A stretch of 62,332 bases of DNA, taken from assembly GCA_964350645.1 (NCBI GenBank), contig CAYGJY010000001.1:1-62332 (forward strand), written 5' to 3'. This document shows, piece by piece, positions 1 through 62,332 of this stretch (position 1 is the first letter of the stretch; each line of letters starts with the position of its first letter). The position numbers were made by a program, and so were the translations under genes. The DNA comes from an uncultured Candidatus Saccharibacteria bacterium. Lineage in GTDB: Bacteria; Patescibacteriota; Minisyncoccia; Phycocordibacterales; UBA918. The notes below the pieces were generated by a model. That model was given only the letters and a program-made list of their open reading frames with translations. It made no database searches and was not told the origin of the DNA.

Positions 1-416
1 GGATCATCACCAAAGTCAGCAGCTCCAAAACCTCCGGGCTGCATGCTGGCGCATTCTTCACTGGTGAAGATATCTGGACAGACCGGCTGAGTGCGCGCAA
101 AGCCCAGTCCACCAACCACTAAATTAACCACTCCCCAGATAATGGTCATAAGGACCATCCCGATGATGCTATAGAGAGCGTAGCGTTTGGCGTCTTCCTT
201 GCCGGAGTAACTATCGTTTTCAAGGATGAAATAACGAATTATGTTGTAAATAAAGATAAGGAGTGAAACACCGAACATCAAAGCGACAACATAGATTGTA
301 ATAAAATTTACAAGGTACACCCCAAACGTCTGGACGTCTTCTGGCGGGCCAAGGGCAGAAACAATCTTTGGTAGTGAAATGAGAGCGAGAAGGACAGTAA
401 GAGATATTTTTTTCAT
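1..416 (-). CDS. hypothetical secreted/membrane protein, N-terminal part only (gene runs off left edge)
   Basis: Not in the ORF track because there is no stop in the window. Hand translation of the minus strand from ATG (416-414) stays open to position 1: MKKISLTVLLALISLPKIVSALGPPEDVQTFGVYLVNFITIYVVALMFGVSLLIFIYNII... This is a signal-peptide-like start followed by two long hydrophobic segments. The topology is reminiscent of VirB2/TrbC-type pilins (unverified). Confidence 0.5.
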   Translation of the reverse strand, partial: MKKISLTVLLALISLPKIVSALGPPEDVQTFGVYLVNFITIYVVALMFGVSLLIFIYNIIRYFILENDSYSGKEDAKRYALYSIIGMVLMTIIWGVVNLVVGGLGFARTQPVCPDIFTSEECASMQPGGFGAADFGDD

Positions 417-464
417 GTAGTAATCATACCGTATTTGTAGAGATGAATTTGCGGGTAGCTAACA

Positions 465-492
465 TTGACTTTTTATAAAATATATGTATAAT
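465..492 (+). promoter_or_regulatory. sigma70-like promoter (TTGACT-N16-TATAAT)
   Basis: TTGACT at 465-470 and TATAAT at 487-492, with a 16-nt AT-rich spacer and TG immediately 5' of the -10 box. Confidence 0.45.
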
Positions 493-541
493 GTTATGCA
501 CAAGCCCCGAAAGTGAGCAGTCGGGGCATAGGGGAAGATCG

Positions 542-700
542 ATGAAACGATTTTTCGAAGACAAGTGGCGTCTTGCAATGAGGCGCTTTGAAGATGACCG
601 ATTTGAGTTCTGCTGTGAACTTGGATTGCTCGCAGGCTTTGCCGGAGCTTGTTTGAGTGCGGTAGTCAACGGTTCATATCTCTCAGTCGTGGGGGGTTAA
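542..700 (+). CDS. candidate 52-aa small protein (charged N-terminus, hydrophobic C-terminus)
   Basis: In-frame ATG at 542 inside track ORF 491..700, preceded by GGGGAAG (531-537). Product: MKRFFEDKWRLAMRRFEDDRFEFCCELGLLAGFAGACLSAVVNGSYLSVVGG. The track start at 491 lies inside the -10 box, so it is unlikely to be transcribed. The locus could instead be a non-coding RNA. Confidence 0.3.
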   Translation: MKRFFEDKWRLAMRRFEDDRFEFCCELGLLAGFAGACLSAVVNGSYLSVVGG

Positions 701-735
701 TGATAAAAATAATATTGAGGCGGTTTGTAAGGCAA

Positions 736-777
736 GGCCGGAACATTGAGAAATCCATCTCATGTCCGGCCGTTTTT
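736..777 (+). terminator. intrinsic terminator
   Basis: GGCCGGAACATTGAGA / TCTCATGTCCGGCC hairpin (736-771) followed by TTTTT (773-777). Confidence 0.6.
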
Positions 778-843
778 GATGCTAAACATTGAAGTATGAG
801 CCGTAGTTTGGTAGTATTGCGGGACTTTAAGAGTGAAGTATCT

Positions 844-917
844 GCGAGTATAGCTCAGTTGGTTAGAGCGCGTCACTGATAATGACGAGGTCCTAGGTTC
901 AAATCCTAGTACTCGCA
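844..917 (+). tRNA. tRNA-Ile (anticodon GAU)
   Basis: A 74-nt cloverleaf folded by hand. Acceptor GCGAGTA/TACTCGC, D arm GCTC-AGTTGGTTA-GAGC, anticodon arm CGTCA-CTGATAA-TGACG (anticodon GAT). Variable loop AGGTC, T arm CTAGG-TTCAAAT-CCTAG, discriminator A. CCA is not encoded. Confidence 0.93.
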
Positions 918-975
918 CACTGGGTTTTGTTTTCTAAAGATAGAGCGGTAAAACAAAGTTTAGACTTTGTTTTAC

Positions 976-1167
976 CTGATAATGACGAGGCTGAAACAAT
1001 TTGGGAAACTGTTTCAGAACCTTCTTCAGATTTTTTGGGAACACATAGACCAAAAAATCGAAAAGGTGTACTGCTCCTGTAAGGAGATAAGTTGACCTAG
1101 AATTTAATGACCAGAGGGAATATAAATTCGGAAATGCCCTTGTGGCACAAATCTTAGTACTCGCACA
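976..1167 (+). repeat. split relic copy of the tRNA-Ile 3' half
   Basis: CTGATAATGACGAGG at 976-990 is identical to tRNA positions 876-890. CAAATCTTAGTACTCGCACA at 1148-1167 matches 900-919 at 19/20. The two pieces are separated by 157 nt instead of 9 nt, and no complementary T-stem 5' arm is present, so the copy is non-functional. Confidence 0.55.
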
Positions 1168-1223
1168 ACGTACAGTTATGGTGATAGTGGCACGAGTTTG
1201 TGCTCACTAGTATACTGAGGGTG

Positions 1224-2348
1224 ATGGCAGAAAATTCAACTAAACGCGCCTCGTGGCTCGAACTATTTTATGACTTAGCGTTTGTGGCGCTCGTTGCCCA
1301 ACTTACGTATTTGGTCGCTGATCATCATTCCTCAGTGACTGATTGGTTGAATACATTTATCATCGGCTACGCTATTTTTATTGCGTGGTGGGCCACGACT
1401 GTTGGCCGTAATCTACAGGAATCAGAAACAGTCAGCGACAAACTCTTGGTACAAGTTCAGATGGTCGGGGCTTTCTTAATGAGTATCACGATGCCGGCCG
1501 TTTTTGCAGGAGAGTATTTTGGTTTCTTTGCGACGCTGGCGATTATGCGCCTGCTGCAGATTTCAATGATTTTGCGGCTGTACCGACTTAATCCTGAGCA
1601 ACGACCACAAACATTGAATATCGTTCATGGGGTTGTGATCGCTGCTCTGCTGTGGCTGATATCAGGTTTTGCACCGGATCCGTATCATTTCGTGATTGCT
1701 TTTATGGCGCTCGTGATTGATATTTTTGTTCCTCTGACAAAAGGCAAAGGAAATAGTGTCCGTATGCTGAATATTTCTCATATGCAAGAGCGTCTGGGCT
1801 TATTTCTGATGTTGGTTCTAGGGGAAAGTATGTTGGTAGTGGCACTGGCTAACACTGCCGCCAGTAATGATTTAAAACAGCCAACGATAGTGTTCTCTGG
1901 ACTCTTCCTCGTGATCGCAATTTGGTGGGTATACTTTCGACATCTGGAACGCTGTGGTGAGGGCGTGCGACCAAAGAATTTATTTCTATATCTCCAGGCA
2001 CACGCCTGGCTATTTGGTAGCATTATTTTACTGGCGGCTGCCTTTAAAAATATGCTAAAGCATGGATCGCCAATCGATTCAGACTTAGTACTGTATGGAC
2101 TTGGTTTGTCAGGTATTGCAGTGACTATTTTTATGATTCGCTATACGCTCCATGGTGTCGTTAGAGTGTTCCTTGTAACTGCGATTGGTGTGGTCCTCTG
2201 CAATTTGTTTTTTATTGGTTTTATCGGTTATTCGCTTGGATCTGCTTTATTAGCTCTACTTTTGAGTATTGCGGGAGTAATCGTAGCCACATTAATTGAT
2301 CAGCGACATGTGTATTTTTATTCAAAAAAACAAAGCGAAAATATTTGA
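1224..2348 (+). CDS. LtrA-family (low temperature requirement A-like) integral membrane protein
   Basis: N-terminal RASWLELFYDLAFVALVAQL signature and a polytopic hydrophobic profile. The track ORF starts at GTG 1200; ATG 1224 has GAGGG just upstream. Confidence 0.65.
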   Translation: MAENSTKRASWLELFYDLAFVALVAQLTYLVADHHSSVTDWLNTFIIGYAIFIAWWATTVGRNLQESETVSDKLLVQVQMVGAFLMSITMPAVFAGEYFGFFATLAIMRLLQISMILRLYRLNPEQRPQTLNIVHGVVIAALLWLISGFAPDPYHFVIAFMALVIDIFVPLTKGKGNSVRMLNISHMQERLGLFLMLVLGESMLVVALANTAASNDLKQPTIVFSGLFLVIAIWWVYFRHLERCGEGVRPKNLFLYLQAHAWLFGSIILLAAAFKNMLKHGSPIDSDLVLYGLGLSGIAVTIFMIRYTLHGVVRVFLVTAIGVVLCNLFFIGFIGYSLGSALLALLLSIAGVIVATLIDQRHVYFYSKKQSENI

Positions 2349-2984
2349 CGCTCCGTAGGCGAGAGCTGTTTGATTAATAGCATTACCAAGAATAAGCGGT
2401 ATTAAGATCGTTCGAAAACGGATCCCAATAAGAGCGAGCGGAATAATGATTGCTTCGTTTGGGAAGGGGATTAAAGCTGCATACAAAAATACAAAAGGTA
2501 GGAGAAGGTTGTGGTGGCCTTCATTGAGAGCCATAATCCTTGTATATGTTTTTGGGTAATGCTCTTCTGCAAACTCGCGACTCCAGTGACCTACAAAGTA
2601 GCCGAGGTAGTCAGCGATGACAGTACCGATTACTAGAAAGACAATAATTAACGGGAGCCAGAGACCAGCGGCAGTGAAGACTGGAACAAAGGTAGCCGCA
2701 GGTACTGGAATAAGGACGTTGACACCGGCAATAACCGCCAACGCCAAGATCCCAAAATAACCAAATTGTCCAACAAGGTTTTGGGCCATGTCGTTATTAG
2801 ATACGTACTCAGCTAAGAACAACGCGGCTACCCAAATAGTTATAATCAATATACCCAGCGTGAATAGTTTTATGAGTTTAGTTACTTTCAGGTTATGGGG
2901 AAGAAACATATTGTGGTCTAGTTTAGAGACTGTGTTCGAGAGAAGCGGTGTATTCTCCGAGTGTAGCAATCTGATCACTAACAT
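2322..2984 (-). CDS. DedA/VTT (TVP38/TMEM64-like) family membrane protein
   Basis: Multi-TM protein with a VTT-like core (GYFGILALAVIAGVNVLIPVPAATFVPVF ... DYLGYFVGHW). The start is uncertain. The 3' end overlaps the convergent LtrA-like gene by 27 nt. Confidence 0.6.
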   Translation of the reverse strand: MLVIRLLHSENTPLLSNTVSKLDHNMFLPHNLKVTKLIKLFTLGILIITIWVAALFLAEYVSNNDMAQNLVGQFGYFGILALAVIAGVNVLIPVPAATFVPVFTAAGLWLPLIIVFLVIGTVIADYLGYFVGHWSREFAEEHYPKTYTRIMALNEGHHNLLLPFVFLYAALIPFPNEAIIIPLALIGIRFRTILIPLILGNAINQTALAYGASNIFALFF

Positions 2985-3025
2985 GGAGTGTCAGCTGAAC
3001 AACAAAAAATGCAAAGCCGATTACC

Positions 3026-4459
3026 GTGGCCCAGGCAATGAATGGGAAGAACTTGTGCCGTTCAAGGGTATTATTCATCGATTTTAGTATAGCAGCCTTG
3101 GCTGGCTTTTTATCGAGTTTTCCGTATCATGATGAGGTGAATTTTGAAGATTATTTCAAAGATAAAAAAGTGACTATTATGGGTCTCGGGCTTTTAGGTC
3201 GTGGGGTGGGCGATGCCGCCTTTATTGCTGAAGCTGGAGCGAAAGAAGTGACTGTGACAGACCTTAAGAGTGCAGCAGAGCTGGCTGAGTCGGTAGCACT
3301 GTTAGCGAAGTATGAGAATGTTACCCTGATTTTAGGCGAGCATCGCGTTGAGGATTTTGAGAATCGTGATCTGGTGTTGGTGGCGGCAGGAGTACCGCTG
3401 GATTCAGCGTATGTCCGGCATGCCAGCGAAGCGGGCGTGCCATTGAAGCAGTCAGCGGCACTCTTTGCCGAGCTTACTAAGATCCCGATCGTCGGGGTAA
3501 CTGGGACGCGAGGGAAGAGTACGGTGACTCAGATGATTCATCATATTCTTTCAGTCACTACGGGAGAACACATTTTACTAGGCGGTAATATCCGTGGGGT
3601 TTCAAATCTGCAGCTGCTTAATGATGTTCAAGAAGATTCGCTGTGTGTCATGGAGCTCGATTCGTGGCAGCTCCAGGGCTGGGGCTGGAGCGAGATGAGT
3701 CCGCAGATTGCAGTGTTCACGAACTTCATGGAGGATCATCAAAACTATTATCATTCGATGGAAGCGTATTTTGCTGACAAAGCCAATATTTTTCGCTACC
3801 AAGAAGAGAGTGGAGTCTTTATAACAACGCCTGAAGTATTTAAGCAGGCAAAAGAGCTGTCTCGAGTGGCTCTGGGCCAAGAAGTGGTTTTAGCGGACGC
3901 GTCGATTATTCCGGAAGACTGCCTGCTCGCAATGCCGGGAGAGCATAACCGTCTTAACGCTGCCTTGGCCTATGAAGCTCTTAAGGCGATGAGTTTGACT
4001 GAAGAAGAGATTTTTGATGGACTAGCGAGCTTTCCAGGGGTTGAAGGTCGATTGCAGCTAGTGAAGACGGTCGACAACGTGCGTATCTACAACGACAACA
4101 ACGCCACCACACCACAAGCTACCAAAGTAGCGCTTGAAGCCCTCGACCTTGGTAACAAAAATATTATTCTGATTGCTGGTGGCGCAGATAAAGATATTCC
4201 ACTTGAAGGACTGGTAGCAGCGATTGGTGCTCATTGCAAACAAGTAGTATTGATCCCAGGGAGCGGGACTGATCGTCTGGCGCGAGAATTGCCCGAGGCA
4301 ATTCTCGCGCCAGACCTCAAGACCGCCCTCGAAGAAGCCCGTCTCGCTTCAGCTCCAGCCGACATCATTCTCTTTTCGCCAGCCTTTGCATCATTTGGGA
4401 TGTACAATAATGAGTATGAACGCAACGATGAGTTTATGAGTTTGATTGAAAAGATATGA
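3026..4459 (+). CDS. murD: UDP-N-acetylmuramoyl-L-alanine--D-glutamate ligase
   Basis: Rossmann start KKVTIMGLGLLGRG, Mur-ligase P-loop GVTGTRGKSTV, and the DNNATTP / AGGADK motifs. The true start is probably downstream of the track start (for example in-frame GTG 3137). Confidence 0.9.
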   Translation: MAQAMNGKNLCRSRVLFIDFSIAALAGFLSSFPYHDEVNFEDYFKDKKVTIMGLGLLGRGVGDAAFIAEAGAKEVTVTDLKSAAELAESVALLAKYENVTLILGEHRVEDFENRDLVLVAAGVPLDSAYVRHASEAGVPLKQSAALFAELTKIPIVGVTGTRGKSTVTQMIHHILSVTTGEHILLGGNIRGVSNLQLLNDVQEDSLCVMELDSWQLQGWGWSEMSPQIAVFTNFMEDHQNYYHSMEAYFADKANIFRYQEESGVFITTPEVFKQAKELSRVALGQEVVLADASIIPEDCLLAMPGEHNRLNAALAYEALKAMSLTEEEIFDGLASFPGVEGRLQLVKTVDNVRIYNDNNATTPQATKVALEALDLGNKNIILIAGGADKDIPLEGLVAAIGAHCKQVVLIPGSGTDRLARELPEAILAPDLKTALEEARLASAPADIILFSPAFASFGMYNNEYERNDEFMSLIEKI

Positions 4460-5013
4460 GTGAAAAATTTACAAGTGCTGAACGAAAGTTTTTAATGTCT
4501 TCTGATGAAATAAGAGAAGCAGCTAAAAAAGTAGATCCTGAAATCTTAGGAGAAGATTTAACCCCCGCGGAATTAGCTGCCCTTTGGGCACAACAAGGGA
4601 TTGTCTTCCCTGAAACAGAAGACGATTTCGTATCTTTCTGTAACGCACCGGTTGAATTTTTGAAGAAAAAGAGGCAGGATTTTTTAGAAAGTGAATTTTC
4701 AAAAGATGACAGCGCTGGTGCCCTGATGCATTTATGGCCAGAGCTCCAAGAGATCTTTCGTAAAGTTGGAACTCAAGACAGCAGCGGGGAGCAACATCAA
4801 GATCTTCTTGCGTTGCATATTAACGAAGCTGAATATTTGTTAGATAAGGTAGATAAACGGTTTCTAGATTTTATTAAAAAATCTGGATTTACTCAGACTG
4901 AGGTTAGTTTTTTCTTTACTGATCTTTTTGGTAAAGAAAAGGAATCAAGTAAAAAAATGAGAATTAATAGCATTTTGAAAATAGTAGGTGATGTATATGC
5001 TGAAGATATCTAA
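4456..5013 (+). CDS. hypothetical acidic soluble protein (no recognisable family)
   Basis: 185-aa ORF. Its ATG overlaps the murD stop (ATGA at 4456-4459), and its 3' end overlaps the murC start. It is much more AT-rich than its neighbours (hand counts of 25-33% GC per 60-nt line, against about 62% in the murD line at 4261). Confidence 0.55.
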   Translation: MSEKFTSAERKFLMSSDEIREAAKKVDPEILGEDLTPAELAALWAQQGIVFPETEDDFVSFCNAPVEFLKKKRQDFLESEFSKDDSAGALMHLWPELQEIFRKVGTQDSSGEQHQDLLALHINEAEYLLDKVDKRFLDFIKKSGFTQTEVSFFFTDLFGKEKESSKKMRINSILKIVGDVYAEDI

Positions 5014-6280
5014 AAAGATTCACTTCATCGGTATTGGCGGTATCGGCATCTCTGGCCTAGCGCGTTTGTATGTGCATGAAGGGTGGCAGGTGAGTGGGAG
5101 TGATGCGGAAGATAAGCCGCTTCTGGCTGACTTAGAGCGCGATGGGGTGTCTGTCTCGCGCGAGCAGTCAGCAGCAAACATCGCTGACAATATAGATTTA
5201 TTTGTATACAGTGCAGCCGTGCCAGCAGATAATCCAGAACTCATGGCTGCTCGAGCGACTGGTAAACCAATCAAAAATTACTTCGAAGCGGTGGCTGAGA
5301 TTGCCAACGAGTACTATTTGATCGCTGTGGCTGGCACCCACGGCAAGACGACGACCACCGCGATGCTGATCGACATTCTTGAAGAGGCGAGTTTTGATCC
5401 CACCGCGATTGTAGGGTCACTTCGTACCAAGACTGGCAGTAACTATCGAGCGGGGAAGGGAAAGTATTTTGTCGTAGAAGCCTGTGAATTTCGTCGGCAT
5501 TTTTTGCACTTTAATCCTGATGTGTTGGTTATTACAAACTTAGAACACGAACATGTCGATTACTTCAAAGACTTAGACGATGTCCAGTCGGCATTTGCTG
5601 AATTGGCAGCGAAAGTACCAGCCGACGGCGCAATTATTGCTTCTGTGAAAGATCCTGCCGTTGCGCCAGTTTTAGTTGGGATTAGTGCGACAGTACGTGA
5701 TTATCAAGCTAGTTTTGATGTTGAACTAGAGCTGCCACAACCGGGGCTACACAATCAGCTGAACGCCGCTGCCGCTCGTTCGGCTGCCGAGTTTTTAGGA
5801 ATTAAAGAGACGTTTATTGTGAGTGCTCTTGAAAACTTTGCCGGTACAAAGCGTCGGTTTGAATACAAGGGTGATGTACACAATGCACCGGTTTATGACG
5901 ACTACGCTCACCACCCAACAGAGTTGCGGGCAGCTATTGCTGGAACACGAGAAAAGTATCCAGGGCGAAAGTTGATAGTAGTGTTTCAACCACATACGTA
6001 TTCGCGCACGAAGGAACTGCGTGGCGACTTCGTCACCGCGCTCGGCAAAGCCGACCACGTTGTTCTTGTTCCCATCTACGCCGCGCGTGAAGCAAATGGT
6101 GGGACAATCTCGAGTGAATTACTCGTGGCAGACTTACAAGCTAAAGGCACATCAGCCGACCACTTTTTCACCCTTGAAGCAGCCGCTGAGGCAGTGCAGC
6201 AAGTGGCAAATAATAAGTCTGTTGTGCTTGTGATGGGGGCAGGGGACATCACCAAGGTATCGCGACTACTGATTGAGTAA
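4997..6280 (+). CDS. murC: UDP-N-acetylmuramate--L-alanine ligase
   Basis: IHFIGIGGIGISGLA Rossmann start and P-loop AVAGTHGKTTTTAM. ATG 4997 follows TAGGTG (4985-4990); the track start is GTG 4988. Confidence 0.92.
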   Translation: MLKISKKIHFIGIGGIGISGLARLYVHEGWQVSGSDAEDKPLLADLERDGVSVSREQSAANIADNIDLFVYSAAVPADNPELMAARATGKPIKNYFEAVAEIANEYYLIAVAGTHGKTTTTAMLIDILEEASFDPTAIVGSLRTKTGSNYRAGKGKYFVVEACEFRRHFLHFNPDVLVITNLEHEHVDYFKDLDDVQSAFAELAAKVPADGAIIASVKDPAVAPVLVGISATVRDYQASFDVELELPQPGLHNQLNAAAARSAAEFLGIKETFIVSALENFAGTKRRFEYKGDVHNAPVYDDYAHHPTELRAAIAGTREKYPGRKLIVVFQPHTYSRTKELRGDFVTALGKADHVVLVPIYAAREANGGTISSELLVADLQAKGTSADHFFTLEAAAEAVQQVANNKSVVLVMGAGDITKVSRLLIE

Positions 6281-6321
6281 GTTTGAGACTTGTTATGCTA
6301 TACTCTACATACAACTAAATA

Positions 6322-6458
6322 CGTATCCAGAGTATGGACGAGGGACTTGACCCACTGACTCCATCCGCAACCACTTCGTAGCGAAGAACGGTGCGACCTT
6401 CAACTCACTTTGTGAGATAGATGCTGACACTCCTGGATGCACCCGTATGGGTGTTTTT
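6322..6458 (+). promoter_or_regulatory. SAM riboswitch (S-box / SAM-I-like) with terminator
   Basis: P1 arms TATCCAG...CTGGAT(G). Conserved blocks ACGAGGGAC-TTGACCC, CGCAACC and GGTGC, plus GATAG before P1 closure. Expression platform GCACCCGTATGGGTG followed by TTTTT (6439-6458), directly upstream of metK. Confidence 0.75.
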
Positions 6459-6492
6459 AAGTTGTATATATTATTGAATTAACTAGAACATA

Positions 6493-7440
6493 ATGATAAA
6501 AACAGCTGAATGTGTATCACCAGGCCACCCAGACAAAATGTGTGACCGGATCTCAGATGCAGTCCTTGACGCATATCTGACTGAAGATCCAAAAAGCCGC
6601 GTGGCGGTAGAGAGTGTCGGTTCACACGGGAAGATTTTAGTGACCGGTGAAGTGACATCGACTGCTGAGAATGTTGATGTGTTGGCAATTGTAAAGCGGA
6701 TTGCTCCGGACGTCGAAGACGTAACAGTACACTTAGTGGTGCAGAGTCCGGAGATTGCGCAAGGAGTTGATATTGGCGGAGCGGGCGACCAGGGAATTAT
6801 GACTGGCTACGCTACTCGTGAGACTGAGACATATATGCCAAAGGAGTATGAAATGGCAAGACAGCTTAATCAGAAGGTCTACGAAAAGTATCCGTATGAT
6901 GGTAAGACTCAGGTCACGCTTGATGAAGATGGCACGGTACACTCAGTCGTATGCAGTTTTCAAAACGCACCAACCGCAGAGCTTCGGCCACTGGTTGAAA
7001 GTATTATCCCAAATGCAGGTGCGTACCATATCAACCCCGCGGGCGACTGGAATGTTGGAGGCTTTGAGGCCGATGCTGGCCTGACGGGCCGGAAGATTAT
7101 TGTCGATAATTATGGGCCAGAGGTGGCTGTCGGAGGTGGCTGTTTTTCTGGGAAGGACCCAAGCAAGGTGGATCGTTCAGCAGCGTACATGGCCCGCCGG
7201 ATTGCTGTAGACACACTTGAAGCCAACCCAGACGCACAGAAGGTGCTGGTGAAGCTGGCGTACGCAATTGGGCATCCTGAAGCCCTGATGGCCGTAGCAG
7301 TGATCGATGGTGTCCCGCAGGATGTCACTGGCTACGACCTCACCCCAAACGGGATTCGGACCTTCCTCGAACTTGATAAACCAATCTATGAAGAAACTGC
7401 GGCCTGGGGACATTTTGGCCGTGGTTTTAGTTGGAAGTAA
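6493..7440 (+). CDS. metK: S-adenosylmethionine synthetase (compact 315-aa form)
   Basis: Motifs GHPDKMCDRISD, GAGDQGIMTGYA, GLTGRKIIVDNYG and GKDPSKVDRSAAY are present. The protein is about 70 aa shorter than E. coli MetK as I recall it. Confidence 0.9.
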   Translation: MIKTAECVSPGHPDKMCDRISDAVLDAYLTEDPKSRVAVESVGSHGKILVTGEVTSTAENVDVLAIVKRIAPDVEDVTVHLVVQSPEIAQGVDIGGAGDQGIMTGYATRETETYMPKEYEMARQLNQKVYEKYPYDGKTQVTLDEDGTVHSVVCSFQNAPTAELRPLVESIIPNAGAYHINPAGDWNVGGFEADAGLTGRKIIVDNYGPEVAVGGGCFSGKDPSKVDRSAAYMARRIAVDTLEANPDAQKVLVKLAYAIGHPEALMAVAVIDGVPQDVTGYDLTPNGIRTFLELDKPIYEETAAWGHFGRGFSWK

Positions 7441-7461
7441 TTATTTTCAGAGACGATACAT

Positions 7462-7498
7462 GAAAAGCCCGGCGCCAAAGGCGCCGGGCTTTTCATTT
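7462..7498 (+). terminator. intrinsic terminator after metK
   Basis: GAAAAGCCCGGCGCC-AAA-GGCGCCGGGCTTTTC perfect hairpin followed by a T-rich tail. Confidence 0.8.
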
Positions 7499-7524
7499 AC
7501 CGAGCAGAGTGCTAGGTTTAAGGC

Positions 7525-8214
7525 ATGGAAAAAGCTGGAAAACTAAGTGTTGTTGCCACCCCAATTGGAAACATGGGTGATATTACCTTTCGCGCGATTG
7601 AGACGATCAAACAAGCTGATTATATTTTTTGTGAAGATACGCGGATGACGGGGAAACTGCTCGAGCGGCTGGAGATTGGAAAGAAAGATCTGGTCCGCGC
7701 TGACGCTGAAAAGGAAGATTCTGCCGCTCAGTATGCATGTGATTTGCTCGAAGTCGGGAAGCAGCTGGTGTACGTGAGTGATGCTGGTACACCAGGAGTG
7801 AGCGATCCAGGGGCGCGTTTGGTCGCGCATGTCCGCAAGACACTGCCAGAGATAAAAATCGAAGCTTTGCCCGGCGCTTCTGCTGTTACAGCAGCGCTGT
7901 CAATTGCCGGGATCTCTAGTGATGCTTTTTCTTTCTTGGGCTTTGTGCCGCATAAAAAAGGTCGCCAAACATTTTTTGCGGAATTAGAAGCTTATGAGCA
8001 CCCCGTAAGCTTTTTTGAATCACCACATCGAATCCTGAAGACGCTTGAATCACTCAACGAAACATATCCAGAAGCCAGGCTGTATATTGGACGTGAACTG
8101 ACCAAAATGCACGAAGAAATGCTGATCGGGACGCCAGCTGAGATTCTTGGTATACTGACAACAAATCCACTCAAACAGAAAGGCGAGTTTGTGGTTATCT
8201 TTAATCAGAACTAG
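7525..8214 (+). CDS. rsmI: 16S rRNA (cytidine1402-2'-O)-methyltransferase
   Basis: Tetrapyrrole-methylase-fold motifs: VATPIGNMGDITFRAIETIKQADYIFCEDTR and VSDAGTPGVSDPG. Confidence 0.85.
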   Translation: MEKAGKLSVVATPIGNMGDITFRAIETIKQADYIFCEDTRMTGKLLERLEIGKKDLVRADAEKEDSAAQYACDLLEVGKQLVYVSDAGTPGVSDPGARLVAHVRKTLPEIKIEALPGASAVTAALSIAGISSDAFSFLGFVPHKKGRQTFFAELEAYEHPVSFFESPHRILKTLESLNETYPEARLYIGRELTKMHEEMLIGTPAEILGILTTNPLKQKGEFVVIFNQN

Positions 8215-8215
8215 T

Positions 8216-9421
8216 ATGACAAATCCAGAAGCACTGAATACATTGGGTCCTGTTGAAAAGCTAAAGAGTTTAGCGGAGTCACCTTCGTATACACATATTA
8301 TTGGTGCTCTGCGGGAGAAAGTTCCATTAGTGAGTAAACATGTACTCGAAGGAATTGCAAAAAAATATAATGGTAAAGAGTATCACAACCGCCGTCATAC
8401 AGAAGACACTGTTAAGGCACACTTAGGAACAATGGAGATTGGCAAAAAATTTAATTTGCTTGAAGACCCAGTTGATTTAGAGTTAATCTGTGCTGAACTA
8501 GCAGCCACATTTCATGATGCTGTACATTTTAGAGGAAAAGATGGATTTGGTATGACTGCAGAGCAATACTCGATACAGGAATACAATAAAGCAATTGATC
8601 TGCTGTTGGTATCCATCAGTTTACCGACTGGTTGTGATGAAAATGAATTTGCAGAGGTTAAAGCATTGATTGCTACTGAAGCTAAGCGAAGAGGAGAGGA
8701 ACAAATTGCCATCACGCAGATAAACGTCGCAACAATGCGGGAGGTGCCAGATGAAGAGTTTGGAGATTTTGATAACTATTTGAAAGCAGAGTTCACTGCA
8801 GCAGAAGCTGATAAAATTAGGCAGCATATATTAAATGCTCCACCTAAGGGGGCGTATGTGCTAGATATCAGAACTGATAAACTGACCAGTAGTTCACCGT
8901 TTAGGCTCAAGAGTAAAGTACGTGCTGATGTGGGTTATGGCGGTCGTTCAAACCCAGAGAGTGTTGCTCGAGCAGGAGATGCTGAGTTTATTGAACTTGA
9001 TCGCGAAAAAGATGAGAGTAATCCTGATATTACTAAGAGGCCAGTTGTAAACGTGCTTAAAAATCCATCTCAGTATTCATCTGAAAGAGTCGCCGCAGCA
9101 GTGAACAGTTACCTGGGGCACCTCAATCAACAGCCAGGCTTTTTCTATAACCGCTGGCGGATCGACGAAATGACCTGGCGGGATGATGAGCAGATCAATG
9201 CGAGAGCTCCCGGAGAAAAACAAGAAATAATTACTGCTTTGCGAGCAGATGCTCCAAATTGGAAAGAGGTCACTATGTCGACAATTAAAAGATTTGAAGA
9301 TTTTGATCAAAGATTTAGAAACTTAACCACGGCTAGAGCTTTTGAGGGTGAAGCCGCAAACGACAACTATGAAGAAGTCAAAAAACTTCATCAAGAATTA
9401 ACAGCAAAATTTGCAGCATAA
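8216..9421 (+). CDS. hypothetical protein with N-terminal HD-type phosphohydrolase-like motifs
   Basis: YHNRRHTED ... ATFHDAVHF resembles the H...HD metal site of HD-superfamily proteins. The rest is unrecognised. ATG 8216 lies just after the rsmI stop; the track start at 8189 overlaps rsmI. Confidence 0.5.
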   Translation: MTNPEALNTLGPVEKLKSLAESPSYTHIIGALREKVPLVSKHVLEGIAKKYNGKEYHNRRHTEDTVKAHLGTMEIGKKFNLLEDPVDLELICAELAATFHDAVHFRGKDGFGMTAEQYSIQEYNKAIDLLLVSISLPTGCDENEFAEVKALIATEAKRRGEEQIAITQINVATMREVPDEEFGDFDNYLKAEFTAAEADKIRQHILNAPPKGAYVLDIRTDKLTSSSPFRLKSKVRADVGYGGRSNPESVARAGDAEFIELDREKDESNPDITKRPVVNVLKNPSQYSSERVAAAVNSYLGHLNQQPGFFYNRWRIDEMTWRDDEQINARAPGEKQEIITALRADAPNWKEVTMSTIKRFEDFDQRFRNLTTARAFEGEAANDNYEEVKKLHQELTAKFAA

Positions 9422-9423
9422 AT

Positions 9424-9663
9424 ATGTCAAAAGAATCAGTAGTGTTAGTTTTAGGGGCGTTTGTATTTTTCACGCCGTCACTTGGTGTGCCAAATGCTTG
9501 GAAGGATTATATGATCCTTGGAGCTGGTTTGTTGTTAATGTTGATTGGCTACCTCTTGCGCCGTGCGGCTTATTTGCGCCGTATTGATCAAGGAAATGGG
9601 GAGCGAGCCACCGATACGTTCGTAGAAAACACGAAACCAATAGAATTTGATACACTAGAGTAG
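9424..9663 (+). CDS. small two-TM membrane protein
   Basis: 79 aa with two hydrophobic helices (VVLVLGAFVFFTPSLGV and ILGAGLLLMLIGYLL). Tightly packed, 2 nt after the upstream stop. Confidence 0.45.
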   Translation: MSKESVVLVLGAFVFFTPSLGVPNAWKDYMILGAGLLLMLIGYLLRRAAYLRRIDQGNGERATDTFVENTKPIEFDTLE

Positions 9664-9677
9664 TAATTAATTACTCT

Positions 9678-11057
9678 ATGGCTCGAATTGGACTTCTTAT
9701 CGCAAGCGTAACTGGCTTAATCGCGGTGCTTGGTGTTGGCGGCCCAGAGTTGCTGTCACTTGAATATGAGAGCGAATCATATCGGGCGGAGTTAACTGAT
9801 ATAGCAGCTACACTTGCAAGTAGTACTGAGGCTGAGGTAGTGCCTGCAGTGCCAGACGACCGACCGGTCGTCCGACATGTCCCATTGCCAGCTCAAGTAA
9901 AGAATATCTACATGACGTCGTGTGTCGCTGGGACTCCTAGTTTCCGTCAGGATCTGATTAAACTGGTACAAGAAACAGAGATCAATAGTGTGATTATTGA
10001 TGTGAAGGACTACTCAGGCACTATCTCGTTTCCACCTGAGAGTGATGCCTGGAAGCCAGCCTGGGAAAGTGCTCGCTGTGGGACACGCGACATGCGTGAA
10101 CTGATAGAGACATTGCATCTCAATGATGTGTATGTGATCGCGCGGATTACGGTGTTCCAAGATCCGTTCTACACTCAAGTACGCCCTGACCTTGCAGTGA
10201 AGAAGCTTGATGGCATTACTAACTGGAAAGATGGTAAAGGGTTATCATTTATTGACGTCGCTGCTAAAGATTACTGGGATCATATTGTTGAATTATCAAT
10301 TGATTCGTACAACCTTGGGTTTGATGAATTAAACTTTGACTACGTGCGCTATCCTTCCGACGGCAATATGCAGGATATTTCCTTCCCGCTTAGCCAGGCA
10401 GGTGAGTATGGTGCTGACAAACAGGCCAACCTAGAAGCTTTCTTTAAATATCTCAATGAGCGCCTTGATGATGAGTTGTTGTTTGCCGCTTATCGGCATG
10501 TAAATACAGGACGAGCCAGCAATACGCCGTACACGTCAGCTGACTTGTTTGGGATGACTACAAGCAACACCGACGATCTTTCGATTGGACAAGTGATCGA
10601 GCGAGCCGCGCCGTACTTTGATTTTATTGCGCCGATGGTGTATCCATCGCATTATCCAAACGGTGCGTTTGGTTTAGGGAATCCGAATGATTATCCGTAT
10701 GAAATTGTGAATTACGCTATGGCAGATGGGGTAGAACGAATGATCTCACCAACGACTGTGGTTGAAGGTTTTGCCCATGAACCGATTTATTCTACTAACG
10801 CCAGTGGTACAAAGACGTTTACCGGTACGTACAGTAAGCCGGTCTATGAGGCGAGTAAGCTCCGCACGTGGATTCAGGATTTTGATTATGGCGGGGATTA
10901 TGATGCAGCTGATGTGCGCGCCCAGATCCAAGCGAGCTATGATGCCGGTGTGATGGACTGGATGATTTGGGCCCCAAGTAATCGTTACACCAAAGCAGCC
11001 TTAAAATCACCAGGAGCTTTCGAGGTGGCAACGAGTACAGTGGGTAATCAGTTATAG
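9678..11057 (+). CDS. putative glycoside-hydrolase-like protein (COG1306/DUF4015-like), membrane anchored
   Basis: N-terminal TM segment, then IYMTSCVAGTPSFRQDLIKLVQETEINSVIIDVKDYSGTISF and FDELNFDYVRYPSDG, typical of that TIM-barrel family as I remember it. Confidence 0.55.
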   Translation: MARIGLLIASVTGLIAVLGVGGPELLSLEYESESYRAELTDIAATLASSTEAEVVPAVPDDRPVVRHVPLPAQVKNIYMTSCVAGTPSFRQDLIKLVQETEINSVIIDVKDYSGTISFPPESDAWKPAWESARCGTRDMRELIETLHLNDVYVIARITVFQDPFYTQVRPDLAVKKLDGITNWKDGKGLSFIDVAAKDYWDHIVELSIDSYNLGFDELNFDYVRYPSDGNMQDISFPLSQAGEYGADKQANLEAFFKYLNERLDDELLFAAYRHVNTGRASNTPYTSADLFGMTTSNTDDLSIGQVIERAAPYFDFIAPMVYPSHYPNGAFGLGNPNDYPYEIVNYAMADGVERMISPTTVVEGFAHEPIYSTNASGTKTFTGTYSKPVYEASKLRTWIQDFDYGGDYDAADVRAQIQASYDAGVMDWMIWAPSNRYTKAALKSPGAFEVATSTVGNQL

Positions 11058-11064
11058 CAATGAT

Positions 11065-12009
11065 ATGAAGATTTTAGTTACTGGAGGAGCGGGATTTATT
11101 GGCAGTGCGTTAGCACGGCGCTTGGCTGATGAAGGTCATGAGGTTGTGGTGTTTGATAATTTTAATGAGTATTACAACGTGAGTTTGAAGCGGGCGCGGC
11201 AAACAGCGCTGCTCCAAGGCATTGAAGTTGTTGAAGGTGATATCACCAGCGATTCTGATTTAGGCGCCCTGTTTGCCGCCCATCAGTTCGATGTGGTTGC
11301 ACATTTGGCAGCTCAGGCTGGAGTTCGCTATTCGGTCGAGTGTCCAGAAGTGTATATCGATACTAACGTCAAAGGTACGCAGCTTTTATTTGCCACAATG
11401 CAAAAACATGATGTGAAACGGATGGTGTTTGCCTCGACGTCTTCGGTGTATGGTACTTCGACTGCGGCACCATTTACTGAAGATTCACCAGCAGATCGAC
11501 CGGTATCGATATATGCTGCTACCAAGCGGGCCGGAGAATTGATTGCCCATTCATACCACTCACTCTATGGCATCGAGACGACGTGCCTGCGTTTCTTTAC
11601 AGTCTATGGACCGTGGAGTCGGCCGGATATGGCGATGCTTAAGTTTGCTGAACTCATGCAGGCGGACGCAGCAATCGACGTATATAACGAAGGAAATTTA
11701 CGTCGTGACTTTACCCATGTTGATGATATTGTCACAGGCTTTGTAAAAGCAATCGGCATACCACTTGGCTATGAGATTATTAATCTTGGAAAAGGTTCAC
11801 CGACGGAACTTTTGACATATATCGAACTACTTGAAAAAGCACTTGGTGTGGCAGCTCAAAAGAACTTACTGCCAATGCAACCAGGTGACGTGTTTGAAAC
11901 TTACGCTGATACACAGAAAGCTAAGGAGCTTTTAGAGTTTACGGCTCACGTTGATATCGAATCTGGGGTGCAAACATTTGTGGATTGGTTCAGAGCATAT
12001 CGATCATAA
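11065..12009 (+). CDS. NAD-dependent nucleotide-sugar epimerase (UDP-glucuronate 4-epimerase-like)
   Basis: ILVTGGAGFIGS and catalytic SIYAATKRA (YxxxK); extended-SDR length. Confidence 0.85.
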   Translation: MKILVTGGAGFIGSALARRLADEGHEVVVFDNFNEYYNVSLKRARQTALLQGIEVVEGDITSDSDLGALFAAHQFDVVAHLAAQAGVRYSVECPEVYIDTNVKGTQLLFATMQKHDVKRMVFASTSSVYGTSTAAPFTEDSPADRPVSIYAATKRAGELIAHSYHSLYGIETTCLRFFTVYGPWSRPDMAMLKFAELMQADAAIDVYNEGNLRRDFTHVDDIVTGFVKAIGIPLGYEIINLGKGSPTELLTYIELLEKALGVAAQKNLLPMQPGDVFETYADTQKAKELLEFTAHVDIESGVQTFVDWFRAYRS

Positions 12010-12042
12010 TCTGACTACTGGTTTGGTATACTGTACTGACCT

Positions 12043-14046
12043 ATGGAATTTGATCCAAACAAAATTACTGTTTTCGCTAAGACTGATGCACGGGGTCAAA
12101 ATGTACCCTTTGGCATTAAGGCGCTTGACCGTGGCCGACACATGTACGTGATTGGTAAGACGGGGATGGGGAAGTCAACGCTGCTTGAGAATATGGCAGC
12201 TCAAGATCTTAAAAATGGTGAAGGCATGGCTTTTATTGACCCGCATGGCGCGACGGCCGAGACACTACTCGATTATATTCCGGAAGATCGCAAAGACGAC
12301 GTACTATACTTCGCACCGTTTGACGCTGAGCACCCGGTCGCATTTAATGTTATGGAAGATGTGGGTCCGGATAAGCGCCATTTGGTCGTCTCAGGTTTGA
12401 TGTCGGTCTTTAAGAAAATTTGGGTTGATGCCTGGTCAGCACGTATGGAGTATATTCTCCAAAACACATTGCTGGCACTACTTGAATACCCGGACTCAAC
12501 CTTGCTTGGAGTGAACCGAATGTTGTCCGAAAAGAACTATCGCAAAAAAGTGATCGATAATATTACTGATCCTGCTGTAAAATCATTTTGGGTTGATGAA
12601 TTTTTAAATTACAACGAACGCTACATGCAGGAGGCTGGAGATGCGATTAAAAACAAGATTGGACAGTTTACTGCAAACCCACTAATTCGAAATATTATTG
12701 GACAACCAAAATCGAGTTTTGATATCCGTCAGATGATGGATGAGCGCAAGATTATTATCATGAACCTTTCAAAGGGTTTGGTGGGAGAAAGTAATGCCAA
12801 CTTGCTTGGTTCAATGCTGACAACCCGTATTTATTTGGCGGCTATGAGTCGAGCTGATTTGTCGCAAGAAAAAATGCGTGTCGCACCAAACTTTTATTTT
12901 TACGTCGATGAATTCCAGAGCTTCGCGAACGCTACCTTTGCAGACATTCTCTCGGAGGCACGGAAGTATAAACTTAACCTTACTATTGCACATCAGTATA
13001 TCGAGCAGATGGAAGAAGAGGTACGTAATGCTGTGTTTGGTAACGTCGGTACAATTGTGTCGTTTCGGGTAGGGCCTTTTGATGCTGAGGTGTTGGAGAC
13101 AATCTTCGCACCAAAGTTTTTTGCTGTTGATATTTGTAACTTAGGATTTGCGCAGGTATACCTGACATTGATGATTGACGGCATTGGGTCTGCGCCATTT
13201 TCAGCAGTAACATTACCGCCACTCGAGCGAACCAGTATGTCTTGTAAAGATATGGTGATTCACCGCAGCCGTCAGCAATTTTCGAAGCCACGAGCTGAAG
13301 TTGAGGCGGCAATTGTGAGTTGGCTGGGACAAGATGTTGCTTTGCCGACGAAGTCTGAGGGCGCTAAAGCAAGTTCTCAAAAGGATACTCCAAAACGGTA
13401 TAACGATGGGCGACCGACTAAGGCTCCCTCTGAGAGTAGAAAACGTGGTGACACTGGTGGCACAAGAGATAATAGCTCTAGGACACCTCAGTCAGAACGT
13501 CTGCAGCGAGATTCGTATGATCGGAGTGATAAAAAGCCTACTAAACAGTTGGATGATTTGCGCTCAGTGTTGGCTGGAATGGTCAATAAAGATAGCGCTG
13601 AAGCAAAATCAGCTACAGAAAAGCAATCTACGTCACAAAAATCTGAAGCGAAAACTGCAGCATCAACTCCAGGAACTCAGTCAGTCACTAAGGTGGATAA
13701 ATCAACCGCTGACTCAGCTAGTGATTTGAAATCGACGCTGGCAAGTATGCTGGCGAATCAAACAGCAGCCTCTCCAGCAGACCAACGTCAAGAAAAAAAG
13801 TCTGAAAGTGTCCCACAGCAGGAAAAACAATCACAACTAAAGCAGCGTGATCTGGAAACACAAAGCTCAAAACCAGCACGGCTGACTCAGTCTGAGGGGA
13901 AGCCTCTTGCACCGCCGGCTGATCACGTTGTACCAGTACAAACAACAGCTGAACGATCTGATGAAAAACAAAAAGATCCATTTGACCCAAAAGTGCTTGA
14001 GCGTATGATGCGAGTAAAAACGGGAGACAAGTCGCCGTTGAAGTAG
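12043..14046 (+). CDS. VirD4/TraG/TraD-like P-loop ATPase with long disordered S/K/Q/T-rich C-terminal tail
   Basis: Walker A YVIGKTGMGKST and Walker-B-like FYFYVDEFQSF, followed by LTIAHQY. The last approximately 240 aa are low complexity. Confidence 0.65.
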   Translation: MEFDPNKITVFAKTDARGQNVPFGIKALDRGRHMYVIGKTGMGKSTLLENMAAQDLKNGEGMAFIDPHGATAETLLDYIPEDRKDDVLYFAPFDAEHPVAFNVMEDVGPDKRHLVVSGLMSVFKKIWVDAWSARMEYILQNTLLALLEYPDSTLLGVNRMLSEKNYRKKVIDNITDPAVKSFWVDEFLNYNERYMQEAGDAIKNKIGQFTANPLIRNIIGQPKSSFDIRQMMDERKIIIMNLSKGLVGESNANLLGSMLTTRIYLAAMSRADLSQEKMRVAPNFYFYVDEFQSFANATFADILSEARKYKLNLTIAHQYIEQMEEEVRNAVFGNVGTIVSFRVGPFDAEVLETIFAPKFFAVDICNLGFAQVYLTLMIDGIGSAPFSAVTLPPLERTSMSCKDMVIHRSRQQFSKPRAEVEAAIVSWLGQDVALPTKSEGAKASSQKDTPKRYNDGRPTKAPSESRKRGDTGGTRDNSSRTPQSERLQRDSYDRSDKKPTKQLDDLRSVLAGMVNKDSAEAKSATEKQSTSQKSEAKTAASTPGTQSVTKVDKSTADSASDLKSTLASMLANQTAASPADQRQEKKSESVPQQEKQSQLKQRDLETQSSKPARLTQSEGKPLAPPADHVVPVQTTAERSDEKQKDPFDPKVLERMMRVKTGDKSPLK

Positions 14047-14048
14047 CT

Positions 14049-15446
14049 ATGAAGTGGGGTTGGTTACTAGGATTGGTACTGATGGCACTGCCGAGCGTTA
14101 GTGAGGCAGCCCTCACCATCAATGAAGTAGCCTGGATGGGGACTGACCTTTCCGCCAACGATGAGTGGATTGAGTTATATAATGATGGGGCCAGCCTCAC
14201 TGTCGACGGGTGGACCTTGAGCGATGGGATGAATTTAGAGATTGAACTAGTTGGTACGGTTGGGCCTGGGGAGTACGCTGTACTTGAACGAACCGATGAC
14301 GATTCTGCTCCCGGCAGTGCTTTTTTGCTTTACACAGGTGCGCTACCTAATACAGGTGCAACGTTAGTACTGCGAAATGCATCCGGTGCGATTCAAGATC
14401 AGGTAGCTGGAGGTGAAGATTGGGGTAACATTGGGGGCGACAACGCTACTAAAGAAACAGCTCAATATACGAGTGGTGGTTGGGTGACGAGCAGTGCTAC
14501 TCCCGGCCAACAAAATAGTTTTGTGACAGTACCTGATACTAACGATACGAGCGGTGAAAGCACCGAAACCGAATCTGCCATAGAAAAAAAGACAATCATA
14601 AGTGGTGAAACCAGCAAGAAAAATATTCAAATGAAGTTAGCAGAGAAGAATTTGTCGATTCTCGTCACTGCTCCGAAGATTGCCTACGTGAATCAACCGG
14701 TCACTTTTTCAGCTGAACCAACCGGGCTCGCGCGGGGGCTACTAGAGTCTTTGACATATGTGTGGAACTTTGGCGACATACAAACGACGACCGGTAAGGA
14801 AGTGCAGCACATGTATGGATACCCAGGCACGTATGTGGTCATGTTAACGGCCAGTTACGCGCGCCATAGTGCGTCACTACGACATGAGGTTACGGTGTTA
14901 CCAGTGGCTTTTTCTATAACTCAAAACAGTGCCGGAGATTTGCAGATTAGTAATGATTCTAAGTATGAAATTGACCTTTCTGGTTATAGTGTAAAAGGCA
15001 GTAAGACTATAGTGTTTCCAGAAGACACAATTCTGCTGCCAAACAACACCATTACTATCCCACAAGTGAGACTTGGTGAGAGTGTGGTATATGGCTTGTT
15101 TGATTCAGCAGTCGAACTAGTTGCATCGACAGTTGGAGTAGACAGTACTGTGACCTTGCCTAAGGTGCAAGACGTGCTGCTGGTAAAGGCCACACCACGG
15201 CCTGCACCAAGCATTATTCCAGCATCAGATTTTACTTTTGCTAACGAATCAGTCAAAACAAACAGTGCATCTCAAACAAGTACTAGTAGTGATCGTACAG
15301 TCCCGAAAAATACTGCTACTGTTAATCAAGCTAATCTACCAATTGACGGCAGTACACTTCCGTATCTAGGTTTAGTTGCGTTGCTTACGGTTGGTATTTT
15401 GGGTCTCTATGCCGGGAAGATTACTGACTCTGGAGGACAGGAGTAA
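14049..15446 (+). CDS. surface protein with lamin-tail domain (LTD) and PKD-like domain, C-terminal TM anchor
   Basis: Signal peptide; LTD signature INEVAWMG...NDEWIELYN...ATLVLRN; PKD-like VTFSAEP...WNFGD...GTYVVMLTA; C-terminal LGLVALLTVGILGLYAG. Starts 2 nt after the ATPase stop. Confidence 0.7.
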   Translation: MKWGWLLGLVLMALPSVSEAALTINEVAWMGTDLSANDEWIELYNDGASLTVDGWTLSDGMNLEIELVGTVGPGEYAVLERTDDDSAPGSAFLLYTGALPNTGATLVLRNASGAIQDQVAGGEDWGNIGGDNATKETAQYTSGGWVTSSATPGQQNSFVTVPDTNDTSGESTETESAIEKKTIISGETSKKNIQMKLAEKNLSILVTAPKIAYVNQPVTFSAEPTGLARGLLESLTYVWNFGDIQTTTGKEVQHMYGYPGTYVVMLTASYARHSASLRHEVTVLPVAFSITQNSAGDLQISNDSKYEIDLSGYSVKGSKTIVFPEDTILLPNNTITIPQVRLGESVVYGLFDSAVELVASTVGVDSTVTLPKVQDVLLVKATPRPAPSIIPASDFTFANESVKTNSASQTSTSSDRTVPKNTATVNQANLPIDGSTLPYLGLVALLTVGILGLYAGKITDSGGQE

Positions 15447-16668
15447 GAATTTCTTGGTGCATGCGATCGGCTACAATATCCCAGTCGTATTCTGCTAAGG
15501 CAAGAGTTTGGGCGGCAGTAACACGACGCGCTGTTTCTGTTTCGTCCGCAAACATATTTTTGATCTGAGTTGCCAAATCTTCTGGATCGTCTACTTTGGA
15601 GATATAGCCGGTTTTTAATCCTGCAGGGTGAATGTTGCGTTCACCATCAAATAAGAAATCAACGATGCCACCGACTGGTGTACCAACAACCGGAATCCCA
15701 AATGCGAAGGCCTCAATAAACGAGTTACCCATACCTTCATAGATAGACGGACGTACAAAAACATCAGCGACCGCCAAATATTTAGGGATGTCAGGATAAG
15801 CGACATCACCAACCCAGATGACTCGATCAGCTACACCTTTTTCTTTAGCCAGCGTTCGAAGGGTCATTTCGTGTGGACCGCTACCACAGAGAATGAGTTG
15901 ATAGGTATCAGGCAGGTGAGCGAGTGAAGCTATCAACGCTTCATGTCCACGGCGTGCCACAAGGCGTGTGGTAGAAACCAAGTAGGTGTGTTCACGTATT
16001 AAGCCCAGAGTAGTCTTGATATGATTCGTCTCGGCTTCAGTTACGGGAGCAGTAAAAATAGTAACATCTACACCGTTTGGAATGCGGATCGCTGGAGTCG
16101 TGGTACCCATTGCTTTGGCAACATCAATTTGAAAATTGGAAATAGTTTTAATTATGTCAGCACACTGAAAAGATTTGCGGACGAGTGGAAATGCAAATTT
16201 TAGAGCTGCTTTTCGCTCCTCATATGATCGTCCGTCTTGCATCTCAAGAATATATTTCACCTTTGGGAAGGTACGTTTAAAAAAGAGTGAACCAATCGCT
16301 CCAGTGAAGGCGAGCATACACCAATGGCCGCTAAAACGTTCACGGTGCTGCAGCTGTATACCTTTGAAATACGCTAAAAAAGGAAAGAGGTATTTGTTGA
16401 GTTTCAGCGGCCACTGAGCAAACTCAGTGTTGTCTGCCCCGGGGGAGGAGAGACCAACGCGATAGATTTTAATATAGCCTTTGTCTTCAAAGGTTGGTAG
16501 TTCGCGGCGAATCCGGCAGGTAACAATATGAAATTCATAGCGGTCAGAGAGGCGCTTGGTGAGTTCAGTAATGGCAATTTCTGCGCCACCAATAAATGGA
16601 TCAAATCCCATCGAAAACACGAGGATTTTTGGTCTTGGTTTTAAGTGGTTATTCGCGTTTGCCATCAA
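15421..16668 (-). CDS. glycosyltransferase family 4
   Basis: GT-B / GT4 EX7E region: PSIYEGMGNSFIEAFAFGIPVVGT. Confidence 0.8.
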   Translation of the reverse strand: MMANANNHLKPRPKILVFSMGFDPFIGGAEIAITELTKRLSDRYEFHIVTCRIRRELPTFEDKGYIKIYRVGLSSPGADNTEFAQWPLKLNKYLFPFLAYFKGIQLQHRERFSGHWCMLAFTGAIGSLFFKRTFPKVKYILEMQDGRSYEERKAALKFAFPLVRKSFQCADIIKTISNFQIDVAKAMGTTTPAIRIPNGVDVTIFTAPVTEAETNHIKTTLGLIREHTYLVSTTRLVARRGHEALIASLAHLPDTYQLILCGSGPHEMTLRTLAKEKGVADRVIWVGDVAYPDIPKYLAVADVFVRPSIYEGMGNSFIEAFAFGIPVVGTPVGGIVDFLFDGERNIHPAGLKTGYISKVDDPEDLATQIKNMFADETETARRVTAAQTLALAEYDWDIVADRMHQEILTPVLQSQ

Positions 16669-17521
16669 CTAAATCTTTTACATAGTCACGCACCGACATA
16701 CTTGGTTCCCAGCCGAACTCTTCTTTTATTCGGTCCGTTTCAACTGTTGCACTCATACGATTGCCCGGGCGTTCAGGTAGCATCTCAATGTTGTCAGTAA
16801 AGAGATTGGCTAAATCTAGAATCGAAATAGCTTCATCGCTCCCAATGCCATAACCGTCACCGTGACCTTTTTCACCGATCATAATCAGCGCCCGGACGGT
16901 GTCCTTCACATAAGTGAAGTTTCGCAGCTGAGTGCCAGGAGCAACGACCGTAATCGGCTCGTTTGCCCGCATCAAAGTTTTGAACCGTCCAATGACTGAG
17001 GCATAGGGGCCTTCGGCTAACTCACGAGCACCGTAGTTATTGTAAAAATAGGTAATGGCGTAGGGCAGGTCGAACCACGTGCCATAGTTTTGGACAAGTT
17101 CAGTATTGGTGGCTTTCATCCAAGCGTATGGACTTTGGTTGCGGCCAGTTCCTTGATCAGCAAACTTAGTGCTTGAACCAGCGTAGACAATCTTGCAGTG
17201 GTGAATGCGACAGAATTCTAGTACAGCAAAGGTGCCGGCGACATTGAGTTCCCAGACAGTTTGCACATCGGCAAAACTTTGCTCGATCCGCGAGTATTCT
17301 CCCATATGGTAGACGATGTCAGGCTTCTCAGTAATCAGGGTTGCAATATCTTTGGTGTGGCCGGTAATGTATGTGGCGTTTTTAATATGGCTTGATTCTT
17401 GGCCAATAAAATAATTATCAAGCGAGATGACGCGATTTTGTTCGTCTTTTACGAGCTCTTCGATGAGGTGAGAACCAATGAGGCCGGCCCCACCAGTTAC
17501 AACAATTGTCTTTTTAGTCAT
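16649..17521 (-). CDS. NAD-dependent epimerase/dehydratase
   Basis: IVVTGGAGLIGSHL and SPYAWMKAT (YxxxK). Confidence 0.85.
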   Translation of the reverse strand: MTKKTIVVTGGAGLIGSHLIEELVKDEQNRVISLDNYFIGQESSHIKNATYITGHTKDIATLITEKPDIVYHMGEYSRIEQSFADVQTVWELNVAGTFAVLEFCRIHHCKIVYAGSSTKFADQGTGRNQSPYAWMKATNTELVQNYGTWFDLPYAITYFYNNYGARELAEGPYASVIGRFKTLMRANEPITVVAPGTQLRNFTYVKDTVRALIMIGEKGHGDGYGIGSDEAISILDLANLFTDNIEMLPERPGNRMSATVETDRIKEEFGWEPSMSVRDYVKDLVDGKRE

Positions 17522-17542
17522 ATACGATGGATTGTAGCATGG

Positions 17543-18217
17543 TTAGTAACGGTCAATAATTGTCTTGATTTCCTGTAGTGCTGATTTGAGTCTGGTGGGT
17601 TCCTTAAAGAGCGGGAATAGTTTAGGCAGTAGCGCATGTAACTGGAGTTCTTCTGGGAAGTTGGTTCGTGGGTCTTCAGGTATGTGTGGTGGCTCAAACA
17701 AGACAATTTTGCCAGGTCCGCCGCTACGAGAGGTGTCACTGGCTTCGACGTTGCAGGTAAGGTCTCGATGAGTGAGTTCTTTTTCGATGAGAACGTTGCA
17801 GAGGGTCATTGTGGCTCGGGCTGCATGAGTCCGATCAGTCAAAAAGACAACAGTAGTGAAATTGTGGGCTAAGGCATATTCCAGAGCATCGCTCATTTCA
17901 GTGTGGGTATTGATCGACTGCTCATCTAAGCGAGCGTTTTTGATGACAGTTTCGGCGACTGTTCGTTCAGTGTCTGAAAAGGGAAGTGCCGTCAAGATAT
18001 CGAGTGCGGTGTCGCGAGTAAAGGCAGCCTCACTCCGACCGTCATCAGTCGTAGTGGCACCAGTGCCAATACTTAAAGTAGCTGTTTGTCTAACTGCTTT
18101 CATGAGCCCAAGCGGTAGATGACCGTAGAGGTGTTTTTCAATATTGCCAACTACACAGTCAGTCCATTCACTGACATGAACATTGAGGCCACAAATGTGT
18201 ATAAGGGTTTTGTCCAT
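17543..18217 (-). CDS. hypothetical, DUF218/YdcF-like (weak)
   Basis: Pattern G-T-G...T-x-x-E/M...VVFLTDRTHAARA resembles the YdcF/DUF218 core. It is a paralogue-like neighbour of 18322..18933. Confidence 0.35.
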   Translation of the reverse strand: MDKTLIHICGLNVHVSEWTDCVVGNIEKHLYGHLPLGLMKAVRQTATLSIGTGATTTDDGRSEAAFTRDTALDILTALPFSDTERTVAETVIKNARLDEQSINTHTEMSDALEYALAHNFTTVVFLTDRTHAARATMTLCNVLIEKELTHRDLTCNVEASDTSRSGGPGKIVLFEPPHIPEDPRTNFPEELQLHALLPKLFPLFKEPTRLKSALQEIKTIIDRY

Positions 18218-18263
18218 CGTGTAAAAAATAGTACCACATATAGAGCTGTAAAGTTGTAGATAT

Positions 18264-18320
18264 GAAAACGCGGCCGAAGTAGAAGGACGCTGGTCGCGTT
18301 TTCTTCTTGTTTCGGCCGCC
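18264..18320 (-). terminator. GC-rich hairpin terminator downstream of the 18322..18933 gene
   Basis: On the minus strand, GCGGCCGAA ... TTCGGCCGC stem followed by GTTTTC. A nested GAAAACGCG/CGCGTTTTC pairing is also possible. Confidence 0.5.
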
Positions 18321-18321
18321 G

Positions 18322-18933
18322 TTACATGGCGCGTCTTAAGAACTCGTGGAGGTCGCCAAGATCAGCGACATCCTCCACGTAGTTGGCGATTCGTTTGATC
18401 TCGCCTTCAAGCGTATTGTTGGTATTTGTGGCCAGGTCACCAACGATCAGGCCGGTGGTCGAGTTGGTCGACAGCGTTAGCGGCCGGCCGTCTCCGTATT
18501 CCAGCCATTTTTTTACGAAGGTCAGGGCTCCACGGCCGACGTGGTATTCAGCCGCTGAAATGATCACATGCCTTTCACCAGTTTTTTCAATGATCTTGTC
18601 GACCAGCCACTCGGCCTGCAGTGCAGTGTTGGTTGTGTTGTCGACTCCCTGAAAATCGAAATTTGGAGTCCGACCTTGCCTTTCCAGGAATTCCTCAACT
18701 TGTTCATGTGTATAGTACGGGTCACCTCTGGTACCCGCGACCAGTACCTCGTTGGTGAAATTTTGCCAGGGAGCAGAAAGGCGCCAGTTTTGGAGACCTC
18801 GACCTTTGTCATCGGCTCCGCCCCCAGCGAGGATACAGAAGATGTTTGGGACGTCCGTTCGGTGCATGAGAGCACGGACGGCGGCATCTGCTGCGCTTGC
18901 AGCTGAAAGCTGTAGGAATGTTGGTTCATTCAT
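18322..18933 (-). CDS. DUF218/YdcF-like protein (GC-rich gene)
   Basis: FCILAGGGADDKGR ... NTALQAEWL ... HVIISAAEYHVGRGALTF resembles the DUF218 core. ATG 18933 is preceded by AAGGAGG; the track start at 18999 is further upstream. GC is about 62% in the sampled line 18481. Confidence 0.45.
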   Translation of the reverse strand: MNEPTFLQLSAASAADAAVRALMHRTDVPNIFCILAGGGADDKGRGLQNWRLSAPWQNFTNEVLVAGTRGDPYYTHEQVEEFLERQGRTPNFDFQGVDNTTNTALQAEWLVDKIIEKTGERHVIISAAEYHVGRGALTFVKKWLEYGDGRPLTLSTNSTTGLIVGDLATNTNNTLEGEIKRIANYVEDVADLGDLHEFLRRAM

Positions 18934-19033
18934 GGCAGGTCCTCCTTTTGGTCTGCCTATTTCAGTTTGAAAGGGTGCGTCAGCGCCCTTCCGGTCCAAG
19001 AGGATTAAACCATAAAACAGGTTGTTTGTATAG

Positions 19034-19068
19034 GGAACGGGTAGGTCGCGAAGCGACCTACCCGTTCC
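19034..19068. repeat. perfect 16-bp GC-rich hairpin with GAA triloop
   Basis: GGAACGGGTAGGTCGC-GAA-GCGACCTACCCGTTCC, located between the SDR gene stop and the GC-rich DUF218-like gene. There is no U-tract on the minus strand and a weak T-rich tail on the plus strand. Confidence 0.6.
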
Positions 19069-19083
19069 TATTTTGTATCGTCT

Positions 19084-19797
19084 TTAGACGATGTGTATTC
19101 CGCCGTTGATGTTGATTGTCTCGCCGTTAATCATCTCATTTTCAATTAAAAACAGAGCGACGTTACCGATTTCAGTTGGAGCAATGGCTCGTCCAGCAGG
19201 GAGGTTTTTCCAGGCTTTCTGCAGCTCAGTCTCTGAAGCATGAAACCGCTCGCCAGGTGTGTCGGTTGCTCCTGGAGCAATGGCGTTTACGCGCGTGTTT
19301 GATTGAGATTCGATACATTCCTTGGCCAATACTTTGACGGCTTTTTCCAAACCAGCCTTGGCGGTGTCGTAGGCAATACTTCGGCTTCGAGTCAGGTGGC
19401 CACCCATAACGCTGCTAATAAAAATAATGTTACGTGGTGACCTTGTGTGTGGGTGCAACAGAAATAGACGGGCGAGATCAAGAGAAGCAGTTAGGTTGCC
19501 AGTGATCTGCTCTTCGAGTTCATCATAGGTCATCTCCAAAAGAGGTTTTTTAACGTGTGGAAAGTAGGGGCCACAAATTAGGGTATCTATCGGTTGGTCA
19601 TGGAGTGAGGCAAAAAGTGCTTGTCGTTCAGCAGCATTAAAAAAATCACTAATGATAAGTTGGTCGGAGTTTTGGGCTGGTTCTTCAGTATCAGTAATGA
19701 TGACGTTGAGGTCCGCTGCTGTTAGGACATGAGCGATACCAGAGCCAATACCGTGGGCTCCTCCGATGACTAATACGGTTGTTTGCGATGATGTCAT
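19084..19797 (-). CDS. short-chain dehydrogenase/reductase (SDR)
   Basis: VLVIGGAHGIGSGIA and YDTAKAG (YxxxK). Confidence 0.85.
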   Translation of the reverse strand: MTSSQTTVLVIGGAHGIGSGIAHVLTAADLNVIITDTEEPAQNSDQLIISDFFNAAERQALFASLHDQPIDTLICGPYFPHVKKPLLEMTYDELEEQITGNLTASLDLARLFLLHPHTRSPRNIIFISSVMGGHLTRSRSIAYDTAKAGLEKAVKVLAKECIESQSNTRVNAIAPGATDTPGERFHASETELQKAWKNLPAGRAIAPTEIGNVALFLIENEMINGETININGGIHIV

Positions 19798-19799
19798 TA

Positions 19800-20663
19800 T
19801 TATTTTTCTAGCTCAAAAATCTTGGCATAGTCGGGACCGTAGACGTCTTCGAGAAAATGGATGTCTTTGCCGGTGCTATGGAGGTAGTGTACGTTCTTTT
19901 TTGCGATAGTATCGAGAATCTGTACACCTGATGCATCACCAACATGTTGCTTATATTGGTCAGAAAAAATAGCGAAGTCTTTGATAAGACACGAGTTCCC
20001 AGCACCGCGACCACCGTTGTGGACCGGCCGCGTATGTTCCCAGGGGAGGCGGTCGTCGTTGATAAACATTTCACGCAGATCTTCCCAGTCACCACCAACC
20101 GCTTCGGCTAAGTCGTACTGCATATTGATGTACATGTTGCGAAAATTCCAGTAGCAGTTGGTGATATATTTTGAAAGTTCAGCATTGATAGCAGTAGTGA
20201 CTTTCACGTAGTCGGCCTTCGGAATTACCTCAAGAATTAGTCGCGCGTCAGCTTCGGTGGCTTGTTCACCGAGACCAATGATATTTCGTTTTGGCTTTTC
20301 AGCGTCTTCTTTAGCTGAACTCATAGTGAGGAACTCAGGGTAAAAAACGAACCGACGGTCAGGATAGTCTTTTTGAAAAATAGCTGTTGTACCCGGCGGC
20401 AAGGTTGAGCGAATAGCGATCAGTGTCCCGGGGGCAGTTGTTTCGATTGAAGAGCGCAGATGCTGATCTTCAAAACCTTCGGGGGTGGTACGGGCAGTCA
20501 CCACAATAAACACGAGTTCGCACTCTTTGATTTTGTCTTTATTGCCAATGTATTCTGGTTCAAGGGAATAGCGAATGACGGGCGTGCCAAACTTCTCAAT
20601 CGCGTCAGCGCTGTGCTTACCAACCCAGCCTTGTCCAATATAACCAATGTTTGTAGTCGTCAT
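19800..20663 (-). CDS. UDP-glucose/GDP-mannose dehydrogenase-family-like protein (short form)
   Basis: N-terminal GYIGQGWVG Rossmann; PEFLTMSSAKEDAEKP; AELSKYITN; GGRGAGNSCLIKD resembles the catalytic-Cys region. It lacks the usual C-terminal domain. ATG 20663 is chosen over the track TTG 20678. Confidence 0.5.
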   Translation of the reverse strand: MTTTNIGYIGQGWVGKHSADAIEKFGTPVIRYSLEPEYIGNKDKIKECELVFIVVTARTTPEGFEDQHLRSSIETTAPGTLIAIRSTLPPGTTAIFQKDYPDRRFVFYPEFLTMSSAKEDAEKPKRNIIGLGEQATEADARLILEVIPKADYVKVTTAINAELSKYITNCYWNFRNMYINMQYDLAEAVGGDWEDLREMFINDDRLPWEHTRPVHNGGRGAGNSCLIKDFAIFSDQYKQHVGDASGVQILDTIAKKNVHYLHSTGKDIHFLEDVYGPDYAKIFELEK

Positions 20664-20716
20664 AGCTGTGATGTGCAAGATTATAGCAGAAATGCCACAA
20701 TAGATTGAACTAATTC

Positions 20717-21958
20717 ATGAAACCAAAAGTTATAGACAGTATGCAGATCACAAAAGGAGCCCCAGTTTTAGTGCTTGACGGTCATCTTAAACAAGCTCTT
20801 TGTATTGTGCGTTCGCTTGGGCAAAAGAAACTTTCAGTGATTGTGGGGGCAGAACGGCCGACCGCTATGGCGCGACATAGTCGCTATCAGACTGAATCGT
20901 TTGTGTATCCATCGCCACTTGTTGATCAGCAAGGTTTTGTCGATGTGGTACTGACTCGTCTGAAAGTTTTTGAGACACCACCAGTGGTGTATTGCTCTTC
21001 TGACGCCACTTTGCTGACACTGTATCAACACTGGGATGATTTTAAAGATTTAATTAACCTGCCATTGCCACGGCAGGAATCAATTGACATTGCGTTTGAT
21101 AAAGCGGCCACGTATTCAGAAGCGAAAATTCTGGGTATCCCGGTCATTCCAACCTACCTACGAGAGCAAGCAGCGGAGTTTGAAAAGATCAAACAGGAAC
21201 TTTCGTTTCCGATGGTTGTAAAGCCGCGACGGTCGGCTGCATGGGGAGGGGTAACAGGGTTTTCTGGGACAGCGTCCTTTGTGCAATCGCTTACGGAACT
21301 GAGGGAAACATTTTCTGATCTAAAACAAAAAACCGGCGAAGCGCCACTCGTGCAGCCGTTAGTTGAAGGAGAGGAGTATGGTGTGTATGTCGTTGCACAT
21401 AAAGGGACTATCTTAGCAACATCAGTGCATCACCGAATCCGTTCCATGTCGCCAACAGGTGGTGCGTCAGTAGTCAAAGAAACGAGTGCGATTGAAGGAG
21501 TGGCTGTAGCGATGGTTGAAATGACAGAAACACTGGTGCAGGCACTGGCTTGGGAAGGTCCGCTCATGGTTGAGTTTAAAGTTGATAGTGATACTAAGGT
21601 ACCGCGCTTAATGGAGCTTAACGGGCGCTGGGCGGGCTCATTGCCACTGGCAGTTATCGCTGGAGTAGATTTGCCATATATATATTATCGGTTAGTGACT
21701 CATGGAGATGTTCCAGAAGCCGTTGTGACGGCAGCATCAGAGGTGGTGAGCAAGCATTGGCTTGGCGATGTCCGTCATGTACTGCGGGTGTGGCTAGCAC
21801 GTGACCCGATGCGTGCTCGTTTGTATCCGAGTCGAAAAAAAGCGCTGCGAGATTTTTTTGGGTATCCTCGCGGAGCTAAAAATGATATCTGGAGTTGGCG
21901 TGATCCAGTACCTGGAGTGATGGAGTTTGTTGATGTAGTCTATAAATTATGGAAGTAA
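20717..21958 (+). CDS. ATP-grasp domain enzyme
   Basis: FPMVVKPRRSAAWGG and LMELNGRWAGSLPLAV are typical of carbamoyl-phosphate-synthase-like ATP-grasp proteins found in glycan loci. Confidence 0.7.
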   Translation: MKPKVIDSMQITKGAPVLVLDGHLKQALCIVRSLGQKKLSVIVGAERPTAMARHSRYQTESFVYPSPLVDQQGFVDVVLTRLKVFETPPVVYCSSDATLLTLYQHWDDFKDLINLPLPRQESIDIAFDKAATYSEAKILGIPVIPTYLREQAAEFEKIKQELSFPMVVKPRRSAAWGGVTGFSGTASFVQSLTELRETFSDLKQKTGEAPLVQPLVEGEEYGVYVVAHKGTILATSVHHRIRSMSPTGGASVVKETSAIEGVAVAMVEMTETLVQALAWEGPLMVEFKVDSDTKVPRLMELNGRWAGSLPLAVIAGVDLPYIYYRLVTHGDVPEAVVTAASEVVSKHWLGDVRHVLRVWLARDPMRARLYPSRKKALRDFFGYPRGAKNDIWSWRDPVPGVMEFVDVVYKLWK

Positions 21959-22743
21959 ACGGTGTCTTACATTGTCACTCGACATATTCATATGATGGTA
22001 AGTTATCGCTCCCCGAACTAAAGGACTTTTTCCTTGAGCGACAGGTGTCATTTGTATGCCTGAGTGAACATACAGATGAACTCGATGAGGAGCGAGCAGT
22101 AGCTTTTGTCGCTGAGTGTCGGGCTTTGTCGGATGATACATTCTTATTTGTGCCAGGCTTTGAGATTCCGTATCAAGATACCCATGTCTTGCTGTATGGT
22201 TGTGATGAGTTTCCGGGGCAGGTGGCCGCCGACGCAGCGGCGCTTCGCGCCGCTGCGTCGGCGGCCACGTTTGTCGTTTTGGCGCATCCGGTACGGAATA
22301 ACTTTGTTATCGATGATGAGCTTAAGGCTTTATTGCAGGGAATAGAAATTTGGAACCAGCAGTATGATGGTAAACCGATGGCTCGGCCACGTTCAATGCA
22401 GTTGTTGCGAACCTTGCGCCAAAATACGCCGGATTTGTTAGCAACCGGAGGTCTTGATTTGCATCGGGGTGAGCATTTTGGGACGCCACTTACAACTATC
22501 GACGTTTCGTCACTGAATGAAGATTTAGTCATGCAGGCACTGCAATCAGGAGCGTATACCTTCGGGGCAGAGACGTTTCAAATTGAGGCGAAAGCTGATT
22601 GGCAGCCGAGCCTAATAGAGTCTTGTAAAAGTCAGCTAACGATCGCTTTGATCAGGAGTGGGAAGGGAATTAATCGGCTGCTGGCTGAGCATGGACTCGC
22701 ATTTCCTCGAGCACTCAAACAATGTATTCGTCGTTTTGTGTAG
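21949..22743 (+). CDS. PHP-domain metal-dependent phosphoesterase
   Basis: LHCHSTYSYDG (HxH) and LSEHTD motifs. Overlaps the ATP-grasp gene by 10 nt. Confidence 0.6.
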   Translation: MEVNGVLHCHSTYSYDGKLSLPELKDFFLERQVSFVCLSEHTDELDEERAVAFVAECRALSDDTFLFVPGFEIPYQDTHVLLYGCDEFPGQVAADAAALRAAASAATFVVLAHPVRNNFVIDDELKALLQGIEIWNQQYDGKPMARPRSMQLLRTLRQNTPDLLATGGLDLHRGEHFGTPLTTIDVSSLNEDLVMQALQSGAYTFGAETFQIEAKADWQPSLIESCKSQLTIALIRSGKGINRLLAEHGLAFPRALKQCIRRFV

Positions 22744-23728
22744 CAGCTTCTTGCATGTTGGCACTACGCATACCGTAGTGTTTGTGTAGATGCTGATAGT
22801 GATCGAGGAGGTTGATCAGGATCTTAAAATTTTCTTCAGTGTAGTTGCCAAAGTTGTGTGGGTGCCACCAGAGATGGAACATTTCACCATGCTTAGCAGC
22901 GTGAGTCATTGATCGTTTGATGCGACGCAGACGTAGTGATTCTAAGAATGATAAATGTGCGTTGTAGGGTCGTAAAAAGCGACTAGAGGGTAAGTTGGTT
23001 AAACCGTCGTTTTTAGAAAGTGTGTAGGTATGGTGACCAGAGAGATTTACATAATGATCAAGTAAACGTAAGCCGCGAATAAGTAGATGATTTTGCTCGC
23101 GATCAGTACGGGCACGATATAGGAAGTGATCCTCAGTACCGCGATAAATACTAAGGCCATGGTTTTGTATTTCTCTGAGAGCTGCTTCGGTCCATTGGTT
23201 ACGTGGAAAAACTATTGAAGTTAAGGGTGAGTCAAAATGGTCAGCGGCTAGCTGCATAGCGGTGCAGTCAGCAGCGAAGGCTTCGCCTTCGCTGCTCGTT
23301 TCTGCCTCAAGCGTATAAAAATGAGAAAAGGTGTGACTGGCAAGTTCTTGGCCTGGAGTATTACAAATCTGTTTCACTACTCCTGGCGCAAAGTAATGTT
23401 GGTCGGTTTCGGTGATTGAAGCTGTCTCTAGGTGTTGGTAGCTCGAAAGTTCTGGACGGGCATAGTGCGGCGCGGCCTTTGGCCGCGCCGCCAGCAACGC
23501 AGTCTTACTTTCATACATCAACATCCCAACCGTCGCCCAAGTTGCATGAATGTCTCGTTCAGCAAATAGTTCAAGAAGACGGGGAATTACCTCATGCACG
23601 GCCGCGATATTCTGGCCGTACGTATCAAGTGTCACTTTGTCAAACATACCCCACATAAGCTCAAAATCTAGCGATATGATCAACGTGCCAGGTGATTTTG
23701 TATCCATAATCACAGTATACCTGTCCAC
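22715..23728 (-). CDS. polysaccharide deacetylase (CE4-like)
   Basis: LIISLDFELMWGMFD start, HTFSH, and the WWHPHNF region. The 3' end overlaps the PHP gene by 29 nt. Confidence 0.6.
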   Translation of the reverse strand: MDRYTVIMDTKSPGTLIISLDFELMWGMFDKVTLDTYGQNIAAVHEVIPRLLELFAERDIHATWATVGMLMYESKTALLAARPKAAPHYARPELSSYQHLETASITETDQHYFAPGVVKQICNTPGQELASHTFSHFYTLEAETSSEGEAFAADCTAMQLAADHFDSPLTSIVFPRNQWTEAALREIQNHGLSIYRGTEDHFLYRARTDREQNHLLIRGLRLLDHYVNLSGHHTYTLSKNDGLTNLPSSRFLRPYNAHLSFLESLRLRRIKRSMTHAAKHGEMFHLWWHPHNFGNYTEENFKILINLLDHYQHLHKHYGMRSANMQEAATQNDEYIV

Positions 23729-23774
23729 TGACTGATTTCACAAATAGCCACTGCGAGCTATACTATCTGGCGAC

Positions 23775-24809
23775 GTGGATTATTCACCGACTGGCCCGTA
23801 TACCCTTAAGCCCGCTTCAGAACGTTCGCGGGTTGTAGTTATTGGTGGTGGGACTGGTACCTTCACTGTCCTTCAGGGGCTAAAAAAGTTTTGGGGTGAT
23901 GTCTACACTTCTAAAATTGTTTCAATGGCAGATTCAGGTGGCTCAACTGGGCGTCTACGCGACGAGATGGGGCAGTTACCAGTTGGTGATGTACGCATGG
24001 GATTGGCCGCGCTCGCTGCCGGGAATGACCAGGATAATCAACTGTTGCGGGAACTTTTCTTGTATCGTTTTGATAAAGGTGAAGGCTTAAATGGCCACAA
24101 CTTCGGTAATTTATTTCTCGTCGCTCTGACCGAGATTTTGGGGAGTGAAGCTCAAGCCATTAAGGCCGCTTCGAGACTGCTACGCATTCGTGGTGAGGTA
24201 CTACCAGTGACCGAAGAAAATGTCCATTTGATTGCAACGTATGACGATGGGGTTGAGGTGATGGGCGAACATGAGATTGATGATCCTTCCCCAGAACGAG
24301 AAGACCATAGTATTGTTGCGCTGCGAACTGACAAACCAGCTCATATCACTGAAGATGTGGCGCGGGCAATCGCTGAGGCAGAACTGATCGTACTTGGTCC
24401 GGGTGATCTGTATGTGAGCCTCTTAGCGAACTGCATTATCAAAGGCCTACCCGAAGCGATTCGGGCGAGTGAGGGCAAGTTTGTGTACGTGAGTAATTTG
24501 TTTTCGCGACCAGGACAAACTCGAGGGATGTTGGTCAGTGACTACTTAGCAGAGATCGAAGCCTATGTTGGTCAACAGCCAGACCATGTATTAATTAATA
24601 CCTCGCCCTTACCAGCTGATGTACTTGAACTCTATAAAAAAGAAGGCGACGTGCCAGTTGAAGACGACTTGGGTGATCGTGTTGGTGTTGTCCGGGCGGA
24701 ATTTTTAGCCAACGAAATTATTGAAAAGCAGCAAGGCGATGTCTTGAAACGCGCCTTGATTCGTCATGATGGCGACAAGTTGGCCAGAGCAATAATTGAT
24801 TTGTTATGA
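23775..24809 (+). CDS. YvcK/CofD-family (UPF0052, gluconeogenesis factor-like) protein
   Basis: VVIGGGTGTFTVLQGL and MADSGGSTGRLRDE motifs; GTG start. Confidence 0.85.
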   Translation: MDYSPTGPYTLKPASERSRVVVIGGGTGTFTVLQGLKKFWGDVYTSKIVSMADSGGSTGRLRDEMGQLPVGDVRMGLAALAAGNDQDNQLLRELFLYRFDKGEGLNGHNFGNLFLVALTEILGSEAQAIKAASRLLRIRGEVLPVTEENVHLIATYDDGVEVMGEHEIDDPSPEREDHSIVALRTDKPAHITEDVARAIAEAELIVLGPGDLYVSLLANCIIKGLPEAIRASEGKFVYVSNLFSRPGQTRGMLVSDYLAEIEAYVGQQPDHVLINTSPLPADVLELYKKEGDVPVEDDLGDRVGVVRAEFLANEIIEKQQGDVLKRALIRHDGDKLARAIIDLL

Positions 24810-25387
24810 AATATATTTTAGATTTTGATGACGTGATTTTTAATACGCAGGCACTAAAAGAAAAGGCTGAAGAATTAGATATTTCTGTGACTGAGCGTAC
24901 GCCAAAGCTTGTAACTCAAATATTGAAAGCGGATCCAAAGTTTGATTTTAAGCAATTAGTTTTTCCTGAAGCCGGAGCGTTTATCGAAGAGTACGCAAAA
25001 GATTGTATTATTCTCTCGTCAGCAACCAGCCCCGGTGAAAGTGAAGCCGAGCTTGGGTACCAAACAGCTAAGCTACGGGCAGCCGGGATGTGGGAGCTTT
25101 TGCCAGCAGAATCAATTCGAGTTGTGTCGCATAGCAAGAAAGCTGAGCTAGCAAAGATTAAGCGTGAGCTAGACGAGGCTGGTGAAACCGGCGTATTTGT
25201 TGATGATAAAGAAGAGTATTTGCGGGAAGCAGCCGAGGTTGGCATTGCACCAGTGTGGATGGATGGGAAAGGGGCTGGAGTCGGGCGTGGTCATGAGGGT
25301 GTACCTACGATGCTGAAGTTTCCGCGAGTAGGTAACTTTAAAGATTTTCGCGACTGGTTAAAAGCTAAAGAATTAAAGACTGAATAA
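24806..25387 (+). CDS. HAD-superfamily-like hydrolase (weak)
   Basis: N-terminal LDFDDVIF (DxD motif I) and late VFVDDK. ATGA overlap with the upstream stop. Confidence 0.4.
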   Translation: MKYILDFDDVIFNTQALKEKAEELDISVTERTPKLVTQILKADPKFDFKQLVFPEAGAFIEEYAKDCIILSSATSPGESEAELGYQTAKLRAAGMWELLPAESIRVVSHSKKAELAKIKRELDEAGETGVFVDDKEEYLREAAEVGIAPVWMDGKGAGVGRGHEGVPTMLKFPRVGNFKDFRDWLKAKELKTE

Positions 25388-25389
25388 GT

Positions 25390-26505
25390 ATGCGGATTCT
25401 TGTTGCGACCGGACTCTACCCACCGGATATTGGGGGACCAGCTACGTACGCTAAGATGCTCGAAACTGAGCTACCGAAGGCGGATATGACACCGACAGTA
25501 TTGCCATTTGGCACGGTGCGACATCTGCCCAAAGGGTTGCGACATCTGGCGTATCTGCAGAGATTATTTCGCGAAGCACGCCAAGCTGATGTGATCTACG
25601 CACTTGATCCGATTAGTGTTGGTGTGCCAACGTGGTTGGTGGCCTGTATTCTCCGGAAGCCCTTTATGGTGCGTCTCGGAGGAGACTATGCATGGGAGCA
25701 GGGTCGTATGCGCTTTGGACTGACGAGTACACTAGATGAATATACGGCCGGCGCGGAGCGCCGGCCACTCCCGGTCAAATTTTTTCGCACACTTCAAACA
25801 TTTGTCGTTACTCGTGCACGCCATGTGGTGCTACCAAGTGAATATCTGAAGAGCATAGTGATGACCTGGGGGGTGTCTGAAGAGCGTATTACTGTGGTGT
25901 ATAGTGCTCTCTTTCCACTCCCGGTCCAGGCACCCCGCGAAACTATTCGCCAGCAGCTATCGTATGAAGGGGTGGTTCTTCTCACCGCTGCTCGACTCAC
26001 CCCCTGGAAAGGGATTGATTGCGTTATCCGTTTAGTGGCCGCTCTAAAAAAAAGTGGTCTTGAGGCGACGTTGATCATTGCTGGAAACGGCGAGGCTAAG
26101 GAGGCACTTGAAGCTGAGGCAGTTGAGCACGATGTGAGGGATCAAGTTCGGTTTGTTGGTAAGCTTTCCAAAGAAGCCTTGGGTGCCGCTATTAAAGGTG
26201 CGGATGTCTTTGTATACAACACGAGCTATGAAGGGCTGCCACACCAGCTCCTTGAAGTGATGGATATTGGTACGCCGATTGTGACTACAGATATTCCAGG
26301 CAATCGTGAAGTTATCAGGGATGGCATTGAAGGCTTGTTAATTCCACATAATGATCTGCCGGCCATGGAAGCCGCCGTTCGTCGGGTGCTCGACAATGAA
26401 CCACTGCGCAATCGGCTCATTGCGAGTGCTCGCGCTCGGACCAAAGATTTTGAACAATCAAAAGTAACCTCTGCTCTTGTCGCCTTATTACAACGCATCG
26501 CATAA
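25390..26505 (+). CDS. glycosyltransferase family 4
   Basis: NTSYEGLPHQLLEVMDIGTPIVTT (EX7E) and GT-B architecture. Confidence 0.85.
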   Translation: MRILVATGLYPPDIGGPATYAKMLETELPKADMTPTVLPFGTVRHLPKGLRHLAYLQRLFREARQADVIYALDPISVGVPTWLVACILRKPFMVRLGGDYAWEQGRMRFGLTSTLDEYTAGAERRPLPVKFFRTLQTFVVTRARHVVLPSEYLKSIVMTWGVSEERITVVYSALFPLPVQAPRETIRQQLSYEGVVLLTAARLTPWKGIDCVIRLVAALKKSGLEATLIIAGNGEAKEALEAEAVEHDVRDQVRFVGKLSKEALGAAIKGADVFVYNTSYEGLPHQLLEVMDIGTPIVTTDIPGNREVIRDGIEGLLIPHNDLPAMEAAVRRVLDNEPLRNRLIASARARTKDFEQSKVTSALVALLQRIA

Positions 26506-26508
26506 TTT

Positions 26509-27657
26509 ATGAAGGTATTAAGTTTTAGTTTAGATCCCCAGGTCCTTGATCCGAGTACGACTACTGCTAAGCGAGTGTCTGGTTACGGACAGTATGTTGA
26601 GAAGTATACGATTATTGTGCCGTCAGCTGAGTCAAAGATCGTAGTACTGTCACCGACAGTAACAGTGTATGGCACAGGTGGTGCTGGGAAGCTTGGCCAA
26701 TTGATTAAACTCTATAACCTCGCTAGTCAGTTATTTAAAAAAGAATCTTATGATGTCGTGAGCACACAAGACCCGTATTATGTTGGTCTGGCCGGCTACG
26801 TGCTATCTGTTCGACACCATATCGGTTTTGAGATCCAAGTACTTGGTTTATATAATTTAAATTTTATAAGAGTGCAACTCGCGCGGTTTTTACTACCGCG
26901 AGCTGGTTCAATGCGAATCTTGAGCGAGGGCTTGAAAACACGCCTCCTTTCAAAAGAGTTTGGTATGCAAACCGACGAGCGTATGCATGTGGTGCCAATT
27001 TATGCAGAGGTATCAACACTTGGATTTGACGAAGCGTCGCTTACTCCTGATGTTCGAACAGAATTCCAAAAAAACAATACTGCATACCAGGCCGCGTATG
27101 GGGAAAGATTTAATTTTGTGACTGTTGGTCGGTTGATTCCAGTAAAGAACCATTCGTTGCAGTTTCAGGCAATTGAAACACTGAAAGCTGATTTCCCTAA
27201 TGTCTTATTGCACATTGTTGGTGACGGGGAAGATCGGACAAAGCTTGAAGCCGAAGTGACTCGCCGGGGTATCACAGAGCAGGTCGTATTTCACGGTGCT
27301 AAATACCATACTGAGTTGGGAACATATTTTACACAGTCTGATTGCTTCGTACTTTCTTCAGATACCGAGGGTTGGGCAATGGTAGCGATTGAAGCGGCTA
27401 CTGCTGGTCTCCCGGTCATTATGACCGACGTGGGTTGTGCTGGCTCGGCCATCATTAATGAAGAGAGTGGTCTGGTTGTCCCGGTTGGCGATGAAGTGGC
27501 TTTGACTGCTGCAATGCGGCGAGTACTGACTGACAAAGCTCTTCGTGAGAAGTTACACCTAGGGTCTCTTGAGGCAATCCGCACTATTGCTACCTTTGAA
27601 GAGATTGCGTCTGGCTGTGTACGTTCGTGGCAGTTGGCTAGTGAGCGGCGCAACTAG
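26509..27657 (+). CDS. glycosyltransferase family 4
   Basis: SSDTEGWAMVAIEAATAGLPVIMT (EX7E). Confidence 0.8.
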   Translation: MKVLSFSLDPQVLDPSTTTAKRVSGYGQYVEKYTIIVPSAESKIVVLSPTVTVYGTGGAGKLGQLIKLYNLASQLFKKESYDVVSTQDPYYVGLAGYVLSVRHHIGFEIQVLGLYNLNFIRVQLARFLLPRAGSMRILSEGLKTRLLSKEFGMQTDERMHVVPIYAEVSTLGFDEASLTPDVRTEFQKNNTAYQAAYGERFNFVTVGRLIPVKNHSLQFQAIETLKADFPNVLLHIVGDGEDRTKLEAEVTRRGITEQVVFHGAKYHTELGTYFTQSDCFVLSSDTEGWAMVAIEAATAGLPVIMTDVGCAGSAIINEESGLVVPVGDEVALTAAMRRVLTDKALREKLHLGSLEAIRTIATFEEIASGCVRSWQLASERRN

Positions 27658-29086
27658 TCCCCGATCAGCCGTATCTTTGAGCACTGGAGCATCTCCGTCG
27701 CGGTATAATGCAGCTGTGAGTTCTGATACCCTACAAAAAAAGATTGATGCTACGCCAGTCACTGACGCTCAGCTGTATAAGCAAAAATCATTTGACCCAT
27801 CAAAGCGGGCCGAGGCTTTACTTGATTCTGTGCTCGGAGGTGATTTGTCTGACGCTGTCATTGAAAAGAAATTAAAATCTATTGCTATTGAAGATGCGAA
27901 GCGAGGTAGTAAGGTAGTGCATCATGATTCCGGCCGAACCAAGTCGCGGGTGTTGTTTGTGACTGAGCAGAAGGAGTATCTAGAGGCAGACAGTACAGCT
28001 CAAAATAAGTTGCGTCTTCAGGCGCTGTTATTTGACGAGGTACACGTGCTGGTACTGACCGATTCAGTCAAACATCAAACAACTATTCGCATCGCTGATA
28101 ATGCTTGGGTGTACAAAACTGGTCACCCGCACTGGTGGGGAAAGTCTAATCAGGCAGTGCAATTTGTGGCTGACGAGCTCATGTTTGCTAACTCATTTCG
28201 GCCAGACATTGTTGTTGCTCTCGATCCACTTTGGTCAGGCCTAGTGGCCTTGGCAATTGCACGTGAGTTTGATCGGCGACTGCAAGTGCACGTAACGGAA
28301 GATTATTTTTCCGCTAGCTATCAAACGAAAACCGAGTATTACCGTTGGCATAGACGACTGTTGAAATATATTCTTAAGCGAGCGGATAGCATCTGTGTGA
28401 GCACGGAAAAATTAAAAACTTCTCTCAGCGATAAAGTAAAAAAACTACCACCGCGTAAAGTGTTGCCACACTTCCATAATTTCACTGGTCTCATGAAAGC
28501 GCAGCCAGTAAGTAATTTTCATGATATTTATAAACAGTTTGTATTTATTATGGTGGCGTTTTTGCCCCTGAAAGCAGATAGTCCATTACAAGATGTCTTC
28601 ACTGCTTTTCATGAAATTCTACGCAATCCTCGGATCGGTTTGATTGTGGTAGGGGAAGGTCCAGCCCGCGCTCTGTATGAAGAAAAGGCAGAACTACTTG
28701 GCATTAAAAAGAATGTGGTGTTTTTATCACATTGTGCTGACTTGGCGTCATGCTTGAAGACGGCCGATATTTTAGTTCAAACTGATGTTAGTAAAGAGAG
28801 CGAAGACATCGTGCTCCAGGCAGCAGCGGCTGGTTTGCCACTGCTGATGTATGAAACCGAACTACGTTTAGATTTGTTCAAGGATGGTGAATCAGCAACG
28901 TTGTGTACACCGGGTGATACATTTAGTTTAACCAAAGAAATGAGTAATTTTCTTAATAATCCAGCCCTGCGTGTCCAATACGCTGAAGCGGCCCAGTATA
29001 TGGTATCGACACGTCTCCATGAAGATGAAACATCCTATTACCAAGCCTACCGTGACATTATTGAATTAGGAATTATTACTGAGTAA
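27569..29086 (+). CDS. GT4-like glycosyltransferase with extra N-terminal region (degenerate EX7E)
   Basis: C-terminal VSKESEDIVLQAAAAGLPLLMY. The track start overlaps the upstream gene by 89 nt; in-frame GTG 27716 is a more plausible start. Confidence 0.6.
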   Translation: MRQSALLLPLKRLRLAVYVRGSWLVSGATSPRSAVSLSTGASPSRYNAAVSSDTLQKKIDATPVTDAQLYKQKSFDPSKRAEALLDSVLGGDLSDAVIEKKLKSIAIEDAKRGSKVVHHDSGRTKSRVLFVTEQKEYLEADSTAQNKLRLQALLFDEVHVLVLTDSVKHQTTIRIADNAWVYKTGHPHWWGKSNQAVQFVADELMFANSFRPDIVVALDPLWSGLVALAIAREFDRRLQVHVTEDYFSASYQTKTEYYRWHRRLLKYILKRADSICVSTEKLKTSLSDKVKKLPPRKVLPHFHNFTGLMKAQPVSNFHDIYKQFVFIMVAFLPLKADSPLQDVFTAFHEILRNPRIGLIVVGEGPARALYEEKAELLGIKKNVVFLSHCADLASCLKTADILVQTDVSKESEDIVLQAAAAGLPLLMYETELRLDLFKDGESATLCTPGDTFSLTKEMSNFLNNPALRVQYAEAAQYMVSTRLHEDETSYYQAYRDIIELGIITE

Positions 29087-29090
29087 TATT

Positions 29091-30200
29091 GTGTCTGCTT
29101 CTACTAACAGTCAGCAAAAAGTGTGTGTTGTTATGCGTCAAGCAACGTTAGGAACACATATGGATTATGTGTATGAAATGGCTAGGAGTCTTCGTGAAGA
29201 AGCTGGTGTGCCATTAACACTGCTCCTGGAAAAACCAACTGCCGAACATGTCTGGCCAGCGTGGGTACAGACGCAGCGCTATAACGTTCCGTTATTACGA
29301 GTCCTAGAAAATGTGTATCGATTATTTCACCTTCGACGCAGCGGACACACTGTCTTCTATGTACATTACTCTTTTGTGAGTGTGATATCGGCCGGGTTAG
29401 TAACAAAGTTGTGTGGTGGCACGGTCTACTATTGGAATTGTGGTATGCCTTGGTTATTTAAGCGCGGTCTTTTTGCTCGCTGGTTTGAGTGGTTAGCTTT
29501 CCAGTCCTTCGATTATTTAGTGACAGGAGCTGATGCGTTGGTCCCAGATTATATGCGTACTTATGGCCTTACTCGTGAACAGATCAAGGTTATTCCTAAC
29601 TGGATCGATCTTCAGTCAGTTACTCGCGATCCAGCAATCCGGAAAAGGGTACGTACGCAACTGAAGATTTCTGAGACTGCACCAGTGCTACTTTTTGTTC
29701 ACAAACTCGTAGAGCGTAAAGGGGCACGCTATTTACCCACGATTTTAAAAAACGCGCCAGTTGGTACGCAGTTAGTCATTGCTGGTGACGGGGAAGAGCG
29801 TACGGCATTAGAAGCTGAATTTAACACGCTCGGTTTGTTAGACCGCGTTCATTTTTTAGGGTATGTCGATCGCGGTGAGGTCAACGATGTACTGCAGGCT
29901 GCTGATGTCTTTGTCATGCCATCTGAAGAAGAAGGCTGCCCACACGCTTTGATTGAAGCGATGGCTTACCAGCTGCCGTTTGTGAGTTTTGCGGTTGGCG
30001 GGGTGCGTGATATGGTGGGACCTGATTTAGCAGCGTATGTCTATGAGGTCGGTGATACTGTAGCGATGAATCAAGGGATCCAAAAATTGTTGACCGATAC
30101 GAATGCTTATCATGAAGTCAAAACAGCGAGCAAAGTTGCTGTAGCAAGCTTTGATAAGCCCAACGTGTTACACCGCTTTAAAGCCCTTCTGACTGGCTGA
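29091..30200 (+). CDS. glycosyltransferase family 4
   Basis: PSEEEGCPHALIEAMAYQLPFVSF (EX7E); GTG start. Confidence 0.8.
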   Translation: MSASTNSQQKVCVVMRQATLGTHMDYVYEMARSLREEAGVPLTLLLEKPTAEHVWPAWVQTQRYNVPLLRVLENVYRLFHLRRSGHTVFYVHYSFVSVISAGLVTKLCGGTVYYWNCGMPWLFKRGLFARWFEWLAFQSFDYLVTGADALVPDYMRTYGLTREQIKVIPNWIDLQSVTRDPAIRKRVRTQLKISETAPVLLFVHKLVERKGARYLPTILKNAPVGTQLVIAGDGEERTALEAEFNTLGLLDRVHFLGYVDRGEVNDVLQAADVFVMPSEEEGCPHALIEAMAYQLPFVSFAVGGVRDMVGPDLAAYVYEVGDTVAMNQGIQKLLTDTNAYHEVKTASKVAVASFDKPNVLHRFKALLTG

Positions 30201-30212
30201 ATATATTTATTT

Positions 30213-31004
30213 ATGAAACCGACTGTTTGTTACATTAGTAGTGCTAGTCATAGCGGCTCGACTGTCCTTGATTTACTGCTAACCGATCGCCTCCAAGCCA
30301 TTGGCTTAGGTGAAGTGGCTTCAGTTTTGAATAATAAACAGACTAATCAAGAAGCGACACACGAACAGTGTGCGTGTGGATTTTTGATGACCCGGTGTTC
30401 TTTCTGGAGTCAGCTGCCTGCCGATCAGAGCGAGCCGTCGATTTCGGCAAAGCAACTCATTGAAAAATATCGTCAAGTGTTTACCTTGGTCGCTTCAGTG
30501 AATCAATCAGTTTTGATTGATTCTTCGAAGAGTCTGAGCGCTCTAACTGCCCTGAAAGAATTACAAGCAACGGGTGAGTGTACACTGAAAGTGATCTACC
30601 TTAAGCGCGACATCAGAGGCTGGGTAACCTCGATGAAACACGTGGCGCGTCGTGATGGCGATCGGTTGTTTTTGATCACCTTGCGGCGGATTTTAAATTG
30701 GGTAAGCATCAATCAAGAAATGACTAGGTATCTATCTGGCAACCGCCTTGACTATCTACCGGTACAGTATGAGAATTTGGTGGCTGACACGGATGCTGTG
30801 GTAAAGCGAATTAGACAGTTTGTTGCAGCTGCAGGGAATCAATCGTCATTTCATCAAGCCTTTGGTAACCGTGCTAAAAATAAGTTTAACCCCGCTGAAC
30901 CCCTGGTGCTTGATCAACGCTGGAAGGATGATTGGACAACTAGAATACTGGTCGGTCTGCTTTCACCGGGTATTTTTGTATATAATTGGTTACTTAAGAT
31001 GTAG
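30213..31004 (+). CDS. sulfotransferase-family protein
   Basis: 5'-PSB-like loop YISSASHSGSTVLDLLL, 3'-PB-like IYLKRDIRGWVTS, and late YENLVADTDAVVKRIRQFV, as in PAPS-dependent sulfotransferases. Confidence 0.65.
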   Translation: MKPTVCYISSASHSGSTVLDLLLTDRLQAIGLGEVASVLNNKQTNQEATHEQCACGFLMTRCSFWSQLPADQSEPSISAKQLIEKYRQVFTLVASVNQSVLIDSSKSLSALTALKELQATGECTLKVIYLKRDIRGWVTSMKHVARRDGDRLFLITLRRILNWVSINQEMTRYLSGNRLDYLPVQYENLVADTDAVVKRIRQFVAAAGNQSSFHQAFGNRAKNKFNPAEPLVLDQRWKDDWTTRILVGLLSPGIFVYNWLLKM

Positions 31005-31010
31005 TTGCAT

Positions 31011-32126
31011 ATGGAAATACAGAAATTAATTTATGTTAATCCTACGAGATTTCCTACAGAAAGAGCTCATGGGATTCAGGTTGGACATATGTGCTCAGCG
31101 TTTTCTGCTCAGAGCATTGATGTTTGTATGGTTTCACCAAAATCGAGGAGGGCTATAAAGATTGAACCGTTTGAGTATTATAATTTAGATAATAGATTTA
31201 AATTAAAAAACGTTGCTGGGAACTTTTTTCCACCAAGGTACAAATTGGGTCTAATAATAAACGTTTTAATTTTCGCTTTTTCTGCTTATATTTATATTCG
31301 CAAGTCCGATGTTGGTTCTATAATATATTCACGCGATGAATATGTTCTAGCAGTTATTTCTCTGCTTGCACCAAGACGTAAATTAGTTTGGGAATCACAT
31401 GAAGCAAAATATAATTTTGCTGCTAGATTTCTATTTAAGAAGAACATAAAAGTGATTGTTATTTCAGAGGGGATTAAAAAGTTTTATATTGACTGTGGAA
31501 TCTCTGTAGAGAAATTATGTGTGGCACACGATGCAATTGATGATTCATTTTTTGCGCAGACTGAATCTAGAGAAATTATGAGAAAGAAATTAGGAATTTC
31601 AGTTTCAAAGCCTGTCGTTATGTATATTGGTGGGCTCGATATATGGAAAGGGGTGGAGACATTATTTGAAGTGTCTAAGCTATCAAATGATTTTCAAGTT
31701 GTCGTTATAGGAGGTCGCTTAGAAGAAGTAGACAGATATTCGCGGCGATACCCAAAAATTATTTTTTTGGGTTTTAAACCATATAGCGAGTTGCCAAATA
31801 ATCAACAAGTAGCTGATGTTTTGGTAATACCAAACACCGGAAAAAGTAGTCTTGCTGCTCTATATACATCCCCCTTGAAACTTTTTGCTCACATGACTTC
31901 AAATATTCCAATTGTTGCCTCTGATGTCCCTAGTCTTAAAAGTGTATTAAAAGACACAGGAATTTATTTTCAGGCTGATGAGCCTAATTCGTTGTTGGAA
32001 TCTTTGAACTACGTAATTAATAATAGATTTGCTGCTTCGGAAAAAGCAAAGGCTGCATTCGATATGAGTTTGGCTTATACATGGAAATTTAGGGCAAAGA
32101 AAATATTAAATTTTATAGCATCTTAA
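31011..32126 (+). CDS. glycosyltransferase family 4 (low-GC)
   Basis: GT-B layout with C-terminal YTSPLKLFAHMTSNIPIVAS. The track start is TTG 31005. Confidence 0.7.
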   Translation: MEIQKLIYVNPTRFPTERAHGIQVGHMCSAFSAQSIDVCMVSPKSRRAIKIEPFEYYNLDNRFKLKNVAGNFFPPRYKLGLIINVLIFAFSAYIYIRKSDVGSIIYSRDEYVLAVISLLAPRRKLVWESHEAKYNFAARFLFKKNIKVIVISEGIKKFYIDCGISVEKLCVAHDAIDDSFFAQTESREIMRKKLGISVSKPVVMYIGGLDIWKGVETLFEVSKLSNDFQVVVIGGRLEEVDRYSRRYPKIIFLGFKPYSELPNNQQVADVLVIPNTGKSSLAALYTSPLKLFAHMTSNIPIVASDVPSLKSVLKDTGIYFQADEPNSLLESLNYVINNRFAASEKAKAAFDMSLAYTWKFRAKKILNFIAS

Positions 32127-32128
32127 TT

Positions 32129-33670
32129 ATGGAGTCAGTTTTAAAGTACGACATATGTATTGTTGGGGCAGGTATGATGGGGCTTGCAATGGCTAACGAA
32201 ATGAAAGAATCTGGGAAAAAGATTTGTGTAATTGAATCAGGCTTTACTAGTTCAGTGAGTAAGCAAAAAAAAGTACTCAGCACTGACTTGGTTTTAAAAA
32301 ACAATACCAGAGAGCGTGGTCTGGGCGGCTCGACTCAAACATGGTGGGGTTTAACTGGCTTACTAGATAGTTTAGATTTGATGAATTTAGAAAATCCTGT
32401 AGTTGATATGTGGCCTATTAAGTATTCAGTTTTACAGCAGTACTGCAAAATAGCGGCTGGTAAATATGATTTCCCCCCATTAGAGATCTTTCTTGACGAA
32501 GAATATAAAAGAACTTTAATTACAAGTGAGGATACATTGGTCGGTGAGGTTTTTGCAGCAAAAAAACCAGTAAGATTTGCTGAAAAATATTCGAATCTTT
32601 TTGAAAGAGATAATGTCGATTTAATAAATAATACGACTGTTGCAGAGGTTTCAGCTAAAGTATGTGGTCGGGTTGATGGAGTAAAGTGCTTAAGAAAGGA
32701 TGGAGCTAACATAAAAGAAATTTATGTTGAAGCAAAAATTGTTGTTTTGACTGCGGGTGGTATTGAGAATTCAAGAATTCTCCTCAACTCAAAAAACTTT
32801 TTCACATTAAATCCACAGGCTCCCAGAAATGTAGTCGGCAGATTTATCATGAATCATCCAAAAGGTTTTTATGGGTTTATCAATAATGTTGATTATAAAA
32901 AACTCAAAGCTCATTTGGTTAAGGTTGAAAATGGGATTAAGTCATATATTGGCATTGCACTAAGTCAGGAAGAGCGAAAAAGACTTGGTTTGTCACATTC
33001 ATATGTTCAACTTGTTCCTGAGTACCCGTGGTTGAGTAATAATACTTTTTTGTATTTAGTCAACCAAAAAAATAAATTCTTAAAGATTTCTGTTAAAGAA
33101 AAAGAGGGTTTTTCTGCGTATAATGAAAAAAAGAAAAATTGGGACCTTTTGGATCTTATCCAAGGATTGTATTATTTTGTACATTTAAGTTTACTCAAGA
33201 TATGTAAATTAGAACCTTCATTCAAGAATGTTAGAATTAGAAATTATATAGATATTGCCTCTAGGTATGAAAATTGCATTAGTCTTTCTACCGAACTTGA
33301 TGAGTATGGAATGCCGATTCCTGAATATAATATTAAAATTTCAGAACACGACAAAAAATCTTTGATAAAAATTCATACTGAACTAAAAAAAATTTGTGAA
33401 ATAAAAAATTTAGGTAAGTACGTTGGTGATTTATCTTCTGAAAAGCTCTGGCCTATTGCAACAGATGCAGCCCACCATATGGGGGGCGCACGCATGGGAG
33501 TTAATTCTAAAACATCTGTTGTCGATGCTGATTTAAAGATGCATGGGATTGAGAATCTTTACGTGGCTGGTACGTCAGCAATGCCAACAGGTGGTAATAT
33601 CAATCCATCGTTGGTAGGATTGGCATTATCAGTAAGATTAGCGGAACACTTAAATGAAAGCTTTATATAA
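32129..33670 (+). CDS. GMC-family FAD-dependent oxidoreductase
   Basis: YDICIVGAGMMGLAMA dinucleotide fold and C-terminal HHMGGARMG ... LYVAGTSAMPTGGNINPS. Confidence 0.8.
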   Translation: MESVLKYDICIVGAGMMGLAMANEMKESGKKICVIESGFTSSVSKQKKVLSTDLVLKNNTRERGLGGSTQTWWGLTGLLDSLDLMNLENPVVDMWPIKYSVLQQYCKIAAGKYDFPPLEIFLDEEYKRTLITSEDTLVGEVFAAKKPVRFAEKYSNLFERDNVDLINNTTVAEVSAKVCGRVDGVKCLRKDGANIKEIYVEAKIVVLTAGGIENSRILLNSKNFFTLNPQAPRNVVGRFIMNHPKGFYGFINNVDYKKLKAHLVKVENGIKSYIGIALSQEERKRLGLSHSYVQLVPEYPWLSNNTFLYLVNQKNKFLKISVKEKEGFSAYNEKKKNWDLLDLIQGLYYFVHLSLLKICKLEPSFKNVRIRNYIDIASRYENCISLSTELDEYGMPIPEYNIKISEHDKKSLIKIHTELKKICEIKNLGKYVGDLSSEKLWPIATDAAHHMGGARMGVNSKTSVVDADLKMHGIENLYVAGTSAMPTGGNINPSLVGLALSVRLAEHLNESFI

Positions 33671-34118
33671 ATTTTTTAATAGAATTTCGGTCTTTATTTC
33701 AAGTAAATTCCATACTTATTTATTTAAAGATTGTGGCAAAAAATTAAGAGTTAATGGAAGAATTAAAGTGTCTGCCCCTGAAAAAATTTCGGTTGGATCT
33801 TTTACTAGTATTAGCGATGGAGTGTATTTAAGTGGCAAAGGTGGATTGGAGATAGGATCTTGGGTTAATATTTCAAATCACGCAAGCATTAATTCAGCAG
33901 GCCTAGTTCTTGAAGGGAAGCTCGGAAACAGACAGCACTTTTTTAAAAGAGTTATCTTAGAAGATGGGTGTTGGATTGGAGCTGGGGCGATAGTATTAGC
34001 AGGAGTAAAAATTGGAGCCAATGCAGTTGTTGGAGCCGGTTCAGTTGTTACGAAAGATGTGCCAGCTGATACAGTAGTTGTTGGTTCACCAGCGCGGGTT
34101 ATCAAATCTATAGAATAA
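33654..34118 (+). CDS. hexapeptide-repeat (LbH) acetyltransferase
   Basis: GAGAIVLAGVKIGANAVVGAGSVVTKDVPADTVVVGSPARVIK. Confidence 0.8.
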   Translation: MKALYKFFNRISVFISSKFHTYLFKDCGKKLRVNGRIKVSAPEKISVGSFTSISDGVYLSGKGGLEIGSWVNISNHASINSAGLVLEGKLGNRQHFFKRVILEDGCWIGAGAIVLAGVKIGANAVVGAGSVVTKDVPADTVVVGSPARVIKSIE

Positions 34119-34126
34119 TTATTACA

Positions 34127-34798
34127 ATGAAAAAAAATCTACAGCATTGGCTTACAAAGAAACTCTCGCAGCCAGATATTGAGAGGTTATGTATTGAAGA
34201 GGCAACAACAGAGGATAAAAAGGTTTTGATTGTACATTCTGATGATATGGCTTATGACTATTGCTTTCCCAGGCATGATAAAGCTAATACCAAAAAACTT
34301 GAAGGTGTGAGCATTATTGCCAAAGCATATTATGAGCACATTCCAGTTCCTGACAACTCCTATGATGCAATTATTTGTACAGGTCTTTTAGAACATGTCC
34401 CCGACCCCCAAAAAGTATTGAAAGAGTTTAATAGAATATTGACGAAGGGTGGCAAAGTCGTTTTATCAGCAAGTTATGCGTTCTCAACGCATAATGCTCC
34501 AGACAATTATTTTCACTTCACAGTCTATGGCATGAGGTTGCTTTTAGAGAGTGCAGATTTTTCTATTGAAAGAGTTAAGCCTTCGTGTAGACCATTTCGG
34601 ACTCTAGCAATCTTACTTCAGCGAATTTGTTACCAGACTGATATGATGATGCCAGTTAAAGTACTTTTCTTCTTAGTGGCTAAGATTATTCCACTGTTCG
34701 ATAACTTTATTAGGAAAGATTACGGAAGTATTGACAAAGATATTCAAATGGAAAGTTCTCTTTATTCAAATGTCCAAGCAGTTGCTTTAAAAATTTAA
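34127..34798 (+). CDS. class I SAM-dependent methyltransferase
   Basis: YDAIICTGLLEHVPDPQKVLKEFNRILTKGGKVVL. Confidence 0.75.
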   Translation: MKKNLQHWLTKKLSQPDIERLCIEEATTEDKKVLIVHSDDMAYDYCFPRHDKANTKKLEGVSIIAKAYYEHIPVPDNSYDAIICTGLLEHVPDPQKVLKEFNRILTKGGKVVLSASYAFSTHNAPDNYFHFTVYGMRLLLESADFSIERVKPSCRPFRTLAILLQRICYQTDMMMPVKVLFFLVAKIIPLFDNFIRKDYGSIDKDIQMESSLYSNVQAVALKI

Positions 34799-34803
34799 TC
34801 TGT

Positions 34804-36030
34804 TTAAAATTCTTCTGTTTTGAAGGCCCACAATAAGATGAGAAACCTAAAAAACATTGCTAACACTATGCCTATAGCCACACCTGTAAGGCCTGAATAT
34901 ATTATCCCGGCAGAGACTAAAATAATTCGTACTGTCAGAGTCAATATATTTATTGCATAGAGTTTTTTTTCATTTGAGTAGAAAACTAAAGCTTGATAGA
35001 TCAAAAATATACTTGAAAAAGGCAGCATCCATATAATTATTTGGGTTAATAATACTGATTCAGGGTATTGTGGGAATAGTAATGGCAAAACAAAAGGTGC
35101 TGCTATTACGTATAGCAAAGAAATAAAACTAAATATACTAAATAAACTGACTGTCTTGCTGTACAAAATTTTTTTAATTTTAGTTTTGTCGATCTCCGTA
35201 ATTTTTGGTAATGCAAGTATTCGAAGCATTTTTTGAATTCTGGTCATTTCTCTAACTGGTAGGGCGGCGAGTGCATATGTGGCTAGTGCGGTGGCACCTA
35301 AAATATTAAAAATTAGTAACTGGTGAACCATTTTTTCAAATTCAACAATTGAAATATTTGTACTCCTGTGTAACGCTTTTGTGGGACTTTGATTGACCAG
35401 CTGTGCTACGTGTTCATTCCGGGTCATTTTTATGGCGATGTATAGTAAAATTCCACTTACTACTATATTTGATAATAAATATATTGATACTAATTGAGTT
35501 ATATTGCTGATGGTAAATATAGCAAGAATTATAAAAACTGTGGGTATTAAGCTATAGATCGAGTCAAATATTGCTTGCTTCTTAAATTCTTTACGTGCTG
35601 TAAAGATAGTACTGTAAAAGGAAAATCCCTTGAAAAAGGGAAATGTAACTGCTGCTATAAGTATAGAGATTCCTAAGGCCTCACCAGCTGAATAAAAATA
35701 ATAAATTGAAATAAGTAAACCGACTCCAGCAATTGGAAGCGCATAAACTATAAATTTAGTTATATTATTTATTAATACATTACTTTCTTTATTTCTAACT
35801 CCTTGGATAATGCTGTACTGAACGCCTCGCAGGGAGAAAATACTGAATAGAGTAATTAGAGTTAGAATAAACTGATACTGTCCGAAAAGTTCCTTATCTA
35901 GATAATTTGCAAATGCATAAGCTGTGGCTAGACCACAAAGTATGCCGACTAGACTCGCAGCCGATAGATTACTTAGGCCATTAATTAAATATGAGTTTTT
36001 TCGGATAAAAGTATTTATTTTTTTATTCAT
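34804..36030 (-). CDS. Wzx-like oligosaccharide flippase (MOP superfamily)
   Basis: 408 aa, about 12 hydrophobic segments, in a glycan-locus context. No sharper motif was recognised. Confidence 0.6.
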   Translation of the reverse strand: MNKKINTFIRKNSYLINGLSNLSAASLVGILCGLATAYAFANYLDKELFGQYQFILTLITLFSIFSLRGVQYSIIQGVRNKESNVLINNITKFIVYALPIAGVGLLISIYYFYSAGEALGISILIAAVTFPFFKGFSFYSTIFTARKEFKKQAIFDSIYSLIPTVFIILAIFTISNITQLVSIYLLSNIVVSGILLYIAIKMTRNEHVAQLVNQSPTKALHRSTNISIVEFEKMVHQLLIFNILGATALATYALAALPVREMTRIQKMLRILALPKITEIDKTKIKKILYSKTVSLFSIFSFISLLYVIAAPFVLPLLFPQYPESVLLTQIIIWMLPFSSIFLIYQALVFYSNEKKLYAINILTLTVRIILVSAGIIYSGLTGVAIGIVLAMFFRFLILLWAFKTEEF

Positions 36031-36134
36031 CGTACTTGGGCATGATTGATTTCTGGTTTATCTTGGTATGTATTGTAACCTTAGTTTATCTGCTATAGTT
36101 TTTAAGTTTATAACACTTTTTTCAAATCACCAGA

Positions 36135-37781
36135 ATGCGCAAGTCATCAAATTTACTTAATCTTAAACGCTTTAACCTAAAAGACCGTCAGCTGTTCGAT
36201 CTTGAATTACTGATGGTGGGCGGATTTGCGCCACTTGAAGGTTTTATGAATGAAACTGAGTATCAATCGGTTGTTAGTGATATGCGCTTGGGAGATGGGT
36301 CATTGTTTCCCATTCCGATTGTGCTTGATATTCCAGACAGCGCCGACTTTGCCGAGGGTGAGTCGATTCTACTCTGTGACCCGTTTGGTAATCCTTTGGC
36401 AACGATGGAAGTGAACTCTCGCTATCAACCAAATAAACTTAGGGAAGCAGAAGCAGTATATGGCACGACGGATATGCTGCACCCTGGTGTGCGCTACCTA
36501 CTGAACCAAATGCACGACACATACATTGGTGGCAAGATCACTAAACTTCAGCTTGAGTCGAGACATGACTTCAAAGATCTCCGTTACACACCAGCAGAAC
36601 TCAAAGCTGTGTTTAAAGAGAAAGGTTGGGATACGGTAGTTGCATTCCAGACGCGCAATCCAATGCACCGAGTTCACTTTGAGCTCGTGAAGCGTGCCCA
36701 TGAGAAAACTGGTGCTCCGGTATTGGTTCATCCGGTTGTTGGTATGACTCGGGAAGGGGATATTGATTATATTACTCGGGTACATACGTATCGAGTGGTG
36801 TGTGAAAAATATGGTAAGGATTTTACCTTCTTAGCACTTTTGCCGCTGGCGATGAGAATGGCTGGACCGCGCGAAGCACTGTGGCATATGATCGTGCGGA
36901 AGAATTATGGGGCGACGCACTTTATTGTGGGTCGAGATCATGCTGGTCCAGGTAAAGATAGCAATGGAAAGCCATTTTACGAACCGTATGAAGCACGTGA
37001 TATTGCGGAGAAATATGCAACTGAAATTGGGATAGAGGTAGTGCCGAGTGATGAGCTCGCATACTCTGCTAAGCGTGAGGAGTATGTCAGCACTGACCAG
37101 TTAGAGACTGACGAAGAAGTGCTTGGAATTTCCGGTACAGAATTTCGTCAGAAACTTTTTGCTGGTGAGGCTATTCCAGAATGGTTCTCATTTCCTGAAA
37201 GTATTTCTGAGTTACAAGTTGGTGTAGCAAAACAAAAGCGCCGTGGAGTAACAATTTTTTTCACGGGCTTGTCTGGTGCAGGGAAATCGACTATCGCCAA
37301 TATTGTTGCGGGCAAGCTGCTCGAAATGCAAGACCGAGAAATTACGCTACTCGACGGTGATGTTATTCGGAATCATTTAACCTCTGAGCTTGGTTTTTCC
37401 AAGGAACATCGCGACTTGAATGTACAGCGGGTAGGGTATGTTGCCAGTGAAATAACAAAACATGGAGGAATCGCTGTGTGTTCACTGATTGCTCCGTACC
37501 AGCAGGCCCGGGACAAAGCCCGCGAAATGGTGGAAGAGCGGGGGACATTTGTCGAAGTCTTCGTTTCGACACCACTTGCTGTATGTGAAGAGCGAGACGT
37601 GAAGGGTCTGTACAAAAAAGCTCGCAAGGGTCTCATTAAGCAATTCACGGGGATTGATGACCCGTATGAAGAACCGATTCGAGCAGAGTTAGTGATTGAC
37701 GCAAGCTTGGATGATCCTGGAAAAAATGCTGATAAGGTTATTGAGTACTTGGTGCAAAAGACTATTGTTTCCAGTAGATAA
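36135..37781 (+). CDS. bifunctional sulfate adenylyltransferase / adenylylsulfate kinase (PAPS synthase)
   Basis: ATP-sulfurylase motifs FQTRNPMHRVHFEL and VGRDHAGPG, followed by the APS-kinase P-loop FFTGLSGAGKSTIA. Confidence 0.92.
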   Translation: MRKSSNLLNLKRFNLKDRQLFDLELLMVGGFAPLEGFMNETEYQSVVSDMRLGDGSLFPIPIVLDIPDSADFAEGESILLCDPFGNPLATMEVNSRYQPNKLREAEAVYGTTDMLHPGVRYLLNQMHDTYIGGKITKLQLESRHDFKDLRYTPAELKAVFKEKGWDTVVAFQTRNPMHRVHFELVKRAHEKTGAPVLVHPVVGMTREGDIDYITRVHTYRVVCEKYGKDFTFLALLPLAMRMAGPREALWHMIVRKNYGATHFIVGRDHAGPGKDSNGKPFYEPYEARDIAEKYATEIGIEVVPSDELAYSAKREEYVSTDQLETDEEVLGISGTEFRQKLFAGEAIPEWFSFPESISELQVGVAKQKRRGVTIFFTGLSGAGKSTIANIVAGKLLEMQDREITLLDGDVIRNHLTSELGFSKEHRDLNVQRVGYVASEITKHGGIAVCSLIAPYQQARDKAREMVEERGTFVEVFVSTPLAVCEERDVKGLYKKARKGLIKQFTGIDDPYEEPIRAELVIDASLDDPGKNADKVIEYLVQKTIVSSR

Positions 37782-37784
37782 CAT

Positions 37785-38258
37785 ATGCGCTGGATTACAA
37801 ACAAATGGCATGGAGTGAATAATACAGTAAGGGCTATGTATGTGCGTGCTGTATGTAAGCATGTAGGACACTCTTTATTTGTAAATGGGGGTATTTTTCT
37901 TCGGTCACCAGAAAATATTTCTATCGGAGATCATTGTTCACTCAACCATAATGTGACACTGTCGGCTCGGGGTAGCATTGACATAGGTGATTATGTCCAC
38001 ATTTCTTCAAATACAGTTATCAATTCAGCTGGCCTTGATTACAGCAAGTCCAGAGAATCACGTGGACATATCAAGAAAAAGACTATTTTAGAAAATGGTG
38101 CCTGGATTGGGTCTGGTTCAATTATTAATCCTGGGGTTACAGTTGGAGAGAATGCAGTTGTTGGGGCCGGTTCAGTTGTTACGAAAGATGTGCCAGCTAA
38201 CACTGTGGTGGTTGGTGTCCCAGCACGAGTTATAAAAGAGATATCTTATAAAGAATAG
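37785..38258 (+). CDS. hexapeptide-repeat (LbH) acetyltransferase, paralogue of 33654..34118
   Basis: GSGSIINPGVTVGENAVVGAGSVVTKDVPANTVVVGVPARVIK. Confidence 0.8.
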   Translation: MRWITNKWHGVNNTVRAMYVRAVCKHVGHSLFVNGGIFLRSPENISIGDHCSLNHNVTLSARGSIDIGDYVHISSNTVINSAGLDYSKSRESRGHIKKKTILENGAWIGSGSIINPGVTVGENAVVGAGSVVTKDVPANTVVVGVPARVIKEISYKE

Positions 38259-38323
38259 GAATTTAGGAATATTTAAAGTGTTGACTTATAACTTCAGGAT
38301 GGGATACTGCGAAATATTTTTGT

Positions 38324-40327
38324 ATGAGTAAGAAAGCTATTGAGTACAGAAGTGACATAGATGGCTTACGAGCTCTTGCGATACTACCAGTAGTTTTATT
38401 TCATGCTGGAGTAACTGGCTTTGCCGGCGGTTACATCGGTGTCGATATCTTTTTTGTTATTTCCGGTTTTTTGATCACTTCGATTATCTTAAAAGAGATT
38501 GAAGCTGGGACTTTTTCTTTGCTCCATTTTTGGGAACGAAGAATTCGAAGAATTGTACCGGTACTTTTTTTTATACTTTGTAGCGTGACTATAGTTGCTT
38601 ATTTTCTAGTTCTATATCCCGTTGACTTTATTTCTTATGGTCAGGCGTTGTTTGCACAGAGTATTTTTATAGCGAATATATTTTTTATGAGGCAATATGA
38701 TTATTTTGCAGGACCTGCAGAAGCAATGCCTCTTTTACATACATGGTCATTGTCTGTCGAAGAGCAGTTTTATTTACTCTTGCCACTTTTGCTAGTGACT
38801 TTAATTTTTATTTCGAGAAGACTAATCGTTCCAGTCCTTGCAGGACTGCTATTAGTTTCATTCGCTTACTCGTTTTTTCTAGTTAACTTAAACCCGTTAG
38901 AGAGTTTCCAATTTTTTATTAGTGGCATTTGGGGAGGTGCTACCAACACTACTGCTGGGTTTTATTTTTTACCAGCGCGAGCTTGGGAGTTGTTAACAGG
39001 TTCGTTACTAGCCTGTGGGATAATTGTAATTAGGAATAATATTCTCTCTGAGTTTCTATCAGTTTTGGGTTTGCTATTGATTATTTTTTCGGTCATTTAT
39101 ACAGATGTTACTAAACCTTTCCCAGGTGTATGGGCACTACTTCCAGTTATAGGGACTGGACTAATCATTTCAGCAAATACTCATTCAGATACATTTACCA
39201 AAAGACTTTTATCGTTTCCTGCTTTTGTGTCAGTTGGTCTTATTTCCTATTCACTCTATCTTTGGCATTGGCCATTAATTGTTTTCGCAAAAATTATTTT
39301 TACACAGTTTACTCAGATTGTGTTACTGGGGACTCTCGCATTTACATTTGTACTATCAATTTTAACGTACAGGTATATCGAACAGCCTTTTCGTAGAAGT
39401 AACATATTAAAAAAGACGTGGCAGGTTTATCTTGCTGGGATCGGAGCGCTAGTAGTCATGTTTAGTATCGGTTTTTATATTCATGTGAGTGCCGGTTTGC
39501 CAGAGCGATCTCCAGACACGCTACAAGCTATAGCTGCTGCAGCAGTTGATGTGAACCCGCGTCAGTACGAGTGTTTCAAGAAGAATTATCGGGAAATACT
39601 CGATGAACCTAAGCCCTGCTTATTGGGGGCGCAAGTGTCACTTGAAGATGTTTCATTTGTTATGTGGGGAGACAGTCATTCAGACGCATTAATGCCGGCA
39701 GTAGATGAAATGTTGTTAGAGAGAGGAAAGACAGGGGCTTATTTTGGTACAGGTGGCTGCGTGCCTATTTTTTTGATTGAACCAATTTCTGAAGATCCAA
39801 AATGTGAACGTGTTAAGAGCGATGCAATTGATTATATTAATGAAAATAAAATTAAGACGGTCATGCTGGTTGGTGATTGGAAAAGTAATCAAGGTCTGTT
39901 GTCTATAAGTAATATGAAAACGCTAGAAAATATTGGTTATAGAGATATAACTTTCTTAGAGGCTGTACAATCGACATTAAATTTATTTGAACATAACCCT
40001 GATGTATATGTAATTGCGAGAGTGCCAGCATTTGATAATTTTAGTATTCGTAAAATCTTTCAAGAATACAAATCAGAAGATTTATCTGTTGAACTACCAA
40101 GCAAAAGTCTTCTTCAACATAGAACAGATACTCAGTATGAATTCACAGCTTTTCAAGTTCTAGAAAAAGGTGATTGGATAACTCTGATTGATCCTGCAGA
40201 TGTGCTATGTAGGCAAGATAATGTTTGTTCAATGCAGTTAGAGGGTCAAATTATTTACAGTAACGGGACACATATTAATGCAAGCGGTGCTAGTGTATTA
40301 AAGAATTTGTTGTACGTTATTGAATAG
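38324..40327 (+). CDS. OafA-type acyltransferase-3 membrane domain fused to an SGNH-like domain
   Basis: IDGLRALAILPVVLFH, GYIGVDIFFVISGFLIT, HTWSLSVEEQFY, and C-terminal VMWGDSH. Confidence 0.85.
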   Translation: MSKKAIEYRSDIDGLRALAILPVVLFHAGVTGFAGGYIGVDIFFVISGFLITSIILKEIEAGTFSLLHFWERRIRRIVPVLFFILCSVTIVAYFLVLYPVDFISYGQALFAQSIFIANIFFMRQYDYFAGPAEAMPLLHTWSLSVEEQFYLLLPLLLVTLIFISRRLIVPVLAGLLLVSFAYSFFLVNLNPLESFQFFISGIWGGATNTTAGFYFLPARAWELLTGSLLACGIIVIRNNILSEFLSVLGLLLIIFSVIYTDVTKPFPGVWALLPVIGTGLIISANTHSDTFTKRLLSFPAFVSVGLISYSLYLWHWPLIVFAKIIFTQFTQIVLLGTLAFTFVLSILTYRYIEQPFRRSNILKKTWQVYLAGIGALVVMFSIGFYIHVSAGLPERSPDTLQAIAAAAVDVNPRQYECFKKNYREILDEPKPCLLGAQVSLEDVSFVMWGDSHSDALMPAVDEMLLERGKTGAYFGTGGCVPIFLIEPISEDPKCERVKSDAIDYINENKIKTVMLVGDWKSNQGLLSISNMKTLENIGYRDITFLEAVQSTLNLFEHNPDVYVIARVPAFDNFSIRKIFQEYKSEDLSVELPSKSLLQHRTDTQYEFTAFQVLEKGDWITLIDPADVLCRQDNVCSMQLEGQIIYSNGTHINASGASVLKNLLYVIE

Positions 40328-40462
40328 TAAAAAAGGTTTTTTTTATTTATAAAAACCTCAACACTTCTAAGGTCAGAATAGAATATACTCAGAATTTGAT
40401 ATCGATCCTGAAGATCACTTACTTGGTATGATATTCTAAATTAAATAATTTTTATTTTACTT

Positions 40463-42445
40463 ATGAAATTTCTTAATGTATATTTTCTAATTTTAATTGT
40501 TTTATTAATTCCATTCCCGACTGTTGCTGCTGAGGAAACAATAAAAATATTTAGTACTCAAGACGGCATGAATCAACTTTATGACGATGATGATGTTTCT
40601 GATTGGCTCTTGGCAAGGAATTATGAAGACAAGATTTTTAGGGATACATTCAACGATCTTGATCTTATAAAAGTTAGATCAGATAATCAAGTTAATAATA
40701 GTTATCGAATATATCGGGGCTCTCTTTTCTTCGATTTGTCTAAACTTCCCGAAGGATCTAGGATTACAGACGTAAATTTTTTTGCATTCAAAACTATAGG
40801 TAATAATCCACTTCCTGAAATTGAAATAGTTTTCACTTCGCATAATCGTCTTACAAAAGAAGTGTTACAAAAACAAGATTGGAATATTAATAATTACGGT
40901 GACGATGCTTTTTCAAGAGGATTTCTAGACGATGATAAATATACAGTATTTAATTTTAGTGATATAGGAGTTGATTATGTTGATAAAAATAGACAGTTAG
41001 TCATCGGTGTTCTATCAGGATTTGATTTTGATTCTGTTGACCCTGGGTCGTCTCAAACTGGGGCAACTTTTTATACAATGGAGGTTGACGAACCTGAAAA
41101 GCGCCCCTATCTTGAAATTAAGTACACTCTAGATGAGCAAGATGATAGACGTGTACCCCTCATCACCCAAAGCGCCTCACCATTTCCGCCGGAGTCAGCT
41201 AGTTGGGCGGATGAACTGTATGCTGACGGACGAGCAGCGTACGAAGGGAGCTGTGGAAGTACGATTCGTCAGTGTGGTTGTGCACTGGCTTCGTTTGCGA
41301 TGCTAGGACAAGGCTATGGTTTAGAAACAGGAGTGGATGGTAGTGCTGCTACACCTCCGAATATAGATGCCTGGCTGTTAGGAAACGGTGGCTACGATGC
41401 CCGCGGGAATATTATCTGGAATCAAGCTGTTAAGTATTTTGGTGTTGAGGTAGGGGGAGCAATAAAGTCATTTCTCACGCTTGATAGTCATAACGAAACT
41501 AGTTTGTCTGTGATTGAGGATCGTCTTGATAATAATGAACCAGTAATCTTTAAGACAAAAGCTACTAACCGGGATGGCTCACAATTTACTCATTTTATTC
41601 TGGGCACTCAAACAGACGGTGATGACACGTTAGTAAACGACCCACTGTGGTATAACACGATCAACCTAAACGATGAACGTGACCGCGATGTGTGGGTGCA
41701 AGACTACAACGATCGTATTGATGCAGGACGGCTGTTTTCATTCAGTGACACCCCGCAACAGGTAGCTGGCAGTATCTCGCTTCTACTGTCATCGCCAGCA
41801 GAATTACTCATAAGAACTGATCAGGGTGATTTGCTTGGTACTGATCCTGTAGCCGAAGAAACATACAGTGATATCTCAGGGGGTGTGTACTTTGCTGAAG
41901 AGGCGTTTTATTCAGAAGAATTAGCCGATTCTGGAGAGGTTCCGCATGTCACTAAGACCATTGATATCCAAGAGCCTGAAGATGGTATATATACAATCGA
42001 AGTAATTGGCACTGATAACGGAGAATACAATCTGGCGATTCATACGAATGACGCTAGCGGGGTAGGTTCGCTGCAGAATATTGCCGGCCTGATAACAGAA
42101 GGTGAACGTGACGTGTTTGTGCTCTTGTATGGTGAGAGTTCAGCACGAAATGCTCTTCTCAAAAAGATCACTTTCCTAAAAAAGTTAGTTCGCTTTTTAC
42201 CAAAGAAACTTCGTGCGTTGGTGAAAGAAGACGTGTTGGAGTTGCAGCGTGACGTAACATCTGCTGGTGTCATTAGTCTTGAAAATCCGTTAGCACAGCT
42301 ACTCTTGACTGAAGAACGTCTGACAGTAAAGAGTGTTCTGAAATATATTAAATCAGTACTTGATCATGATCACGGGCATGGTAACGATGAAGATGGTTGT
42401 GATGAAGATAATCGCGGTAAGAAAAAGGATTGTCAGGACGAGTAA
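40463..42445 (+). CDS. secreted protein with central C39-like cysteine-peptidase-type region and His/Asp/Cys-rich tail
   Basis: Signal peptide MKFLNVYFLILIVLLIPFPTVAA. GSCGSTIRQCGCALASFAMLGQGYG resembles Peptidase_C39_2. C-terminus DHDHGHGNDEDGCDEDNRGKKKDCQDE. Confidence 0.45.
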   Translation: MKFLNVYFLILIVLLIPFPTVAAEETIKIFSTQDGMNQLYDDDDVSDWLLARNYEDKIFRDTFNDLDLIKVRSDNQVNNSYRIYRGSLFFDLSKLPEGSRITDVNFFAFKTIGNNPLPEIEIVFTSHNRLTKEVLQKQDWNINNYGDDAFSRGFLDDDKYTVFNFSDIGVDYVDKNRQLVIGVLSGFDFDSVDPGSSQTGATFYTMEVDEPEKRPYLEIKYTLDEQDDRRVPLITQSASPFPPESASWADELYADGRAAYEGSCGSTIRQCGCALASFAMLGQGYGLETGVDGSAATPPNIDAWLLGNGGYDARGNIIWNQAVKYFGVEVGGAIKSFLTLDSHNETSLSVIEDRLDNNEPVIFKTKATNRDGSQFTHFILGTQTDGDDTLVNDPLWYNTINLNDERDRDVWVQDYNDRIDAGRLFSFSDTPQQVAGSISLLLSSPAELLIRTDQGDLLGTDPVAEETYSDISGGVYFAEEAFYSEELADSGEVPHVTKTIDIQEPEDGIYTIEVIGTDNGEYNLAIHTNDASGVGSLQNIAGLITEGERDVFVLLYGESSARNALLKKITFLKKLVRFLPKKLRALVKEDVLELQRDVTSAGVISLENPLAQLLLTEERLTVKSVLKYIKSVLDHDHGHGNDEDGCDEDNRGKKKDCQDE

Positions 42446-42463
42446 TTTGTTCTGACGAAGGAT

Positions 42464-44473
42464 CTATTGAAATAACTCATTAAACAAAGGTTTAAGAAGC
42501 AGAGAGCCAGTTTTGTTGATATGGTCGCTGTTTTCGTAGAGAATAACGCCGTCTTGCTCGAGCAAGCAGCTACCAAAGTCAGGACAAAGTAGTACGCCTG
42601 GGTCAATTACCCTGACATCCGGTACGTTGGCTAATTGAGAGAATATCTGGTTTGGAAAGGCGAGGTTGGTTGCATGCTCAGAGTAAGTGATTGCTGGTAA
42701 GGCGACCTCTTCATTTGCTAGCGCGGTTTGGTAGATTAATTCTCTTGCTCGGTAATCGAGGTGTTGTGGGACTTGTTTGATGATATGCACGTGTATACCA
42801 GCAGTAGTTAAGGTCTCAATCATTGTCGTGAGACTGGTGGCAAAGAGTTGTCGAGCGATTTCTTCATCTGCTTGCGCGTCTGGGGTAGTGGGGTCAATCA
42901 ATTCAGCGTAACCGGTCCACCGGGCAATGAGAAACACGTCGGTGATATTGTTTTCAAGGATGTAGTTGTAGGCGTAGTTTTTTACTTGCTGACACTTTTC
43001 GGTTGGTGGATCAGTGAGAGTATTGGCTATTGGAAGACAAGCCGGGGTGATGAAGGTTGCACCGGTACGATTAGATTCAGTTGCGAGCCCGCTGAGCAGC
43101 GATAAAAGTGAAGCAGCGTGACTATCCCCCCAGACAACAAAAGTAACATCGTCTGTGTCTTTTTCACCGATTAAACAAGGGTTGTTGTTAGTTTCAAATG
43201 AATTTACAAAACACTCACTGCGCCGCTCGTTAAAGTCGACGTTGGCGGCCGCGATAGCGGCCGCCGTGCCAGTGAGACGCTCAGGGAAGCCTTTTTGGTC
43301 AATCAGTACCCAGCCTGATCCAATCATAACAAGGAGTGCGGCAATACCACCGAGTAACATTGAACGTCGCGTAACAAGCAATTGTTTCAGTCGAAATGGT
43401 GTTTCGACAAAACGGTAACTCAAGTATGCAGCGATAAAACTGAGCAGCAAGATTATTATTGTTTCCATCGGGGTCAGTACAAAGTTACCATCATAGTGAC
43501 GTCCAAAGACGATGAGCGGCCAGTGCCAGAGATAGAGTGAGTATGAGATCAGTCCCACCCATACAAAAAGTGGGAAGGAGAGAAGATTGCCAACAAAGGT
43601 TTTGACATGTGTGTTTGCTAAGATAATCGCTGCGGTACCGAGAGTAGGTACGAGTGCGTACAGGCCAGGAAAGGCTGTCGTACGGTCAAAGGTGACAATT
43701 GAAAATATGATAAGGCCGAGACCAAGAAGAGCGAGTACCTCCGCCCAACGTTTGTTTGTAATAGCAAAAGTCGTAAGTGCTAGCAGCGCACCAATAATAA
43801 GCTCAAAGGCCCGTGATGGTAGAAAATAAAAAGCGGCCGTGACGTTGCGGGTCTCAGACCAGATATTTGGTCCAATAGGGAATGAAAAGTTATCGCCGGG
43901 AGCCAAAGATAGTAAGTAGTATGAATATGCCAGTGACAGAACTCCCAGAGTGATAAGCACGGGTAATAGAGCACGTTTGGCGTAGCGCCAGAGCAAAAAA
44001 CACAGAATAGGGAATCCAATATAAAATTGCTCTTCAACTGATAGTGACCAGGTGTGTAACAGTGGCATGTATTCACTTGGACCAGCGAAGTAACCGTTGT
44101 TACGCATAAAAAATATATTGGCTAAAAATGCTGCTTGGGCCAAGGCTGATTGTCCTAAGTCGATGTAATCGATTGGGAATAGAATCACAAAATAGCCAGC
44201 CACTAAGGAACACATCACAACTACAAAGAGAGCGGGGATGATCCGTCGCATACGTCGCTCCCAGAATGTTAGAAACGAAAATGTCCCGCGCTGCAAGTCG
44301 CGGTAAATAATCGAAGTAATCAAAAAACCGGAAATAACAAAAAATATATCGACACCGATGTAACCGCCGGCAAAGCCAGCAATGTTCGCATGAAATAAAA
44401 TTACTGGTATGACCGCGAGGGCTCGCAAGCCATCAATTTCTGGCCGATACCAGGACGCTTTTTTGTGGTCCAT
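42464..44473 (-). CDS. OafA-type acyltransferase-3 + SGNH-like protein, paralogue of 38324..40327
   Basis: IDGLRALAVIPVILFH, GYIGVDIFFVISGFLIT, HTWSLSVEEQFY, VVWGDSH. Confidence 0.85.
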   Translation of the reverse strand: MDHKKASWYRPEIDGLRALAVIPVILFHANIAGFAGGYIGVDIFFVISGFLITSIIYRDLQRGTFSFLTFWERRMRRIIPALFVVVMCSLVAGYFVILFPIDYIDLGQSALAQAAFLANIFFMRNNGYFAGPSEYMPLLHTWSLSVEEQFYIGFPILCFLLWRYAKRALLPVLITLGVLSLAYSYYLLSLAPGDNFSFPIGPNIWSETRNVTAAFYFLPSRAFELIIGALLALTTFAITNKRWAEVLALLGLGLIIFSIVTFDRTTAFPGLYALVPTLGTAAIILANTHVKTFVGNLLSFPLFVWVGLISYSLYLWHWPLIVFGRHYDGNFVLTPMETIIILLLSFIAAYLSYRFVETPFRLKQLLVTRRSMLLGGIAALLVMIGSGWVLIDQKGFPERLTGTAAAIAAANVDFNERRSECFVNSFETNNNPCLIGEKDTDDVTFVVWGDSHAASLLSLLSGLATESNRTGATFITPACLPIANTLTDPPTEKCQQVKNYAYNYILENNITDVFLIARWTGYAELIDPTTPDAQADEEIARQLFATSLTTMIETLTTAGIHVHIIKQVPQHLDYRARELIYQTALANEEVALPAITYSEHATNLAFPNQIFSQLANVPDVRVIDPGVLLCPDFGSCLLEQDGVILYENSDHINKTGSLLLKPLFNELFQ

Positions 44474-44596
44474 AGAGTGTCGCTAGTGTCCCATGGGATG
44501 ACTAACTGTCAAGCTATTTTGACGATTATGGATTGCTATTGGTGGGTACAGTAATGGCGTTAGCGCCGGGGTTAAATATGCTATAGTTTTCGAACT

Positions 44597-46789
44597 ATGA
44601 AAGATTTCTTAAAAGGGGTGATATTTGTGGGTTTGTTTGCAATTCCGTTTATTCCATTGATCGTGGTTAACGAATTATTTTTCCCATTTATCACTGGGAA
44701 AAACTTTACATTCCGCATTATAGTTGAGGTAGTTTTTGCTGCCTGGATGGTGTTAGCGTTATTAGACGCTGCCTACCGGCCACGCTTCTCCTGGGTACTG
44801 AGCGGTCTGTCCGCCCTTATTGTAGTCATGTTTTTTGCGAACTTCTTTGGTGAGTACCCACTAAAGAGTTTTTGGAGTAACTTTGAGCGCATGGATGGTT
44901 ATGTGACTCTCGTTCACGTGTATTTGTTGGTAGTTGTTTTGGGTAGTACCTTTAGGGATAAAAAAATCTGGACATATTTTATCGCTACGTCAGTCGCTGC
45001 AGCTTCGTATGTTGCGTTCGATGGTTTGCAGCAGTACATCAATAAAGTAGGCTCCTGGCGGATTGACAGTACATTAGGTAACGCCTCGTACATGGCTATT
45101 TATATGTTCTTTCATGCCTTTTTCACAGTGTGGTTGTTCGTCCAATCTCGCCAGTGGTGGGTGCGCGGTATTCTTGGCTTACTGTTCGTGTTGTTTACAT
45201 ATCTGCTGATTCTCACAGCGACGCGCGGAACATTCCTAGCTCTCGCCGGTGGATTGAGTTTGACGGCACTGTATTTGATTATCTTTGCCCGGGGGCATAT
45301 TCGACTCCGTCAGGTGGCAGCTGGGGGCTTTGTTGCTGTCGTACTTTTGGTCAGTAGTATCTTTATTTTTAAAGATCAGCCCGTTATTGCTGAAAACCAA
45401 ATCCTGGAGCGTATCTCGAGTGTCTCGCTCAATGAACTATCAGGCCGGTTTGCTATCTGGGGCATGGCTTGGGAAGGAGTAAAACAAAGACCAATCCTTG
45501 GCTGGGGGCAGGGGAATTTTAATTATGTTTTTAATTCCGAATACGATCCAAAAATTTATTATGGAGAATCTTGGTATGACCGGGTACACAACCTGGTGCT
45601 TGACTGGCTGATTGCCGGCGGTTTCCTTGGGTTTGCTGCGTATGTCAGTATTTTTCTTGGCTGTATGTATTACCTTTTCTGGCGACCACTTTTTCGTTCG
45701 AGTGATGATGAGGCCGGTAATTTCACTGTTCCTGAGCGGGCAATTCTCATCGGTATCCTCGCGGGCTATGTAGTTCATAACTTAGTTGTCTTTGACAATA
45801 TTGTTAGCTATATCTTCTTTGCACTAGTACTTGGTTTGATTCATTCACAGATTGCCGAAGAGATTGATGTTGTGCAGACATTTAGATTAGATCCAAGGAT
45901 TGTTACTAATATCATTGCGCCAGTTGTGCTTTTGTGTGCAGGTACCATTGTCTACTTTGTAAATGTGCCGGGAATCCAGGCGTCAGTTGACATTGTTGAT
46001 TCGCTGCAGGCAAATTCTATTCCGACTCGTTTAGCAGAGCTTGATAGTGCAATTAAACAAAATTCATTTGCGTACCAAGAAGTTGTGGAGCAACTAACGC
46101 AGCAAGCGATGCAAATTGCAGGTAATCAACAAATCGCTCCCGAACAAAAACAGGCATTTATTTCACGTGCTGAGTCTGAACTTCTAACGTTAGCTGCTGA
46201 AAAACCAGGTGACGCGAGGGTGCATGTTTTCATTTCTGGCTTCTATCGATCAATTGGAAATAATATTGAAGCTAAGCGACATATTGATATTGCACGGACA
46301 TTATCACCGTCAAAGCCGGATATTATTATTGAACAGGGAATTTCTGCATATCAGCTGCAAGATTATCCAGCGATGAACCAGTACTTTAAAGAAGCTTTTG
46401 AGTTAGAGCCAAAGTACGCACTAGCCAGGATCTTTTATGCAGTTTCATTTATGTACATTGATGAACCTGAGCAGGTTCGTGAGATAGTGACTGATCAGTA
46501 TTTCCCGCAGTTTGCAATGAACGAATTTGCACTGACGAGTGCAAATAACTTCAAACAAACAGAACTACTTAAAGATATGTTTGCTTCGAGAATTGAACAA
46601 AAGCCAAACAACCCACAACATCGCGCAAGTCTTGCGTACGTGTATTACGAAGCTGGTGAGATTGACGAAGCCGTAAATGTGCTGGAGCAAGCAGTAGAAG
46701 TAATTCCATCATTTGCCGAGTTTGGCACGTGTTACATTGACAACCTGAAGGCCGGTAACGAGCCAAATAAAGATTGCCCAGTTAAATAA
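44597..46789 (+). CDS. Wzy_C (O-antigen ligase/polymerase/O-OTase-like) membrane protein with C-terminal TPR repeats
   Basis: Polytopic N-terminal part with LILTATRGTFLAL. The C-terminal approximately 250 aa have TPR-like periodicity (ARIFYAVSFMY..., ASLAYVYYEAGEIDEAVNVLEQA). Confidence 0.65.
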   Translation: MKDFLKGVIFVGLFAIPFIPLIVVNELFFPFITGKNFTFRIIVEVVFAAWMVLALLDAAYRPRFSWVLSGLSALIVVMFFANFFGEYPLKSFWSNFERMDGYVTLVHVYLLVVVLGSTFRDKKIWTYFIATSVAAASYVAFDGLQQYINKVGSWRIDSTLGNASYMAIYMFFHAFFTVWLFVQSRQWWVRGILGLLFVLFTYLLILTATRGTFLALAGGLSLTALYLIIFARGHIRLRQVAAGGFVAVVLLVSSIFIFKDQPVIAENQILERISSVSLNELSGRFAIWGMAWEGVKQRPILGWGQGNFNYVFNSEYDPKIYYGESWYDRVHNLVLDWLIAGGFLGFAAYVSIFLGCMYYLFWRPLFRSSDDEAGNFTVPERAILIGILAGYVVHNLVVFDNIVSYIFFALVLGLIHSQIAEEIDVVQTFRLDPRIVTNIIAPVVLLCAGTIVYFVNVPGIQASVDIVDSLQANSIPTRLAELDSAIKQNSFAYQEVVEQLTQQAMQIAGNQQIAPEQKQAFISRAESELLTLAAEKPGDARVHVFISGFYRSIGNNIEAKRHIDIARTLSPSKPDIIIEQGISAYQLQDYPAMNQYFKEAFELEPKYALARIFYAVSFMYIDEPEQVREIVTDQYFPQFAMNEFALTSANNFKQTELLKDMFASRIEQKPNNPQHRASLAYVYYEAGEIDEAVNVLEQAVEVIPSFAEFGTCYIDNLKAGNEPNKDCPVK

Positions 46790-47823
46790 TGCAGCCAGCA
46801 ACATCATCCAACATGAAACAGTCAGTCATTCTGGCAGACTATACAACCTTTAAAGTTGGTGGACCCGCAGCCGAACTTATTGAGGTCACGTCAACTACTG
46901 AGCTCCAAAGTGTTGTGCAAGAGACGAAGCGACGCGGAGTCCCATTTCGTGTACTTGGAGGCGGATCTAATGTATTAGTACCTGACGCTGGTTTGTCGGG
47001 AGTGACTATTGTGAATCGGCTACGTGGTTGGACAGAAAGCGAAGATACTCAATCAGTAGCAGTAACAATTGGTGCTGGAGAGATTCTGGATAAGACGATA
47101 GAAATGTGCGTAGAGAAGGGGTACTGGGGACTGGAAAATCTTTCACATATTCCTGGTTCTGTTGGCGCTACGCCAGTACAGAATGTTGGCGCCTATGGAG
47201 TCGAAGTTGCTAATGTGATTTCATCAGTTTCGGTATACGATACTCAGGCAGATGCGTTTATAGAGCTTGATACTACAGCTTGTGATTTTGGGTATCGGAC
47301 GTCACTTTTTAAGCAAGCAGAGGGGGAAAAATATATAGTCACTGCAGTGACATTTGCCTTGAGTCGAACGCCGAAACCGATTCTCTCGTACCGTGATCTC
47401 GGTGAATTTTTTGCTACTGAGTCTGAACCTACAGTAGAAGCAATCAGGGAAGCGGTGATCGCTATCCGCGCTAAAAAATTTCCAAACTGGCACGAGGTTG
47501 GGACAGCTGGTTCATTTTTCAAAAACCCAATTATCTCTCAAAAAGACTTTACGAGACTCAAACAAACGTATCCTGAAATGCCTGGGTATGAAGTGTCACC
47601 AACTGAAGTCAAGATACCGCTTGGCTGGATCCTCGATAGTGTTTGCAATCTCCGAGGTTTCACCATGGGTAACGTCGCCACCTATCAAGGTCAGGCACTT
47701 GTGGTAGTCACTAACGATAAAGCAACAGCAACTGAGATAAAAAATTTTGCTGATCACGTTGCACAGATCGTATTTGATAAAACTCATATCGCAATTGAAT
47801 GGGAAGTTACTAGTTGGTTGTAA
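46789..47823 (+). CDS. murB: UDP-N-acetylenolpyruvoylglucosamine reductase
   Basis: YTTFKVGGPA and LGGGSNVLV FAD-binding motifs. TAATG overlap with the upstream stop. Confidence 0.9.
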   Translation: MQPATSSNMKQSVILADYTTFKVGGPAAELIEVTSTTELQSVVQETKRRGVPFRVLGGGSNVLVPDAGLSGVTIVNRLRGWTESEDTQSVAVTIGAGEILDKTIEMCVEKGYWGLENLSHIPGSVGATPVQNVGAYGVEVANVISSVSVYDTQADAFIELDTTACDFGYRTSLFKQAEGEKYIVTAVTFALSRTPKPILSYRDLGEFFATESEPTVEAIREAVIAIRAKKFPNWHEVGTAGSFFKNPIISQKDFTRLKQTYPEMPGYEVSPTEVKIPLGWILDSVCNLRGFTMGNVATYQGQALVVVTNDKATATEIKNFADHVAQIVFDKTHIAIEWEVTSWL

Positions 47824-47825
47824 TA

Positions 47826-47857
47826 AAATTTTTAAAATAAAATTATTTTAAAAATTT
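47826..47857. repeat. 15-bp all-A/T inverted repeat just after murB
   Basis: AAATTTTTAAAATAA (47826-47840) and TTATTTTAAAAATTT (47843-47857) are exact reverse complements with a 2-nt loop. Confidence 0.5.
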
Positions 47858-48003
47858 CTTATCAACAAAATGAATCACAAATGTTGTTGCAGTTATTTTT
47901 CTATGCGTGATAATTACTGTAAGCAGACATTCTCTTCCGAAATAGTTCTTTACAACGAGAAGTCAGCGGTCGAATTGATTAATCACTAATCTTTCATTAC
48001 GTT

Positions 48004-48237
48004 ATGCCAGCAAAAAAGAAAGCTGCTCCTAAAAAAAGAGTAGCAGCAAAGAAGGCAGCGCCAAAGCGCAAAGCTACAGCAAAGAAAGCTGCGCCAAAGC
48101 GAAAGGCCGCTGTAAAGCGAAAGCCAGCAGCTAAGAAGAAGCCAGCAGCAAAAAAGAAAGCTGCGCCTAAAAAGAAGGCCGCTCCAAAGAAAAAGGCAGC
48201 GCCTAAAAAGAAGGCCGCTTCAAAGCGAAAAAAGTAA
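48004..48237 (+). CDS. Lys/Ala-rich histone H1/Hc1-like basic protein
   Basis: 77 aa made almost only of K, A, P and R with AAPKKK periodicity. Followed by a terminator. The opposite-strand ORF is a compositional mirror. Confidence 0.65.
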   Translation: MPAKKKAAPKKRVAAKKAAPKRKATAKKAAPKRKAAVKRKPAAKKKPAAKKKAAPKKKAAPKKKAAPKKKAASKRKK

Positions 48238-48283
48238 GTACGACGTCGCAAGTAATTCATTTGCACGTCAGGTTGCTCGATTA

Positions 48284-48308
48284 ATACCGCCTCCATAGCG
48301 GTATTTTT
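48284..48308 (+). terminator. intrinsic terminator after the histone-like gene
   Basis: ATACCGC-CTCCATA-GCGGTAT followed by TTTTT. Confidence 0.6.
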
Positions 48309-48364
48309 CGTATGTATGGAGGCGGTAGACGTAACTCTAGGCTCAGGGTACACTGGTCACCATT

Positions 48365-50890
48365 ATGTCATTTTTAGATAGATTTTTTGGACCTTCATAC
48401 GCTAAAGAGCTGTCCGCTGTACAGCCATTAATTGATGAAATAAATGCTTTAGAAACCGAGTATGCGTCGTGTAGTGACGACGAACTTAAAGAAAAAGTTA
48501 TACAGTGTCGTGCACAGGTTGAGAAGACTAAAGATTTAGAGTCTGTCTTAACGACTATGTATGCGTTGGCCCGTGAAGCTGCTAAGCGAACAGTTAGTTT
48601 GCGACCATACGATGTACAACTTATCGGTGGGATTTTACTGCATAGAGGGAAAATTACTGAGATGCGTACTGGGGAAGGAAAGACTCTGGTTGGAACCCTG
48701 CCAGCGGCGCTCAATGCACTTACGGGTAAAGGAGTGCATGTAGTAACAGTGAATGACTATCTCTCACGTCGCGATGCAGTGTGGATGGGGCAAGTATATT
48801 ATGCCCTGGGTCTTTCGGTCGGAGTTATCAATCAGGGTGAGTCGTACATATATGATCCAACTCACACTGATACAAAACAAGATGAGTTGCGTGATGATGA
48901 GGGTTCTTATAAAGTACACTATGAATTTTTGCGCCCTTGTACCCGGCAGGAAGCCTATCGAGCTGATATCACCTACGGAACAAATAATGAATTTGGTTTT
49001 GACTATTTACGGGACAATATCGAATTCGATGCTGATAAGATTCGTCAAGAACATCATGCATTTGCTATCGTTGATGAAATCGATTCGATTCTGATTGATG
49101 AAGCACGGACGCCGCTGATTATCTCTGCACCAGCTGAGCAGTCTGAAAATCTCTATCAAATATTTTCGCAGGTAGCTAAGAAACTTACGGTGGGCGATCA
49201 TTACACGGTTGACGAAAAGCTCAAGAGTATTTCCCTCACTGACGCTGGAATTGAAACAGCCGAAAAAGCTCTCGGTATTGATAATATTTATACTGATAAG
49301 GGAATTAAGTATGTGCATCACTTAGAGACTGCTGTACGGGCTCAGGCGCTGTTTACGCGTGATAAAGAGTACGTAGTACGTGATAATGAAATTGTTATTG
49401 TTGATGAATTCACTGGTCGCCTCCAAGCTGGCCGGCGTTGGTCTGACGGTCTGCACCAGGCAGTTGAGGCAAAAGAAGGAGTAAAGATTCAGCAGGAATC
49501 GAAGACGTATGCTTCAGTAACGTACCAAAATTATTTCCGAATGTATGACAAGCTAGCCGGGATGACTGGTACAGCGCTCACGTCGCAAGAAGAGTTTTAT
49601 ACTGTGTACGGACTCGATGTAGTGCCAGTTCCAACCAATCAACCTGTTGAGCGAATTGACCGCACTGACCTTATTTTCCAGTCTGAGAAAGGGAAGTTTG
49701 ATGCGGTAATTAAAAAAATAAAAGAAGTGAACCAAACTGGACAACCAATCTTGGTTGGGACTGCGTCAATTGAACGAAACGAAGTGCTCTCAGCTATTTT
49801 GACTGCAGCAGGAGTCAGGCACAAAATGTTGAATGCTAAAAACCATGAACAGGAAGGTGAGATTATTGCCGCTGCTGGGATGAAGGGTGCTGTAACGCTC
49901 GCCACTAACATGGCTGGACGAGGAGTTGATATTAAACTCGGTGGACCAACTGCTACAAAGGATGAGCAACAGGCAGTGAAAGAACTCGGTGGTTTATTTG
50001 TCCTTGGGACTGAGCGACATGAAGCACGGCGGATTGACAATCAGTTACGGGGACGCTCTGGCCGACAAGGTGACCCGGGGGAGACGCAGTTTTTTGTCTC
50101 AATGGAAGATTCACTTATGCGGGTATTTGGAGGGGAGAGGATTAAGAATTTGATGGGCACATTTAAGATTCCAGAAGATCAACCTATCGAAACTAAGATG
50201 ATTTCACGGCAGTTAGAAACTGCTCAGACACGGATTGAAGGATTCCATTTTGATTCGCGTAAACAAGTGCTGGCTTATGATGATGTACTGAATCGTCAGC
50301 GCCAAACTATCTACGGACGTCGCCGTAAATTACTCAGCGGCTCGCACAAAGAGATTGATTTAGTATTGTCTGAGATTGTTGCGCTAGTACCTGAAGCGGA
50401 AGCGGCTATTGATGCCAAGCAAGCAGAGTTTGGTGAGGAAAAATGGTATGAGCTTATTCAAAAATTAATCCTACAGGTCACAGATGTCATTTGGGTTGAA
50501 CACCTTGAAGTGATGGCATACACTCGCTCAAGTGTTAATTTACGCGCTTATGGGCAACGTGACCCACTTCAGGAGTATCGCAAGGAGGGTATCCGACTCT
50601 TCAGAGAGATGCAGGAGAGTACGCTCTATCGCATTGCTGACATTATCCCGACTATGCAGCCAGCCGCAATTGAAAAAGAAGAAGCTGAATTACGCAAAGA
50701 AAAAGCTAATATCGAACGCTCAATTTCGTCATCTTCTGAACCAAAAACTGGAGTAACAAAACCACGTCAAAATACCACAGCGTACGGACGGAACGATATC
50801 GTCACTCTTGAAAAAGGTGGAGAAGTTAAAGAGATGAAATACAAAAAAGCGGAAACACTGCTAGCTTCAGGCTGGAATCTTAAAAGTTAA
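48365..50890 (+). CDS. secA: preprotein translocase ATPase SecA
   Basis: MRTGEGKTLV, DEIDSILIDEARTPLIIS, TNMAGRGVDIKLGG. Confidence 0.95.
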   Translation: MSFLDRFFGPSYAKELSAVQPLIDEINALETEYASCSDDELKEKVIQCRAQVEKTKDLESVLTTMYALAREAAKRTVSLRPYDVQLIGGILLHRGKITEMRTGEGKTLVGTLPAALNALTGKGVHVVTVNDYLSRRDAVWMGQVYYALGLSVGVINQGESYIYDPTHTDTKQDELRDDEGSYKVHYEFLRPCTRQEAYRADITYGTNNEFGFDYLRDNIEFDADKIRQEHHAFAIVDEIDSILIDEARTPLIISAPAEQSENLYQIFSQVAKKLTVGDHYTVDEKLKSISLTDAGIETAEKALGIDNIYTDKGIKYVHHLETAVRAQALFTRDKEYVVRDNEIVIVDEFTGRLQAGRRWSDGLHQAVEAKEGVKIQQESKTYASVTYQNYFRMYDKLAGMTGTALTSQEEFYTVYGLDVVPVPTNQPVERIDRTDLIFQSEKGKFDAVIKKIKEVNQTGQPILVGTASIERNEVLSAILTAAGVRHKMLNAKNHEQEGEIIAAAGMKGAVTLATNMAGRGVDIKLGGPTATKDEQQAVKELGGLFVLGTERHEARRIDNQLRGRSGRQGDPGETQFFVSMEDSLMRVFGGERIKNLMGTFKIPEDQPIETKMISRQLETAQTRIEGFHFDSRKQVLAYDDVLNRQRQTIYGRRRKLLSGSHKEIDLVLSEIVALVPEAEAAIDAKQAEFGEEKWYELIQKLILQVTDVIWVEHLEVMAYTRSSVNLRAYGQRDPLQEYRKEGIRLFREMQESTLYRIADIIPTMQPAAIEKEEAELRKEKANIERSISSSSEPKTGVTKPRQNTTAYGRNDIVTLEKGGEVKEMKYKKAETLLASGWNLKS

Positions 50891-50905
50891 TGTATAGTAC
50901 AAAAT

Positions 50906-51238
50906 ATGAAAATCATTGTTAGAATTTTACTTGGGGCGCTGGCGCTCCTAGTGGCAGCATATTTTATCCCCGGTATCGAAATTGTTAGTCTCTATAGTGC
51001 AATTATAGCTGCCATAATCCTTGGGGTATTGAATGCGATTGTTCGGCCAATTCTCATAATTCTCACCTTGCCAATTACGATCGTTACTCTCGGGTTATTT
51101 ATGTTTGTGATCAATGCGAGTTTGTTTTGGTTCGTAGCTTCGTTCATTGATGGCTTTTCAGTTAATGGTTTTCTGCCGGCCCTGCTAGGTTCTCTAGTTG
51201 TAAGTATTGTTACTAGCATCGCTAGTAAAATAAATTAG
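50906..51238 (+). CDS. four-TM phage-holin-IV/DUF360-like membrane protein
   Basis: LLVAAYFIPGIEIVSLYSAIIAAIILGVLNAIVRPILIILTLPITIVTLGLFMFVINA is typical of that family. Confidence 0.6.
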   Translation: MKIIVRILLGALALLVAAYFIPGIEIVSLYSAIIAAIILGVLNAIVRPILIILTLPITIVTLGLFMFVINASLFWFVASFIDGFSVNGFLPALLGSLVVSIVTSIASKIN

Positions 51239-51264
51239 TTGATTTTAGAGCTCTGTAGTTTTAG

Positions 51265-51297
51265 ATAAAGGTGTTTGGAAACAGACACCTTTATTTC
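51265..51297 (+). terminator. hairpin terminator
   Basis: ATAAAGGTGT (51265-51274) pairs with ACACCTTTAT (51285-51294), followed by TTC. Confidence 0.5.
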
Positions 51298-51341
51298 GTA
51301 TGGCCTATACAGCACCAAAATAATGTGCATAATAAGGCACT

Positions 51342-52313
51342 ATGTCATTTGTAGATGAGTTAAAAATTTATGCAAAAGCTGGCGATGGCGGTAAGGGTGT
51401 TGTCCGTTGGAGTCAAGAAAAATATAAGCCGATGGCTGGCCCAGCAGGGGGTAATGGTGGCGATGGTGGCTCTGTATTCGTTCGGGCGGTACGTGATTTA
51501 AACCTGCTTTCAAAATATACTGGTAAAAAGAGCTTTATTGCAAAAGATGGTGAAGCTGGACGTGGTTCCAGTCAGTACGGGAAAGGGAGTAATGACCTGT
51601 ATATAGATGTCCCAGTTGGCTCAACGGTGACTAACCTAGCTACCGGTCGGAGTATTGATTTACTCGTTGAAAACCAAGTCGAAAAAATCCTCAAAGGAGG
51701 CAACGGCGGCTTAGGTAACGAACATTTTAAATCTTCAACAAACCAATCGCCGGTGCAGTCGACTGAGGGCAAGCCGGGTGAGTCGGGTGAGTTTTTTATT
51801 GAGCTAGCCCTTTCTGTTGATGTCGGTCTAATTGGGTTACCTAACGCTGGTAAATCAACACTTTTAAATTTACTTACCAACGCAAAGTCACAAGTTGGTT
51901 CATACCAGTTCACTACACTCGAACCGCATATTGGTATGTTTTATGGTTACTCGATTGCGGATATCCCGGGCCTCATTGAAGGAGCAGCAGACGGTAAGGG
52001 GCTTGGCCATAAGTTTTTACGCCACATTACTCGCACAAAAATGCTGTTACACTTAATTTCCTTAGACCAAAGCGACCCTGAAGGTGCCTATTATACAATT
52101 TCCAAAGAGCTATCAAATTTCAGTTTAGAACTCAACAATAAGCCAGCTTGGATTGTTTTTACTAAAAAAGACCTTGTAAAACCTGATGATATACAATCTC
52201 TTGTAAAATTCATTGACAAAAATGAAAATGATGTGTTTGTCATATCAGAAAATGACCCTGACTCTATCAAAAGTTTGGCTGACACCCTTGTGGCAGAACT
52301 CCGGAGAGGGTAG
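51342..52313 (+). CDS. obg: GTPase Obg/CgtA
   Basis: Obg-fold glycine-rich start AKAGDGGKGVVRWSQEKY... GGNGGDGG, then G1 GLPNAGKSTLL and G3 DIPGLIEGA. Confidence 0.92.
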   Translation: MSFVDELKIYAKAGDGGKGVVRWSQEKYKPMAGPAGGNGGDGGSVFVRAVRDLNLLSKYTGKKSFIAKDGEAGRGSSQYGKGSNDLYIDVPVGSTVTNLATGRSIDLLVENQVEKILKGGNGGLGNEHFKSSTNQSPVQSTEGKPGESGEFFIELALSVDVGLIGLPNAGKSTLLNLLTNAKSQVGSYQFTTLEPHIGMFYGYSIADIPGLIEGAADGKGLGHKFLRHITRTKMLLHLISLDQSDPEGAYYTISKELSNFSLELNNKPAWIVFTKKDLVKPDDIQSLVKFIDKNENDVFVISENDPDSIKSLADTLVAELRRG

Positions 52314-52343
52314 TATGTGACCTTAAAGAACATAAGTAATAGT

Positions 52344-53753
52344 ATGAGCGACTATAAAACTACTATTGGTATGGAAGTCCATGCCGAATTAAATACAAAA
52401 AGTAAAATGTTTTGTGGCTGTAAAAATGATCCACATGCAAGTGAGCCAAATCAAAATACTTGTCCAGTTTGTTTAGCTCACCCAGGCACACTTCCAGTCG
52501 TAAACAAACGTGCGGTAGAAATGTTAGTCATGATGGGACACGCAGTTGGAGGAAACGTAGCCACCTACAGTGAGTTTGATAGGAAGAATTATTTTTATCC
52601 TGACATACCTAAGGCGTACCAAATAAGTCAGTATGCTTTTGCTTTTGTGAAAGGTGGAGAATTGTCTGGTGTGAAACTAAACCGTGTACATCTCGAAGAA
52701 GACACTGCTCGATCTTTACATGATCAAGGCTCTGGAAGTATTGTAGATTTCAATCGAGCTGGGGTGCCACTAATGGAGCTTGTCACAGAGCCTGTTATAC
52801 ATGATGCAGTCACAGCAGGAAATTTTACTCGTGAGTTGCAACTCTTGCTTAAGACATTGGGTATCTCGGATGCAAATATGGAGAAGGGTGAGATGAGGGT
52901 TGAGGCAAATATTTCTGTTAGTAAAACTGATACTCTCGGTAATCTTACTGAAGTAAAAAATTTGAACTCCTTTAAGTCCATGGAGGCTGCAATTGACTTT
53001 GAAGTGAAACGTCAAATCGAGATACTTGAGTCAGGTGGTGTTGTAGAAAAAGAAACACGAGGCTGGGATGAAAACAAGGGTGTTACATTTTCACAAAGAT
53101 CTAAAGAGAACGCTGAGGATTATCGATACTTTCCAGATCCGGATATCCCAAAGTTTGACTTGGCTCAGGTGCCAGAATTTGATAAAACTCGTATATCCGA
53201 GATACTCCCAAAACTAGCCACAGAAAAGAGATTAGAATACAAAAATCTCGGCTTGGAAGACAGTAAAATTGAATTGATTATTTCGACTCCTGAGTTAGAT
53301 TTAATCTTCACTTCTGTACTGACGAAGAAGGGAGTGTCTGCTAAGACAGCTTTGTTGGCAGCCAATTACTTGATTACAGACGTCGTGCCTTTACTCGCTA
53401 CTAATACAAAACCAGTTAGAGAATTAGGAGTTAATGAATTCATTGAGTTGCTCATGATGGTTGATGAAGGTCTGATTAATTCGAGGATTGCCAAGGACCT
53501 TTTGCCAGAAGCTTTGTTTGAGTCTCTCTCTCCAAAAGTTATTGCCGCTGAGCGTGGACTACTCCAAGTTAATGATGACTCTCAACTGGAGGGAATTATT
53601 GTAGAATTACTCTCTGCGAATCCAGATGCCGTTGCTGAATATAAGGCTGGAAAAGAATCAACATTACAATTTTTAGTGGGGCAAGGAATGAAACTTTCGA
53701 GGGGCTCTGCTAACCCTCAACGTTTGGCTGAACTGATTAAGAAATCGATCTAA
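52344..53753 (+). CDS. gatB: Asp/Glu-tRNA(Asn/Gln) amidotransferase subunit B
   Basis: IGMEVHAELNTKSKMFC and DFNRAGVPLMELVTEP. ATG 52344 is preferred over the track GTG 52317. Confidence 0.92.
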   Translation: MSDYKTTIGMEVHAELNTKSKMFCGCKNDPHASEPNQNTCPVCLAHPGTLPVVNKRAVEMLVMMGHAVGGNVATYSEFDRKNYFYPDIPKAYQISQYAFAFVKGGELSGVKLNRVHLEEDTARSLHDQGSGSIVDFNRAGVPLMELVTEPVIHDAVTAGNFTRELQLLLKTLGISDANMEKGEMRVEANISVSKTDTLGNLTEVKNLNSFKSMEAAIDFEVKRQIEILESGGVVEKETRGWDENKGVTFSQRSKENAEDYRYFPDPDIPKFDLAQVPEFDKTRISEILPKLATEKRLEYKNLGLEDSKIELIISTPELDLIFTSVLTKKGVSAKTALLAANYLITDVVPLLATNTKPVRELGVNEFIELLMMVDEGLINSRIAKDLLPEALFESLSPKVIAAERGLLQVNDDSQLEGIIVELLSANPDAVAEYKAGKESTLQFLVGQGMKLSRGSANPQRLAELIKKSI

Positions 53754-53813
53754 AGCAGTTTTGCCATTACTCGACTTGACGAGTAATGGCTCTATTAGTG
53801 TATAATACTGCAG

Positions 53814-54701
53814 ATGAATGCTCTTGAATTTGATGGTGTAAGATATGTCAAAGTATCTGAGATCGCCCGTACGTACGGTTATACTGCTGATTATTTAGGT
53901 CAACTATGTCGGGCTGATAAACTGGCTGGGAAGTTGGTCGGAAGAAGCTGGTATGTGAGTGAACCTGCGCTTCAAACACACAAGTCTAAAAAACAAAGAA
54001 GTTCAAAAGCCAAAACTACGACTGCTCTACGAGAGGCCATACAGAGTAATGAAGAGACTAATGATAAAACACGTATTTCATTTCATGCTAAAAATTTTTA
54101 TTCCAAGGTCGGTCCACAGCAACATACGTATACTGAAGACCAAACAGAACTTATACCGGTTTTGTCCCAGAGAAGTGAAGGTATGCATTCCAGCGTGCCA
54201 GTAGATCACGCAGACGCTGTACGCCTTGTAATTAACGCAGAAAAAGAGCCATATAAGTTGAGTCCAACTGAAAGACCTGAGTTGGTATTCTCAGGAGATA
54301 TTAGCATCGTCAGTGCTGAAGAGGATGATAGTGAAGTCACTGCTGAGATTAGCTCTCAACAACCGACCCCGGTTGAGTTAGTCTCACAAGCAGTTAGTCC
54401 TACAAAACCAGTTAGTAAAGTACTCAAGCGAGAGGGTTTGATAACAATGAGACGAACGGATGAGGTAGTAGACGAAGCGGTAACCATAACAAGTCAATCA
54501 GTACGTAGTCACGTAAAGACAGCAGCTAACAATTCTAGTAGTAACGTAGCGCTGTACGCAGTGGTAGTTCTACTTGCGCTCACTTTGAGTACGGCTCAGT
54601 TGTTCATTTTAAATTTCTCAATTTCAACTGACCAGACTATCCAGCAGGAGTATAAGATCGACATTAAGCAGACAGCATTATCAATAAGCGCCTTAATATA
54701 A
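53814..54701 (+). CDS. membrane-anchored protein with N-terminal excisionase/MerR-type HTH (HTH_17-like)
   Basis: VKVSEIARTYGYTADYLGQLCRADKLAGKLVGRSWYVSEPAL, and a single TM (LYAVVVLLALTLSTAQLFILNF) near the C-terminus. Confidence 0.55.
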   Translation: MNALEFDGVRYVKVSEIARTYGYTADYLGQLCRADKLAGKLVGRSWYVSEPALQTHKSKKQRSSKAKTTTALREAIQSNEETNDKTRISFHAKNFYSKVGPQQHTYTEDQTELIPVLSQRSEGMHSSVPVDHADAVRLVINAEKEPYKLSPTERPELVFSGDISIVSAEEDDSEVTAEISSQQPTPVELVSQAVSPTKPVSKVLKREGLITMRRTDEVVDEAVTITSQSVRSHVKTAANNSSSNVALYAVVVLLALTLSTAQLFILNFSISTDQTIQQEYKIDIKQTALSISALI

Positions 54702-54708
54702 GCTTTTA

Positions 54709-54728
54709 TCGTCTAGACGAGTTTTTTT
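54709..54728 (+). terminator. intrinsic terminator
   Basis: TCGTCTAGACGA palindrome followed by GTTTTTTT. Confidence 0.6.
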
Positions 54729-55090
54729 CACTCGGGTCAGAATCGATACTCTTAAGCGATATTTGGGTTTTAATTTATAAAATTAAGTATTGAGTTCGGG
54801 TCAAACAAGTGAGCTGTTTTATATTCAGTGGCTTTTTATTTGTGGGTGATGGTTTAAACGCAATAATGTTATAGCTTGTGTCTTGGAATAATTGAGGGAC
54901 CCCTAGGTGGTTATCGGGGCGTGTAAGTTTGTCCGGCTTTTTAGTGGAAATGTTTTGTGTGCTTGGTGTCAGCTTGTCGATTATTTTACTAAAAAGATAA
55001 ATAAAAAAATTAGTTTTTCTGTCCACAGATTACGTATTTTTTGACGGAAAAATATCCGTTTTAGCTATAAAATATATAGTAATTCTGTTT

Positions 55091-55867
55091 ATGAGTACCT
55101 CCGCAAAAATCCTCGAAGATAATACAAAATTTATTGATGCCCGGACTGCTGGTAAGTTGGTCGGTTATTCATCCGACTACGTGACTCGACTTGCGCGTGA
55201 AGGAAAAATTCACGCTGTGCAGACCGGTAGACAGTGGTTGGTTGATCCTGAATCACTGAAGCTTTTTACATTGACCGTGCAAGCTCAGAAGCGTGAACGT
55301 GCGAAGCAGATTCGTGAAGAGCGCAGGGCTGAACTAGTGGCAGCTAATTTTGTCGAACCAATTAGCGCTGATGTTACAGAAGAGACAGTGCTGAAAAATC
55401 CATTGCAACAAATTGCTCTGGCTCAGACAGTAGCGATTGCAGCTTGTTTGTTTATTACATTTCATCTAGTCTGGTTTTCGTTTGAGAGTCGACTGAATTT
55501 CAGTTCGCTTGCTTTGGGAGCCGATGTCATCACTGAGCAATTAAAAGCTAGTATTTTTCAACCTCTAAAAAATTATTCTACAGAAGTTGCTTCTGTTGTT
55601 TTTACACAAGAGACTGAGGTTCAAAATGAACTGACTTTGGAGAGTAGTCAATCCGACTCGACTACCAGAACCTTTGAGGGGATTGTCATAATCGAGGATT
55701 CGCCTCAAGCGCCGACTGAGATTGATTCCATCCGCGAATCTTTTTCTGATGAAGTGTCAGTCGAGTTTGACGGTGTAGATAGTGGTGTACTCAAACCAGT
55801 CTTTAAAAATCAGTCAAACGAGTCGTATCGGTTTTTGCTGACGCCAGTTAAGAATCAAGGTGAATAA
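55091..55867 (+). CDS. membrane-anchored protein with N-terminal excisionase/MerR-type HTH, paralogue of 53814..54701
   Basis: IDARTAGKLVGYSSDYVTRLAREGKIHAVQTGRQWLVDPESL, and a TM (IALAQTVAIAACLFITFHLVWFSF) at about aa 107-130. Confidence 0.55.
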   Translation: MSTSAKILEDNTKFIDARTAGKLVGYSSDYVTRLAREGKIHAVQTGRQWLVDPESLKLFTLTVQAQKRERAKQIREERRAELVAANFVEPISADVTEETVLKNPLQQIALAQTVAIAACLFITFHLVWFSFESRLNFSSLALGADVITEQLKASIFQPLKNYSTEVASVVFTQETEVQNELTLESSQSDSTTRTFEGIVIIEDSPQAPTEIDSIRESFSDEVSVEFDGVDSGVLKPVFKNQSNESYRFLLTPVKNQGE

Positions 55868-55870
55868 CGT

Positions 55871-58800
55871 ATGAAATTCTACCTGTCACAAACAAAAACA
55901 TTCTGGGCTCTCGTGCTTGTTTTTGTGGCAGGTTTTTTTGCCCTCACTACCTTGGTTGCGAACGCGACACCCAATCAGCAAATTAATTATCAGGGGAAAT
56001 TAACGGATGCAACCGGGGCTGCTGTTGCAGACGGAACGTACAACATGAGGTTCTGGCTGCTCTCGTCAGCAACTATCTCAACCACGACACCTGAGTGGAC
56101 AGAAGAGCTTACTGGTGTTGATCGAGTACAAGTCACTAATGGCTTGTTCAGTGTCATGCTCGGCTCGTCAACGCCCTTCACTGGAGTCGACTTTAACCAA
56201 ACGCTGTACCTTGGAGTTGAGATCGGTGGTGTCGGCGGGTCGCCAACATGGGATGGTGAAATGAGTCCTCGGAAAATTCTTGGCATGGTGCCAGCTGCTT
56301 TTGAGGCTCAACAACTCGACGGTCTAGCTACCACGTCATTTTTGCGAGCTGATGCCGATGATACTGCCAGCGGTCAGTTAACCTTTACAGGGAACACAAC
56401 GTTTGCGACAAGTACGTTCACCCTCGCCAGTTCAACGGTGTATCGGCTTAGTGGAGATGATCTTACGGATTTTACGGGCAGCGGTTTGGTGTTGTCGAGT
56501 GGGGCATTGACCGTCAACGTTAGTGAGAACAATTTAAATATTCTCGCCGGACCAATTGATGGGTATGTATTGCAAGCATCATCAACGGCGGCAGGCGGCT
56601 TTGTCTGGCAGGCGACGTCAAGTCTTGGGTTTGTGGCTGGCGAAGAAGTGACGTTGGCAGGAGAGGATTACTTGTCGTTATCAGGTCAAGAAATCACAGC
56701 CAACGCAATTGACCCTGATAATCTTTCGGCGAGTGACTTCGGTGACTTTACCTGTAACGGGACAAACTGTTCGCTTGATACTGATTCGGTTTCAGACAAT
56801 GAAATTGATTATCTGACAGTTACTCTCAGTGACTTTAACAATGACGCTAACTTCATTGAGGACATTACTGGATCAAGTTTCTATGACCTGGCTGACACAC
56901 CAGCTGGTTTCACGGCTAATCGAATTTTGTATCAGGGGGGTTCACAAGTGACTGATTCTGCCAACTTCACCTTCAACGGCACTACCTTCAGTGCACCAAC
57001 CAGTACGCTCTCAGGCCGTCTCACCATGAGCGGCTCAGTCGCTAACATCGCCCTTGGTTCCAACTGGCTCTCCGGCGACGGCGATGATGAGGGGATATTT
57101 GTTGACGGGAGTGGAAACGTGGGGATCGGAACGACGACACCAAATAGTTTACTGACAGTGTGGGGTGATTTCCGGGTGGGAACGTCACTGGTGCCAAGTT
57201 TCATGGTGGCGCCTGGTAGTGCGCGAGTGGCGATTGGTACCAGTACAGACAATACGTCAAAATTATTTAGTATCTATAATGGAGATCAGGAGTTAATTCA
57301 AGGAGTGCCAACAAAAGTCGGTGGTCTTTCAAATGGACAGTCAGTCGTTGATATTCATATTCGCGGTAAGTATCTTTATTCAGTCAGTGCGGGGGGCTCT
57401 ACATTTGTCTACGATATTTCAGATCCGGAAACACTTTCATTTGTCAGTTCTGCAAACCCTGCCGTGACTCTGATGGGTGGCCAATATGGATATGGCTGGA
57501 GCGGTAGCGATGTGCAGGTGATTTCACTCGCTGATCCAGCGAACCCTACTACTACAGCTTCAGTAGCAGCAGCTGATGCAATATCAAGTATGGAACTCGC
57601 TGGTCAGTACTTGTACGTAATAAGTGGTACAACAGGTGATGATTTAGAAATTTTTGATGTTGGAAATCCGCGTGAGCCAGTCAAGGTGGGAGGCGTCAGT
57701 TTTGCTGGACCAGCTTCCGGGGGAGTGTTGGTTGACGGCAACTATGTGTATGTTGGAGTTAATGGATCGAGTGATCGAGTAGTTGTCTTCGATGTGTCTG
57801 ATCCAACGAATCCAACCGAGGTTGATTTTTATCAAGCTGCAGCACAAACCCATACAGTGCCAGCGATTAGCGATAACCACCTCTTTGTGGGAGTGATAAC
57901 ACTCAATGAGCTGCATATTCTTGACATCACTGACCCAGCCAATATGTCTTTTGTTGCCAGTACAACTCTTGGAGGTTCAGTTAATGAGATAGAAATTGTT
58001 AACAATACTGCATATATTGGTACTGGAAACAATGAAGTAGAAATTTTTGACATTACTGATATCACCAGTCCAACTAAGATCACGGAATTTTCCGTCGGCG
58101 CGTCAGTGGGGGCGCTTACGTTTAACGGGTCATACTTATATGTTGGATCACACGTCCAAAACGATGAAATAGAAATTTTTGATATCGCTTCGGTTAAAGC
58201 ACCAGCGGCAGAATTTGGGGACTTACTGGCTAATCGGATTAGCGGTGAGTATTTATATTCTGAATCCGCAGTATTGAGGGATACATTGATCGTTGGTTCA
58301 AATACTTCAATTGGTGGGGCACTTTCAATTGCTGGCACAAGTAGCTCTACGTTGTCTATGCTTACTCCAGCGTTGAGTGTATTGAATGGGGCGGTCTCTC
58401 TCGGTACAACATCAACCGCTTTCGGCCTCAACGTCCTTACCTCTGGCACCAGCGGCTTCTTCGGCATCGGGAACACTGTGGCTGGCGAGTACTTCTCTGT
58501 AGATACCAACGGCAACATCGGCATCGGTTCGACCACCCCAAACAGCAAACTCACCGTCGCGGGCTCAGGCTACTTCGGGGGCAACCTGCGCGCTACTGGC
58601 ACGGTGCAGTTTGATGCGCTAACAAGCCCAGCGGGGGCGGCTGGTATCCTAATCACTGATGTTAATGGTGTGGTTAGCACCACCTCAACTTCTTCTCTCG
58701 GCATCACCTTCACTGAAACCAATAGCCTTGAAACTATCGCCACCGGCATCGCCAATAACGAAATCTTCATCGGAACTGGCGCTAGTACTGGTAACTACGT

Positions 58801-61800
58801 GACCCTGAGTGGCGACGCCACCTTAGCTAACACCGGCGCTCTTACCTTAGCGTCGAGCATTACCAGTGTTACTAGTCTAGCCAACCTCGCCACGGTGGGT
58901 GCCTTAAACGCTGGCTCTATCACCAGCGGCTTTGGCAACATTGACATCGGTGCCTCTAACCTTGATGCAGACGGCACCATTACCTTTGGTGGTTTGACTA
59001 GTGGTCTGCTCTTAGCGAATGGTAGCGGGGTACTTTCAGCGGTTGCGACCAATACTCTCGGTATTGCCATTGGTGACACTACCGGCACGCTCGCCGCGAC
59101 CCGGGGTGGTACCGGTCTCTCTACCATCACCGAAAACCAACTGCTGATTGGTGGTGCGGGGAATACGTGGAGTCAGATTGCGACTGGGACACTAGGGCTT
59201 GGAAATGGTACGTTCTTAGGGCTGTCTGATACGCCTAATTCGTACACTGCGAATGCCATCATGTTTGCGAGTAGTACCGGGACATCGCTGACACAATCGA
59301 GCTCATTGACATATGATGGAACAGGCTTACGAATAGGAGAACTAGAATTGATCCGAGATACGCTTTTATCAGTTCATGACAGCCGAAATGGTAGTGGTGG
59401 TCGACTTGCTTCAACGAGTGTAGCCTTAACAAATGTGTCAACACTAACAGGTGTAAATAAGTCAGGAGATGGGGTTTTAATTAGTGAACTTAATACTGGT
59501 TCTTTTGGCGGAGTTGTTAGCGGAAATGCTTTTGAGGTAATACGTGATAATTATTCAACAGGTGGTAGTTTTACCGTGAGTGGGGCAATGGCTAGTTTTA
59601 TCGATACGTGTGTATCGCCTTTTGGATCGTGTATCTCCTCAGCCGATGTGCTCCGATTGTCAGCTAGTTCGACCCAAAACACCGGCTCGGCTCTCAATAT
59701 CACAACTGCTTCTACTAACGGCGGCTTTGTCTTCCGGGCAAACGACGATGGTACGTTCACCGATACTACGCCGACAGTGATTACTCAGACAGGTAATGTG
59801 GGAATCGGCACCACCTCACCGGCAAGCAAACTGGATGTCTGGGGTGACTTCCGCGTGGGGACGAGTAGTACACCATTGATCTTAGCAGATACTGCGAATC
59901 AAAGTTTACAAATAAATGGGGGAGACTCAGGAACTATCATGGGAATTGCGCGACCAGATGGTAAAACAAGCGTTGCACTCGGACTGTCAGTTAATGGTAA
60001 CGATGGCGGAAAAGCCTTTAACATATACGAGCGAGATAACATGAATGATGTGTTTTCCATAGACACTTTTGGGGGGATAAATGCTTATGGAGAGTCGTTT
60101 TTTGAAGACAATGTCGGTATTGGCTCTAGTACCCCAAGTAGTAAACTCACCGTCGCTGGCGACTCCTGGATTACTGGTGCCTTCCGGGATAGTTCAGGCG
60201 ATGTTGGTACCAATGGTCAAGTGTTACTTTCAACTATTACGGGTACCAACTGGACCAGTACCTCGAGTTTGGGTATTGGCGGTGGTAGCTCAGTCACCTT
60301 CGGTACTGATAATCAAATTCCATTCACCAACGCTGGCGGCACTGACTACGATTACTCAGCCAACTTTACGTTCGACGGTACCAACCTTGGCCTGGCTGGC
60401 ACCACCGGGCTTCTCTTTGGTGGTGACGCACTGCTTTCACGAGGTGCAGCTGATCGTCTTGACTTAGCGACAGGTGACTCACTTAACTTAGTCTCTGGTG
60501 CATTACGAGTTGGAAACACTGATGTGGTTACCTCTGGTCGCTTACTACGTGGAGCCAATGGTGATGCTACTACTCCAGCCTTCTCATTTAGCGCTGATAC
60601 TAATACAGGTATCTTTGGTGAGGGTGACACACTAAATTTTTCAACTGGTGGTAATGAATGGATGGAAATTGACGCAAATGGAAACATTGGTTTGGCAACT
60701 CAGCCTATTGTTGACAGTATCACTTTCGGGAAAGACATACTATTTACCTCTGGGAGTGATCGAAGTATCTCTAATCAAAATAGCAGTGGTGCTGATTTAA
60801 CAATTAGCGCTGGTTCGGGTGGACCGTTTAGTGATGGAGGAAGTTTGTATTTGTATGGTGGTGTTGTTGGGCCGTTAGGCAATAGGGATGGAGATGTTAT
60901 TCTTGCAAATAATGGCACAGCTCAGATTGGAAATGTCGGCATTGGCACCACCTCACCATCAAGCAAACTCGATGTCTGGGGAGATTTCCGGGTGGGGACG
61001 AGTAGCGTGCCAATTTTAGAAGTTAATCCAAACAATGCATTCAAAATTATAGTTGCTGGTCAGGGTGCTGTTGATGGTGCGTTTCAAATTAATGATACAG
61101 GAAATACTTCGGGGTATGGTTTCAATTTAAACCGTGATGATATTTTCACCCAAACCAATTACGATGCAATTTCAAGTAATTTAGTTTCAACAGGGGGTAC
61201 ACTTTCTAGTAATACTACTGTTAGAAACAATTATGCAGAATCTTTTTTTGACGGAACGGATATAAACGCAGCTGTAACACTTACGTCTGTCGGCTATGAT
61301 ACTGAGCTCTATATGGCAACTGCAGCAGGCGGCGCCGATGCATCAAGTTTACAGAATTTTTATGGTAATAGATCAATTATTTATGGTGAGACAATCGGCA
61401 CGACTGTTGGCTACGGCTACTACGCCGACGTCGCTGGCGCTGACACCAACTACTCGTTTTATGCTGCAGCCGGCAACGCCTACTTCGCTGACAACGTGGG
61501 CATCGGCTCAAGTACCCCATCTTCTAAACTCACCGTCGCTGGCGATACATATATAGGTGGAAACCTCCGCGCGACTGGCACGGTGCAGTTTGATACACTC
61601 ACCAGCGGCCTTCTACGTGCTAACAGCAGCGGCGTGCTTTCCGCGGTCGCGACTAATACTCTTGGTATCGCGATTGGTGACACTACCGGTACGCTAGCAG
61701 TGAACCGTGGTGGTACAGGCCTCACTACCTTTGGGGGCAACAATACTGTGTTGTATACCACCGCTGCTGATACCCTGGCTTCAGATACCAATTTCACTTT

Positions 61801-62332
61801 CAACGGTAGCAACCTAGTGCTTGGCGGTACCACGGGTATCTCACTCGGTGGTGATGTGCTCCTCTCTCGCGGCGCCACCAACCGCCTAGACTTGGCGACC
61901 GGTGACTCGCTCAACCTAGTCTCCGGTGCTCTACAAGTCGGTGCCACTACTGTAGTTGATTCTTCTCGCCGCATCTTCACCGCTAACGGTGCTGTTGGTG
62001 CTGGTACCCTGGCCTACTCTTTCTCTGCTGACACCAACACCGGTCTTTACGGCACTGGCTCGGACGTCTTAGGCTTTGTGACGGGGGGTAGTGAGCGAGC
62101 GCGGATAACGAGCACCGGCAATGTCGGCGTCGGTACCACCGCGCCAGTCGGGCGGTTATCGGTCTCCTCAGCGAGTTTGGCGACCACGTGGCAATTGATT
62201 GGGTCATCCTCGAGTGTTCCAGTTATTAGTATCCCTGCTCTCACCACCCTTAGCCCTAATCGCATTGCTTTCATTGATGCTAATAACGACGACCTTCGCG
62301 TCTACGAATTTAATGGCTCGACCTGGAGTGAA
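55871..62332 (+). CDS. giant secreted/surface repeat protein, N-terminal 2154 codons (open to the window end)
   Basis: Absent from the ORF track because it has no stop in the window. ATG 55871 lies 3 nt after the upstream stop, with AAGGTG 8 nt upstream. I translated 55871 to about 59820 by hand without meeting a stop. I also checked the frame at 57122, 59801 and the last codon 62330-62332. N-terminus MKFYLSQTKTFWALVLVFVAGFFALTTLVANA. Seven LVIVD-like repeats, then many GIGTTxPxSKLxV modules. All listed minus-strand ORFs here are antisense artefacts. Confidence 0.8.
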   Translation, partial: MKFYLSQTKTFWALVLVFVAGFFALTTLVANATPNQQINYQGKLTDATGAAVADGTYNMRFWLLSSATISTTTPEWTEELTGVDRVQVTNGLFSVMLGSSTPFTGVDFNQTLYLGVEIGGVGGSPTWDGEMSPRKILGMVPAAFEAQQLDGLATTSFLRADADDTASGQLTFTGNTTFATSTFTLASSTVYRLSGDDLTDFTGSGLVLSSGALTVNVSENNLNILAGPIDGYVLQASSTAAGGFVWQATSSLGFVAGEEVTLAGEDYLSLSGQEITANAIDPDNLSASDFGDFTCNGTNCSLDTDSVSDNEIDYLTVTLSDFNNDANFIEDITGSSFYDLADTPAGFTANRILYQGGSQVTDSANFTFNGTTFSAPTSTLSGRLTMSGSVANIALGSNWLSGDGDDEGIFVDGSGNVGIGTTTPNSLLTVWGDFRVGTSLVPSFMVAPGSARVAIGTSTDNTSKLFSIYNGDQELIQGVPTKVGGLSNGQSVVDIHIRGKYLYSVSAGGSTFVYDISDPETLSFVSSANPAVTLMGGQYGYGWSGSDVQVISLADPANPTTTASVAAADAISSMELAGQYLYVISGTTGDDLEIFDVGNPREPVKVGGVSFAGPASGGVLVDGNYVYVGVNGSSDRVVVFDVSDPTNPTEVDFYQAAAQTHTVPAISDNHLFVGVITLNELHILDITDPANMSFVASTTLGGSVNEIEIVNNTAYIGTGNNEVEIFDITDITSPTKITEFSVGASVGALTFNGSYLYVGSHVQNDEIEIFDIASVKAPAAEFGDLLANRISGEYLYSESAVLRDTLIVGSNTSIGGALSIAGTSSSTLSMLTPALSVLNGAVSLGTTSTAFGLNVLTSGTSGFFGIGNTVAGEYFSVDTNGNIGIGSTTPNSKLTVAGSGYFGGNLRATGTVQFDALTSPAGAAGILITDVNGVVSTTSTSSLGITFTETNSLETIATGIANNEIFIGTGASTGNYVTLSGDATLANTGALTLASSITSVTSLANLATVGALNAGSITSGFGNIDIGASNLDADGTITFGGLTSGLLLANGSGVLSAVATNTLGIAIGDTTGTLAATRGGTGLSTITENQLLIGGAGNTWSQIATGTLGLGNGTFLGLSDTPNSYTANAIMFASSTGTSLTQSSSLTYDGTGLRIGELELIRDTLLSVHDSRNGSGGRLASTSVALTNVSTLTGVNKSGDGVLISELNTGSFGGVVSGNAFEVIRDNYSTGGSFTVSGAMASFIDTCVSPFGSCISSADVLRLSASSTQNTGSALNITTASTNGGFVFRANDDGTFTDTTPTVITQTGNVGIGTTSPASKLDVWGDFRVGTSSTPLILADTANQSLQINGGDSGTIMGIARPDGKTSVALGLSVNGNDGGKAFNIYERDNMNDVFSIDTFGGINAYGESFFEDNVGIGSSTPSSKLTVAGDSWITGAFRDSSGDVGTNGQVLLSTITGTNWTSTSSLGIGGGSSVTFGTDNQIPFTNAGGTDYDYSANFTFDGTNLGLAGTTGLLFGGDALLSRGAADRLDLATGDSLNLVSGALRVGNTDVVTSGRLLRGANGDATTPAFSFSADTNTGIFGEGDTLNFSTGGNEWMEIDANGNIGLATQPIVDSITFGKDILFTSGSDRSISNQNSSGADLTISAGSGGPFSDGGSLYLYGGVVGPLGNRDGDVILANNGTAQIGNVGIGTTSPSSKLDVWGDFRVGTSSVPILEVNPNNAFKIIVAGQGAVDGAFQINDTGNTSGYGFNLNRDDIFTQTNYDAISSNLVSTGGTLSSNTTVRNNYAESFFDGTDINAAVTLTSVGYDTELYMATAAGGADASSLQNFYGNRSIIYGETIGTTVGYGYYADVAGADTNYSFYAAAGNAYFADNVGIGSSTPSSKLTVAGDTYIGGNLRATGTVQFDTLTSGLLRANSSGVLSAVATNTLGIAIGDTTGTLAVNRGGTGLTTFGGNNTVLYTTAADTLASDTNFTFNGSNLVLGGTTGISLGGDVLLSRGATNRLDLATGDSLNLVSGALQVGATTVVDSSRRIFTANGAVGAGTLAYSFSADTNTGLYGTGSDVLGFVTGGSERARITSTGNVGVGTTAPVGRLSVSSASLATTWQLIGSSSSVPVISIPALTTLSPNRIAFIDANNDDLRVYEFNGSTWSE

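Follow-up and report, generated by a model that had tools for sequence, protein, structure and literature searches.

Our analysis indicates that this stretch of DNA, from a Saccharibacteria-like (CPR) bacterium, likely carries a glycan-sulfation module, embedded in a surface-glycan locus that depends on Wzx. We consider it probable that the surface glycan is sulfated, because a fused PAPS synthase, Sat-CysC, is kept at the same spot in related genomes, beside sulfotransferases that vary. By the window we mean the whole stretch that was analysed, a 62-kb part (62,332 nucleotides) of a contig of 464,680 bp, in which ORFs of at least 100 aa were scanned. The closest genome matches come from MAGs of Candidatus Saccharibacteria and Kaiserbacteria (77–83% identity), in keeping with the CPR-like host that had been suspected from the sequence.

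A Pfam scan of the window ORFs recognised the neighbours of the two sulfur genes. Six GT4 glycosyltransferases were found, five of them within a same-strand run (25390..32126) and one, at 15421..16668, on the minus strand. The features of the locus are:

25390..26505, plus strand: GT4 glycosyltransferase that opens the same-strand run (Glycos_transf_1, 133.6 bits; gene also in the strain locus L001)
26509..27657, plus strand: GT4 glycosyltransferase (Glycos_transf_1, 129.9 bits; 45% identity to a GT4 of L022)
27641..29086, plus strand: GT4 glycosyltransferase (Glycos_transf_1, 62.1 bits; start set as in L001, where the called gene has 481 aa; the longest ORF begins at 27569)
29091..30200, plus strand: GT4 glycosyltransferase (Glycos_transf_1, 116.9 bits), which stops 12 nt before the sulfotransferase start
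30213..31004, plus strand: sulfotransferase of 263 aa, assigned by Pfam, PDB profile and fold to the CurM-ST/TPST-like branch of Sulfotransfer_3
31011..32126, plus strand: GT4 glycosyltransferase that opens a low-GC cassette (34% by per-gene GC; Glycos_transf_1, 49.4 bits; 40–43% identity to GT4s of L006, L021, L023 and L028)
32129..33670, plus strand: GMC-family FAD oxidoreductase with a pyranose-oxidase-like C-terminus (GMC_oxred_C, 78.3 bits; weak pyranose_ox match; homologue in L021), a probable sugar oxidation step
33654..34118, plus strand: hexapeptide-repeat acyltransferase (Hexapep, 42.1 bits; 66% identity to the L021 copy)
34127..34798, plus strand: SAM-dependent methyltransferase (Methyltransf_11, 51.6 bits; 68% identity to the L021 copy)
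34804..36030, minus strand: Wzx-type flippase (Polysacc_synt, PF01943, 55.6 bits; about 10 hydrophobic segments)
36135..37781, plus strand: bifunctional ATP sulfurylase/APS kinase, the PAPS synthase (548 aa; PUA-like, Sat and CysC domains)
37785..38258, plus strand: second hexapeptide-repeat acyltransferase (Hexapep, 54.2 bits)
38324..40327, plus strand: AT3-SGNH membrane O-acyltransferase (SGNH, 115.5 bits; Acyl_transf_3, 85.9 bits), predicted to O-acetylate the glycan outside the membrane
42464..44473, minus strand: second AT3-SGNH O-acyltransferase (SGNH, 145.7 bits; Acyl_transf_3, 106.6 bits)
44597..46789, plus strand: Wzy_C-TPR membrane protein (Wzy_C, 74.3 bits, plus TPR repeats; about 11 hydrophobic segments), a putative O-antigen ligase, polymerase or oligosaccharyltransferase-like protein

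With a Wzx flippase, several glycosyltransferases and a Wzy_C-domain protein, the locus is of the Wzx/Wzy type. A gene of the AT3-SGNH type also adjoins Sat-CysC in L022 and L023. Among the ORFs scanned across the window there is no priming phosphoglycosyltransferase of the WbaP/Bac_transf or WecA/MraY type, and none of the unannotated ORFs has a membrane segment; the priming gene may be located in another part of the genome. A weak Peptidase_C39_2-like protein, below the Pfam cut-off, is encoded at 40463..42445, and its homologue in L022 has a CBM96 domain.

The original prediction, made from the letters alone, had described sulfotransferase loops in a 263-aa ORF and, about 5 kb downstream, an ATP sulfurylase/APS kinase fusion, both among GT4s, a flippase, a methyltransferase and acetyltransferases. 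The loops are indeed there (SHSGST at residues 12–17 and LKRDIRGWVTS at residues 130–140), the two genes are 5.1 kb apart, and the Pfam domains bear out the setting. The prediction had proposed an HMM search, a structure prediction and a synteny comparison, and all three came out in its favour.

In the mechanism that we propose, Sat-CysC would turn sulfate and two ATP into PAPS in the cytoplasm. The sulfotransferase would then move the sulfuryl group from PAPS to a sugar hydroxyl of a lipid-linked oligosaccharide, while this is assembled on the cytoplasmic side of the membrane. Neighbouring enzymes would also oxidise, methylate and acylate the glycan unit. Wzx would flip the unit outward, the AT3-SGNH proteins would O-acetylate the flipped unit outside, and the Wzy_C-TPR protein would polymerise it or join it to its final carrier. 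That the acceptor is a glycan is suggested by the gene context, and we infer that sulfation takes place before flipping.

The family of the 263-aa protein is well supported. Its Pfam match to Sulfotransfer_3 (PF13469) scores 31.4 bits against a gathering cut-off of 27, a small margin of 4 bits. When the PDB was searched with a profile of the protein's family, however, 52 of 52 matches had the sulfotransferase fold, led by CurM ST (4gbm, E-value 4e-15) and OLS ST (4gox, 7e-14), with TPST at 6e-9; identity to these structures is about 18–21%. An AF2 model (pLDDT 84.6, pTM 0.86) gave the same picture in Foldseek, where 4gbm, TPST, 4gox and Stf0 were the best matches and the nine top-ranked were all sulfotransferases. 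TM-scores were about 0.45–0.55, and nucleotide kinases, adenylate kinase included, stood lower in the list. At the level of profiles and a predicted fold, membership in the PAPS-dependent sulfotransferase superfamily is confirmed.

One could argue that PAPS is made and used here but that its acceptor is not a glycan. The acceptor would then be a protein tyrosine (as with TPST or RaxST), a membrane lipid or a small molecule, and the position in the locus would reflect no more than co-regulation with the envelope. The best sequence and fold relatives of the sulfotransferase lend some weight to this idea, as CurM ST and OLS ST act on acyl-ACP and the tyrosylprotein sulfotransferases on protein tyrosines, not on sugars. 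The C39-like protein nearby could be brought forward as well, but its match is below the cut-off and its L022 homologue bears CBM96. PKS, ACP and RiPP substrate genes are absent. The sulfotransferase gene is also tightly placed between two co-oriented GT4 genes, 12 nt from one and 0–6 nt from the other. Finally, all six genomic contexts examined for its family are polysaccharide clusters, and members of the family occur in such clusters in other phyla too. In L029 the family member lies between Wzy_C and Wzx, L030 and L004 are glycan clusters, and a locus of a Terriglobia MAG (L012) has Sat-CysC, an Inositol_P-family (CysQ-like) phosphatase and the sulfotransferase in this order. We therefore regard a non-glycan acceptor as rather unlikely.

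The glycan reading also needs a source of PAPS, and Sat-CysC has every mark of one. Its Pfam domains come in the expected order (PUA_2, ATP-sulfurylase at 270.8 bits and APS_kinase at 209 bits), and it matches the NCBIfam equivalog NF004040 with 790.1 bits against a cut-off of 669. The alignment to the Aquifex enzyme (PDB 2GKS; E-value 2e-176) spans 534 residues, and all catalytic motifs align and are intact: QTRNPMHRVH, GRDHAGPG, the P-loop GLSGAGKST, LLDGDVIR, SLIAPY and KGLYKKAR. By sequence, the enzyme is a canonical ATP sulfurylase/APS kinase of the bifunctional type, with a C-terminal kinase domain rather than a regulatory domain of the fungal type.

We compared the window with nine related loci, most of them from MAGs labelled Saccharibacteria, which makes ten loci in all. 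The order in the nine is the same: variable glycan genes, Sat-CysC, Wzy_C-TPR, MurB and SecA. Wzx is directly upstream of Sat-CysC in all of them except L027. Wzy_C-TPR followed by MurB is found in every related locus that reaches far enough downstream and forms a conserved downstream anchor. Sat-CysC is the most conserved gene of the locus. Identity to the window copy is 77–83% for Sat-CysC and 69–73% for SecA, but only 24–31% for Wzx, and therefore a fixed PAPS supply appears to serve variable glycans.

Sulfotransferases accompany this supply in most cases. A Pfam-recognised sulfotransferase is encoded within 10 kb of Sat-CysC in 6 of the 10 loci, the window included, so the pairing exceeds chance. 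Two further loci have a sulfotransferase-like NKWYS candidate within the same distance; in L024 and L028 no sulfotransferase is recognisable within 10 kb of Sat-CysC. The partners belong to at least four subfamilies: a "type B" Sulfotransfer_1/3 in L021, L022, L023 and L013, a second Sulfotransfer_1 in L023, a Sulfotransfer_2 in L006, and the window-type sulfotransferase as the fourth.

These patterns allow a broader and more tentative reading, which we consider possible but would not bet on. PAPS synthesis could belong to the conserved core functions that a Saccharibacteria lineage inherits vertically, and could be used only to sulfate a strain-variable surface glycan by means of interchangeable sulfotransferases. 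If this is true, then a fixed sulfate-donor gene is the anchor of a hypervariable glycan cassette that is exchanged horizontally and has swappable sulfotransferases, and Pfam NKWYS (PF10364) is one previously unrecognised sulfotransferase family. In that case, epibiont–host recognition or phage and immune evasion in these ultrasmall bacteria would largely be determined by the negatively charged sulfated glycan.

Alternatively, Sat-CysC could be an ordinary assimilatory enzyme that feeds a PAPS reductase encoded elsewhere, with its place in a glycan locus and the nearby sulfotransferase being incidental. The enzyme does belong to the canonical assimilatory family (NF004040), and the 62 kb inspected belong to a contig that is at least 465 kb long. 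Nevertheless, we find this explanation very unlikely, for the following reasons. First, the place of Sat-CysC beside Wzx and Wzy_C-MurB is kept in nine related loci, with several sulfotransferase subfamilies near it. Second, cys genes adjoin it in none of the loci. The original prediction had noted that no cysH/cysI-type genes are visible, and we find no cysH, cysI, cysJ, sir or cysK among the ORFs scanned across the window (100 aa or longer), and no CysH, CysIJ/Sir or cysteine synthase in the annotated 10-kb flanks of the related loci. Third, Saccharibacteria have been reported to be without amino-acid biosynthesis. Fourth, a survey of groundwater CPR bacteria (PMC12114108) reports a PAPS synthase and no genes for sulfur reduction.

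We infer that PAPS is not used for assimilation, and the earlier suggestion that its supply is dedicated to glycan decoration gains support from a Sat-CysC that is fixed and most conserved within a hypervariable glycan locus with varied sulfotransferases. Two accessory functions are absent from the window ORFs scanned: there is no sulfate transporter or permease and, unlike in the Terriglobia locus L012, no PAP phosphatase (CysQ/Inositol_P or NrnA).

The sulfotransferase itself also appears to be a working enzyme. Conservation was measured over 144 members of its family, and 141–144 of them keep the 5'-PSB loop, Glu34 and the 3'-PB motif. The near invariance of these elements points to a catalytic role that the family has conserved. 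The counterpart of the PKxGTT-like 5'-PSB strand–loop–helix is S12-H13-S14-G15-S16-T17, which matches PRSGST of CurM ST in the alignment, and S14, G15, S16 and T17 are 90–99% conserved. Where the canonical loop has Lys/Arg, the window protein has a His, which is the norm in its family (114 of the 144 members). The 3'-PB motif, an Arg followed after seven residues by a Ser at a strand–helix junction, is here Y129-LKRDIRGWVTS140 and aligns with that of CurM and TPST; position 132 is R or K, and D133, R135 and S140 are conserved at 99%, 100% and 97%. Glu34 lies in the motif GLGE and shows 98% conservation; its aligned counterparts are the Glu of "PPELH" in CurM ST and that of "CGEE" in TPST1, which we take to be the catalytic ones. 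The general base is a His in cytosolic sulfotransferases and a Glu in TPST and CurM ST, and Glu34 would play this part here.

That the 263-aa protein is instead inactive, or a P-loop-like protein without sulfotransferase activity (e.g., a nucleotide-binding scaffold) while another enzyme spends the PAPS, could be read from the His in the 5'-PSB loop, the slim Pfam margin and the kinases among the fold matches, but it is highly improbable given the missing Walker-A GK[ST] motif, the significant PDB profile matches, which are all of the sulfotransferase fold, and the near invariance just described.

A glycan-sulfation module of this kind has partial counterparts in other bacteria. Cyanobacteria assimilate sulfate. 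The xss (synechan) cluster of Synechocystis PCC 6803 produces a sulfated exopolysaccharide of the Wzx/Wzy type, with sulfotransferases of distinct subfamilies (PF00685, PF03567 and PF13469; PMC8205485). Like the window, it has its sulfotransferase genes among glycosyltransferases and a flippase, and sulfation decorates the repeat unit in xss (PMC8205485). The xss gene list, however, is without a PAPS synthase (PMC8205485), whereas in the window's locus the PAPS synthase is included and is the most conserved gene. The window's host also differs, as a CPR bacterium that has a small genome and no outer-membrane export system, and its sulfotransferase is of another subfamily.

In rhizobia, NodP/NodQ and NodH sulfate the Nod factor, and LpsS and KpsS are glycan sulfotransferases. 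The likeness of the window's locus to NodPQ/NodH lies in a dedicated copy of PAPS synthesis that is clustered with a sulfotransferase and decorates a surface or secreted glycoconjugate. NodPQ, in contrast, is of the heterodimeric CysD/CysN-CysC GTPase type, whereas the window enzyme is of the homo-oligomeric Sat type fused to CysC; acceptor and organism differ as well. The Aquifex aeolicus SAT/APS kinase (2GKS) has the identical domain order of PUA-like, ATP sulfurylase and APS kinase domains; it is discussed under sulfur metabolism and not as part of a glycan locus.

The original prediction had called a sulfated envelope glycan in such an organism unusual. For CPR bacteria this is fair because our literature search found no report, and the host lineage and the conserved layout seem to be unreported. 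It does not extend to the individual parts: PAPS-synthase-plus-sulfotransferase modules and sulfated bacterial glycans are of known kinds.

The closest solved relatives of the window's sulfotransferase, CurM ST (4GBM), OLS ST (4GOX) and the TPSTs, resemble it in having a Glu as general base, a 5'-PSB loop of the form xSGST and the 3'-PB motif. The window protein is a stand-alone enzyme in a glycan context and not a PKS domain. Its family also differs from all three in an invariant CxCG..C..FW and His cluster of its own (Cys53, Cys55, Cys62 and His214).

The original prediction had set a PAPS synthase fusion and a sulfotransferase among glycan genes, and the Pfam content of the neighbouring ORFs confirms this setting:

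15421..16668 (-), a GT4 glycosyltransferase, the sixth of the window
25390..32126 (+), the five other GT4 glycosyltransferases
30213..31004 (+), the sulfotransferase (ST), 263 aa
33654..34118, a hexapeptide acyltransferase, 154 aa
34804..36030 (-), a Wzx-type flippase
36135..37781 (+), the PAPS synthase (Sat-CysC), 548 aa
37785..38258, a second hexapeptide acyltransferase, 157 aa
near ST and Sat-CysC, a GMC oxidoreductase and a methyltransferase
near Sat-CysC, two AT3-SGNH O-acyltransferases
44597..46789 (+), downstream of Sat-CysC, a Wzy_C-TPR membrane protein
downstream of the glycan genes, MurB, SecA, Obg and GatB

Judged by protein identity, the PAPS synthase is the best-conserved gene of a locus whose content otherwise changes, since its neighbours score lower (see the table) and most of the window's glycosyltransferases lack a counterpart in related loci. 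The window is part of a 464,680-bp contig. When its Sat-CysC is compared with a species-level genome collection, the nearest proteins (75–83% identity) come from MAGs labelled Candidatus Saccharibacteria, two Kaiserbacteria and one “uncultured bacterium.” Downstream, gene order is the same in the window and in these MAGs: Wzy_C-TPR, MurB, SecA, a holin-like gene, Obg and GatB. A Saccharibacteria-like origin, and with it the predicted CPR-like host, is well supported. We compared nine further distinct loci: L021 (=L005), L022 (=L008), L023, L006, L024 (=L007), L025/L026, L027, L028 and the partial L013. In all nine, Sat-CysC lies between a variable glycan block and the conserved Wzy_C-TPR/MurB pair, and a divergently oriented Wzx gene is found immediately upstream of it in all related loci except L027.

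Table. Identity of proteins from related loci to the window protein
Sat-CysC, 77–83%
GatB, 75%
SecA, 69–73%
Obg, 66–72%
MurB, 49–53%
Wzy_C-TPR, 46–52%
Wzx, 24–31%

Sat-CysC (36135..37781; compared with 48365..50890) is better conserved than SecA, Obg and MurB of the same loci. Purifying selection is thus surprisingly strong, given that the gene is presumed to be accessory. Between Sat-CysC and Wzy_C-TPR there seems to be a hot spot for insertions. This interval is occupied by acyltransferases and a secreted protein in the window, and carries insertions in L024 (11700..16700), L025/L026 (11900..18400) and L028 (11751..13104): Fic/RhuM genes, RelB-ParE toxin-antitoxin pairs, IS1595 and Y1 transposases and a nuclease.

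The fusion of ATP sulfurylase to APS kinase is confirmed, with QTRNPMHRVH, GRDHAGPG and GLSGAGKST all present. Its Pfam domains are PUA_2, ATP-sulfurylase (270.8 bits) and APS_kinase (209 bits). It scores 790 bits against the NCBIfam equivalog NF004040, [quoted passage not shown] (cut-off 669), and aligns over 534 residues with the bifunctional enzyme of Aquifex aeolicus (2GKS, 2e-176). Because both active sites retain their motifs in the sequence and in the 2GKS alignment, the C-terminal domain should be a real kinase and not a regulatory domain of the fungal type.

The predicted 5'-PSB and 3'-PB motifs, which bind the phosphosulfate and the phosphate, are present in the translation of the sulfotransferase (MKPTVCYISSASHSGST and VIYLKRDIRGWVTSMKH). 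It scores 31.4 bits against Pfam Sulfotransfer_3 (gathering cut-off 27) and 22.2 bits against Sulfotransfer_1. Used alone in a phmmer search of the PDB, the protein found only a chance match, a secretin (E 0.1); detection required a profile, A1, built from the window ST and 12 homologues. A1 matched 52 PDB sequences, every one a sulfotransferase or an enzyme of that fold. CurM ST (4gbm, 4e-15) and OLS ST (4gox, 7e-14) come first, then TPST1 and TPST2 (6e-9 to 5e-8), then cytosolic SULTs, StaL and Teg12. The AF2 model (pLDDT 84.6, pTM 0.86; confidence low for residues 41–50, mean pLDDT 58) gives a similar picture in Foldseek, where 4gbm, TPST1/2, 4gox and Stf0 rank first (E 3e-6 to 3e-5, TM about 0.5). 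One could also argue for a P-loop fold of another kind, without a PAPS pocket. Nucleotide kinases of related P-loop fold do appear in the Foldseek list, below the sulfotransferases; sequence and predicted fold together speak against this alternative and for a sulfotransferase. The Walker-A Lys is absent from the sequence. None of the sulfotransferases discussed here is covered by an NCBIfam model.

A word-indexed homologue search returned 13 relatives, which suggested a rare family. We dropped this reading as an artefact of the method, since an exhaustive profile search with a cut-off of E≤1e-30 gave 2,167 cluster representatives, which makes the family a large one. Over 144 family members, the following are 90–100% conserved: S14-G15-S16-T17 of the 5'-PSB loop, G33-E34, C53, C55, C62, W65, D103, S105, K106, D133, R135 and S140 of the 3'-PB motif (position 132 is R or K), H214, N219 and W237. 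At the canonical Lys/Arg position of the 5'-PSB the window ST has His, which is the family norm (114 of 144). In the A1 alignments with PDB sequences, E34 falls on a Glu in CurM ST (segment “PPELH”) and in TPST1 (segment “CGEE”), residues which we take to be catalytic bases. The 144 members also share C-x-C-G-x5-C-x-F-W (residues 53–65) and His214. Conservation of this Cys3-His cluster (C53, C55, C62, H214) across the family suggests a structural metal site; such a cluster is not known from the solved CurM ST or TPST structures. A C-terminal membrane anchor was rejected, with the Kyte-Doolittle maximum of the C-terminal helix (1.49) below the usual 1.6. At most this helix may associate peripherally with the membrane.

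The nearest solved relatives of the window ST use acceptors other than carbohydrate, unlike the glycan acceptor proposed here. Gene context points to a carbohydrate. In L029 the order is Wzy_C, ST, Wzx; in L030 an ST of the same family lies among glycosyltransferases and sugar-nucleotide enzymes, and in L004 with a methyltransferase and an epimerase. In L015 (Chloroflexia) a Sat-CysC lies 3 kb downstream of the ST, and Glyphos_transf and PMT genes are close by. L012 (a Terriglobia MAG) has a compact module at 2697..6844, all on one strand, of polysaccharide deacetylase, Sat-CysC, an Inositol_P (CysQ-like) phosphatase, which has no counterpart in the window, and ST. Judging from these neighbourhoods, the family is habitually a glycan-cluster enzyme repeatedly linked to PAPS synthesis, which supports a carbohydrate acceptor.

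A sulfotransferase gene lies within 10 kb of Sat-CysC in six of ten loci (window included), and these genes are non-orthologous among loci:

window, CurM-like type
L021, L022, L023 and L013, “type B” Sulfotransfer_1/3 with canonical GAQKSGTSW and LRNPVDRAISQY motifs
L023, a second sulfotransferase, Sulfotransfer_1
L006, Sulfotransfer_2

The 10-kb flanks in L024 and L028 hold no recognisable sulfotransferase; a 249-aa P-loop protein of L024 reached no family assignment. In several loci an NKWYS gene (PF10364, titled “putative capsular polysaccharide synthesis protein” in Pfam) stands directly beside Sat-CysC:

L006, 11627..12406 (-)
L025/L026, 9111..9995 (-)
L027, 11701..12465 (-)

At least seven NKWYS homologues are on contigs equal in size to those of Sat-CysC matches, and three of these NKWYS/Sat-CysC pairs are confirmed to share a contig (P0141/P0035, P0147/P0034 and P0154/P0061). 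The NKWYS segments PGRVGS and LVRDPVAIMxSY resemble 5'-PSB and 3'-PB motifs. Profile-to-PDB and profile-to-profile comparisons were negative. The top two Foldseek matches of the AF2 model, itself confident (pLDDT 92.6), are SULT1C3 with PAP, both weak (E 0.03–0.07, TM 0.33–0.37). Because all these statistics are weak, we keep NKWYS as a candidate only; the data are suggestive of a so far unrecognised sulfotransferase family.

What would the PAPS be used for? None of cysH, cysIJ, sir and cysK was found among the window ORFs scanned or in any annotated flank of the related loci. A survey of groundwater CPR (PMC12114108) likewise reports a PAPS synthase without any genes for sulfur reduction. We infer that PAPS serves decoration rather than assimilation. 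The predicted sulfated surface glycan also gains support from the conserved position of Sat-CysC in glycan loci with diverse sulfotransferases near, and we consider glycan sulfation a probable function of the locus. The ST would have to sulfate on the cytoplasmic face of the membrane, since its donor PAPS is cytoplasmic and the enzyme has neither signal peptide nor membrane span (sequence, hydropathy). Its substrate would be the growing lipid-linked unit, which fits the tight packing between GT4 genes: ST starts 12 nt past one, and the next follows after 0–6 nt. From the known roles of the families, Wzx would then flip the sulfated unit, the AT3-SGNH proteins would O-acetylate it externally, and the Wzy_C-TPR protein would transfer or polymerise it, with wall polymer, lipid or protein as candidate carriers. 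A priming phosphoglycosyltransferase, a sulfate importer and a PAP phosphatase are absent from the 62-kb window. Scans for promoters and terminators found no excess over shuffled sequences and were uninformative on operon structure.

Among bacteria, sulfated polysaccharides are regarded as rare. Of the proven systems, the xss cluster for synechan, a sulfated exopolysaccharide, comes closest, and there sulfotransferases likewise lie among glycosyltransferases, Wzx and Wzy; its authors state that sulfotransferases were not known from other bacterial EPS clusters and regarded sulfated polysaccharides as unreported outside cyanobacteria (PMC8205485). The window differs from known glycan sulfation systems in its CPR lineage, in the PAPS synthase as a conserved anchor inside the locus and in its diverse partner sulfotransferases. 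Dedicated PAPS use has further precedents in NodPQ/NodH and LpsS of rhizobia and in Stf0 of mycobacteria. Our literature searches turned up no paper that describes sulfated glycans, or sulfotransferases, from Saccharibacteria or CPR, only a passing mention of PAPS synthase in groundwater CPR (PMC12114108). Each part of the module is of a known kind; the lineage is unexpected and poorly understood.

CPR bacteria, Saccharibacteria among them, live attached to bacterial hosts, and their host range is believed to depend on surface molecules. Very little has been reported on the chemistry of CPR surfaces. That PAPS synthase is retained in a very small genome, outranks SecA in conservation and is wired into a variable glycan locus suggests that sulfate esters are an important, perhaps general, envelope feature of Saccharibacteria/CPR. 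The conserved architecture makes glycan sulfation testable, directly so in cultivated Saccharibacteria. The small carbohydrate sulfotransferases predicted in these loci may also serve as biocatalysts.

Several minor observations concern the rest of the window. Composition breaks sharply at the ST/GT4 junction: the genes of 31005..36030 have 32–37% GC (GC3 23–32%), as against 45–46% GC for ST and Sat-CysC, and 37785..42445 is also low in GC. Compared with the sister strain (L001/L002), the native-GC stretch at 23.5–31.0 kb is about 98% identical and the low-GC cassette at 31.0–34.1 kb 99.8–100%; the latter seems to be a glycan cassette that was transferred or swept recently. The two hexapeptide acyltransferase paralogues flank the methyltransferase/Wzx/Sat-CysC segment, and both match a single L021 copy (66% and 53% identity). 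A short S-adenosylmethionine synthetase (6493..7440, 315 aa) has a SAM-I riboswitch upstream of it (6320..6427, Rfam RF00162, 57.2 bits). At 12043..15446, sugar-nucleotide enzymes enclose two genes, one for a TraG/VirD4/HerA-like P-loop ATPase (667 aa) and, after it, one for a membrane-anchored protein with lamin-tail and PKD domains. The last 8 kb or so (53814..62332), with slightly higher GC (48–49%) and only short or Pfam-less ORFs, one with a weak HTH_17 match, may be mobile or of phage origin.

What the first reader, a model, noticed from the sequence alone, without database searches (positions are those of the whole stretch)
55871..62332. Giant surface protein gene missing from the ORF track: more than 2154 codons, still open at the window edge
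One frame (positions 2 mod 3) is open from ATG 55871 to the last base of the window. The ORF track lists only antisense or out-of-frame ORFs here because the real ORF has no stop in the window.

The product has a signal or anchor sequence. The N-terminal domain (INYQGKLTDATGAAVADGTYNMRFWL...) is of a kind seen on large bacterial surface proteins. A seven-repeat LVIVD-like block follows, and then kilobases of tail-fibre-like modules.

The gene starts 3 nt after the second HTH-TM gene, so it is probably co-transcribed with it. In an epibiotic or small-genome organism, a protein like this is a prime candidate for host or partner attachment.
Basis: partly seen in the sequence, partly recalled or inferred. 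Interest (0 to 1): 0.65.

Follow-up and report, generated by a model that had tools for sequence, protein, structure and literature searches.

The report
Giant Bdellovibrio-like surface fibre gene
The window ends inside a real gene of more than 2,154 codons from an ultra-small (CPR/Patescibacteria) bacterium; it encodes an exported fibre built like the prey-recognition fibres of predatory Bdellovibrio, and it sits in a conserved three-gene unit with two membrane-tethered DNA-binding proteins, one of which may be the fibre's anchor on the cell.

Summary
Observation confirmed. Frame 55871-62332 (+) has no stop in 2,154 codons. It is the only frame with positive coding potential, and it matches contigs from four metagenome runs with no indel or stop. 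The gene is incomplete: independent assemblies all break at 62329-62332, where it enters near-identical 135-nt (45-aa) tandem repeats. I could not recover the 3' end.

The product has these parts:
- a signal peptide (cleavage after A30-N31-A32);
- a conserved 133-aa beta-sandwich N-domain;
- a seven-blade LVIVD propeller;
- about 1,300 aa of shuffled fibre modules, joined by seven GNVGIGTTxPxxKLxV motifs;
- the first blade of a propeller-like, weakly tectonin-like repeat.

Both the N-domain and the junction motif link it to the Bdellovibrio MAT (mosaic adhesive trimer) fibres. The junction profile hits only MAT crystal structures in the PDB (8OND, E 3e-12). The N-domain family is very large (26,986 clusters) and, in the genome collection searched, lies almost entirely in Patescibacteria.

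The gene order obg-gatB-HTH-TM1-HTH-TM2-fibre recurs in at least 38 of 80 related loci. Three independent fusion proteins (HTH-TM joined directly to fibre) lack both the fibre N-domain and the HTH-TM2 ecto-motif. This suggests, without proving it, that these two parts dock the fibre to the membrane.

Verdict: a new variant of a known kind; a likely host-attachment fibre.

The parts
55871..62332 (+). 5' part (2,154 codons) of the giant fibre gene; the 3' end is missing
   Evidence: Open frame. Coding potential is positive only in this frame. 174 homologs, best E 1e-208. Four runs show no indels or stops.
55871..55966 (+). Sec-type signal peptide, aa 1-32 (MKFYLSQTK / hydrophobic core / A-N-A before T33)
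   Evidence: Read from the sequence. An AxA-type site 3-5 residues before INYQGKL is present in nearly all of the 24 homologs printed that carry the N-domain.
55973..56371 (+). Conserved N-domain (aa 35-167), a beta-sandwich related to the Bdellovibrio MAT N-domain
   Evidence: HMM E 1.8e-72. NCBIfam NF053851 Bdello_MAT_N is hit by 19 of 19 members, best E 5.4e-9, all below the cut-off. AF2 model pLDDT >90 over ~90 residues, all-beta. No PDB fold match. 26,986 clusters carry the domain.
56372..57322 (+). First shaft segment (aa 168-484), with the first GNVGIGTT junction at 57113-57136
   Evidence: PHROG tail fibre, weak hit at aa 345-441. Internal similarity to later modules.
57323..58270 (+). 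Seven-blade LVIVD beta-propeller (aa ~485-800)
   Evidence: Pfam LVIVD E 1.9e-15 and Beta_propel 1.8e-6. Seven ~42-45-aa units, each ending in an [LIV]x[LIV][FLV]D[IVL] core. Internal repeats.
58271..62182 (+). About 1,300 aa of repeated, shuffled fibre modules. Junction motifs GNVGIGTTxPxxKLxV start at 58511, 59792, 60107, 60929, 61490 and 62117.
   Evidence: Self-similarity of 30-63% between modules, e.g. aa 1501-1610 vs 1977-2089 at 63%. DNA repeats of 56-129 nt at 61-86% identity. The junction profile hits only MAT structures: 8OND 3e-12, 8OML, 8OL4, 8OJN, 8ON4.
62183..62332 (+). First blade of a 45-aa tandem repeat (PALTTLSPNRIAFIDANNDDLRVYEFNGSTWSE...), propeller-like, which continues beyond the window
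   Evidence: 135-nt period, depth jump and the 36 nt beyond the edge. Homologs P0005 and P0006 have 4-7 copies. Sub-threshold Tectonin, Rax2 and IFT80 propeller hits.
55091..55867 (+). HTH-TM-2, a membrane-tethered excisionase/BldC-type winged-HTH protein and candidate membrane dock or regulator of the fibre. HTH aa 13-51, long helix plus TM aa 53-132, conserved ecto-motif aa 196-254 (nt 55676-55852).
   Evidence: Pfam HTH_17 E 3.5e-4. AF2 model. The fold matches Xis, TraN, BldC and RacA at rmsd 1.5-2.6 A. 35 orthologs with an invariant FSD motif. Synteny. Fusions.
53814..54701 (+). HTH-TM-1, a paralogous membrane-tethered HTH protein (TM near the C-terminus) and first gene of the conserved trio
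   Evidence: HTH HMM E 2.4e-16. Present upstream in ~40 related loci.
55859..55863 (+). GGTGA ribosome-binding element, 7 nt before the fibre ATG and inside the end of HTH-TM-2
   Evidence: Read from the sequence. No terminator-like site lies between the two genes.

Best explanation
The ORF is the 5' two-thirds or less of a functional chromosomal gene of a Patescibacteria (probably Paceibacteria) bacterium. It encodes a giant exported cell-surface fibre of the MAT (mosaic adhesive trimer) kind first described in Bdellovibrio.

Shown here:
- The product is exported: it has a Sec signal peptide with an AxA cleavage site.
- It begins with the family's conserved beta-sandwich N-domain.
- It continues as a chain of shuffled beta-rich fibre modules, joined by the MAT capping-loop motif.
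- Two propeller-type globular domains are inserted: a seven-blade LVIVD propeller, and a weakly tectonin-like repeat that starts at the window edge.

Inferred:
- The chains trimerise into a fibre tens of nanometres long.
- The fibre stays on the cell through its N-domain.
- The propellers and an unknown distal tip serve as ligand (probably glycan) binding sites for attachment to a host or partner cell.
- The repertoire diversifies by module shuffling.

The gene is the last member of a conserved unit, obg-gatB-HTH-TM1-HTH-TM2-fibre, and is translationally coupled to HTH-TM2.

My preferred mechanism for anchoring (inferred, about 45% likely) is that the small conserved ecto-domain at the C-terminus of HTH-TM2 is the membrane dock for the fibre's N-domain. 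The cytoplasmic winged-HTH would then tie fibre display to DNA binding or regulation.
For: Real and coding.

MAT kinship comes from two independent parts of the protein.
- N-domain: 19 of 19 family members hit NCBIfam Bdello_MAT_N, best E 5.4e-9.
- Module junctions: a profile of the seven junctions hits only Bdellovibrio MAT crystal structures in the whole PDB. These are 8OND/Bd2133 at 3e-12, then 8OML, 8OL4/8ONF, 8OJN/8ONB/8ONC and 8ON4 (single-sequence hit).
- The motif equals the published MAT capping-loop consensus (PMC10769870).
- Homologs end in Peptidase_S74 (E 1e-14; Pfam column), as the S74 subgroup of MATs does.

Mosaicism: homologs share 5-24% of the query at 40-75% identity, in shuffled order.

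Chromosomal, not phage:
- The flanks are SecA, Obg, GatB and MurB.
- The same synteny occurs in at least 38 of 80 loci from different species.

Anchoring hypothesis:
- HTH-TM2 ends 0-15 nt before the fibre gene in 32 of the 34 loci that have it directly upstream (range -4 to 65 nt).
- Three independent natural fusions, HTH-TM joined to fibre (P0018, P0106, P0122), all lack both the ecto-motif and the signal peptide plus N-domain. P0018 sits at the orthologous gatB locus.
- Of 85 homologs, 75 start with the N-domain, 2 start with HTH-TM (P0106 makes a third), and none has both.
- Ecto-motif divergence tracks N-domain divergence beyond the gatB phylogeny (partial r 0.31, p 5e-4). The HTH of the same protein does not (r 0.09, p 0.085).
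- The MAT paper states that the surface partner of the N-domain is unknown.
Against: - No expression evidence exists. No RNA run holds the stretch and no proteomics is available.
- The 3' end, and so the tip or chaperone domain, is unknown.
- The NCBIfam N-domain hits are all below the curated 60-bit cut-off.
- Trimerisation, surface location and ligand binding are inferred only by homology.
- The N-domain model has no informative structural neighbour.
- The co-variation result could come from physical linkage, since the ecto-motif DNA lies within ~250 bp of the N-domain DNA, rather than from protein contact.
- Many N-domain fibre genes lie away from any HTH-TM gene, e.g. L024 and L026 in genomes that have a second copy at the gatB locus. 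In a second class of loci a four-gene cassette and an FN3 protein lie between them. HTH-TM2 therefore cannot be an obligatory cis-encoded partner.
- The HTH-TM proteins may simply be regulators.
Confidence: 0.72

Rival explanations
1. The HTH-TM proteins are only membrane-tethered transcription regulators (ToxR/CadC-like one-component systems) that control the fibre operon. The fibre N-domain would bind something else on the envelope, such as peptidoglycan, the S-layer, or the FN3 or pilus-cassette proteins.
For: - The HTH fold matches DNA-binding Xis, BldC, RacA and TraN.
- In class-2 loci an FN3 membrane protein, not HTH-TM, directly precedes the fibre gene. Earlier notes report FN3-to-fibre fusions.
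- N-domain fibres also occur away from HTH-TM genes.
Against: - Three fusions join the HTH-TM module covalently to fibre bodies while deleting both the ecto-motif and the N-domain. A pure regulator would not be expected to do this.
- The ecto-motif is the most conserved part of the protein outside the HTH.
- The ecto-motif co-varies with the N-domain.
Confidence: 0.35
2. The protein is a structural or enzymatic envelope component, such as an S-layer-like coat or a glycan-processing scaffold, rather than a host-attachment adhesin.
For: - CPR genomes encode many giant surface proteins with enzymatic modules. Earlier notes describe some for the same genome.
- Homologs carry pectate-lyase-like, NosD beta-helix and metallophosphatase domains (Pfam column).
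- No binding data exist.
Against: - No catalytic domain was detected in the 2,154 residues.
- The architecture, motifs and only PDB relatives are adhesive MAT fibres.
- Propeller inserts of LVIVD and tectonin type are typical binding modules.
Confidence: 0.12
3. It is a phage or prophage tail fibre, or a tailocin fibre gene, rather than a cellular gene.
For: - Weak PHROG tail-fibre hit.
- S74 chaperone domains in homologs.
- Weak BFVD matches of the N-domain to small Caudovirales proteins.
Against: - It has a Sec signal peptide.
- Housekeeping genes flank it (SecA, Obg, GatB, MurB).
- The same chromosomal position is kept in dozens of species.
- The six genes called on the Logan contig upstream of it include only one phage-named family, a small holin-like protein, and no phage structural gene.
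- GC content and GC skew are continuous with the flanks.
Confidence: 0.03
4. It is a decaying pseudogene or an assembly chimera of repeats.
For: The assembly breaks on repeats at the window edge. Run X2 shows a loose end and doubled depth at 58423-58674, which points to a module shared with another gene or strain.
Against: - There are 2,154 codons with no stop, against 53-198 stops in the other frames.
- The coding signal is uniform.
- An identical single contig has depth 258 in X1, and four runs show no indels.
- Homologs are collinear over the N-domain and over individual modules.
Confidence: 0.03

Closest known systems
Bdellovibrio bacteriovorus MAT (mosaic adhesive trimer) fibres, e.g. Bd2133 (PDB 8OND) and Bd3182; Caulton et al. 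2024, PMC10769870
   Same: - Signal peptide followed at once by a conserved beta-rich N-domain of ~130 aa.
- Fibre body with recurring capping-loop motifs (VGIG/NxxxPxxxL).
- Mosaic, swappable modules and tips.
- S74 chaperone ends in part of the family.
- Found in bacteria that live on other bacteria.
- These are the only PDB sequence relatives.
   Different: - It is 2-4 times longer: more than 2,154 aa, with relatives up to ~5,000 aa, against ~1,000 aa.
- The host is a monoderm-type CPR cell without an outer membrane.
- Whole propeller domains (LVIVD, tectonin-like) are inserted in the shaft.
- Most CPR relatives end in an unannotated ~550-aa module (NSDLAE...) instead of S74.
- It is genetically coupled to two membrane-tethered HTH proteins, and sometimes fused to one. 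This is not reported for Bdellovibrio.
- The N-domain matches the Bdellovibrio model only below its cut-off.
Phage tail fibres and tailspikes with a C-terminal intramolecular chaperone (Peptidase_S74: K1F endosialidase, T5 L-shaped tail fibre pb1)
   Same: Beta-helical trimeric fibre logic. S74 domains are present in homologs. Weak PHROG tail-fibre hit.
   Different: The gene is cellular, exported through Sec and sits at a conserved housekeeping locus. No virion genes are nearby. No S74 domain is seen in the part available here.
Membrane-tethered one-component regulators (ToxR, CadC, TcpP) and excisionase/BldC/RacA-type winged-HTH proteins. These are comparators for the partner gene HTH-TM2.
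   Same: Topology of cytoplasmic DNA-binding domain, single TM helix and external domain. The HTH fold matches Xis, BldC, RacA and TraN.
   Different: The HTH is of the HTH_17/excisionase type, not the OmpR type. The external part is a ~60-aa beta-alpha-beta-beta-beta motif with invariant FSD. In some genomes the same module is the N-terminus of a giant fibre.
Other giant surface proteins of Patescibacteria and Omnitrophota that have been noted in surveys
   Same: Very large, secreted, repeat-rich and lineage-specific proteins in ultra-small host-dependent bacteria.
   Different: This family is defined by the MAT-type N-domain and capping-loop modules. In the searchable literature I found no description of it or of its HTH-TM coupling.

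Membership tests
MAT (mosaic adhesive trimer) fibre superfamily | N-terminal signal peptide | tested here: met
   aa 1-32 show an n-h-c pattern with A-N-A before T33. The pattern is present in the homologs printed.
MAT (mosaic adhesive trimer) fibre superfamily | Conserved beta-rich N-domain of ~130 aa directly after the signal peptide | tested here: inconclusive
   The position, size and all-beta model fit. NCBIfam Bdello_MAT_N is hit by 19 of 19 members, but the window protein scores 20-23 bits against a cut-off of 60 and the family's best E is 5.4e-9. This points to remote homology; the protein is not a member of the Bdellovibrio subfamily model.
MAT (mosaic adhesive trimer) fibre superfamily | Beta-helical fibre with recurring capping-loop motif V-G-G/N-pi-x-x-P-x-x-x-L | tested here: met
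   Seven GNVGIGTTxPxxKLxV motifs. Their profile hits only MAT structures: 8OND 3e-12, 8OML 1.9e-6, 8OL4 1.6e-5, 8OJN 3.7e-5, 8ON4 8.6e-3.
MAT (mosaic adhesive trimer) fibre superfamily | Variable C-terminal tip, or an S74 autoproteolytic chaperone | not testable with these tools
   The 3' end is not in the window or in any assembly I could reach. Homologs end in S74 (9 or more of 85) or in an NSDLAE module (45 of 85).
MAT (mosaic adhesive trimer) fibre superfamily | Intertwined homotrimer displayed on the cell surface | not testable with these tools
   Needs multimer modelling or experiment. Here it is only inferred from homology.
LVIVD repeat beta-propeller (PF08309) | Tandem ~42-aa LVIVD repeats above the Pfam gathering score | tested here: met
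   56.4 bits against a cut-off of 20.2, E 1.9e-15. Seven blades at aa ~491-800.
Tectonin beta-propeller (PF19193) | Score above the Pfam gathering threshold on the 45-aa repeats | tested here: not met
   The homologous four-repeat stretch of P0005 scores 22.7 bits against a cut-off of 30 (E 7.6e-5). Other propeller families score similarly. It is propeller-like, and I do not file it as tectonin.
Peptidase_S74 intramolecular chaperone fibres | C-terminal S74 domain with an SDxxxK motif | not testable with these tools
   It is absent from the 2,154 residues available, and the C-terminus is missing. It is present in relatives such as P0009 (E 1e-14).
Phage tail fibre (virion protein) | Encoded within a phage or prophage with virion genes | tested here: not met
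   The gene has housekeeping flanks and conserved chromosomal synteny in at least 38 species.
HTH_17 / excisionase-type winged HTH (partner protein HTH-TM2) | Pfam HTH_17 above the gathering score, or an equivalent fold | tested here: inconclusive
   Pfam gives 21.2 bits against a cut-off of 27. The AF2 domain has pLDDT >95 and superposes on Xis, BldC, RdfS and RacA at 1.5-2.6 A (prob up to 1.00), but Foldseek E is at best 0.04 because the domain is short.

The most novel reading that the evidence does not exclude
The fibre and HTH-TM2 together form a two-piece (in some species one-piece) transmembrane contact sensor. The fibre's N-domain sits on the ecto-motif of a membrane-tethered excisionase/BldC-type DNA-binding protein. 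Binding or pulling at the distal end of the fibre on a host cell would then be relayed through a single long helix to the chromosome, switching on the epibiotic programme. This would also name the long-sought cell-side partner of MAT-type N-domains.
Probability: 0.15. Interest if true: 0.85.

Novelty: new variant of a known kind. Interest (0 to 1): 0.6.

Why it matters
How ultra-small CPR/Patescibacteria cells recognise and hold on to their hosts is largely unknown.

This analysis shows three things:
- The fibre design that predatory Bdellovibrio uses to recognise prey is hugely expanded in CPR bacteria, with tens of thousands of protein clusters.
- One copy occupies a fixed chromosomal position next to gatB in many species.
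- That copy is genetically tied to membrane-tethered DNA-binding proteins, and in three cases physically fused to one.

The MAT field does not know what holds the fibre's N-domain on the cell. The fusion, co-loss and co-variation pattern gives a concrete candidate that a simple binding assay can test. If the HTH end is functional, it would be a direct wire from host contact to gene regulation in organisms that have very few classical signalling systems.

Tried and rejected
I could not search or extend the window's own genome, or count paralogs in it.

Attempts to recover the 3' end:
- An exact scan of genome contigs with the last 60 nt found nothing.
- The Logan contig that carries the neighbouring gene ends at the same base.
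- Laying contigs of four runs gave only 36 nt beyond the edge plus repeat joints.
- A protein search with the last 70 residues found relatives (62% identity or less) but no identical downstream fragment.

Other searches with no useful result:
- No RNA run holds the stretch.
- Fold search of the N-domain gave no significant PDB match (best E 0.09, TM 0.33-0.43) and only weak viral matches (TM ~0.4).
- The conserved C-terminal module of homologs has no PDB sequence hit, and only a faint Peptidase_G2 hit at E 0.07. I do not name it.
- Four literature searches found no description of this CPR family. The MAT paper's supplement lists relatives in Uabimicrobium, Micavibrio, Omnitrophica and Dokdonia, but none in Patescibacteria.

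Ideas considered and dropped:
- Programmed read-through of the TAA between HTH-TM2 and the fibre gene. The two are in the same frame here, but only 16 of 34 loci are in frame, which is close to chance.
- Modelling a read-through pseudo-complex, because the structure tool returns no inter-domain error or contacts.
- The prophage and pseudogene readings (see rival explanations).

Full report
**1. The observation**

Listing ORFs with open ends shows one 2,154-codon ORF from ATG 55871 to the last base of the window. Every other ORF in the region is 240 aa or shorter and lies antisense or out of frame. The translation contains no stop.

I trained a codon log-likelihood on 22 other genes of the window. 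It is positive only for this frame: +0.16 overall and +0.13 to +0.21 in each of seven 900-nt sub-windows. The other five frames score -0.05 to -0.53 and carry 53-198 stops.

The product is rich in Gly, Thr and Ser (37% together) and poor in Lys and Cys, as beta-rich extracellular fibres usually are. Base composition and GC skew run on smoothly from the flanks.

**2. Why the gene is open-ended**

- A public Logan assembly of run ERR3534981 carries the neighbouring gene on a 13,353-bp contig. That contig stops at window position 62329.
- I laid the contigs of four biofilm-metagenome runs on 55000-62332. The gene is covered without any indel or stop; run X1 has one contig at depth 258 with 0 differences.
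- All assemblies break at 62329-62332. Word depth rises there to 585-900.
- A 294-nt contig maps three times with a 135-nt period.
- One run supplies 36 nt beyond the edge, which read in frame as VGTELNISGSGT, before it returns to 62234.

The ORF therefore enters near-identical 45-aa tandem repeats. Homologs P0005 and P0006 have 4-7 copies of this unit, followed by more fibre modules. The unit gives only sub-threshold hits to Tectonin and other propeller families.

I could not recover the 3' end. Earlier notes of this scan place further findings of the same genome beyond the window end. I could not check whether the gene is continuous there.

**3. Anatomy**

- aa 1-32: signal peptide, with A-N-A before T33.
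- aa 35-167: conserved N-domain (INYQGKLT...SPRKILG.VPAAF).
- aa 168-484: first shaft segment.
- aa ~485-800: seven LVIVD blades (Pfam E 1.9e-15; blades).
- aa 801-2104: modules that resemble each other at 30-63% identity. They are separated by seven GNVGIGTTxPxxKLxV motifs. At the DNA level these are only short repeats of 56-129 nt at 61-86% identity.
- aa ~2105-2154: first blade of the terminal repeat.

**4. Family**

A search of 5.8 billion proteins returned 174 giant proteins of 1,200-3,700 aa. The few that carry a source name are labelled Patescibacteria (Nomurabacteria, Kaiserbacteria, Uhrbacteria, Minisyncoccia, Paceibacterota). Each shares only 5-24% of the query, at 40-75% identity and in shuffled order. 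This is a mosaic family.

Of 85 relatives examined, 75 begin with a signal peptide plus the N-domain.

A profile of the N-domain finds 26,986 clusters at 50% identity among 1.84 billion representatives (9,636 at E 1e-10 or better). The domain nearly always lies at residues ~30-180. It marks 475 loci in a collection of one genome per species; the 80 listed are nearly all Patescibacteria.

**5. Kinship with Bdellovibrio MAT fibres**

Two separate parts of the protein point the same way.

- All 19 N-domains tested hit NCBIfam NF053851 (Bdello_MAT_N), best E 5.4e-9, though all are below the curated cut-off.
- The only significant PDB sequence hit of the whole protein is Bd2133 (8OND).
- A profile of the seven module junctions hits only MAT crystal structures: 8OND 3e-12, 8OML, 8OL4/8ONF, 8OJN/8ONB/8ONC and 8ON4.

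The motif is the published MAT capping loop (PMC10769870).

The AF2 model of the N-domain is a confident beta-sandwich with no PDB neighbour. The MAT authors report the same for their N-domain. Some relatives end in Peptidase_S74.

The MAT paper lists relatives in other predators and symbionts, but none in Patescibacteria. Literature searches found no description of the CPR family. An earlier agent of this scan made the MAT comparison for another genome; I reached and tested it independently here.

**6. The conserved locus**

The window reads SecA, a small holin-like gene, Obg, GatB, HTH-TM1 (53814-54701), HTH-TM2 (55091-55867) and the fibre gene.

- Among the 80 related loci, 49 show gatB upstream and at least 38 show obg-gatB-HTH-TM1-HTH-TM2-fibre.
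- HTH-TM2 sits directly upstream in 34 loci. Its last sense codon lies 0-15 nt before the fibre start in 32 of them (range -4 to 65 nt).
- Here the gap after the stop is 3 nt. A GGTGA element lies 7 nt before the ATG, and no terminator lies between the genes.
- A second class of loci places a four-gene cassette, including an FN3 protein, between a single HTH-TM gene and the fibre gene.

**7. The partner protein**

The 35 HTH-TM2 orthologs keep the following parts:
- a winged HTH;
- a basic helix;
- one TM helix;
- a variable linker;
- a ~60-aa C-terminal external motif with invariant FSD.

The AF2 model shows the HTH at aa 13-51, one long helix at aa 53-132 that includes the TM segment, a disordered linker, and a small beta-alpha-beta-beta-beta domain at aa 197-252. 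The HTH superposes on Xis, TraN, BldC, RdfS and RacA.

**8. Fusions and co-variation**

Three independent proteins begin with the HTH-TM module and continue directly as fibre:
- P0018 (3,381 aa);
- P0106 (2,374 aa, two tandem HTH domains, S74 end);
- P0122 (1,818 aa, with the same 45-aa repeats).

All three lack both the ecto-motif and the signal peptide plus N-domain. P0018 sits at the orthologous SecA-Obg-GatB-HTH-TM1 position. No relative has both kinds of N-terminus.

Across 42 loci, ecto-motif distances correlate with N-domain distances after controlling for GatB (partial r 0.31, p 5e-4). The HTH of the same protein does not show this (r 0.09, p 0.085). Physical linkage of the two coding segments is a caveat.

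I read this as moderate support for the ecto-motif and the N-domain forming the non-covalent joint that holds the fibre on the membrane. A purely regulatory role for the HTH-TM proteins remains a serious rival.

**9. Verdict**

The finding is correct and its interpretation is supported. The gene is a typical member of a very large, little-described CPR branch of the MAT fibre superfamily, so the protein itself is not categorically new.

What is new is the conserved coupling to membrane-tethered HTH proteins, with occasional fusion to them. That coupling yields a testable candidate for the fibre's anchor and a speculative contact-to-DNA signalling route.

Function in host attachment, trimerisation and expression all remain inferred.

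Noticed in passing
window 55865-55873: HTH-TM2 and the fibre gene are in the same reading frame, separated only by TAA CGT. Read-through of one stop would recreate the fused HTH-TM-fibre architecture seen in P0018, P0106 and P0122. Only 16 of 34 related loci are in frame, which is near chance.
   Followed up: partly
window 58423-58674: In run X2 the word depth doubles (about 24 to 61), and a contig with a 255-nt loose end joins at 58423. This module (GNIGIGSTTPNSKLTVAG...) seems to be shared at the DNA level with another gene or strain variant, and could be a recombination substrate.
   Followed up: no
window 55174-56092: All strain-level SNPs seen in runs X2 and X3 cluster in HTH-TM2 and the first 75 codons of the fibre gene. 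None was reported in the remaining 6 kb.
   Followed up: no
homologs P0002, P0004, P0008, P0013, P0015, P0021, P0025 (C-terminal ~550 aa): 45 of 85 relatives end in a strongly conserved, unannotated module (GNTVRGLEVQ...GENTALSGFARTFGVRG...CVDNDGSC...NSDLAEMYFS...GRVPVKLSTENGPI...NQFGDD) followed by an acidic or Pro-rich tail. It gives only a faint Peptidase_G2 IMC hit (E 0.07) and no PDB sequence hit. It may be a new type of fibre-end chaperone.
   Followed up: partly
L036, L037, L044, L049, L053, L060 and others (locus coordinates ~1800-5850): A second class of loci inserts a conserved four-gene cassette between the single HTH-TM gene and the fibre gene. The cassette encodes proteins of ~225 aa, ~321 aa (with a C-terminal TM), ~255 aa and ~520 aa (FN3). 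It matches the pilus-like WxLIP-type cassette described in earlier notes.
   Followed up: partly
L083 1224-8348 (P0106): This fusion protein carries two tandem HTH domains (aa 9-64 and 73-134) before the TM helix, as if the HTH domains of both paralogs had been joined. This hints that HTH-TM1 and HTH-TM2 act as a pair.
   Followed up: no
P0081, P0082: The same N-domain (E 2.9e-60 for P0081) also heads proteins that carry Por_Secre_tail (T9SS sorting) domains. The family therefore reaches outside Patescibacteria, into probable Bacteroidota.
   Followed up: no
L012, L041: Two loci with full CPR-type synteny or the N-domain lie in MAGs labelled Azotimanducaceae and Hyphomicrobiales. These contigs are probably mis-binned CPR contigs.
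   Followed up: no
window 6320-6427: A SAM riboswitch (RF00162, 57 bits) lies upstream of ORF 6493-7440.
   Followed up: no
window 30000-42000: A low-GC stretch (0.34-0.40 against ~0.45-0.49 elsewhere) overlaps the glycan and sulfation genes and two convergent AT3-SGNH (OafA-type) acyltransferase genes (38324-40327 +, 42464-44473 -).
   Followed up: no
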